From: Candidatus Methylomirabilis sp.
Lineage (GTDB): Bacteria > Methylomirabilota > Methylomirabilia > Methylomirabilales > Methylomirabilaceae
Reading direction: 5' to 3'
NCBI GenBank assembly: GCA_041498975.1
Contig: JBGQJI010000022.1
Location: forward strand, 1-26,052
DNA length: 26,052 bases
Shown here: positions 1-26,052 of the stretch, piece after piece
Layout of the letters: the number at the start of each line of letters is the position of its first letter
How positions within the stretch are numbered: position 1 is the first letter of the stretch
The notes under the pieces: model-generated
What the model was told of the DNA's origin: nothing
Databases searched by the model: none
What the model saw: only the letters and a program-made list of their open reading frames with translations
Program-made: the position numbers and the translations under genes

Positions 1-143
1 ACCTCCAGGCTCCCGGCGGCACCGCCGGTTTTGCTCGAAATGGTGCTCACCGAGGCCGTCGGCCCTGCCGGCGACGCGGCTGACGACACCAGGACGACCA
101 AGGCCACAGAGGTCCATCCCGTGAAGCATGCCCTTCGTTTCAT
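1..143 (-). CDS. Secreted protein, 5' part only (runs off the window edge)
   Basis: ATG at 143 is preceded by a GAGGAGG RBS. It reads MKRRACFTGWTSVALVVLVSSAASPA..., a basic N-terminus plus hydrophobic stretch consistent with a signal peptide. The frame is open to position 1. Confidence 0.65.
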   Translation of the reverse strand, partial: MKRRACFTGWTSVALVVLVSSAASPAGPTASVSTISSKTGGAAGSLE

Positions 144-233
144 GATCCGCCCTCCTCTTCACACCCGCTGCCCCTCCGGGTCACCCGGCGGTCAGGAAAA
201 ACCTTCATCCATCGTCCGACAAGCCGACGCGCC

Positions 234-923
234 TCATCTGGCCCCGCCCACCTCTCCTTTGGAGGCGGGCGGCACCTCCCCCTGATCGTCTTGTATCATT
301 GATGCCGTATCCCTGTCCAGGATCTTCGCCGCGCGCTCGAATCTCCAGGCGTTACCGGGCGGTATCTTCCCTCCTCGTTCTGCCTTGCGCTGAAGCCCGT
401 GAGGCACCCCTGGAGGGCCGCCCTTTTCCTCGAATCGCTTCTGCTCCCCAGGATTGAGCGGCCGATAGGGTTTCTCCGCCCTCTCCTGGGCCTGATCGGG
501 GCTACCCCCGGCCGAAAATGTTGTGACCTCCCGCGGCCCGCTGGCGGCCAGGATGTCTACCTGTTCGACACGCGGCTCGCCGCCTGCTTCGGTGGCGAAA
601 TCGATGCGGTAGTTTCGGCTCTGAAGCTGGTGGATGAGCCGCCGCAGCCCCCGCTCCAGCGGCAGGTTCTCGAAGCGGGCGGTCACAGGGGCCGCGAGCA
701 GCGTCCTGTCCAGCCGGATGACGATCTTCCCCTGGTCGGCGATGGCGCCGAACACCTCGCCCGCCGGGGCTTGCTCCAGGACCACAGAGAGGACTTCTCC
801 CTCCACCCGTACCTGCCACTTGTGATCCGCCTGTGGCGGCTGCTCGGCTTCGATCGGCGTGCCGAGGGAGCCGAGCAGCACGAACAGACCAAGCGCCAGC
901 GCCGCTCCTTTCGGCCTCATCAT
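234..923 (-). CDS. Secreted protein with an STN (secretin/TonB short N-terminal)-like domain
   Basis: Start reassigned to MMRPKGAALALGLFVLL (signal peptide, GGAAAGGTGG upstream). The segment LSVVLEQAPAGEVFGAIA...PVTARFENLPLERGLRRLI...NY resembles the STN/N0 pattern. The C-terminus has PPGVPHGLQRK..GGKIPPG. Confidence 0.6.
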   Translation of the reverse strand: MMRPKGAALALGLFVLLGSLGTPIEAEQPPQADHKWQVRVEGEVLSVVLEQAPAGEVFGAIADQGKIVIRLDRTLLAAPVTARFENLPLERGLRRLIHQLQSRNYRIDFATEAGGEPRVEQVDILAASGPREVTTFSAGGSPDQAQERAEKPYRPLNPGEQKRFEEKGGPPGVPHGLQRKAERGGKIPPGNAWRFERAAKILDRDTASMIQDDQGEVPPASKGEVGGAR

Positions 924-940
924 CCGGCCACCTTTCCCTG

Positions 941-1879
941 CTACCACTGACTCAGTTCGCGAGGAACGGCCGGCGTTTCCTCCCGGGCCTGAGCCCCCTG
1001 CGCCTTTTCCCGCCCCTGTCGCCGCTTGCCCGCGGCATCGAAGATGGACAGGGCCTCCATTTGTAGATCCTGCGAGTGCAGTCCCACCTGACTCGCCAGG
1101 TTTCCCCACCCGATCCCCGGGCGCGCCTCGACCTGGCCGATGAAGTCCGCCAGGCTCTGGAAAAAGACCTTTTCCTTATCTTCCTGGGCGACGGCGCCGA
1201 ATTCGAGGAGCCGGTCGGTCTTCTCCTTGGCAAGGATCAAGAGGATCACGCCCGACCTTGGAGTCCCCTCCGCGATCGGCCCTAGCGCTCCCCACGCGAC
1301 CTTCAGCGTGTCGGGGCGAACCCGGAGCCGCTGCAGCAGCGGCTGAACCAGATCCTCGGGGACCTCCCTCGGCCTGGCGGCACGGATATCCGGCACCGAC
1401 CGGCGGGCGCCAGCGGCAGGCCTCATGGCCTCACTCACGGTGTTACTGGCCTGCTTGGTCACATCGTGGACGTCCAGGCCCAGCTCGCCACTGATGACCT
1501 CCCTCCAGTTCTGACGCGTCCTGCGCTTCTCCAGGAACTCGCTGATGCTGGCCCGGAAACTTTTCTCCACCTCATCCTTCGTGATTTTTTCCTCCCTGAA
1601 CAGCCGGAGGGTCCGCTTATGCGCGAAGATCAATACCAGCACCGCATCCCTTGTCTTTACCCCTTCCCGCCTGAACTCCGGCACCACGCTCTCAACGAGC
1701 CCCGGCTCCAGACCAAGGAACGTGGCCACCCGACCATAGAAGGCCGCCGCCTCCGCTTCCACTTCTGGCCGGGAGGGGCCGTTCTTGGCCCCCTCCTCGG
1801 CGAACGCGAGGCTCGCGAAGCAGAGGGCCGCCGCCGCGATGATGAAAAAACCCTTTCCCGTTCCCGCATGATGCCTCAC
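941..1879 (-). CDS. Secreted hypothetical protein with two copies of a helical domain
   Basis: The GTG start overlaps the upstream TGA (GTGA coupling). Signal peptide ends in LAFA. An internal duplication is visible. Confidence 0.8.
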   Translation of the reverse strand: MRHHAGTGKGFFIIAAAALCFASLAFAEEGAKNGPSRPEVEAEAAAFYGRVATFLGLEPGLVESVVPEFRREGVKTRDAVLVLIFAHKRTLRLFREEKITKDEVEKSFRASISEFLEKRRTRQNWREVISGELGLDVHDVTKQASNTVSEAMRPAAGARRSVPDIRAARPREVPEDLVQPLLQRLRVRPDTLKVAWGALGPIAEGTPRSGVILLILAKEKTDRLLEFGAVAQEDKEKVFFQSLADFIGQVEARPGIGWGNLASQVGLHSQDLQMEALSIFDAAGKRRQGREKAQGAQAREETPAVPRELSQW

Positions 1880-2499
1880 GGCCGTCCTCCTCCGGCGGGC
1901 TTCTCCTGTGGCCGATCCTGACTCCCTCCCTCGGCCTCTTCGCTTTCCTCCGCGGCCCCCTCCGGCTCCTCTTCTATCTCCCGCTCTAGGACCGGGGCCG
2001 TCCGAGATACGCCCGGTCTCTCCGAGTAGAACCCGATGATCTCATTGGCCTTTGCAACGGCCGCCCTGAGATCCACCTTCGTTCCGGTATTCTGGACAAG
2101 AACCAACCACCCTGCTTTCTCCTTTTCGACCAGGCCGAGCAACGAGTCAGTGCTCCCCTGAAGAGCCTGCATTCGCTGTTCCTTCGTGAACTTCCCTCCG
2201 TCGATCAGGTGGTCCGCCCTGGTCTTGGCGAGCAGGAGCAGCACGATCGTCTCTCGCAGAGGAAAGCCTCTGTCCTCCAGCGATTGGAGGAGCGACTTCG
2301 CCTCCCCCTCCTTCACGCCAAGCCCCCTGCCCAGGTTCGCATAGATGTCTCTGCGGGGAAGCGTCCGTTGGACAGGCCGGTCGCCCCGGGGAGGCGGCGG
2401 TTGGGCGAGGCCATCGGTCGCCGATGCGACGAGCCCTGCAACGAGCAAGGTCACCACGAAGAACTGCGAAGATCGAACGAGTGGTCTATTGGCGAGCAT
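1876..2499 (-). CDS. Secreted hypothetical protein, one copy of the same helical domain, acidic tail
   Basis: ATG with GAGGAG RBS and a signal peptide. Similar to both repeats of 941..1879. Confidence 0.8.
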   Translation of the reverse strand: MLANRPLVRSSQFFVVTLLVAGLVASATDGLAQPPPPRGDRPVQRTLPRRDIYANLGRGLGVKEGEAKSLLQSLEDRGFPLRETIVLLLLAKTRADHLIDGGKFTKEQRMQALQGSTDSLLGLVEKEKAGWLVLVQNTGTKVDLRAAVAKANEIIGFYSERPGVSRTAPVLEREIEEEPEGAAEESEEAEGGSQDRPQEKPAGGGRP

Positions 2500-2573
2500 C
2501 GATCATCTCCTCATTTCCTCTGGCTCAACAACACTTTGATGGTGATGGCAAATGGGAGCGAATCTCGGCGCTA

Positions 2574-2602
2574 TGTATACTTGCAGCCGAGAAACCTGTC
2601 AA
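2574..2602 (-). promoter_or_regulatory. Putative sigma70 promoter
   Basis: Minus strand TTGACA-17 nt-TATACA, about 75 nt upstream of the 2499 start. Confidence 0.6.
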
Positions 2603-2649
2603 GGAAGAAACCCACGCCTGGCCCATCTGCCAAGCCGTGACGACCTTTG

Positions 2650-3495
2650 CTAGCGCGCTTGGATCTTGCCCAGCGCCAGCTCGGCCGCTCTGGAGACATC
2701 CGGGCTCGGATCGCGAGTCGATAGCCCCCGCAAGTCCGGGGCCGCGGCCTGCGCCGTCGGCCCGAGCAAGCCAAGAGCCCATGCGGCGGTCTCCCGTTCG
2801 TTGGCGCTGCGGCTCCTGAGCGCCTGGACCAGTGCGGGGACCGCGTCTGCGCCGAGCCGCTTGAGCGCATCGCCCGCTGCCTGCCGCACGCTGGCCGCCG
2901 GGTCCTGCAGGGCGTCGAGCAACTCGGGTACCGCGGCCTGCGGCACCGACTGCATCCGACCGATGGTCTCGGCCGCTGCCTTCCTGATCCTGGCATCGGG
3001 GTCCTTGAGGCCCTCGATCAGCCTGGGCAACTCCGCCCGTTCATTCCGGGCAACGGGATATGCCTCTTCATTCGGCAGGTCTTCGTCCGGGACTTCCACT
3101 GCTATCCCCTCCCGGGCAAGGGTCAGGGCTGCGGCTTGCCGCACGCTGGGGTAGGGGTCCTTCAGCGCCTGTTGCAGCGCGGGCACCGCCCGCATGATGG
3201 TCTTCTTGATCCGGCGAAGGGCGATGGCCGCCTCCTCCCGCACACGAGGGCTGGGGTCCTCGAGCAGCACCCTGGCGAGCGCCGGCACGCTGGGCCCGGG
3301 TTGAAACTTGGTCATGGCGAGGACCGCCTTGAGTCGATCGGCTTCGGTCGGGTCGTTGAGATGCGCCACCCACTCTTCGAACTTCCGCCCCTCGTACATC
3401 CGTTCGGCCCGGCACAGTCCTGGGACTGCCAGGCAGGCCAGACCAACAAGCAGAAACTGCAGGAAGAAGCCGTAATGCACTCGCCTGCGACTCAT
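2650..3495 (-). CDS. HEAT-repeat (PBS lyase-like) protein with signal peptide
   Basis: Repeats LKDPYPSVRQAAALTL, LKDPDARIRKAAAETIG and LQDPAASVRQAAGDAL. Start MSRRRVHYGFFLQFLLVGLACLA follows a GGGAGG RBS. Confidence 0.85.
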   Translation of the reverse strand: MSRRRVHYGFFLQFLLVGLACLAVPGLCRAERMYEGRKFEEWVAHLNDPTEADRLKAVLAMTKFQPGPSVPALARVLLEDPSPRVREEAAIALRRIKKTIMRAVPALQQALKDPYPSVRQAAALTLAREGIAVEVPDEDLPNEEAYPVARNERAELPRLIEGLKDPDARIRKAAAETIGRMQSVPQAAVPELLDALQDPAASVRQAAGDALKRLGADAVPALVQALRSRSANERETAAWALGLLGPTAQAAAPDLRGLSTRDPSPDVSRAAELALGKIQAR

Positions 3496-3756
3496 GATTC
3501 TTTTCCCTCCCGACGATACGAAGCCATGCTCAACGCTCCCGCCCAGAGATCCCGGCCACAACGAGCTCAGCTTCGACCGAACCCTGCTCCTGCGGGATCC
3601 TTGCGCAACGCTCGCCCCACAGTGGGCCAAAAAACAAAATGACACTGCGCCCCCGCGCCGCGGGTTCCCACAATGCCACTATGTGCGGTGTCCACGACAC
3701 CGTCGCATTCCTTTTTGGAGTGTGTGCAGCCGCTAGGGTACGTCCATTGTGTGCCG

Positions 3757-3785
3757 CTTCTATCACATCCCCCCGTCGGTGTCAA
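3757..3785 (-). promoter_or_regulatory. Putative sigma70 promoter
   Basis: Minus strand TTGACA-17 nt-TAGAAG with a TG extended -10. Confidence 0.45.
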
Positions 3786-3878
3786 GCCTTTCCCGCGCCG
3801 ACGGGCCACCGCCAGGGGTGAAAAGAGCCTCAACCCGATGATACTGGGTGCGCCTCCTCTGTCACTCGAAAACACCCC

Positions 3879-5876
3879 TCATGCACGGACCACCTGTGTC
3901 GCTGGGCGCAACGGCTCCTCTGCAGCGGCCGGGGCTTCCTTCGGCATCTGGAACGTCAGGAGCCTGGCGGAGCTCAAGACCACGGCCAGTGAGCTGCCCT
4001 GGTGGATCAAGGCGGCGCCCACCGGTTTGATGTAGTGTCTCATCCCGAAGTAGATGGAGATGAACGCGATCGCGAGCGAGAACCAGGTGTTCAGCCTGAT
4101 GACATCCTTGGTCACCCGGGAGAGCTTGATCACATCCACCAGCTTCTTGAAGTCCTGCGAGAGAAGCACGACGTCCGCCACCTCGATCGCCACGGCGTTC
4201 TCCACTGCCGCCATCGCGATCCCGAGGTCGGCCTTCGCGAGGGACGGGGCGTCGTTGATGCCGTCGCCCACCATGGCCACCACGTACCCCTCCTGCTGGA
4301 GCTGCTTGACCCGCTCGACCTTCGCCTCGGGCGACATCTCGGCGTGGACCTGCTGCTCGGCGATCCCGACAGCCCGCGCGATGGTCTTCGCGATCGGGCG
4401 GATATCCCCGGTCATGATCTCGATCCGCCGGATGCCGAGCTTCTCCAGTTCCTGAATCGTCTCTTTCACGTCCGCCTTGATGGTGTCGAAGAAGACGACG
4501 GCTCCCAGCACGCGATCGTCGCGCGCCACCAGCGAGACGGTTTGCCCTTCCGCCCCCTTGGCGGCGATCACCTTTTTGGCGTCCTCCGGGACAGCGATCC
4601 CGTACTCAGCGAGCAGGCGTTCGTTGCCCACCAGGAGCCGCTGTCCCTGAGACTCGGCGGTGACGCCCAACCCGAGCTTGAGCTTGAAGCCGGTCGGGTC
4701 CGGGACCCGCATCCCGCGCCGCTCGGCCTCCCGGCAGATCGCCTTCCCCAGCGGGTGCTCCGAGAACTTCTCGGCGAGGGCAGCAGTAGCAAGGACATCC
4801 TCCTTGTTTTTTCCGCCGAAGGGGATCACCTCCTCGACCCGGTGGACCCCGAAGGTGATCGTGCCGGTTTTGTCCAGGACGATGCAGTCCACCCTTGCAG
4901 CCCGCTCCATGACCGCGCCGCCCTTGATCAGCATCCCCCGCTTGGCAGCGTTCCCCAGGGCCGCCACGAATGCGGTAGGGGTGGCCAGGATGAGGGCGCA
5001 GGGGCACGCCAGCACGAGGACCGTGATGGCCACCTTCACCTCGATGAAGAAGTAGGCCCACAGGGCCAGGAGGAGTGCCGCAGGCATGAGCCACTGGGTG
5101 ATCTCGTCGATGTACCGCGTGACCTCCGCCTTGCTGGCGATCGCCTGCCGCACCAGCCTGACGATCGCCGCGACCATCGTCTGCTCGCCCTTCTTCGTGA
5201 CCTCGACCTCCAGCACCCCGAGCTGGTTGATCGTCCCGGCAAACACCATCTCCCCCGTCCGCTTCACGACCGGCATGAACTCCCCCGTGAGCGGGGCCTG
5301 GTCCACCGAGCTCTCCCCTACCCGGATGATCCCGTCCACGGGGATCTTCTCCCCCGGCTTCACAAGGACCCGCTCACCCACGGCCACAGCCCTCGCCTCG
5401 ACAACGACCTCCCCCTCCGCCCTCCGGACCCGCGCGGTATCCGGGGTGATCGTGACGAGACTCAGGATGGACTTCCGAGAGCGGTCAATGATCAGCTCCT
5501 CGAGGACGATCCCCACCTCGATGATGAGGGTAATGGTGGCGGCCGCGAACCACATCGCCTGGGAGACCGCCGCCGACACCGCGATCGAGACCAGGACCTC
5601 CACGCTCAGGAGCCTGCCCGACTTGATCGCCCGCGCGGCCTGGATAAAGAGAGGGGGAGCCCCGATAAACAGGGCGAATGGCGTCAGGTCGATCTGCTTC
5701 GGGACATCGAACCAGTTCGCGACGAGGATGAGCGCTTGGACGAGGAGGAAGGCGACCATGACGCGCCTGTCCTCCAGGCTGAGCCCCGTTTCGGCGATCC
5801 GATGGGTCTCCCAGCTCTCGTCTTCGATGATCCCTTCGTGGTGGCCGTGGTAATGTTCTTGAGGTGCGTTTGCCAT
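3879..5876 (-). CDS. Heavy-metal translocating P1B-type ATPase
   Basis: Motifs TGE, CPC, DKTGT, SEHPL, TGD and GDGINDAP. His-rich N-terminus (EHYHGHHE), no CxxC HMA domain. Start at ATG 5876 (AAGGGG RBS); GTG 5891 is an alternative. Confidence 0.95.
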   Translation of the reverse strand: MANAPQEHYHGHHEGIIEDESWETHRIAETGLSLEDRRVMVAFLLVQALILVANWFDVPKQIDLTPFALFIGAPPLFIQAARAIKSGRLLSVEVLVSIAVSAAVSQAMWFAAATITLIIEVGIVLEELIIDRSRKSILSLVTITPDTARVRRAEGEVVVEARAVAVGERVLVKPGEKIPVDGIIRVGESSVDQAPLTGEFMPVVKRTGEMVFAGTINQLGVLEVEVTKKGEQTMVAAIVRLVRQAIASKAEVTRYIDEITQWLMPAALLLALWAYFFIEVKVAITVLVLACPCALILATPTAFVAALGNAAKRGMLIKGGAVMERAARVDCIVLDKTGTITFGVHRVEEVIPFGGKNKEDVLATAALAEKFSEHPLGKAICREAERRGMRVPDPTGFKLKLGLGVTAESQGQRLLVGNERLLAEYGIAVPEDAKKVIAAKGAEGQTVSLVARDDRVLGAVVFFDTIKADVKETIQELEKLGIRRIEIMTGDIRPIAKTIARAVGIAEQQVHAEMSPEAKVERVKQLQQEGYVVAMVGDGINDAPSLAKADLGIAMAAVENAVAIEVADVVLLSQDFKKLVDVIKLSRVTKDVIRLNTWFSLAIAFISIYFGMRHYIKPVGAALIHQGSSLAVVLSSARLLTFQMPKEAPAAAEEPLRPATQVVRA

Positions 5877-5896
5877 GATCGTCCCCTTCACTAACT

Positions 5897-6415
5897 CTAG
5901 CTAGACTCGAGCTTCACAAGAGGCCTGACAACAGCGACGACGAGGGAGAACAGCGAGAGATAGTAGATCGCCGAGATAATGATCCCCGGGAAGTGAACGT
6001 CCCAGTAGTAGTCGGCCTGGAGCGGATATTCGGTCAGGGTCGAGCGAAGGTCGTCGAGGGCCTGATTATATTCCACGGCGGTGATCTTTTTCTCGGGGTT
6101 CCCGCTGAGGAACTCCTTCGACAGCATGTCGGCTCGATCCTTTGTGCGCTCGAGCGACTTATTGATGAGGCTCATGTCGTTGGCGGGCGATTTGAAGATC
6201 AGGGCGGCGTAGCCATGAGTAAACCCCCAACGCTTCATGCCATCTACGGCATTGCCGAGGTAGCCCGCCATGTCCTCGGCGTGGGAGGACACCGCCGCCC
6301 TTATCACCCAGTCGTAGGTGTCGTACCAGATCCGGTAGTTAATGTAGTACCACACGCCGTAGTTGAGGGCGAACACGGCAAGGCTGATCCATACCATCTT
6401 CGGGACGCGTCGCAT
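5897..6415 (-). CDS. Hypothetical membrane protein (N- and C-terminal TM helices), paralog of 6524..7120
   Basis: Hydrophobic ends and shared motif DW.IRA..S.HA.D...Y...A..GM..W....GYAALI.KSP.NDM. Confidence 0.85.
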   Translation of the reverse strand: MRRVPKMVWISLAVFALNYGVWYYINYRIWYDTYDWVIRAAVSSHAEDMAGYLGNAVDGMKRWGFTHGYAALIFKSPANDMSLINKSLERTKDRADMLSKEFLSGNPEKKITAVEYNQALDDLRSTLTEYPLQADYYWDVHFPGIIISAIYYLSLFSLVVAVVRPLVKLESS

Positions 6416-6523
6416 CTCTTTTCACCCCTTTGAATTGGTTGCCTTCCTGTTGAACCGCTTCTGTTCAAGTCCACTCCGACCGCCCTCCGCTGACGGTCTC
6501 GGCCGTCGTGAGCCGGCGACAAC

Positions 6524-7120
6524 CTAGCCATACCAAAACGCCTTGAGCAGCCCGATGAAGAACGGGGCGATGAAGGCCAGGTCCACCCACGTGACCTCCT
6601 TCACCAGAGGGCGAATGATTCCGTACCCGAAGAGGATCAGGCCGGCATAGAAGACGACCTCGAACGGCAGCCCGATCCTGATCAGCCAGAGGTAGTGCGC
6701 CGGGGCCTTCAACGGAAGGGTGGAGTACAGAAGCCGGATATCCTTGAGGGTCTGGCCGTACTCGTGGTCGCTCTGACGGAAGGGAGAGCCCGGGGAATCG
6801 TACTTTTCCGCAATCGCCTGAAGACGCTCGTAAGTGCGGTGCATCCCCTTATACATGAGCCCCATGTCGTTGCGCGGGGACTTCCAGATGAGCGCGGCAT
6901 ATCCGGAATTGACTTCCCAATTCTGCATTCCCTGCAGCGCATGCTCGATATACTTCGCAGCGTCGCCCGCGTGCCCGGAGAGCTCCGCCCGGACGATCCA
7001 GTCCGCGGTGTCCCGGTAGAGGTAGTAGTTGGTCATGAACTCGGCGCTCCAGGCCATCAGGGCGATGTTCATCCCCAAGATGCTGATAAACGGAATCTTA
7101 AGCAGATTGACGACTTGCAT
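6524..7120 (-). CDS. Hypothetical membrane protein, paralog of 5897..6415
   Basis: GGAGGGGAG RBS, the same motif, and one extra C-terminal hydrophobic segment. Confidence 0.85.
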   Translation of the reverse strand: MQVVNLLKIPFISILGMNIALMAWSAEFMTNYYLYRDTADWIVRAELSGHAGDAAKYIEHALQGMQNWEVNSGYAALIWKSPRNDMGLMYKGMHRTYERLQAIAEKYDSPGSPFRQSDHEYGQTLKDIRLLYSTLPLKAPAHYLWLIRIGLPFEVVFYAGLILFGYGIIRPLVKEVTWVDLAFIAPFFIGLLKAFWYG

Positions 7121-7196
7121 CTCCCCTCCAAACTTTATGTAAGCGAGACGATTGACGGAGACTGGGCCGGTCGATTCGTCACGAAACGCGGCATTT

Positions 7197-7226
7197 CGTA
7201 TACCAGACTCTCGGAGCGTCTGTCAA
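7197..7226 (-). promoter_or_regulatory. Putative sigma70 promoter of the paralog-paralog-ATPase operon
   Basis: Minus strand TTGACA-18 nt-TATACG with a TG extended -10. Confidence 0.55.
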
Positions 7227-7355
7227 GGGAATTCGGGCTTGTTGGGCTCGTCATTTAAATATTGTAAACCGGCATGGGTCACACCTCTCTAGACACCGCC
7301 GCCAATGGCCGAGTCACTGACCGGGCTGCAGACGTGTGAGCGCTGGAGATTGAGT

Positions 7356-7384
7356 TTGCATTGCGCGGGTGGCGAGTGTATTCT
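7356..7384 (+). promoter_or_regulatory. Putative sigma70 promoter of the ZIP gene
   Basis: TTGCAT-17 nt-TATTCT, about 70 nt upstream of ATG 7454. Confidence 0.45.
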
Positions 7385-7453
7385 CGCAAGGATCTTTCCG
7401 GGTAAGATTGCCATCGCGACTCCCCTAGTGTCTCGACAGGAGCGACACCTCCG

Positions 7454-8182
7454 ATGGAAGCCCTCATTGTTTCCTTCAGCACCTTCATCTCCACCATGCT
7501 GGGTGGCCTCTTTGGCATTCGCCACCGAGATAGGCTGCATTTAATATTGAGTTTCACAGCGGGGGTCTTAATTGCTATCCCGTTCTTCGAGATTATCCCA
7601 GAAATTTTCTCCATCGCGACGGAGCACAAATTTGATGTCACGCCCGGGCTGATTGCGATCGTCATTGGATTCTTCGCCATTCACATCTTAGAACGGTCAG
7701 CGGTCATCCATCATGGGTTTCACGAAACCGAGTACGCGGAGCATAAGCATCCGCTCGTCGGCCTGATCGGGGCGTCGGGGTTGGTCTTCCACAGCTTCCT
7801 CGATGGGGTTGGGATAGGTCTCGCCTTTCACGTGAGCCGCCATGTCGGCTTCCTTGTCGCCGTGGCAGTAATCGCCCACGACTTTTCCGATGGTTTGAAC
7901 ACGGTAAGCTACATGCTGCTCCATAAGAATACACTCGGAAGGGCTCGGATGCTGCTCTTGGCGGATGCCACCACCCCGATCTTCGGGGCGGCCTCAACAT
8001 ATTTTTTCACCATCCCGGATCAGGTACTAGTCTTGTACCTCGGATTCTTCGCAGGCTTTCTGCTGTACATAGGGGCGAGCGATTTGCTGCCTGAGGCCCA
8101 TAGCGAGCACAGTTCATTCGCGATGGTTGGCCTAACCCTGTTGGGCGCTCTGTTCATTTTTGTCGTCACCAGGTTCACCTGA
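7454..8182 (+). CDS. ZIP (ZupT-like) divalent metal transporter
   Basis: About 8 TM segments, TM4/5 signatures HSFLDGVGIG and AHDFSDGLN, a His-rich loop HHGFHETEYAEHKH, and LLPEAH. Confidence 0.92.
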   Translation: MEALIVSFSTFISTMLGGLFGIRHRDRLHLILSFTAGVLIAIPFFEIIPEIFSIATEHKFDVTPGLIAIVIGFFAIHILERSAVIHHGFHETEYAEHKHPLVGLIGASGLVFHSFLDGVGIGLAFHVSRHVGFLVAVAVIAHDFSDGLNTVSYMLLHKNTLGRARMLLLADATTPIFGAASTYFFTIPDQVLVLYLGFFAGFLLYIGASDLLPEAHSEHSSFAMVGLTLLGALFIFVVTRFT

Positions 8183-8329
8183 TCCGGCCAGCAAGCAAAC
8201 ACCCGACATGTCAGGGCGACATCCCTGTTGGGCTCCACGCAAAAATGCTGCTGCTCGGCGCGTGAACCAGATGAGGACACAACCTGCAAGACCGTCGTGA
8301 CTCCAGCTCGCGCTGCAGCCTCGCCTCAC

Positions 8330-8788
8330 TCACCTTCGTTTCGCCGCCTTCATCCTTTTGACCGCCGGTGGCTTCACGGTCAAGACCGGACAGGGGGAGC
8401 GGCGCACCACCCGCTCGGCCACGCTGCCGAGCAACGCATGCGCGAGTCCGGTCCGCCCATGGGTCCCCATGACGATGAGATCGATCCGTTCCTTTTTTGC
8501 GAGCGTGGTGATCTCGATGTCCTCTACACCAACCCTCACCACGGGGTGCAACCTCACCTCGTGCTCTTTACTTGTCTTGAGCTGCTCTCTGAGGCTGGTC
8601 TCGGCATGCTTGACCATGAGGTCGATCAGTTGCCGGACGTTGTATGGACGCATCTCCGGAAAGGAGTGGACGACATGCACGAGATACAGGTCCGCGCCGA
8701 ACTTGCGGGCAATGCCCAATCCGTACTGAAACGCGGATTTGGCATTGTCAGAGAAATCGGTCGGAAACAGAATCCGCCTGATTTGCAC
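8330..8788 (-). CDS. Universal stress protein (UspA family)
   Basis: ILFPTDFS...DLIVMGTHGRTGL...LLGSVAERVVRRSPCPVLTV. GTG start at 8788 follows an AGGAGG RBS. Confidence 0.95.
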   Translation of the reverse strand: MQIRRILFPTDFSDNAKSAFQYGLGIARKFGADLYLVHVVHSFPEMRPYNVRQLIDLMVKHAETSLREQLKTSKEHEVRLHPVVRVGVEDIEITTLAKKERIDLIVMGTHGRTGLAHALLGSVAERVVRRSPCPVLTVKPPAVKRMKAAKRR

Positions 8789-8965
8789 CCGGCCCTCCTG
8801 CCTCCATCGCTCAATCAAGTTCCGCGTCTGACCCTTATGCCCGACCAGTGTGTCTTGGAGGACCTCAATCTACAGGAGCAGACCGACCAGAGAGAAACCC
8901 CAAGACCTGGGGTGCCAGGCTCATGATCACCCTGAGTCAAAGCACCGTTTTTCGCGTGGTCCGTC

Positions 8966-9700
8966 TCATCGCAGATCGTCCCACCGATGACGGGTTAGGT
9001 CCCAGACCTCGATCCTCGTGACCGGATGGATTTCCCACGCGCTCCCCTGCACGTCTCCGACATCCTGGACATGCTCGAAATCATGTAGGAGCCAGCCTGA
9101 GAACCTCACCCTCGTCTGACGATCACAGAGGTCCAAGAACGCACGATAGGACCAGCCGGTCTTTGGGGATTGGAAGGCCCGCGTCACCTCGGTCACGATC
9201 TGCGCTCCACGGTTCTCATCAGGGACACACCGAGGTTGCTGATGTTCCCGCAGATAGGCATTGATGTCGCCCGCGCTCGAAGGACGGACCCCGGCGATGT
9301 ACCCCTCCACGCTCACGGCTCGTTCGGTATAAGCTCGGACCGTGGTCCAATCGGCTTGCCCGTATTCCTCCGGGAGGTCGGGGAGGGCGTAGAACTCCGC
9401 AAACGTCATTGGCGTGTAGCGCTTCGGGATTGCCACCCGGGCCTTCTGGTACCTGAGGTAATAAGTCTGAAAGGGATGCAGGTGGTTACCCTGCCAGCCA
9501 TTCACAAGGCGCACCGCCGCGACCCCGGAGGCCTCGATCAGGCTTGCCGGATCCGCCTCAGTCATCAGTGTCCCAACAGGACTGGTGCGGTTCCCGCCCG
9601 GAGTGAAACAAATCTCGACGGAGCCGGTCCTGGCGCTGGAGATACCAGAGCTGCAGGCGATGACCAAGAACGCGAGCGACATTTCGACCGGGCGGAACAT
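8966..9700 (-). CDS. Hypothetical protein, possible OB-fold, C-terminal WEIHP motif
   Basis: VSVEGYI...GDIN...VTEVT...VRFSGWLLHDFEH...WEIHPVTRIEV. The true start is uncertain. Confidence 0.6.
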   Translation of the reverse strand: MFRPVEMSLAFLVIACSSGISSARTGSVEICFTPGGNRTSPVGTLMTEADPASLIEASGVAAVRLVNGWQGNHLHPFQTYYLRYQKARVAIPKRYTPMTFAEFYALPDLPEEYGQADWTTVRAYTERAVSVEGYIAGVRPSSAGDINAYLREHQQPRCVPDENRGAQIVTEVTRAFQSPKTGWSYRAFLDLCDRQTRVRFSGWLLHDFEHVQDVGDVQGSAWEIHPVTRIEVWDLTRHRWDDLR

Positions 9701-9908
9701 GCGTCAGTGGCTCTTCGGTTCCAGCGATTGAGCTTGGAGCCGCTTGATGCTCGTCCGTGATCGACACACTGCCTCGCCCTGCGAGTGATGGTCAGAGCGG
9801 GGTCGGTCTCCAAGGGTCGGACCCTTTCAGGGCCTCGAGGCCTTCCCATCGTACGCCAACCTCAAACGCTGGAGCGTTACCCATGCTGATGATCCGGACA
9901 CATTCGAC

Positions 9909-11243
9909 TCAAGGAAATAGCCCTACTAACACAATCTCAAGATTAAGGGCGAGCACCGAGAGCAAGATTGCAGCCAAGGTCACAGGTATGCCGATCTTTA
10001 CGTAGAGCGAGTAGGAAATATGCACGCCCCTATCCCTCAGGATTCTGAACCATAGAAGCGCCGCCAGAGACCCGATAGGAAGCATCTTCGGTCCCAGATC
10101 CCCGCCTATGAGCGCCGAGAATACCAACATCTTCCTTACAAATCTCGTCTCCCCCAGCAATGACCCGAAAGACATATCCTTGATACTGAGGGCCATCGCA
10201 TAGGCGGTTGGGTGGTTGTTCATGATAGCCGAGCATGTCGCCGCGATGAACCCGCCGGCCATGGTGAGCTTGAAGATACTGGATCCCGACAGGTAGCCGA
10301 TCAACCCTCCTATCACATTCGTCAAGCCCGCATTCCGTAGTCCTGTCACAACGATGAATATACCGACGACGAAGGCTATGACATCCCAACCGACGGCCTT
10401 GATCACTTGGATGTTATCAGAGCCCTCCATCAACCCTGAGAGAATGAGCAGAGCCATCGCCCCGATGAAGGCCGCAGCCCAGATCGGCACACCGATAAGG
10501 TGTTCCAGGAAAAACGCGAGTAGTGTGAGACCCAGCACTATTCCCGAGAGAACCATGTACCGGCGGTTTTTCAGAGAATCATCGAGAGGAAGGTGCTCAT
10601 ACCTTTGGGGGAGAGCGTTCTTGAAGAACATCCTGAGGCCAACATAGCTGGTTAGCACGCTCACGAGGGCCGGGAATATCATCCACGTCGCGTATTCATG
10701 GAACCCGATGCCAAAGAGACTTGCAACGATGATGTTGATGGGATTGCTGATCACAAATGCCCCAACGAGGTTGGCGATGTAGAGCACAGCAAAGTAGTAA
10801 GGGATTTTGCTAGATAGATCCCAGGATTCTCCCTTGACCTCTTCCACCAGTTTATACACCAGGGGTGTGAAGATCAGGACGGCGGCATCGTTTGTGAAGA
10901 TGGCCCCTGTCACAGTGCCGGCAATGAATATATAGGTAAATAACGCTCTCGCGTCTCCTTTAGCGACCCTTGCGATCTGAAGCGCTAACAGCGCAAAGAG
11001 TCCCGCCTGCTCCGCGATAATGGTCAGAATCATCAGGCTGATTATCGCAATGACCGGATAGAGAAGGACACTCAGGGCTTGGTAGGCAGCATGAACCGGG
11101 ACGGCTCCCGTGATGATACTTAACAGCGCCCCTAGTATTGCAGCAGTGGCATGGCCAATCCTGATCCGCCCGAGCCTTGGCTTTACCAACGCAAGGCCGA
11201 CGGTTAAGACAAGAATAGGCAATGCGGCTTGATTAGCGTGCAT
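9909..11243 (-). CDS. arsB: ArsB-family (ArsB/NhaD ion-transporter superfamily) permease
   Basis: FTNDAAVLIFTP, SNPINII, MNNHPT and GGDLGPKMLPIGSLAALLW match ArsB signatures, with about 12 TM segments. Start moved to ATG 11243 because the longer ORF overlaps the Ubl gene. Substrate not established. Confidence 0.8.
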   Translation of the reverse strand: MHANQAALPILVLTVGLALVKPRLGRIRIGHATAAILGALLSIITGAVPVHAAYQALSVLLYPVIAIISLMILTIIAEQAGLFALLALQIARVAKGDARALFTYIFIAGTVTGAIFTNDAAVLIFTPLVYKLVEEVKGESWDLSSKIPYYFAVLYIANLVGAFVISNPINIIVASLFGIGFHEYATWMIFPALVSVLTSYVGLRMFFKNALPQRYEHLPLDDSLKNRRYMVLSGIVLGLTLLAFFLEHLIGVPIWAAAFIGAMALLILSGLMEGSDNIQVIKAVGWDVIAFVVGIFIVVTGLRNAGLTNVIGGLIGYLSGSSIFKLTMAGGFIAATCSAIMNNHPTAYAMALSIKDMSFGSLLGETRFVRKMLVFSALIGGDLGPKMLPIGSLAALLWFRILRDRGVHISYSLYVKIGIPVTLAAILLSVLALNLEIVLVGLFP

Positions 11244-11310
11244 GGACCCAGAATGGACGCATAAACCGGCCTCATGCCGGGAGCCTCTGGATGCGGGGCC
11301 AAACGGTGTA

Positions 11311-11583
11311 TCAGCCCTTTTCGCCGGCGAGCCGGACAAACTCCAGTTGCTGCCCGGCCAAGAGGATGGTGCTCTCTTCCACTTCGCGGCCATCCACGAT
11401 GGCCACGGCTTGCGGGCTGATATTGAGGGCCTGGCGCAGCGCCTGGCGGACGTCGGCCACCGTCCGGCCGGCGAGGTTCGCCTCCAGGGCATGGACGCCA
11501 TACAGCACGCGCACCTGTTGTTGGGCCTTGGGCTGGCCCGCCAGCTTCGCTCTGGAGATCCCCTTGAGCTGACCCTCGCTCAT
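11311..11583 (-). CDS. Ubiquitin-like (beta-grasp) protein ending LEFVRLAGEKG
   Basis: 90 aa with a beta-grasp-like pattern (TVADVRQAL helix, AIVDG, TILLAGQQLEFV strand) and a C-terminal GxKG. ATGA overlap with the E1 stop. Confidence 0.85.
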   Translation of the reverse strand: MSEGQLKGISRAKLAGQPKAQQQVRVLYGVHALEANLAGRTVADVRQALRQALNISPQAVAIVDGREVEESTILLAGQQLEFVRLAGEKG

Positions 11584-12293
11584 CGATCGTTCTCTCCGCT
11601 GCGCGGATTCCGGGCGACAGGCTGAGCTCGTCCCTCCACGATATCCAGGTACACCTCGCCATAGCCCAATCGCCCGGAGCGCCAGGCGAAGAAGGCGTTC
11701 AGCATCGCCGAGGCGATGCTCAGATTCATGAAGAGGAGTTGAGGCGCGGCGACGGCAGCCAGCTCCTCGCAGGACATCTCCGCCGGAGACTTGTCCTTCG
11801 GGTCGGCGATCTCCGGGTGAAAGCGCGTCAGCGGCAGGGTGACGTCGCGGCCGTCCCGGCGGACGTAGACCTGGACGTTGCCGTCCGTGAAGTCGTTGCC
11901 GCCGGAGATCAGCACCACGTCTGACAGCGCTTCACAGTGGCGACTGACTATCTGCCGGGTGGCGTGGTTGTCCACCGCAAGGAAGACCAGATCGCCGGGT
12001 GTCACCACATGCGGCAAGTTCTCCGCAGTGACGAACTCCGGGATGGCGCGAAACGAGAGATCGGGGAAGCTCCTGGCCAGTTCGGTCGCCTTTACCTTGG
12101 CCTTGTTTCCAACGGTCTCGAAGCTCTGTCGGGCGGCGTTCCTGCTCTCAAACGTATCGCCGTCAACCAGGGTGATCCGGACCTCTTCTCCGGTAAGCTG
12201 CCGCTCTGCCTGGAGGTATCGGGTCAAGAACGGCGCCAAGGCACAGCCGATCCCGCCGACGCCGATCAGTTTGATTTCGATCTTCTCCGCCAT
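11580..12293 (-). CDS. ThiF/E1-like activating enzyme
   Basis: IGVGGIG, VDGDTFESRNAARQ, NKA, DLVFLAVDNHATR, and a candidate catalytic Cys in SCEELA..PQLLFMN. Confidence 0.93.
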   Translation of the reverse strand: MAEKIEIKLIGVGGIGCALAPFLTRYLQAERQLTGEEVRITLVDGDTFESRNAARQSFETVGNKAKVKATELARSFPDLSFRAIPEFVTAENLPHVVTPGDLVFLAVDNHATRQIVSRHCEALSDVVLISGGNDFTDGNVQVYVRRDGRDVTLPLTRFHPEIADPKDKSPAEMSCEELAAVAAPQLLFMNLSIASAMLNAFFAWRSGRLGYGEVYLDIVEGRAQPVARNPRSGENDR

Positions 12294-12308
12294 GGCGCGA
12301 CGACCACC

Positions 12309-12980
12309 TCAGACGGACGACGGCCGCCCTTCGGCATCGCTGTCCCGCGGCACAGCCTCGAGGTCCACGACCTGCAGCGTGTGCTCGCGAACCTCGACCG
12401 CGTGGATGGCCGGCGAGGCGTCGTCGAAGACATCCGACGGCTTGAGGGTGAACCGGCGGCCGTCCACGACGAGGGAACAGGCCACGCTCACCTCCCCATC
12501 GAGGTTGCCGATGGTGACGTGAAGGCCGTCGTCATGCCGCTCATCCTCGTCGTCCAACTCGGAATGGAAGGCATCGGCCGCGGCGTGGCTATGGATCGTG
12601 CCCACCCGGACCCATCCCGTGGGGGTCGGGCCGATTTCGTACCGGCAGTGCCCGCCCGCCACTTGCTGCTTCGGGATCGTCAGTTCGTACCTGTTCTCCG
12701 CCTGGGTGAAGTAGAGAAGGGCCACCGCCTCTGCGCGATGGGCCCGGAAGACCTCCCGGAAGAAGGCCACGATCTCCGCCAGGATGGCGGCTGGGACGGG
12801 CGGAAGCTGCAGCCAGGCGGCTTCCTGCTCGGACATGAGCCAGGTCAGGCCGCGAACCTTCGTCCTGGCATGGAAGAGGAGATTCCGCTTCACCTGGAAC
12901 AAGCCGTCCCGCGTGACCAGATAGTAAATCGGGTCGTCCGGCTCTTCGAATCCATCCTCTTTCAAATAGACGGGAAACAT
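12309..12980 (-). CDS. JAB/MPN+ (Mov34) metallopeptidase
   Basis: Glu in RAEAVALL plus HSHAAADAFHSELD, an exact HxH-x7-S-xx-D JAMM motif. The start MFPVYLK overlaps the upstream stop (TGATG). Confidence 0.9.
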   Translation of the reverse strand: MFPVYLKEDGFEEPDDPIYYLVTRDGLFQVKRNLLFHARTKVRGLTWLMSEQEAAWLQLPPVPAAILAEIVAFFREVFRAHRAEAVALLYFTQAENRYELTIPKQQVAGGHCRYEIGPTPTGWVRVGTIHSHAAADAFHSELDDEDERHDDGLHVTIGNLDGEVSVACSLVVDGRRFTLKPSDVFDDASPAIHAVEVREHTLQVVDLEAVPRDSDAEGRPSSV

Positions 12981-13783
12981 CAGGTCACGTCGTTCAGGCG
13001 ATACAGGAGGTCGGCCAAGTCCGACGCATCCTCCAGGGGGCGTGCGGCGCCTCGCCAGTCGAGCAAGTGCTCGCCGGCCTTGCCAAGGCTGAGCCCTGTC
13101 TCCTCCCACTGAATCGCCAAAGGAAAAAGCGGGTCCGCCGCGGTGGCGATCTCCCAACCGTCGAGCGTCCCGATGCGGTCGTCCAGCGCGGCGGCGCGGC
13201 GGAAGCAGTTGCTTTCGATGTCAAGGTTGAACCCGGCGCTCCAGAAGAACTCGATCGCCGTCTGGGCCTGCCCGGCCACCGTCAGGTCATCGAAGGGGGG
13301 CCGGCCCCGAAGACAGACCCGGCACTTCGCCAAGGGGCTCTCGCTCGCCGAGATGTTCCAGAGGTTGGGCATATAGAGCTCGTCCTCTTCGGAGACCAAC
13401 GGGGCGTTCCGGTAGTAGAGGCGCATCTCCTCAAAAGAGCCGCGGTGAAACAGGAGCAGGTAGACCGCGTAGGGAAAGGCCAGATTGCTGTGGCGATAGC
13501 TGCCGGGCTCGTCCAGGGCCTTCTCGCTCCAGCCGACCCACCGCACCTGGGGGGGATGCTCGACGGCGATGACGAGCGCCGGGCCCCGGACGATGGCCCA
13601 TCGGGCGCCGGGCGGCAGCAAAGGGATCTGTTGAAGGAAGCGCTGGGGAGTCGAGGCGGCGATCTCCAGGAGGAAGTCGCGGAGACTCACCTGCCGATCA
13701 GTGGCAACGGCCCCATCCGGCGTCGATCGGGAAAGGCGGACGGACCTCCCCTTGATCTCGATGGTCTCCTCCGGCTCTGGCAT
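12980..13783 (-). CDS. Prokaryotic E2-like protein (family D / PRTRC protein B-like)
   Basis: LLPP...AFPY.V...LYMPNLWNI...CRVCL...FFWSAGFN resembles the Prok-E2_D pattern (LY..P..N...VC...FF.S.F). It lies in an operon with Ubl, E1 and JAB genes. Confidence 0.72.
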   Translation of the reverse strand: MPEPEETIEIKGRSVRLSRSTPDGAVATDRQVSLRDFLLEIAASTPQRFLQQIPLLPPGARWAIVRGPALVIAVEHPPQVRWVGWSEKALDEPGSYRHSNLAFPYAVYLLLFHRGSFEEMRLYYRNAPLVSEEDELYMPNLWNISASESPLAKCRVCLRGRPPFDDLTVAGQAQTAIEFFWSAGFNLDIESNCFRRAAALDDRIGTLDGWEIATAADPLFPLAIQWEETGLSLGKAGEHLLDWRGAARPLEDASDLADLLYRLNDVT

Positions 13784-13786
13784 GCG

Positions 13787-15562
13787 TTACGACGCTCCGC
13801 CGCCCTCACGGGATGCCCACGCTTCGACGAGAGCCTGCCGCCCCTCAGGCAGGAACTGCCGCGAGGAGCAGAGGGCAAGCGCCGCGCGCTCCTGGGCCTC
13901 GATCGAGAGCCGATCCTGGAATGGGATGAAGTCCTCCACCGCCCAGCGGTAATCCTCGAGGGCGATCGCGTTCGCCCCGCGCCATCGAGCCCGTCGATAG
14001 GCGCGGAGGGTGATCTCCTCGATGTCGGCCCCGGAGATCTGGCCGGGATGGCGCCGATCGCAGTGCTCGACGACCGACGAGAAGTCGCCGACCTCGCAGG
14101 CGAAGCCGTGCTTCCTCGGCATGACCTCGAAGATGCGGGCCTTGTCGGCCGCGTCAGGCATCAGGAGCGGAATCCGCTCGCTGCTCCGACCCGAGCGCTT
14201 TTCCGCCGCGTCCAGGCGATCCGGCCGGTTGCTGATCCGAATCCAGAGGACCTGTCCCTGGATCGCGGGGTCGCCGGTGAAGGCGAAGCGCATCTGTCTG
14301 ATCCGATTGCCCACGCCGGAGTCGCCGCTGTACTCGTCCCGCATCTGCTCGCTCTGGTCCGCCTCGTCCTCCAGCACCACCACCGGGGTCATCGAGCGCA
14401 AGGCCTGCAGGATGCGCCAGTAGTTCCGCTCCGATTGTCCGACCCACTTCTCCCGGGGATTGACGATCTTCACGAAATTGAAGCCGCACTCCTTGGCCAG
14501 GGCCTCCGCCAGGGCCGTCTTCCCTACGCCGGGCGGGCCCAGCAAAGTGATGCCTCGTGGCACCAGCTTATGGTCGCCGTCTTTGATGGCCTGGATGACG
14601 CGGCGCAGGTACGTCTTCACCGCCTCCATTCCGCCGATGGCATCCAAGCCCAGGGTGGGCTCCACCGCCTCGATCATGCCGTGCAGCTCCCGTTTGAGGA
14701 TCTCTCGCTTCCGGTCGGTGACCTCCGCATAGGTCAGCGGCACCTTGCGCCCGCCCACCTGACGGCACAGCGCCTTCAGGTGCAAGCGCGAGAGGCCGGC
14801 GGTGACATGGGCGAGCTGCTCGGGAGTCATCGTCATGGTGAACCCGTTCTCCGCCCGGAGGTGGTCGATATACTCAGCCCGCTCGGCCACGCTGGGGAGA
14901 GGCACCTCGATGGCCTCCACCCGCGAGGCCGGACCCCGGAGCTGCGCGTGCAGGTCGGCGAGGTTGCCGACGGTGAGGACGACGGCCACGCCGGAGCGCA
15001 ACATCTCGGGGTCCGCCGCCCAGCGGAGGAGGGTCACCAGATTGGTCCGATCGTCATCGCTCATCGACGACAGATCGGCATCGGGAACGATCGTCTCGGC
15101 GTAGCCGATCACAACCAGCGGCGCACATCCCTCCCTGACGCCGAAGCAACCGGATCGGACCGCTGTCTCGAGGAGCGCAAGGACCTTCGTCGGGTGAGTC
15201 GGCAGCTCGCGTTCCGGCGGGACGTCTTGGCCCAGCGCGGTAAGAGCCCGACGCTTTGCCGCCTCGGCCTCATTGGTGAGGCCGGTGACCTTCCGAAAGA
15301 GCGCCTCTGTGGCGGAATCGGAAAAACGCAGGCCGCGCGAGCGATCGTACACGATCATCCGCTCATCGCCTGCGAGCCAGCGTCCCAGAAAGGTCGGCAG
15401 CGAGACGAACTGATCGCCCAGGCGAACCTCGTCGGCAACGTTGAAGTGCAGAACGAAGACGGAGGTCATCCTGGCGTCGATCCGCTCTTTCAGATCGCGC
15501 GCCCAGCGCGGCAGTGCTAGTTGGCCTGTGACCTGCGGCTGATGTCGATATTCCTCTGCCAT
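13787..15562 (-). CDS. AAA+ ATPase with degenerate N-terminal and intact C-terminal AAA module
   Basis: DAIGGM, Walker A GPPGVGKT, pore loop KWVG, Walker B VVVLEDEAD, SRH SNRPDRLDAAEKRSGR. The N-terminal half has AAA-like strands (FVLHFNVAD, LVVIGYAET, IEVPLPS..ER) but no Walker A. Confidence 0.93.
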   Translation of the reverse strand: MAEEYRHQPQVTGQLALPRWARDLKERIDARMTSVFVLHFNVADEVRLGDQFVSLPTFLGRWLAGDERMIVYDRSRGLRFSDSATEALFRKVTGLTNEAEAAKRRALTALGQDVPPERELPTHPTKVLALLETAVRSGCFGVREGCAPLVVIGYAETIVPDADLSSMSDDDRTNLVTLLRWAADPEMLRSGVAVVLTVGNLADLHAQLRGPASRVEAIEVPLPSVAERAEYIDHLRAENGFTMTMTPEQLAHVTAGLSRLHLKALCRQVGGRKVPLTYAEVTDRKREILKRELHGMIEAVEPTLGLDAIGGMEAVKTYLRRVIQAIKDGDHKLVPRGITLLGPPGVGKTALAEALAKECGFNFVKIVNPREKWVGQSERNYWRILQALRSMTPVVVLEDEADQSEQMRDEYSGDSGVGNRIRQMRFAFTGDPAIQGQVLWIRISNRPDRLDAAEKRSGRSSERIPLLMPDAADKARIFEVMPRKHGFACEVGDFSSVVEHCDRRHPGQISGADIEEITLRAYRRARWRGANAIALEDYRWAVEDFIPFQDRLSIEAQERAALALCSSRQFLPEGRQALVEAWASREGGGAS

Positions 15563-15613
15563 CGCTGTTGCCTGTTCGCATAGATCCTTAGGGTCTCGAA
15601 CTGGACGTGCTTT

Positions 15614-15643
15614 ATCCTAGCGCACCCTTCCGATTGCAGTCAA
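15614..15643 (-). promoter_or_regulatory. Putative sigma70 promoter of the AAA-E2-JAB-E1-Ubl operon
   Basis: Minus strand TTGACT-18 nt-TAGGAT, about 50 nt upstream of ATG 15562. Confidence 0.6.
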
Positions 15644-15874
15644 CGTTCTTGTCCCCGCGGTTGTGCGCCCGACCGCCCCATGCCCTCCGACGACTCCAAT
15701 CAGTTGGGGCGGTCGTTGTCGGAACTGACACATGATGGAGGGGCCCGGATCAAGTCCGAGGCAAGCGCGGCGAGTGCGTCCTCCGCATCATGCGCTTCCT
15801 GCGAACACTCTGCTTGGAAACGGTTCGGGTCTCTGCTACCATGGCACTGAACAACCCGCGACGGAGAAGATGCG

Positions 15875-16114
15875 ATGCCGACTGCCGAGGAGCTCAAAGA
15901 CGAGGACAGGCGCCTGAGACAGCTCCAGTTCGTGGTTGGTCTGACGATGAGCGTGATCAGCCAGACCAAGCTCTCGCTGGAAGAGGCGTCTCGGATGGTG
16001 GCAGCCACGAGGCAATGGGCGCTAAGGCTCTTTCCCGGGAAGGAGCTGGCCTTCGATCTGATCTATCAGCCCCGCTTCCGCAGGCTCCTCACCGAACGAT
16101 TCCACCTCCATTGA
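15875..16114 (+). CDS. Small hypothetical protein (79 aa, helical)
   Basis: GGAGAAG upstream, protein-like composition (LFPGKELAFDLIYQPRFRRLL), co-oriented with nfo. Confidence 0.75.
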   Translation: MPTAEELKDEDRRLRQLQFVVGLTMSVISQTKLSLEEASRMVAATRQWALRLFPGKELAFDLIYQPRFRRLLTERFHLH

Positions 16115-16176
16115 GATCAGTGCCCACTCCTACGAACAGACCGATCAAGGCCCAGCAACAGCCACCCTCAGTAGAA

Positions 16177-17046
16177 GTGGACTTGCTTCTTGGCGCCCAC
16201 ATGTCGATCGCAGGAGGAGTTGATCTGGCGGCGCTGAGAGGCCAGAATGTCGGCTGTCGAGCCATCCAGCTCTTCACCAAGAGCAGCAATCAGTGGCGGG
16301 CCAGGCCGCTGCCGCCCGAGGAGATCGAGCGCTATCGAGCTAACCTTCAGGCTGCCGGAATCGCCCATACTGTGGCCCACGATTCGTACCTGATCAATCT
16401 CGCCTCGACTGACCCTCCGGTATATCAGAGGTCGATGGCAGGCTTCCAGGAGGAGCTGGAGCGGGCGGAAGCGCTGGGCATTCCCTATCTGGTGACCCAT
16501 CCCGGGGCCCACATGGGGGCCGGCGAGGAGACAGGGTTACGTCAGGTGGCGAATAGCATCCGGGACCTTTTGAAGCGGACGAAAGGCTACCGCGCGCAGG
16601 TGGTTCTCGAGACCACCGCCGGCCAGGGGACCAGCTTGGGCCACCGCTTCGAGCAGATTACGGCCATCCTGGATCAAATCGGCCTCCCGGAGCGGACCGG
16701 GGTCTGCCTGGACACCTGCCACCTCTTCGCCGCCGGCTACGATATCAGGACACCCCAGGGATACGCCGACGTCCTTGGGGCATTCGACCGGATCGTGGGG
16801 ATCTCCCACCTGAAGGTCATACACCTCAACGACAGCAAAAAAGGGCTAGGGTCTCACGTGGACCGCCACGAACATATCGGCAAGGGGGCGATCGGCCTCG
16901 AGGCCTTCCGCTGCCTCGTGACCGACCCCCGTCTGCGGGGACTGCCGATGATCCTCGAGACCCCGAAAGATGGCGACTTCGTGCTGGCCGATCGCCGCAA
17001 TCTCGACACCCTGCTACGCCTGGTCCAAGAGGCGCATGCCGCCTGA
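16177..17046 (+). CDS. nfo: Endonuclease IV (AP endonuclease family 2)
   Basis: GAHMSIAGG, HDSYLINL, HPG, ETTAGQG, CLDTCH, HLNDSK, DRHEHIG and ETP. Start approximate (GTG 16177 or TTG 16183). Confidence 0.96.
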   Translation: MDLLLGAHMSIAGGVDLAALRGQNVGCRAIQLFTKSSNQWRARPLPPEEIERYRANLQAAGIAHTVAHDSYLINLASTDPPVYQRSMAGFQEELERAEALGIPYLVTHPGAHMGAGEETGLRQVANSIRDLLKRTKGYRAQVVLETTAGQGTSLGHRFEQITAILDQIGLPERTGVCLDTCHLFAAGYDIRTPQGYADVLGAFDRIVGISHLKVIHLNDSKKGLGSHVDRHEHIGKGAIGLEAFRCLVTDPRLRGLPMILETPKDGDFVLADRRNLDTLLRLVQEAHAA

Positions 17047-17689
17047 CGTCTCCGGGTTTGAGTTCGTCGACCAATCTCAGCCGCCGAGCGACCTTCCCAT
17101 CTTCCCGCTCCCGAATGTGGTCCTCTTCCCGAACATGGTCCTGCCACTCCACATCTTCGAGGAACGGTACAAGCGGATGATCCATGACTGTCTGCAGGCC
17201 GACCGGTACCTCGGGATCTTCCTGCTCAGAAAGGGATGGGAACAGGCCAACGACCCGCAGCCCTACGACGTTGGCGGGTTTGGTCAGATCACCCGCGCCG
17301 TCAAACTGCCGACCGGCAACTATGAAATCGTGGTTCGAGGCCTCGGAAGAGCTCGGGCCATCTCGTATACGCAGGAAATTCCATACAGGCGCGCGGTGGT
17401 TGAGCTTATTGAAAACGGGGGAGAAGATTCAGCGGAACTGCGAGCCCTAGCCGCTTCCATGGTGGAGCGGCTGAACAGGGTCCTGACTCTCCGGCCGGGC
17501 CTTGGCACAGAATTCCAGACCCACCTCAAACTGCTCGCCAGCCCGAGGGACCTCGGCTACGCGGTGGCCGCTCACTACCCGGACCTGACGGTCTATGATC
17601 GACAATCGATTCTGGAACTCAGAAGCGTCGAGGCGCAACTCCGTCAACTCAACCGCTTCCTGAACCGGGACCTCGCCCGGCTGAACTAA
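17036..17689 (+). CDS. Stand-alone Lon N-terminal (substrate-binding) domain protein
   Basis: LPIFPLPNVVLFPNMVLPLHIFEERYKRMI...PYRRA...RQSILE. No AAA or protease domain. The ATG overlaps the end of nfo. Confidence 0.9.
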   Translation: MPPDVSGFEFVDQSQPPSDLPIFPLPNVVLFPNMVLPLHIFEERYKRMIHDCLQADRYLGIFLLRKGWEQANDPQPYDVGGFGQITRAVKLPTGNYEIVVRGLGRARAISYTQEIPYRRAVVELIENGGEDSAELRALAASMVERLNRVLTLRPGLGTEFQTHLKLLASPRDLGYAVAAHYPDLTVYDRQSILELRSVEAQLRQLNRFLNRDLARLN

Positions 17690-17709
17690 CGCAAACGCAG
17701 AAAGCCATG

Positions 17710-17792
17710 TGTCATCGCGAGGGAGCAAAGCGACCGAAGCGATCTCAAACACCGCGACATTGCCACGCTCCTTTCAGTCGCTCGCAATGACA
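17710..17792. repeat. Palindromic REP-like element
   Basis: TGTCATCGCGAG...CTCGCAATGACA imperfect inverted repeat, between convergent genes. Confidence 0.75.
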
Positions 17793-17817
17793 ATGTAAGA
17801 GGATCAATGGGATCGCC

Positions 17818-18243
17818 CTAGTATAAAGTCGGACCCTGGGGCCGATCCCATCGCGCGGGGCGACGGCGCAGGGCCGTCGCCATCCCACCAGCCAAGAGCA
17901 ATCCAAGCAAGATCATCCCCCACTCGGACAGGGTGGGGATCGTCGGAGTTGGCCCCGCCACACTGCTTGCCAGAAAAATCTCGTAATTGCCGTCGCCGTT
18001 GCCGGGACTGCCCGGGGTAAGGTCGCGGTCAAACTGGAAGGCAATCCGGGTCCCGGCGGCGTTGACCGAGGAAGCGGGGAAGAGGTCCCTAACCCGGTCA
18101 GCGCCCCCGATGGTATTGGTCATCTGGGTTATCGTGAAAGGCTCCGCCTGAGCAAGGTGTGGCAACGTCCAGCCGAAAAAACACGCAAGGACGACTACAA
18201 GCGTGACTCCCGCCCGTCGATGTCTGCCTATCAACCGAGCCAT
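17818..18243 (-). CDS. IPTL-CTERM sorting-signal protein with a single TolB/PD40-like repeat
   Basis: Signal peptide, then SVNAAGTRIAFQFDRDL...GNYEIFLA, then IPTLSEWGMILLGLLLAGG...RRR. ATG 18243 follows AAGGGG. Confidence 0.75.
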   Translation of the reverse strand: MARLIGRHRRAGVTLVVVLACFFGWTLPHLAQAEPFTITQMTNTIGGADRVRDLFPASSVNAAGTRIAFQFDRDLTPGSPGNGDGNYEIFLASSVAGPTPTIPTLSEWGMILLGLLLAGGMATALRRRPARWDRPQGPTLY

Positions 18244-18274
18244 CACACCCCTTGTTTGACTATCCACCTCCGCT

Positions 18275-18323
18275 CCCCTCAACCTCCCCTTCTCCCCTCC
18301 GGGGAGAAGGTAGGGATGAGAGG
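18275..18323. repeat. Palindromic REP-like element or hairpin (possible terminator)
   Basis: CCCCTCAACCTCCCCTTCTCCCC-TCC-GGGGAGAAGGTAGGGATGAGAGG inverted repeat. Confidence 0.65.
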
Positions 18324-18371
18324 TCTCGCTCGACCCAATGTAATGAAGCTAACAACAAGTTGTCTGCATTG

Positions 18372-19316
18372 TCAGTGTGCAGTCTCCTTGCTGGCGTCTG
18401 TGACTTCCTGCGCCAGCTTCGCCAGCGTCGCCGAGGCTGGCGCTTTCTGAAACGCCGAACGGACCTTGCGCCGCGACCACAGCCCCGACTCGGTGATGAC
18501 CCCGGTGATCATGTCAAGCGGCGTGAACTCGAAATATCGATTGCGCACCTGCAGCGCCTCATGCCTTGCCTCATAAATCTCGCCGGGGGGGCGGTCAGGA
18601 ATGCGCAGCAACGGGACCAAGGACGGCGGCAGGAGTTTGTCGAGCGAGGCGGCGATGTAGAAGGGCCGGCCTATCGCCTTGGCCGCGAGGGCCAGCGGAT
18701 AGGTCCCGATCTTGTTGATCGCCCCGTCTTCGACCACTGCGTCCGCGCCAACCAATACGAGATCGGCCTCACGGACGAGACCCGGGAGGGCGGAATCCGC
18801 GCAGAGCTGGACCGGAGCGGCGGCGGCGGCAAGGGCTTCGGCCAGTCGGATCCCCTCGAACGCGGGCCGACCCTCCGAGCAGAGGATGCGGATCCCCTTT
18901 CCTGCCTCGTGCGCGGCCAGGAGGGCCCGAAGCACGGTCGAGCTGAACGAGTGCACGAGAACCGCACTCCCTTCGGGAAGCCGATCCGAGCAGGTCTCTG
19001 CAAGCCGATCCAGACGCAGCTCGGTTTCGAGGCCCATCTGCTCCAGTTCTGCCGCGAGCCCTGCGAGGACCGGATCGGGCTCACCCACTTGCTCAAGCTT
19101 CAGCCAGAGGTGATTTAAGAGGGTGATGATCGGCGCCATGGCGGGTTGAGCATCGAGGATGCGCCGGGTGAGCGAGAGCAGGCGTTCGGCACACCCTTCC
19201 CCACCCTTCTTTTCTCGTAGGTACCGCGACAGGAGGGAGGACGCAAGCCGGGTCAGCTCCTGTGCTCCCGACGTCCTGTCCTTGGCCAACTTGTCGAGCA
19301 ACGGCTCCCATGTCAT
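18372..19316 (-). CDS. eIF-2B alpha/beta/delta / MtnA-family (IF-2B) protein
   Basis: SGA, QPAMA, HSFSSTV, EGRPAFEG, VGAD, NKIGT and NRYFEFTP. Start MTWEPLL at 19316. Confidence 0.9.
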   Translation of the reverse strand: MTWEPLLDKLAKDRTSGAQELTRLASSLLSRYLREKKGGEGCAERLLSLTRRILDAQPAMAPIITLLNHLWLKLEQVGEPDPVLAGLAAELEQMGLETELRLDRLAETCSDRLPEGSAVLVHSFSSTVLRALLAAHEAGKGIRILCSEGRPAFEGIRLAEALAAAAAPVQLCADSALPGLVREADLVLVGADAVVEDGAINKIGTYPLALAAKAIGRPFYIAASLDKLLPPSLVPLLRIPDRPPGEIYEARHEALQVRNRYFEFTPLDMITGVITESGLWSRRKVRSAFQKAPASATLAKLAQEVTDASKETAH

Positions 19317-19350
19317 CGGCGACCCCCCGGTGGTTGCTTCGGGCGGGGCC

Positions 19351-19379
19351 ATGATATGGAAGGGGGACCGGCAGCGCAA
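19351..19379 (-). promoter_or_regulatory. Putative sigma70 promoter
   Basis: Minus strand TTGCGC-17 nt-TATCAT, about 35 nt upstream of 19316. Confidence 0.45.
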
Positions 19380-19552
19380 GTTAATTCTCGGGTGCCATGC
19401 GCCCATCGCCCCTCCACGCCGGAGCCTGGCCACCGTGCAGCAGGGCACCGCCGCGGAACCGGAGCCTTCCGGTCCCCCGCCTAATGGGCATCCACCCTCG
19501 CCGCGGCGACAGTTTGGACATGGTTTGGCCCGAGATCCTTCGAGGTTTTTAG

Positions 19553-19581
19553 TTGAAATCACCCTGAAAAAGAGTTAACGT
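19553..19581 (+). promoter_or_regulatory. Putative sigma70 promoter of the ftsEX operon
   Basis: TTGAAA-17 nt-TAACGT in an AT-rich patch. Confidence 0.45.
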
Positions 19582-19675
19582 TGCACCGCATGCGCAGGGA
19601 GGGTGAGCGTCGGGCCTGTGGCCCTGCCCCAGGCAGGTGGAATAGAAGAAGGAGATCGACCAGGGCTGCTCCGCC

Positions 19676-20338
19676 ATGATCCAGATGTTCCATGTCTACA
19701 AGGCGTTTGGAAAAGATCTGGAAGCCCTGGTCGATGTCAACCTGCATATTCACAAAGGAGAGTTTGTTTTCCTGGCAGGTTCCAGCGGTGCCGGCAAGAG
19801 CACGTTACTCCGCCTGATCTTCCGCGACGAGCTTCCCACCTCAGGCCATATCCTGGTGAACGGCCGCAACATCGTCCGCATGAAACCACGGGCGGTGCCG
19901 CATCTGAGACGGACACTCGGGATCGTCTTTCAGGACTTCAAGCTCCTTCGCGACCGAAGCGTGGAGGAGAATCTGGCTTTAGTCGCGCGTGTCGTCGGCA
20001 TGCCAACTGTGGAGGGGCAGCGCAGGGTTGCCCAACTGCTGAAGCTAGTGGGACTTTCTCACAAGGCAAAGACGCCGCCCTACAAGCTCTCCGGCGGCGA
20101 ACAACAACGGGTGGCGATCGCCAGGGCACTGATGAATGATCCGCTCATCCTCCTGGCCGACGAACCGACCGGGAACCTGGACCCCGAACTGGCGACGGAT
20201 GTCACCCGGCTTTTGCTTGAGGTCAATGCGCGCGGGACCACTGTCTTGGTGGCGACTCACGATCTGAAGCTGGCACAGGAGGCGGGCCGCCGCACCGTGT
20301 TCCTCAAGCAGGGAAAGATCGTGGAGGAATCGCACTGA
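19676..20338 (+). CDS. ftsE: Cell division ATP-binding protein FtsE
   Basis: GSSGAGKST, VFQDFKLL, LSGGEQQRVAIARA, LADEPTGNLD and ATHD. Lies upstream of ftsX. Confidence 0.95.
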   Translation: MIQMFHVYKAFGKDLEALVDVNLHIHKGEFVFLAGSSGAGKSTLLRLIFRDELPTSGHILVNGRNIVRMKPRAVPHLRRTLGIVFQDFKLLRDRSVEENLALVARVVGMPTVEGQRRVAQLLKLVGLSHKAKTPPYKLSGGEQQRVAIARALMNDPLILLADEPTGNLDPELATDVTRLLLEVNARGTTVLVATHDLKLAQEAGRRTVFLKQGKIVEESH

Positions 20339-20416
20339 GTAGCCCCTGTCACAATGGCGCTTGATTGAATGACAGGGGACTCTGATGAAACTCATCGCGA
20401 GGGCCTAACACACACC

Positions 20417-21313
20417 ATGCCCGAGAAGCTGAAACATATCTTCGCGCACGCTTTGATCAACCTCGTTCGCGCCGGGTGGGGCGGGCTTGCCTCGATCGCA
20501 ACCATCGGGGTGTCGTTTGTGATCATCGGCATCTTTCTCCTGTTGATCCTGCATTTCAACGCCCTTGTCGCCGAATGGAAGGAACAATTCCAGGTATCTG
20601 TCTTCTTGGATGACAAGATCACCCCGACGCAATTGGAGATCCTCGGGAAACGGATCCAGAATGAGGCGGCCGTCAAGGCCATTGCCTTCACGACCAAAGA
20701 GGAGGCGCTGGTCACCTTCCGGCGAGAGCTCAGAGGCCAGGAGAGCCTCCTCGAGGGGTTGGGCGATAACCCGCTCCCGGCTTCGTTCCAGCTCAAGATC
20801 CGCGAAGGGTACCAGAGCCCGGACGCGCTCAGGAGACTCAGTGCGTTCCTCAGTCGCCTCGAGGGGGTGGAGGATGTCCAGTACGGGCAAGATTGGATCG
20901 AGCGCATCTCCAACGCCGCGCGAATCATGAAGCTGCTCGGCATCATGATCGGGTCGGTGCTGACGCTGGGGTCAGCCATGATCGTTTCGAACACCATTCG
21001 ACTCGCCGTCTATGCCCGCGCTGCCGAGATCGAGATCATGCGGCTGGTGGGCGCAACCAAGGCATACGTCCGGGCCCCCTTTGTGTTGGAGGGGATGCTG
21101 CAGGGCAGCCTGGGCGCCCTCCTGGCCCTGGGCCTGCTGTTTGCCGCCTACCGATTCGTCGCGCCGACCTTCAACCTGGTCTCCCCGATCTTCCAGGCGG
21201 CGGGAGACCGGGGATTCCTGGAGTCCTCGATGATGGCGGGTCTGGTGGGCGGAGGAGCGGTGATCGGCGCCCTGGGCAGCGTGATGGCTGTCGGCCGCTT
21301 TCTCCGGGTGTAG
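20417..21313 (+). CDS. ftsX: Cell division permease FtsX
   Basis: DNPLPASF, NTIRLAVYARAAEIEIMRLVGAT..VRAPFVLEG and 4 TM segments. Start probably ATG 20417; 20369 is an alternative. Confidence 0.95.
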   Translation: MPEKLKHIFAHALINLVRAGWGGLASIATIGVSFVIIGIFLLLILHFNALVAEWKEQFQVSVFLDDKITPTQLEILGKRIQNEAAVKAIAFTTKEEALVTFRRELRGQESLLEGLGDNPLPASFQLKIREGYQSPDALRRLSAFLSRLEGVEDVQYGQDWIERISNAARIMKLLGIMIGSVLTLGSAMIVSNTIRLAVYARAAEIEIMRLVGATKAYVRAPFVLEGMLQGSLGALLALGLLFAAYRFVAPTFNLVSPIFQAAGDRGFLESSMMAGLVGGGAVIGALGSVMAVGRFLRV

Positions 21314-21335
21314 CCAGCGAGCAGCGCAGGGGACG

Positions 21336-22571
21336 ATGGCTCGATCACTCTTCACGATCCGGACCGGGGCGGCTGTGATAGCGGCCCTCCTGCTCTGTCC
21401 CTCTCCAGGCCTGGCAGCCAAGAAAGAGCCGGAGCCCTCGTCGCGCCTCCGCGACAAGCGCCAGGAGCTGACCAAGGTCAGGCGGGAGCTTGATCTGGAG
21501 CGGAAGCAGGCGAAGCTGGTGGCCCGAAAAGAGCAGTCCCTTTTCGAGGAGCTGGATCGGATCGATCGACAGCTTCAGCAGAAGGGTCAGGAGCTCAAGG
21601 CGTTGCAGGCCAAGCTCCGAACCAGCACGGAACGGCTTCACGCCATCCAGAAGGAGATCAGGCTGACCCAGACGCAGCTCGACCAGATCAAGGGCCTGTT
21701 TCGGAGGCGCATTCGCGCCATGTACAAGCAGGGACGGCACGGGTATGTGCAGGCCCTCCTCTCCTCGGAGGACCTGTCGGGCGCCGGTCGCCGGATACGA
21801 TACCTCGCTGCGATCGCCAACCAGGATCAGCGGATGGTCGCTGCCTACACAGCGGGGCTCGAGACCCTTCAAACGCAACAGGCCGAACTGGAACATTCGA
21901 AAGCGGAGCTCACGCTGAGTCAGAAGGCCGTCGCGGCAAAGCGCGAAGAGATCCTCGGTGAGCAACGTGCCAGGCGAGTCCTGCTGGCGAAAGTTCAAGA
22001 GCAGAAGAAGGGGCATCTTGCCGCCATCCGCCAATTGGAGCTGGCTGCCCACGAGCTGCAGGGACTGATCGGTCGCCTGCAGCGCGAGAAGCGGCCTCAG
22101 AGCGGCAGAGCGCCTGCCCCCGAGCCTTCGGGAGTCCCCGTCCCTCCGGAAGGGAGCGTGGCGGCCTTTGCCTCGCTGAAGGGCCGCCTGCCCTGGCCGA
22201 CTTCCGGCGCCCTGGCCTCCACGTTCGGGCGGCAGGAGCACCCGCTCTACAGGACGGTGACCTTTAACCGTGGGATCGAGATCAACGCCCCGGAGGGGCA
22301 AAAGATCGTCGCGGTCACCGACGGCATCGTGCTGTACGCCGACTGGTTCAAGGGGTACGGACGTTTGATCGTTCTCGACCATGGAGGGGGATACTACACG
22401 GTCTATGCGCACGCTGCGGAGATCCTGGTCAGGATAGGCGATCGGGCGGCGAAAGGGCAGTCCATCGGGTTGGTCGGCACCAGCGGCTCGGTGGCTGGCT
22501 CACAACTCTATTTCGAAGTGCGACATCGGGGCAGGCCCCAGGATCCCATCGCGTGGCTTGCACCCAATTGA
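21336..22571 (+). CDS. envC: Murein hydrolase activator EnvC (coiled coil plus M23 domain)
   Basis: Signal peptide, long coiled coil, KGRLPWP, degenerate M23 site (NRGIEI, LYFEVR). Lies downstream of ftsEX. Confidence 0.9.
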   Translation: MARSLFTIRTGAAVIAALLLCPSPGLAAKKEPEPSSRLRDKRQELTKVRRELDLERKQAKLVARKEQSLFEELDRIDRQLQQKGQELKALQAKLRTSTERLHAIQKEIRLTQTQLDQIKGLFRRRIRAMYKQGRHGYVQALLSSEDLSGAGRRIRYLAAIANQDQRMVAAYTAGLETLQTQQAELEHSKAELTLSQKAVAAKREEILGEQRARRVLLAKVQEQKKGHLAAIRQLELAAHELQGLIGRLQREKRPQSGRAPAPEPSGVPVPPEGSVAAFASLKGRLPWPTSGALASTFGRQEHPLYRTVTFNRGIEINAPEGQKIVAVTDGIVLYADWFKGYGRLIVLDHGGGYYTVYAHAAEILVRIGDRAAKGQSIGLVGTSGSVAGSQLYFEVRHRGRPQDPIAWLAPN

Positions 22572-22582
22572 CACGAAAGGAC

Positions 22583-22658
22583 AGGGTCTAGGGTGGAGGG
22601 TCTAGGGTTGAGAGCCAATGGGGATCCCCTGAACCCTGAACCCTATACCCTAAACCCT
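22583..22658. repeat. Inverted arrays of heptamer repeats (AGGGTnn)x4 ... (nnACCCT)x4
   Basis: AGGGTCT AGGGTGG AGGGTCT AGGGTTG ... GAACCCT GAACCCT ATACCCT AAACCCT. Confidence 0.8.
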
Positions 22659-22675
22659 TCTCTTAGGAGGAATCG

Positions 22676-24016
22676 ATGATGTTCGGAGGCATCGTCCGGA
22701 ACGGGTGGAAGAGCATGGTCGCGGGCATCACCCTGGCTCTGCTGATCATCAGTGGAGGCGGCCGCCATGAGGTCACTGCTGTCGAAGACAGCTACGAGCG
22801 GCTAAAGGTCTTCACGGAGGTCCTTTCGCTGATTCAGGCTAATTACGTGGATGAGACCAAGCCGCGCGACCTGATCTACGGCGGAATTAAGGGGATGTTG
22901 GAGACGCTCGATCCCCACAGCTCCTTCATGTCGCCCGATCTCTTCAAAGAGATGCAGGTGGAGACCCAGGGCTCTTTCGGCGGCCTGGGGATCGAGATTA
23001 CGGTCAAGGACCGGCAGCTTACGGTGGTGGCCCCGATCGAAGGGACCCCCGCCGATCGGGCCGGGCTTCATCCGGGGGACCGGATCGTGAAGATCGACGG
23101 GAACCCGACAAAGGACATGACCTTGATGGACGCGGTGAAAAAGCTCCGGGGTCCAAAGGGCACCAGCGTCACCCTGACCATTCTCCGTGAGGAGTCTCCC
23201 GGCCCATTCGAGCTGTCGCTGGTCCGGGAGGTCATCGAGGTGAAGAGCGTCAAGTCCAAGGACCTCGGCGACGGGATCGCCTACATCCGGATCAGCTCAT
23301 TTCAAGAGCGGACCGGAAAGGACCTCGTGAAGGCGATCGAGCAATTCACACAGAACGGGATGTCGGCATTGGTGTTGGATCTTCGCAATGACCCCGGCGG
23401 CCTCCTCAATCAGGCCGTGCAGGTGGCCGACCTGTTCCTGGACAAGGGCCAGCTCATCGTGTATACCGAAGGCCGGATCAAAAACCAGGATCTCCGCTTT
23501 TCGGCTGAACATGGGGCTCAAACTCCCAAGGTCCCGATGGTGGTCCTGGTGAATGGTGGCTCCGCCAGCGCCTCCGAGATCGTCGCGGGCGCGCTGCAGG
23601 ACTGGAAGCGGGCGGTGGTGCTTGGGACAAAGACATTCGGCAAGGGCTCCGTGCAGACGGTTATTCCGCTGAGCGATGGCTCCGGCCTGCGCCTGACTAC
23701 AGCGAAGTACTTCACACCGAAGGGACGGTCGATCCACGGCACCGGGCTCATGCCTGATATCATCGTGGAGGTGCCGCGTCCCACCCTGTCCAAGGCCCAG
23801 CCCGGCCAAGGCGAAAAGGAGGGTGAGGCGGGGAAGGAGCGGCCCGAGGTACGCCAGGAGCGGAAGATCTCCGAAGAGGAGGGAGACCCGAACCTGCAGA
23901 TCGGCAAGAAAGAGGGACCTGATCCCAACACCGACGTCCAATTGACACGGGCGATGGAGATTCTGAAGGCGAGCCGGATCCTGGAAAAGGGGTTCGCGAA
24001 GGGCAATGCGGGGTGA
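22676..24016 (+). CDS. ctpA: C-terminal processing protease (S41A)
   Basis: LDPHS, GGLGIEI (PDZ), DLRNDPGG, SASASEI and TFGKGSVQ. AGGAGG RBS. Confidence 0.95.
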   Translation: MMFGGIVRNGWKSMVAGITLALLIISGGGRHEVTAVEDSYERLKVFTEVLSLIQANYVDETKPRDLIYGGIKGMLETLDPHSSFMSPDLFKEMQVETQGSFGGLGIEITVKDRQLTVVAPIEGTPADRAGLHPGDRIVKIDGNPTKDMTLMDAVKKLRGPKGTSVTLTILREESPGPFELSLVREVIEVKSVKSKDLGDGIAYIRISSFQERTGKDLVKAIEQFTQNGMSALVLDLRNDPGGLLNQAVQVADLFLDKGQLIVYTEGRIKNQDLRFSAEHGAQTPKVPMVVLVNGGSASASEIVAGALQDWKRAVVLGTKTFGKGSVQTVIPLSDGSGLRLTTAKYFTPKGRSIHGTGLMPDIIVEVPRPTLSKAQPGQGEKEGEAGKERPEVRQERKISEEEGDPNLQIGKKEGPDPNTDVQLTRAMEILKASRILEKGFAKGNAG

Positions 24017-24020
24017 GTGG

Positions 24021-24080
24021 AGCGATCAGCGGTCAGCATTCAGCCGTCAGCCACCAGCTGGTAGCTGACTGCTGAGGGCT
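24021..24080. repeat. Inverted heptamer arrays (AGCnnTC)x5 ... (GAnnGCT)x3
   Basis: AGCGATC AGCGGTC AGCATTC AGCCGTC AGCCACC ... GGTAGCT GACTGCT GAGGGCT. Confidence 0.7.
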
Positions 24081-24097
24081 AGCGAGAGGTATTTACG

Positions 24098-25141
24098 ATG
24101 GGACACCTAACCCTGGGTATTGAAACCTCATGCGACGAAACGGCCGCAGCGGTGGTTGAGGATGGCCGGCGAATCCGTTCCTCCGTGATCGCCTCTCAGG
24201 ACGCCATCCACGCCCCCTACGGCGGGATCGTTCCTGAGCTGGCCTCGCGGCGGCACATCGAGGCCATCTGGCCGGTGGTCCAGGAGGCACTCACCAGGGC
24301 GGGGGCAACCCTCGCCGATCTCGACGGGATCGCGGCCACGGCGGGACCCGGGTTGATCGGGTCGCTCCTGGTCGGACTTTCCTTCGGCAAGGCCCTCGCT
24401 TTCGCCCTCGATATTCCACTGGTGGGCGTGAACCACCTCGAGGGCCACCTCCACGCGGCACTGCTGGAGCATGAGGGACTGGCTTTTCCCTTCACAGGCC
24501 TTGTCGCATCCGGTGGCCACACGCACCTCTACGCGGCGATGGCTCCCGGGGAGTATCGCCTGCTCGGTCGCACCAGGGATGATGCCGCAGGAGAGGCCTT
24601 CGATAAGGTAGCCAAGTTCCTTGGTCTTGGCTATCCAGGAGGGCCGGCGATCGAGGAGCTGGCCCGAAAGGGCGACCCGGATTCCATCCGATTCCCCAGG
24701 CCGATGCCGCAGCGAGTATCGTACGATTTCAGCTTCAGCGGCCTGAAGACCGCGGTCGTGAATTACGTGCGGGGTGCGAGGTGCGAGGTGCGAGGTGCGG
24801 AGGGAGCCGACCTAGACCCTGTCTTGGTGGCGGATATCTGCGCTAGCTTTCAAGAGGCTGTGGTGGACACGCTGGTTCGGGTAACAGTGGCGGCGGCGAA
24901 AGCGTCCGTCGCCCCGCGCCGCATCGTCCTGGCGGGAGGCGTGGCCTGTAATGGGAGGCTCCGGTCGAAATTGACCCAACGGGCAGCGGAGGACACCATC
25001 GAAGTGTACTACCCCGATCCCTCCCTCTGCACAGACAACGCCGCCATGATCGCAGCCGCTGGGTACCCTCGCCTTCTTCGCGGTGAGCGCGCCCCGCTCC
25101 CATTCAACGCCGACGCCGACCTGGCCCTCGGGCTGACCTAA
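24098..25141 (+). CDS. tsaD: tRNA N6-threonylcarbamoyltransferase subunit TsaD
   Basis: LGIETSCDET, GGIVPELASRRH, HLEGH, SGGHT, DDAAGEAFDKVA, SFSGLKT and TDNAAMI. Confidence 0.97.
   Translation: MGHLTLGIETSCDETAAAVVEDGRRIRSSVIASQDAIHAPYGGIVPELASRRHIEAIWPVVQEALTRAGATLADLDGIAATAGPGLIGSLLVGLSFGKALAFALDIPLVGVNHLEGHLHAALLEHEGLAFPFTGLVASGGHTHLYAAMAPGEYRLLGRTRDDAAGEAFDKVAKFLGLGYPGGPAIEELARKGDPDSIRFPRPMPQRVSYDFSFSGLKTAVVNYVRGARCEVRGAEGADLDPVLVADICASFQEAVVDTLVRVTVAAAKASVAPRRIVLAGGVACNGRLRSKLTQRAAEDTIEVYYPDPSLCTDNAAMIAAAGYPRLLRGERAPLPFNADADLALGLT
24767..24801 (+). repeat. Intragenic heptamer tandem repeat (GTGCGAG)x5 in tsaD
   Basis: GTGCGGG GTGCGAG GTGCGAG GTGCGAG GTGCGGA. Confidence 0.8.
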
Positions 25142-25151
25142 GAGGACATCC

Positions 25152-25667
25152 ATGGCGAAGCTGCCGATCTTGATCTATCCATCCCCCCTGATACGAAAGA
25201 AGTCGCTGCCGATCACATCGATCAACGGCGAGCTTCAACGCTTCATCGACGACATGGTGGAAACCATGTATGCCGCCCCCGGCGTGGGGCTCGCCGCTCC
25301 CCAGGTGGGAGCGCTGAAGCAGCTCATCGTCCTGGACCCGCACGATGAGCGCAAACCAAAACGGCCACTGGCCCTCATCAATCCCGAGCTGGTTGCTGCC
25401 GAAGGGCAGGTCATCGAGGAAGAAGGATGTCTCTGCATTCCCGACCTGAGGGAGGGAGTGCCGCGATTCAAGCAGGTGGTGGTGAAGGCGTACGACCGCA
25501 GTGAAAAGGAGATCGTCCTGGAGGCCACCGATCTACTGGCGCGCATCCTCCAGCACGAGATCGACCACCTGAACGGGGTCCTGTTCATCGACCGCCTCAG
25601 CCCGGCAAAGCGGGAACTTCTCAAGCGACGGCTGAAGAAAGCGGCGAAAGAGCAGGATTCAGGGTAG
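25152..25667 (+). CDS. def: Peptide deformylase
   Basis: GVGLAAPQVG, EGCLC (variant of EGCLS) and QHEIDHLNG. Confidence 0.96.
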   Translation: MAKLPILIYPSPLIRKKSLPITSINGELQRFIDDMVETMYAAPGVGLAAPQVGALKQLIVLDPHDERKPKRPLALINPELVAAEGQVIEEEGCLCIPDLREGVPRFKQVVVKAYDRSEKEIVLEATDLLARILQHEIDHLNGVLFIDRLSPAKRELLKRRLKKAAKEQDSG

Positions 25668-25678
25668 AGGGTTTATGC

Positions 25679-25731
25679 GTAGGGGCGCCGCTTGCTGCGC
25701 CCACCTTGGGCAGAGCAAGCCCTGCCCCTAC
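25679..25731. repeat. GTAG-type REP-like palindrome
   Basis: GTAGGGGCG.CGCTTGCTGCGCCC...GGGCAGAGCAAGC.CTGCCCCTAC between convergent genes. Confidence 0.75.
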
Positions 25732-25759
25732 CGCACATCGCACCTCGCACCTCGCACGT
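25732..25759 (-). repeat. Heptamer tandem repeat (CGCACCT)x4 on the plus strand
   Basis: CGCACAT CGCACCT CGCACCT CGCACGT, the reverse complement of the tsaD repeat unit. Confidence 0.75.
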
Positions 25760-25764
25760 AACAT

Positions 25765-26052
25765 CTACATTTTCATCTCCACGCTCGCCTTGGCCTTCAG
25801 GCTCTGGACCCACTCCTTGAATTTGGCGTCCACCTTCTGATCAAAGAGAACGGCGCGAATGTCTTCCTTGACCTGATCGAACGGAAGGATCTGACCAGAC
25901 ACCCGCTCCTCCACTTGGATCAGGTGGAAGCCCGCCGGATTTGTGATGATCCCGCTGATCTGCCCGATCGTCAGGCCAAGGGCCATCTGCTCCAATTCCG
26001 TCGCGAGCTCTCCGCGCTTAATCGTCCAGACCTCGCCGCTGGAGGTGGCAAG
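25765..26052 (-). CDS. Parvulin-type peptidyl-prolyl isomerase (SurA/PrsA-like), 3' part
   Basis: Frame open from the window end: ...KRGELATELEQMALGLTIGQISGIITNPAGFHLIQVEE...PFDQVKEDIRAVL...WVQSLKAKASVE. Confidence 0.85.
   Translation of the reverse strand, partial: LATSSGEVWTIKRGELATELEQMALGLTIGQISGIITNPAGFHLIQVEERVSGQILPFDQVKEDIRAVLFDQKVDAKFKEWVQSLKAKASVEMKM

Follow-up and report, generated by a model that had tools for sequence, protein, structure and literature searches.

In the Pup-Mpa/ARC-proteasome system of actinobacteria, a small protein tag is recognised by a dedicated AAA+ unfoldase, with Pup itself being disordered and ligated by PafA without E1/E2 chemistry. Eukaryotic and archaeal ubiquitin/SAMP systems that work with Cdc48/p97 or the proteasome lid (Rpn11 on the Rpt ring) share with the locus described here a ubiquitin-like modifier (Ubl), an E1, an E2 (in eukaryotes), a JAMM deconjugase and a classical-clade two-module AAA unfoldase, and offer a functional analogy to it. 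Among bacteria, Bil (BilABCD) and type II CBASS Cap2/Cap3 combine an E1, an E2, a JAB and (in Bil) a Ubl in one operon and, according to the available text of two reports, perform isopeptide conjugation (PMC10557695, PMC11601596). Bacterial Ubl/E1/E2/JAB sets encoded with AAA+ chaperones are described as FtsH-ternary vWA-MoxR conflict systems with a Ubl tri-ligase in the accessible portion of Kaur et al. 2020 (PMC7159879). The closest named relatives of our locus are PRTRC-type cassettes, which form row 6d of Table 1 in Iyer et al. 2006 (PMC1779556), a paper in whose available text the term "AAA" occurs 0 times.

Within the window (the whole 26,052-nt stretch of DNA that was analysed), positions 11311-15562 carry five tightly spaced genes on the minus strand, for an AAA+ ATPase (13787-15562, 591 aa), an E2-like protein (12980-13783, 267 aa), a JAB/JAMM metallopeptidase (12309-12980, 223 aa counted from ATG), a ThiF-type E1 adenylating enzyme (11580-12293, 237 aa) and a Ubl (11311-11583, 90 aa, ending ...AGEKG-stop). 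All four junctions are as the sequence-only reading had described them (AAA and E2 lie 3 nt apart, E2 overlaps JAB at TGATG, 15 nt separate JAB from E1, and E1 overlaps Ubl at ATGA), and the two overlaps represent translational coupling, which counts for the best reading given below. The sigma-70-like promoter candidate TTGACT-18-TAGGAT reported earlier is also present (15614-15643, minus strand), as a consensus match only, with agreement at 9/12 positions; two promoter-like sites were found in 10900-16000 vs. 0.5 expected from shuffles, which is weak evidence.

Profile, structure and sequence comparisons upheld the five earlier protein assignments (Ubl, E1, JAB, E2-like and classical AAA), and the catalytic motifs previously called intact were all found, in E1, JAB and AAA as well as in the E2 Cys and Ubl Gly. 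The E1, which has no rhodanese domain, matches PF00899 at 68.7 bits and TIGR03736 PRTRC_ThiF at 71 bits (cut-off 144.75), keeps the nucleotide-binding motifs when aligned to MoeB 1jw9 and ThiF 1zud, and carries GVGGIGC, D44, R55-Q56, D108 and, inside an invariant SPAEMSCEEL, the candidate thioester cysteine C175, itself invariant (n = 10 sequences). The longest open reading frame of the JAB starts from a TTG at 13157, yet its homologues begin MFPVYLK, i.e., at the ATG. This protein comprises an N-terminal alpha+beta domain, a JAMM motif (E84, H130-x-H132-x7-S140-x2-D143) and a conserved C-terminal tail; the motif residues, together with R32 and W47, are invariant (n = 10 sequences), and scores are 24.9 bits for PF14464 (cut-off 25) and 37.3 bits for TIGR03735 PRTRC_A (cut-off 101.8). 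The invariant tail is docking-peptide-like in appearance.

The E2-like protein gave no direct match in Pfam/NCBIfam, even at E 10. Its candidate catalytic Cys157 (codon at 13313-13315, minus strand), preceded by Asn143, is invariant in 47/47 (A1) and 50/50 (A2) sequences, and in hhalign A2 matched a profile built from five PRTRC-B proteins with a probability of 96 (E 4.5e-9, 187 columns), NL.NV...C being aligned. A profile of the E2 family found 1979 representatives, with PF14460 matched in 10/34 of those scanned, and 29/30 named Atlas matches of the family are Prok-E2_D clusters. Judged by these profile similarities, the protein is a distant PRTRC-B/Prok-E2_D relative, and a UBC fold is supported only indirectly. 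The Prok-E2_D relatedness proposed in the sequence-only reading stood. The AF2 model (pLDDT 89.2) had no PDB fold match at E 0.001 or better, with true E2s only at ranks 17-49 (probability 0.14-0.30), and a PDB sequence-profile search with the protein returned no matches.

In the Ubl, ~22 disordered N-terminal residues precede a beta-grasp core, and the protein closes with the invariant LEFVRLAGEKG, whose last residue is G90. Its AF2 model (pLDDT 78.8, bb-a-b..b topology) matched MoaD, NEDD8, SAMP1 and ubiquitin in Foldseek against the PDB (probability 1.00, TM 0.5-0.68). GEKG is invariant in 27 Ubl sequences from two phyla, and in 23/29 Ubl genes it is followed by a non-conserved tail (1-34 aa), which implies processing in the pattern expected of a putative processed, conjugated modifier.

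We aligned these components to their PRTRC counterparts, with hhalign probabilities of 96 for E2 against B, 96.8 for JAB against A (E 2.8e-10) and 99.4 for E1 against ThiF (E 5.9e-22), compared with at most 3.9 for 12 mismatched profile pairs used as controls. By this measure the operon's E2, JAB and E1 are distantly related to PRTRC B, A and ThiF, respectively, and the B-A-ThiF order of the operon is that of five annotated PRTRC cassettes. The earlier likeness to PRTRC C, ThiF and B and to Prok-E2_D holds; profile similarity between Ubl and PRTRC-C was not significant (probability 0.6). PRTRC cassettes likewise have a Ubl with a G-x-K-G end, a JAB whose N-terminal domain contains a conserved Arg and Trp, a ThiF-type E1 lacking rhodanese, and genes in the order E2-JAB-E1; in their E2-like protein, too, a conserved Cys follows an N-V motif. 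In contrast, the window proteins score far under the PRTRC model cut-offs, ParB and the PRTRC E and F proteins are absent from the window, the Ubl gene closes the operon instead of opening it, Asn186 in the E2-like protein stands against a His after the Cys (FTH in 4/5 PRTRC-B), the operon is chromosomal whereas PRTRC cassettes are on plasmids, and an AAA+ gene has been added.

Rather than one AAA domain preceded by an N-domain of unknown kind, this ATPase is, by its A6 profile matches, a two-module Cdc48-style protein with a degenerate D1 (~residues 1-290) and a predicted active D2 (~residues 300-530). The A6 profile, covering the N-terminal 300 aa, matches VAT/AFG2/p97 AAA modules (E 1e-9, profile positions 124-266), and the corresponding degenerate module (14693-15562, minus strand) has no P-loop, with VLHFNVADE at the Walker A place and YAE at the Walker B place, and is conserved over its full length in NC10 and Desulfobaccales-type homologues. 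D2 is closest to the VAT/p97 D2 among PDB sequences (E 1.2e-43, residues 301-529), matches PF00004 at 74.5 bits (residues 339-464) and appears to be an intact motor with Walker A/B, pore loop and Arg fingers all there: GPPGVGKT (Walker A), KWVGQSE (pore loop), DEAD, SNRPD and RSGRSSER are invariant or nearly so (n = 32 ATPase sequences). Unlike Cdc48/p97, the ATPase has no double-psi-barrel N-domain and its D1 is predicted to be inactive, and its TIGR01243 CDC48 match reaches 94.5 bits (cut-off 802.65). No Ubl-binding N-domain was recognisable in it. In contrast to eukaryotic and archaeal systems, no HbYX tail, RING/HECT E3 or gene for a 20S proteasome was seen; in contrast to the Pup system, PafA, Dop and proteasome genes are absent from the window (Pfam scan of flanking ORFs), and no protease partner is evident.

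The best reading, which we hold tentatively and a little short of evenly balanced belief, is that of a chromosomal, vertically inherited PRTRC/Iyer-class-6d relative functionally coupled to a Cdc48-style two-tier AAA+ unfoldase in Methylomirabilota. We consider it unlikely that, like Bil and type II CBASS, the same chemistry instead serves anti-phage or plasmid conflict or defence, in which case the Ubl would be put on a foreign protein or effector for the ATPase to disassemble or inactivate. Characterised bacterial E1/E2/JAB/Ubl systems are antiviral in the available text of PMC11601596, PRTRC cassettes lie on plasmids and conjugative elements beside ParB, and the E2-like fold/sequence family is common in phage records, with Atlas clusters mostly from Uroviricota and six BFVD structural matches at E 0.001 or better (best 5.6e-12); on the other side, tblastn with the window E2 against 50,697 phage and 72,556 plasmid records gave no match. 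PADLOC likewise detected no matching defence system, only generic AAA matches and weak Cap2-type E1-E2 matches (<=21 bits), and the E1/E2 families differ from those of Bil and CBASS, which have no AAA+ partner and are sited in defence islands. The window operon has such a partner and is flanked by partly syntenic housekeeping genes, with an upstream flank common to Methylomirabilis loci L004 and L006 and a separate housekeeping flank shared by L009 and L011. As claimed before, a Pfam scan of 23 flanking ORFs revealed no ParB or mobile gene, and no integrase, transposase or other defence gene among the 14/23 with a match; the 9/23 without one include an antisense ORF at 4002-5894. Additional E2-Ubl-E2' loci in NC10 genomes lack an ATPase of this family, and such paralogous E2-Ubl loci bear MoxR-vWA and TPR genes, resembling the vWA-MoxR conflict systems in the accessible part of PMC7159879, a point for the defence reading. 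The window has none of what those systems use as described there: a eukaryote-like E1/E2/RING set with a fusion of Ubl to E2, ATPases of the FtsH and MoxR types, caspase-like effectors and effector-associated domains.

The arrangement is more than a chance one: the complete five-gene order recurs in nine other loci (E2 identity 51-92%), with two further loci incomplete owing to contig ends. The linkage of the ATPase to a four-gene cassette, on which the sequence-only reading had staked itself, is conserved elsewhere for its AAA-E2 part: AAA is directly upstream of E2 in 13/13 NC10 type-A loci and within 100-1757 nt of it in 35/37 evaluable Desulfobaccales-type loci (missing from 2/37, fragmented in 3), so that adjacency is kept across two phyla at an identity of just 37-45% to the window E2. 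The E1/JAB part was not borne out, with no E1 or JAB within 8 kb of AAA-E2 in 40 Desulfobaccales-type loci; one NC10 locus (L007) has AAA-E2-JAB with no adjacent E1 or Ubl. In two examined loci (L048, L030), unrelated restriction-modification-like genes lie between AAA and E2, so AAA and E2 do not always form a single transcription unit, and this gene content also speaks for a defence role. That adjacency is to E2 rather than to E1/JAB favours a reading in which the ATPase does not read the tag and is instead a partner or target of E2, as do the lack of a separate recognition domain, an invariant ATPase C-terminal motif (CSSRxFxP) that includes a cysteine, and the JAB tail noted above. The ATPase could then be a scaffold or E3-like substrate presenter, unfolding proteins for E2 marking, or an effector switched by Ubl attachment, by analogy with cGAS-like enzymes primed in CBASS. 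We regard this as rather improbable, and the extra E2 paralogues without an adjacent ATPase of this family count against it.

Very little probability attaches to the Ubl and E1 being a sulfur carrier pair (ThiS/MoaD-ThiF/MoeB type) that supplies thiocarboxylate for a cofactor or natural product, with the other genes accessory. The nearest solved relatives of the E1 are MoeB, ThiF and Uba4, the Ubl model is structurally closest to a mycobacterial MoaD, and E1 homologues bear the JGI name molybdopterin/thiamine adenylyltransferase; against this, the operon holds no rhodanese domain, sulfurtransferase or biosynthetic gene, an unfoldase and a JAMM peptidase are present along with an E2-like protein whose Cys is invariant, and the Ubl, with its variable tails, ends in KG, whereas known sulfur carriers end in GG. 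We likewise find it scarcely credible that the ATPase gene is a mere, functionally unlinked neighbour, given its conserved adjacency to E2 in two phyla and the 3-nt gap in the window, even though full-length relatives are encoded on megaplasmids of Paenibacillaceae that show no cassette within 9 kb of them and the AAA-E2 gap of Desulfobaccales-type loci can hold unrelated genes.

Under the favoured coupling of a PRTRC-like cassette to an unfoldase, we infer the order of conjugation events throughout from homology and conserved residues. The JAB peptidase would expose the terminal Gly of the Ubl, a step needed in the many homologues whose GEKG is followed by a tail; the E1 would adenylate Gly90 and then accept the Ubl on Cys175, from which it would be handed to Cys157 of the E2-like protein and joined to lysines of target proteins. 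The ATPase would form a hexamer in which D1 makes an inactive ring and D2 an active one bearing KWVG pore loops, and would engage Ubl-marked proteins, possibly via E2 or JAB docked on it, unfolding or extracting them as the JAB takes off the Ubl for reuse, in the way that Rpn11 acts on the proteasome.

The stable housekeeping context suggests for the operon a role in regulation or in quality control of endogenous proteins, not that of a classical mobile defence island. In this NC10 methane-oxidising bacterium a putative small ubiquitin-style tagging kit shares one chromosomal operon with an unfolding motor, and the pairing of this Ubl gene family with such a motor is apparently new to the literature.

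The operon at 11311-15562 consists of five minus-strand genes, which encode in turn an AAA+ ATPase (13787-15562, 591 aa), an E2-like protein (12980-13783, 267 aa), a JAB peptidase (12309-12980, 223 aa), a ThiF-type E1 (11580-12293, 237 aa), and a ubiquitin-like protein (Ubl; 11311-11583, 90 aa). The junctions between them—a 3-nt gap, a TGATG overlap, a 15-nt gap, and an ATGA overlap—agree with the sequence-only reading, and its promoter TTGACT-18-TAGGAT was placed at 15643-15614 as a candidate only, with 2 promoter-like sites observed in 10900-16000 against 0.5 expected from shuffles. The longest JAB ORF begins at a TTG within the E2 gene; the ATG at 12980 agrees with the starts of 9 of 9 aligned homologues. 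No tRNA or Rfam family was found in the window, and long ORFs antisense to the operon were rejected as genes, the 817-aa ORF at 13067-15520 (+) being taken as a high-GC artefact.

To map the gene neighborhood across species-representative genomes, we used a 21-sequence E2 alignment and located the surrounding genes by tblastn and family HMMs, obtaining 66 loci; as this was the narrower of our alignments, the survey covers only E2s of at least about 37% identity. Type A comprises 13 loci (L001-L013), all from Methylomirabilota (NC10); in 13/13 the AAA gene immediately precedes the E2 gene, and nine loci carry the complete five-gene set. Contig ends truncate L003 and L005, L008 stops inside the JAB gene, and L007 runs AAA-E2-JAB and then a pirin-like gene, with no adjacent E1 or Ubl. 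Type C comprises 40 loci, from assemblies of Desulfobaccales and others of Thermodesulfobacteriota type; of the 37 that could be evaluated, 35 have AAA upstream of E2, at HMM-to-HMM gaps of 100-1757 nt (three loci with too short an upstream sequence were left out of this count). L039 and L056 have no AAA within 8 kb, the AAA gene is fragmented in L059, L063, and L064, and in two type C loci with long AAA-E2 gaps unrelated genes sit in between (L048 6270-7757 and L030 6580-7941): one encodes a fusion of an N6/N4 DNA methylase with an Mrr-like endonuclease, the other is a DUF559 endonuclease-like gene. None of the 40 type C loci has an E1 or JAB within 8 kb, and Pfam scans of two loci concur. 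The association of the AAA gene with the whole four-gene cassette, described from the window alone, recurs in NC10 type A loci; what type C keeps is the AAA-E2 pair.

The type C Ubl gene lies on the opposite strand, 3-5 kb off, in 18 loci. The Ubl strand also encodes, in 18 loci (not all the same 18), a conserved protein of 249 aa that belongs to no known family and has no Pfam match; it adjoins Ubl wherever both fall within the locus, and in L032 (2616-3749, minus strand) it is encoded directly upstream of the Ubl gene. The third arrangement, type B, comprises 13 NC10 loci with additional E2 genes, and this ATPase occurs in 0 of the 8 loci with enough upstream sequence. An E2-Ubl-E2' arrangement is present in five type B loci; the second loci of this type include L015 (4527-8813), L017, L018, L022, and L023, and also L014, L016, L024, and L025. 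Their E2 genes belong to two further paralogue clades, their Ubl ends in QAGEKG, E1 and JAB are not nearby, and their neighbors include an alpha/beta hydrolase, a ~450-aa protein of no known family, a TPR protein, and sometimes a MoxR-type AAA and vWA pair. Four assemblies contain both locus types, A and B, and a single assembly holds up to 3 E2 and 2 Ubl genes. At least five E2 clades are well supported in a quick tree (A at 99, C at 100, and B1-B3), which does not settle the branching order of A, B1-B3, and C and under which the AAA linkage may be either ancestral or derived. L020, the entire 1856-base contig of a Nitrososphaera assembly, carries an NC10-type E2 nested in NC10 clade B, and its archaeal filing is likely a binning error.

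The ATPase that accompanies E2 in both phyla has a classical AAA module at residues 301-529, nearest to the D2 module of VAT/p97 (E 1.2e-43), in which GPPGVGKT, the KWVGQSE pore loop, DEAD, SNRPD, and RSGRSSER are conserved in 32 homologues. Its N-terminal 300 residues gave chance-level matches only with Pfam at E 10, and an Atlas search with this part returned only unnamed clusters. A profile of the same region built from 8 sequences matches the AAA modules of VAT, AFG2, and p97 (E 1e-9, profile positions 124-266), although VLHFNVADE stands at the P-loop position and YAE at the Walker B position. We had considered this region as a novel Ubl receptor domain and rejected the idea, since the profile identifies it as a degenerate AAA module (D1*). 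The protein is thus a Cdc48-style tandem with a dead D1, a live D2, and no N-domain. The protein shares the tandem AAA layout of the Cdc48/p97/VAT subfamily and falls outside it, lacking the N-domain and a second active AAA module and scoring 94.5 bits against TIGR01243 CDC48, whose cut-off is 802.65. Near the C-terminus, the Cys-containing motif CSSRxFxP (residues 565-572, window 13847-13870) is invariant in 32/32 aligned ATPases, with no conserved terminal motif past it. Full-length relatives (~300 bits) exist outside the two phyla on Paenibacillaceae megaplasmids (D1*-D2 ATPases at L075 8971-10602 and L076 8989-10611, from Brevibacillus and Paenibacillus), with no E1, E2, JAB, or Ubl within 9 kb. 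Their neighbors are hypothetical genes, DUF262, a cytosine methyltransferase, and nrnB.

The Ubl has zero family matches, with none in NCBIfam at E ≤0.01 and chance-level matches only in Pfam at E 10. Its AlphaFold2 model (27 sequences, pLDDT 78.8) nevertheless has a beta-grasp core that Foldseek matches at probability 1.00 to MoaD, NEDD8, SAMP1, and ubiquitin, placing the protein among the beta-grasp modifiers. Twenty-seven sequences, drawn from both phyla, share the invariant C-terminus LEFVR[L/Q]AGEKG, and the sole invariant lysine, K89, adjoins the terminal Gly. We found 32 Ubl genes, of which 3 are cut by contig ends, leaving 29 for a count of tails: the stop codon follows GEKG directly in 6/29, the window's gene among them, while 23/29 have tails of 1-34 non-conserved residues past GEKG, one of which leaves its contig. 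A conserved GEKG followed by variable tails is what one expects of a modifier that a peptidase must process to expose its terminal Gly.

The enzymes expected to handle such a modifier retain their catalytic motifs. The E1 scores 68.7 bits against PF00899 ThiF, above the gathering cut-off of 28.1; its GxGGxG, D44, R55-Q56, and D108 align with MoeB/ThiF, so that the nucleotide-binding and Mg motifs are present, and Cys175, inside SPAEMSCEEL, is invariant. Its best NCBIfam match is TIGR03736 PRTRC_ThiF, nonetheless below cut-off (71.0 bits vs. 144.75). The JAB scores 24.9 bits against PF14464 Prok-JAB, 0.1 under the gathering cut-off of 25, and 37.3 bits against TIGR03735 PRTRC_A, below its cut-off of 101.8; a search of its sequence against the PDB gave zero matches. 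Its metal site, E84 / H130-x-H132-x7-S140-x2-D143, is complete and invariant, which places it in the JAMM/JAB family, and R32 and W47 are invariant in the N-terminal domain, a feature with which the JABs of class 6d, the PRTRC-type class, are also described (Iyer et al., PMC1779556). The C-terminal tail of the JAB (12309-12350), set off by a variable linker, reads DSD-x-x-GRPS-[SA]-[VI], is invariant in 10 type A sequences and resembles a docking peptide; no such tail is present in the JAB of L007, the locus without E1 and Ubl.

Assignment of the E2-like protein is less direct. It has zero matches to PF14460 (Prok-E2_D) even at E 10 (gathering 25 bits), where Pfam matches are at chance level only, and none in NCBIfam at E ≤0.01. 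Three indirect lines place it with PRTRC-B/Prok-E2_D. Its family profile collects 1979 representatives at E ≤0.001 among 1.84 billion proteins, and among 34 members scanned, 10 match PF14460 at E ≤0.001, with at least 25 bits in 4. An hhalign comparison with a profile of 5 annotated PRTRC-B proteins gives a probability of 96.0 (E 4.5e-9, 187 columns), aligning an NL.NV motif and Cys157 with a Cys that is invariant in PRTRC-B. Finally, 29/30 of its named Atlas neighbors are clusters with Prok-E2_D in 11-30% of members. C157 is itself invariant in our family alignments (47/47 and 50/50), in line with the conserved catalytic Cys of Prok-E2_D and class 6d. Class 6d E2s also have an absolutely conserved His C-terminal to this Cys (Iyer 2006, Table 1, row 6d, PMC1779556), and here that position is Asn186, with N in 46/47 and 40/50 sequences of the same two alignments, vs. 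FTH in 4/5 PRTRC-B proteins.

Structural comparison did not confirm a UBC fold for the E2-like protein. Its model (pLDDT 89.2), searched whole with its extra N-terminal strands included, has no PDB Foldseek match at E ≤0.001; Rad6, Cdc34, UBE2N, and UbcH7 appear at probability 0.14-0.30, with true E2s ranking 17-49, and the profile has zero matches among PDB sequences. Against BFVD, the model gives 6 matches to uncharacterised phage proteins at E ≤0.001 (best 5.6e-12), the best structural match being a 621-aa phage protein; tblastn of the E2 against phage and plasmid collections returned zero matches. The domain is also found within proteins of 430-790 aa (P0264-P0364), after ~200-450 residues without Pfam match.

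For comparison with PRTRC systems, we fetched 7 regions around PRTRC-ThiF matches and 1 around a plain ThiF, and used as references the 5 with annotated A, B, and C (L067, L069, L070, L073, and L074), leaving out L071 and L072, where ThiF alone is labelled, and L068, which is not PRTRC. In hhalign controls, the JAB matches PRTRC-A at 96.8 and the E1 matches PRTRC-ThiF at 99.4, with 12/12 mismatched pairs at ≤3.9; the Ubl comparison with the PRTRC-C profile was not significant. The references run ParB-family gene - E - C (Ubl) - x/F - B (E2) - A (JAB) - ThiF, with E annotated in 3/5 and a hypothetical gene at that place in 2/5. A ParB-family gene stands upstream in 5/5, annotated 'PRTRC system ParB family protein' in 4 and 'ParB/RepB/Spo0J family partition protein' in the Manganitrophus reference. 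The E2-JAB-E1 order of the window equals the B-A-ThiF order of all 5 references, whereas in the window the Ubl closes the operon, an AAA+ gene opens it, and ParB, E, and F are missing. No protein of the operon matches the NCBIfam models of PRTRC B, C, E, or F, so that B-likeness comes from profile-profile comparison only. PRTRC-C ends in G-x-K-G (1/5 with a 63-residue tail beyond) and the window Ubl in AGEKG. The PRTRC resemblance noted by the sequence-only reading is borne out for ThiF and B by profiles and for C by the GxKG end. The changed gene order, the missing ParB, E, and F, and Asn186 in place of His make this a sister family of PRTRC rather than a member. In L068, a Butyrivibrio plasmid locus (4035-7714), an E1 scores 86 bits against the window E1 family, above the PRTRC ThiFs, near a Rad52-family gene and a 558-aa protein with a JAB-like region.

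The genomic setting also differs from that of PRTRC cassettes. Homologues of the E2-like, AAA, and E1 proteins lie almost entirely in Methylomirabilota records, the closest loci being Candidatus Methylomirabilis assemblies with E2 identity of 91-92%. Pfam identifies ordinary chromosomal genes on both flanks: an ArsB-type permease, a ZIP transporter, and a P-type ATPase on one side, and nfo, a LON-N-domain protein, an IF-2B/MtnA-like protein, FtsE, FtsX, an M23 peptidase, CtpA, TsaD, and Def on the other. As had been noted from the sequence, ParB, integrase, and transposase are absent from the window: Pfam searches of 23 flanking ORFs, 9 of them without any match, returned neither a ParB nor a mobile-element domain. 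The nfo-to-CtpA side is common to the Methylomirabilis-type loci L004 and L006, and the more distant NC10 loci L009 and L011 share another housekeeping setting, with beta-oxidation/PHB genes, an SLT-LysM transglycosylase, patatin, CutA, and HtrA.

Several neighboring ORFs have features of their own. The longest ORF of the ArsB-type permease (9909-11501, minus strand) overlaps the Ubl gene by ~190 nt, and as its Pfam match begins at residue 95, the true start is probably an internal Met near 11240, just past the Ubl stop. A stand-alone LON substrate-binding (N-domain) protein (16970-17689, plus strand) overlaps the 3' end of the nfo ORF (15790-17046, plus strand); a LON-N match adjoins nfo only in L006, while L004 has nfo without it. 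We rejected the LON gene as a member of the system, as it lies on the strand opposite to the operon, is beside it only in L006 among loci with flanks, and is missing from the flanks of L009 and L011. The window also encodes a HEAT-repeat protein (2650-3645), an IPTL-CTERM protein (17818-18282), and 7 ORFs of 172-312 aa without Pfam match (234-2499, 5897-7120, and 8228-9700).

Overall, the sequence gives a full conserved catalytic set: adenylation residues, two relay cysteines, a JAMM site, an exposable Gly, and a competent D2. With these parts, Ubl would be carried by E1 C175 and E2 C157 and received by lysines of target proteins, and the JAB would trim and recycle it; with less support than these preceding steps, the ATPase may act on Ubl-marked proteins. 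As genomes conserve AAA together with E2, docking on the ATPase may be by the E2, or else by the JAB through its DSD-x-x-GRPS tail, and a JAB docked there would resemble Rpn11 on the proteasomal ATPase ring. The same chemistry could instead serve in defence, as the sequence-only reading had allowed. Searches with PADLOC (PADLOC-DB v2.0.0, 2023, which may lack Bil/Bub models) matched no system-specific model, giving only a generic AAA (IetA, 40.9 bits) and Cap2-type E1 at ≤21 bits, and the flanks are those of an ordinary chromosome. Alternatively, the ATPase could be a scaffold, presenter, or target rather than a reader of Ubl. A sulfur-carrier role would suit the MoaD-like fold and MoeB/ThiF-type motifs; the E1 has no rhodanese domain, and the operon encodes an E2-like protein with an invariant Cys. 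That the ATPase is merely adjacent accords with the unrelated genes in some type C gaps and its solitary megaplasmid relatives and sits poorly with its place upstream of E2 in type A and type C.

Returning to tagging coupled to unfolding, we tentatively propose, as a composite model that is unlikely to hold in all its parts, a native, chromosomally inherited ubiquitin-Cdc48-like pathway in Methylomirabilota and some Desulfobaccales, in which one E1 would serve several E2 paralogues, a dedicated two-ring AAA+ unfoldase would be the site where Ubl is read or installed, and a JAMM peptidase would recycle it, giving a first function for the PRTRC family. FtsH-ternary systems are described as another family of bacterial Ubl systems encoded with AAA+ chaperones (PMC7159879). 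Full-text searches returned neither a PRTRC-like cassette with an AAA+ gene nor a Ubl system in Methylomirabilis, though older reviews may mention the former. Coupling of Ubl tagging to ATP-driven unfolding in a bacterium is a testable hypothesis here, as the five proteins are small and soluble-looking. Given the invariant EKG end, modified lysines should keep a single Gly after digestion with trypsin and a Lys-Gly remnant after GluC, and such predictable remnants make Ubl targets searchable in existing or new proteomes of Methylomirabilis enrichment cultures.

PRTRC/class 6d cassettes have been known as sequences since 2006, with no function given in the literature searched; here, PRTRC-like chemistry is found in a stable chromosomal setting, joined to a protein-unfolding motor, in a possible evolutionary parallel to ubiquitin-Cdc48/proteasome coupling. 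If the proposed pathway is true, it would give bacteria an equivalent of the tag-and-unfold proteostasis of eukaryotes and would provide the long-unexplained PRTRC family with its first function.

Follow-up and report, generated by a model that had tools for sequence, protein, structure and literature searches.

Bacterial genes for conjugating ubiquitin-like proteins (Ubl) have been described in several arrangements. The class 6d operons were defined by Iyer, Burroughs and Aravind in 2006 (PMC1779556), a paper in which the string 'aaa' occurs 0 times, and we infer that they are the same as the PRTRC cassettes covered by TIGR03734-03742. All the bacterial E1-E2 pathways that PMC11601603 names as characterised have a role in immunity or stress, and those characterised so far (CBASS Cap2, Bil and Bub) are immune or stress modules without an unfolding motor. 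Passages of PMC7159879 already describe Ubl conjugation genes beside an AAA+ ATPase, together with FtsH-like or Pup components. Tags are linked to unfolding motors in Cdc48/p97/VAT with ubiquitin or SAMP, and in Pup-Mpa-20S. We found no paper on the operon described here in the literature searched; an older survey or the supplements of the papers cited may list the arrangement.

The window, a 26,052-nt stretch of DNA from Candidatus Methylomirabilis sp., an uncultured bacterium that the names of homologs place in the Methylomirabilales (NC10), contains an operon of five intact, co-directional open reading frames on the minus strand, none with an internal stop:

15643-15614, minus strand: candidate sigma-70-type promoter TTGACT-18-TAGGAT, upstream of the ATPase gene
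15562-13787, minus strand: AAA+ ATPase, 591 aa, first gene of the operon
13783-12980, minus strand: E2-like protein, 267 aa, second gene
12980-12309, minus strand: JAB/JAMM peptidase, 223 aa, third gene
12293-11580, minus strand: E1/ThiF-like adenylyltransferase, 237 aa, fourth gene
11583-11311, minus strand: Ubl, 90 aa, last gene

In transcription order the junctions are a 3-nt gap, TGATG, a 15-nt gap and ATGA, all four as given in a preliminary description of this DNA, which had also correctly set the ATPase at the head of the operon; the order in its title, Ubl-E1-JAB-E2, is the reverse of transcription. The promoter it proposed is present as a sequence and is putative in function: two promoter-type sites were found against 0.3 expected in shuffles, and TTGACA with a -10 box occurs in the roughly 200 nt preceding the ATPase gene in 11 of the 20 NC10 relatives examined, being absent there from the other nine, the four closest included. 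The surroundings are housekeeping and metal-transport genes, and the proteins scanned in the window include no regulator, mobile gene or ParB, the last two as had been claimed. We read the operon as a constitutive chromosomal ubiquitin-like tag-and-unfold system, with a probability of roughly 0.55.

The operon shares with the PRTRC/class 6d cassettes a stand-alone Ubl ending in KG, an N-terminally extended JAB, a ThiF-like E1 and a family-D E2, with E2, JAB and E1 ordered as on a Methylomonas plasmid. Unlike them, it is chromosomal, vertically inherited and led by an AAA+ ATPase, it carries neither ParB nor the alpha-helical gene, its JAB and E1 score below the cassette cut-offs, and its Ubl is ThiS/TGS-like and not Prok_Ub. 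E1 matches PF00899 and has a GxGGxG motif; its best NCBIfam match, TIGR03736, reaches 71 bits against a cut-off of 144.75, and a long branch (support 99) sets it off from the plasmid ThiFs in a quick tree whose root is not established. JAB scores 25.4 bits against PF14464 (cut-off 25) and 38.2 bits against TIGR03735, its best NCBIfam match (cut-off 101.8; plasmid control 135.9). The latter match begins at residue 20, in keeping with an N-terminal extension, in which no conserved Arg or Trp stands among the alignment columns at 93% or more. In alignments whose rows include near-duplicate loci, E1 retains Arg55 in 158/158 rows and Cys175 in 160/160, JAB retains Glu84 in 142/143 and His130, His132, Ser140 and Asp143 in 143/143, and Ubl retains Lys89-Gly90 in 108/108.

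The Ubl is predicted to consist of an N-terminal extension of about 22 residues and a ThiS/TGS-like beta-grasp domain ending in AGEKG. Among 27 members of its family, 14 match TGS, 11 ThiS and seven Ub-Mut7C; none matches Prok_Ub (PF14454), which does match a genuine PRTRC C control. The family profile found no match to PRTRC C and nothing significant among PDB sequences. Of 22 complete NC10 Ubls, 17 continue beyond the Gly with a throw-away tail, as do 5/5 deltaproteobacterial ones; most relatives encode a tailed precursor, and the window copy is the mature form. The likeness to PRTRC proteins seen in the preliminary description holds for the family-D type of the E2, fails for the Ubl, which is not protein C, and is weakened by the low E1 and JAB scores and by the lack of any NCBIfam match for E2 and Ubl. 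Because the models stay below cut-off, ParB is absent and the Ubl is ThiS/TGS-like, the operon is, by sequence, not a PRTRC member.

The E2-like protein of the window itself found no family match in Pfam-, NCBIfam- and PADLOC-type profile searches. PF14460 is matched by its relatives, several of them above the cut-off, and when its family profile is aligned with annotated PRTRC B and Prok-E2_D proteins, their Cys falls on Cys157, the putative catalytic residue, which is present in 135 of 152 rows, against 38 for Cys154. These matches and this alignment bear out the earlier family-D assignment, and the 267-aa protein is a predicted, divergent relative of Prok-E2_D. Asn186 aligns with the class 6d His that lies C-terminal to the E2 Cys, and Asn replaces this His in 117/152 rows. 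The predicted model (pLDDT 88.6) had no match in a Foldseek search of the PDB; in VIA-align its top rows are E2 enzymes, the best with Z 5.2 and rmsd 3.5 over 109 residues, and a Z of about 5 lies under the level which that tool calls reliable. The UBC-like fold, a check proposed with the original claim, is thus weakly suggested by the model through consistently UBC matches, at Z values of 5.2 at most. Together with the E1, JAB and Ubl residues above and the Walker A and B motifs of the ATPase, Cys157 completes the set of catalytic motifs that had been called intact and proved so.

The nearest relatives of the operon are E2D-JAB-E1-Ubl cassettes of large uncultured phages (IMG/VR), with E1 identities of 35-51%, the same gene order and a Ubl ending in GxKG. 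They differ in that none of 80 viral loci has an ATPase within up to 8 kb; 67 of the 80 have the four tagging genes, which implies that tagging works without a linked motor. In the phage cassettes read, the next genes encode an E2 of 830-880 aa, a Ubl with a Rho_N-like extension and a second ThiF. No description of these cassettes was found in the literature searched. A viral search with the ATPase alignment gave, among the matches listed, one full-length relative, without cassette genes, and the matches listed in a metagenome search were generic Walker A hits and uninformative. Searched alone, P0002 had no match in viral contigs or GenBank phages, and P0001 none in GenBank phages.

BilABCD and Bub (PMC10557695, PMC11601603) resemble the operon in having separate Ubl, E2, JAB and E1, a precursor tail trimmed by JAB and no E3; the tail follows Gly in the Bil Ubl, as it does in the relatives of the operon (PMC10557695). 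BilABCD differs in its order bilA-B-C-D, with the Ubl first, in the CapH/CapP genes beside type II and in lacking an ATPase, and Bil profiles found BilD only, at E 0.015, and no BilA-C match in the operon. Bub (6E) has Ubl-E2 / JAB-E1 or E2-E1 fusions with DUF6527 and no ATPase, whereas the operon has five separate genes and no DUF6527 match. The operon has none of the RING E3, Ubl-E2 fusion, vWA-MoxR and caspase effectors that belong to the systems in the passages of PMC7159879. PADLOC, suggested earlier as a check for known defence systems, returned weak generic matches, and no system fits.

The operon ATPase shares with Cdc48/p97/VAT and Pup-Mpa-20S a classic-clade pore-loop domain and, on our reading, the logic of tagging before unfolding. 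Its C-terminal AAA domain is intact, with GPPGVGKT, a KWVG pore loop containing Trp373, LEDEAD and an RSGR finger. PF00004 matches at E 1.4e-20 over a single AAA stretch (339-464), and the best solved relatives, VAT and p97, match from about profile position 273 onward. Unlike in Cdc48/p97, the first domain is degenerate, without a Walker A in the alignment, and TIGR01243 reaches 94.5 bits against a cut-off of 802.65; the label 'Cdc48' given earlier therefore suits the second ATPase domain and not the first. A family search found no Cdc48 N-domain, the C-terminus is variable and lacks an HbYX-like ending, and over its full length the protein is akin to a DUF1257-linked ATPase. Genes for a 20S core and a Pup ligase are also present in the genome and are distributed more widely than the operon.

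Linkage between the ATPase and the tagging genes, whose loss in other genomes would have told against the original proposal, is widespread. Of 32 NC10 loci, 27 have the ATPase upstream; contig ends cut the remaining five. In 41 Methylomirabilales genomes, ATPase and E1 are both present in 24, both absent from 15 and found singly in two, an agreement in 39 that reflects few events because the genomes are kin. Four further E1-negative genomes also lack the ATPase and E2. In a deltaproteobacterial family (that of G206), where ATPase and E1 are unlinked, the same count over 61 likewise related genomes gave 35, 24 and two, an agreement in 59. ATPase and E2 are adjacent in NC10 and in 5/5 deltaproteobacterial genomes, where the pair lies far from JAB-E1, with the Ubl also elsewhere. 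The link is conserved and apparently functional, and retention of the motor with the tagging genes where the operon broke apart points to a bacterial tag-and-unfold pathway. The operon is single-copy, the ATPase is 57-90% identical across the order, the operon E2s cluster by host family and the nfo neighbourhood is conserved within the genus; judged by these genomes the operon is chromosomal and vertically inherited. Thirteen of 19 genus-mates, one of them a complete genome, lack the system, which must therefore be dispensable. In a sister clade of the cassette, the upstream position is taken by another ATPase, of the proteasomal type.

If the operon is a tag-and-unfold system, its chemistry would follow the Bil type. 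JAB would trim Ubl to Gly90, a step needed in most relatives and not for the window copy; E1 would adenylate Ubl and hold it on Cys175; and Ubl would pass to Cys157 of E2, from which a target lysine would receive it with no RING E3 involved. Gene linkage suggests that an ATPase hexamer may then take the tagged proteins, perhaps gripping the N-terminal extension of Ubl, and thread them through its second ring, and that JAB may recycle the tag. The outcome would be remodelling or hand-over to a protease. Several observations speak against this reading: the fold match of E2 is weak and Asn stands for its class 6d His, five of 20 loci have no E2 in the operon, the viral cassettes do without a linked ATPase, the first ATPase domain is degenerate, X is missing from the deltaproteobacterial genomes examined, and most genus-mates lack the system.

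The same genes could serve a Bil-like antiphage or stress-conflict role, in which phage proteins would receive the Ubl and the ATPase would take apart the structures so tagged. Such a use would suit the patchy distribution, the phage cassettes as nearest relatives and the immune or stress roles of all the pathways characterised in PMC11601603. The preliminary description had offered antiphage defence as one option, and we consider it unlikely because the operon is single-copy and vertically inherited, shows neither a regulator nor a mobile gene in the scanned proteins of the window and fits no PADLOC system; the conserved nfo neighbourhood, the plain sigma-70 box and a tree that follows host families also speak against it. 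It is still less probable that the ATPase serves the tagging machinery, disassembling E2, E1-E2 or E2-target complexes, and not the tagged substrates. Of all the links, that between ATPase and E2 is the closest, the two genes being adjacent even where JAB-E1 and Ubl lie elsewhere, but in five of 20 loci ATPase-JAB-E1-Ubl are kept and the operon has no E2, and the proteasomal-type ATPase that fills the slot in the sister clade fits the threading of substrates.

A second locus (G000:C80), an extension of the system missed in the earlier reading, contains an E2 paralog and a gene of 112 aa, X, whose product ends in an invariant Cys. In two genomes X is fused behind Ubl (Ubl::X). In NC10, the E2 paralog and X probably provide another route to targets; no X was detected in 5/5 deltaproteobacterial genomes. 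X had no Foldseek match in the PDB and generic beta-sheet matches in VIA-align (Z at most 5.2). Y, a helical protein of 459 aa at this locus, was rejected as a fixed part, being present in three of four cassette-negative genomes; it did not match the plasmid helical proteins of the PRTRC cassette, and the ESM Atlas held no usable match for X or Y.

CysO/Mec and siderophore operons are precedents for a JAB-trimmed, thiocarboxylated Ubl, and sulfur pathways are known to combine tailed carriers with JAB. A pathway of this kind, with Ubl trimmed by JAB, adenylated by E1 and thiocarboxylated, is very improbable here: the ThiS-like Ubl, the terminal Cys of X and an E1 whose best PDB matches are MoeB/ThiF/Uba4 would suit it, but the set includes a protein of E2 type whose Cys is conserved, E1 lacks CxxC pairs and a rhodanese domain by sequence and family search, no sulfur-metabolism gene is in the operon, another, ThiF/MoeB-like gene lies apart at G000:C87, and large phages keep the set.

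Should the tag-and-unfold reading be true, ubiquitin-type tagging for extraction or unfolding would exist in bacteria beside Pup, and the Prok-E2_D family, predicted in 2006, would gain a function that, judged by the literature searched, is its first. All five genes are small and their products look soluble, which opens the question to a direct test by co-expression. A broader version, in which an independently built counterpart of ubiquitin-p97 arose from a phage-type cassette and a Ycf46-type ATPase, does housekeeping from two loci with two E2s, has a motor that recognises Ubl and reveals X through the Ubl::X fusions as first substrate or adaptor, is conceivable and on balance rather doubtful.

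Short contigs from one soil RNA run (0.10 share) overlap parts of all five genes; mostly less than 95% alike, they cannot show transcription or co-transcription of the operon. The downstream arsB was rejected as an operon part, since none of the other loci retrieved contains a match to it. A plus-strand ORF of 817 aa (13067-15520) is presumably the antisense shadow of two conserved minus-strand genes. A longer form of JAB, starting at TTG 13157, was rejected in favour of the start at 12980, which agrees with the homolog starts.

The five genes of the operon are intact in translation of the window and are transcribed from the minus strand in the order AAA+ ATPase, E2-like protein, JAB, E1 and Ubl.

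13787..15562, minus strand, AAA+ ATPase
12980..13783, minus strand, E2-like protein (267 aa)
12309..12980, minus strand, JAB
11580..12293, minus strand, E1
11311..11583, minus strand, Ubl

The ATPase-led operon of the preliminary description is real and intact: all five genes translate and are conserved across relatives, and its gene junctions are borne out by the sequence read at each of them. The GC content is 63-68%, against 53-66% nearby, with no island, and no ParB, integrase or regulator was found among the window proteins scanned. The same scan places nfo, a Lon N-domain gene, ftsEX, ctpA and tsaD on one flank and a metal-resistance cluster of arsB, zupT and a heavy-metal P-type ATPase (window 3879-11243) on the other. 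Some 70 nt separate the Ubl stop from the start of arsB, and no terminator was found in between; arsB has a lower GC content and is absent from every other fetched locus. A divergent 79-aa gene of no family lies with nfo and the Lon N-domain gene (window 15875-17689); together with nfo it flanks the operon in three same-genus loci. Several genomes (loci L035, L037-L040) have a further, unrelated AAA ATPase gene that runs towards the Ubl end of the operon in convergent orientation.

The ATPase and E1 largely share their distribution. Among 41 Methylomirabilales genomes, E1 and the ATPase are both present in 24 and both absent in 15, and the two genomes with just one of them are incomplete; as a control, the Pup ligase is present in 14/15 of the genomes lacking both. 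Four further E1-negative genomes lack the ATPase and the E2. Across the phylum Methylomirabilota (NC10), E1 occurs in 29 of 201 genomes, all Methylomirabilales. The ATPase is upstream in 27 of the 32 NC10 loci of a GTDB scan, contig ends cutting the other 5; in 20 loci read, the five genes are complete in 12, the E2 is missing from 5 and the Ubl from 2, and 1 is cut. The unpublished genome G027 enters the tallies of Methylomirabilales E1 and ATPase, phylum E1 and Pup ligase, and those of X and hydrolase below; the phylum E1 tally also includes genome G157, the GTDB-scan loci may overlap either, and no claim depends on these genomes alone.

In a second group of 40 loci, mostly Desulfobaccales or deltaproteobacteria by title, no ATPase was found within 8 kb of E1. 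The ATPase-E2 pair, and the Ubl, are located elsewhere in 5/5 genomes tested, and in the family of this group the unlinked ATPase and E1 are concordant in 59 of 61 genomes (35 with both, 24 with neither; completeness not stated). The genomes are related to one another, and a quick tree groups their E1s as a single clade within the NC10 sequences, so the system may have arrived by one transfer followed by joint retention; even so, that both genes were kept after the operon broke up speaks for function rather than hitch-hiking. In five other loci the gene order is Ubl-E2-JAB-E1, with upstream ATPases of proteasomal type in the three tested. Ubl-E2 fusions occur in proteasomal-ATPase-led operons (L135:6134-7255, L137:6128-7258), and at L139 a ubiquitin-family Ubl also lies upstream. 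Counting against a strict need for a motor, an ATPase was seen in none of 80 viral loci (66 distinct E1 sequences), 67 of which have all four tagging genes.

We accept the 267-aa protein as a putative, divergent family-D E2, the fold evidence being weak by itself. It has no match in Pfam, NCBIfam or PADLOC, and PF14460 matched none of 56 close relatives. Its profile reaches 1,992 clusters; of 130 members scanned, drawn from the best 150 of these, many match Prok-E2_D weakly and several above cut-off. The family profile places Cys157 opposite the Cys of two annotated proteins, a PRTRC B (E 4e-4) and an E2 family D protein (E 5e-16). This residue is retained in 135/152 rows, and an Asn stands where class 6d has His. 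The predicted model (pLDDT 88.6) gave no match in Foldseek; in a wide structural search the top rows were all E2 enzymes, yet with Z <= 5.2.

E1 matches PF00899, and its best NCBIfam model is PRTRC ThiF, at half the cut-off of that model. Its Cys175 is found in 160/160 aligned rows and Arg55 in 158/158, near-duplicates included, and its sequence holds no CxxC pairs or rhodanese. JAB matches PF14464 just above cut-off and keeps its metal ligands in 143/143 rows. The window Ubl on its own has no family match; a scan of 27 family members matched TGS in 14, ThiS in 11, Ub-Mut7C in 7 and Prok_Ub in none. The Lys-Gly end is fixed (108/108), and beyond it unrelated tails of 1-39 residues extend in 17 of 22 complete NC10 Ubls (one truncated copy excluded, one tail at a contig end) and in 5/5 deltaproteobacterial copies; the available text of PMC10557695 has Bil Ubl tails cut off by the Bil JAB in the same manner. 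In cellular Ubls the N-terminal extension is short and in most cases has an L[KR]Q-like motif; viral Ubls have a Rho_N-like domain in its place.

The operon is of the class-6d/PRTRC kind and conserved, yet is no member of PRTRC, Bil or Bub. The closeness to PRTRC proposed earlier is weakened, as the best E1 model stays below its cut-off and the Ubl family does not match Prok_Ub. Class 6d, in the accessible part of PMC1779556, consists of Ubl, JAB, E1 and E2 plus a helical protein and includes no ATPase, whereas the operon here is ATPase-led. Bil and Bub are defined in the available portions of PMC11601603 and PMC10557695. The accessible text of PMC7159879 reports Ubl systems of RING type that include FtsH-like or Pup components, and the idea of a Ubl set next to an AAA+ ATPase is therefore not a new one; that of PMC5512222 holds nothing relevant to the operon. 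Literature searches covering mainly freely available papers gave none on this operon.

The first domain of the ATPase is degenerate. Its one intact domain belongs to the classic clade and has invariant pore loops, and the C-terminus of the protein is variable. The best solved relatives of its second domain are VAT and p97; we take the family to be 'Ycf46-like' from source labels. Among the matches listed, the sole full-length viral relative adjoins a DUF1257 gene. ATPase genes with several frameshifts, from sequencing error or decay, adjoin intact E2 genes at L245-L249 (genomes G207, G209, G210).

We read the operon as a tag-and-unfold system, with a probability of about 0.55. Conserved residues and Bil chemistry suggest that the Ubl would be trimmed, adenylated, passed along a thioester relay and conjugated to lysine. 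From gene linkage alone, the ATPase may act on the tagged proteins, and one may speculate that the N-terminal extension of cellular Ubls is a handle for threading. Genes for a 20S proteasome and for Pup ligase are likewise present in this genome, the 20S subunits lying between Pup-ligase-family genes (G000:C223). Since the ATPase has no conserved C-terminal docking motif, remodelling is as likely as degradation. A housekeeping role is favoured over one in defence on three grounds: the operon occurs in single copy, the tree of its E2s tracks host families, and 11/20 relatives have a plain sigma-70 box upstream of it. As a counterpoint, the operon is absent from 13/19 genus-mates.

A second locus lies on another contig of the same genome.

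G000:C80:2263-7305 (L041), alpha/beta hydrolase, E2', X, Y, DUF4177-like, TPR and HEPN genes

The gene order is hydrolase, E2' (a paralog of the operon E2, 42%), X (112 aa), Y (459 aa), a small gene and TPR. X has an invariant His and a C-terminal Cys, and family scans and structural searches gave it no known family and no clear fold. It is present in 19/26 cassette-positive and 0/15 cassette-negative genomes, and the hydrolase in 20/26 and 0/15. X was found in 0/4 further cassette-negative genomes and in none of 5 deltaproteobacterial genomes; Y is present in 3/4 cassette-negative genomes. In genomes G024 and G032 the Ubl is missing from the operon and sits in frame upstream of X (L058:528-1196 and L059:1465-2097, respectively), with a 15-residue linker past the conserved Gly. 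Because X retains a Met of its own in the fusion, the arrangement may amount to read-through of a dispensable Ubl tail that is simply tolerated. Two E2 copies adjoin X in G069; the neighbour of the second-locus E2 is either an E2 C-terminus fragment (L044:5848-6045) or a whole second E2 (G069:C14:6341-8371).

Large phages carry a cassette of long E2, JAB, E1, Rho_N-Ubl and a second ThiF (L147:3699-14272; also L143, L149, L199), followed by a gene resembling RNA polymerase large subunit. The Ubl is in two copies at L199 and L203, and a KG-C ending is common among viral Ubls. At L134:4660-9075, ribosomal-protein genes are directly preceded by a 781-aa E2 predicted to contain membrane segments, together with JAB, E1 and an acidic Ubl.
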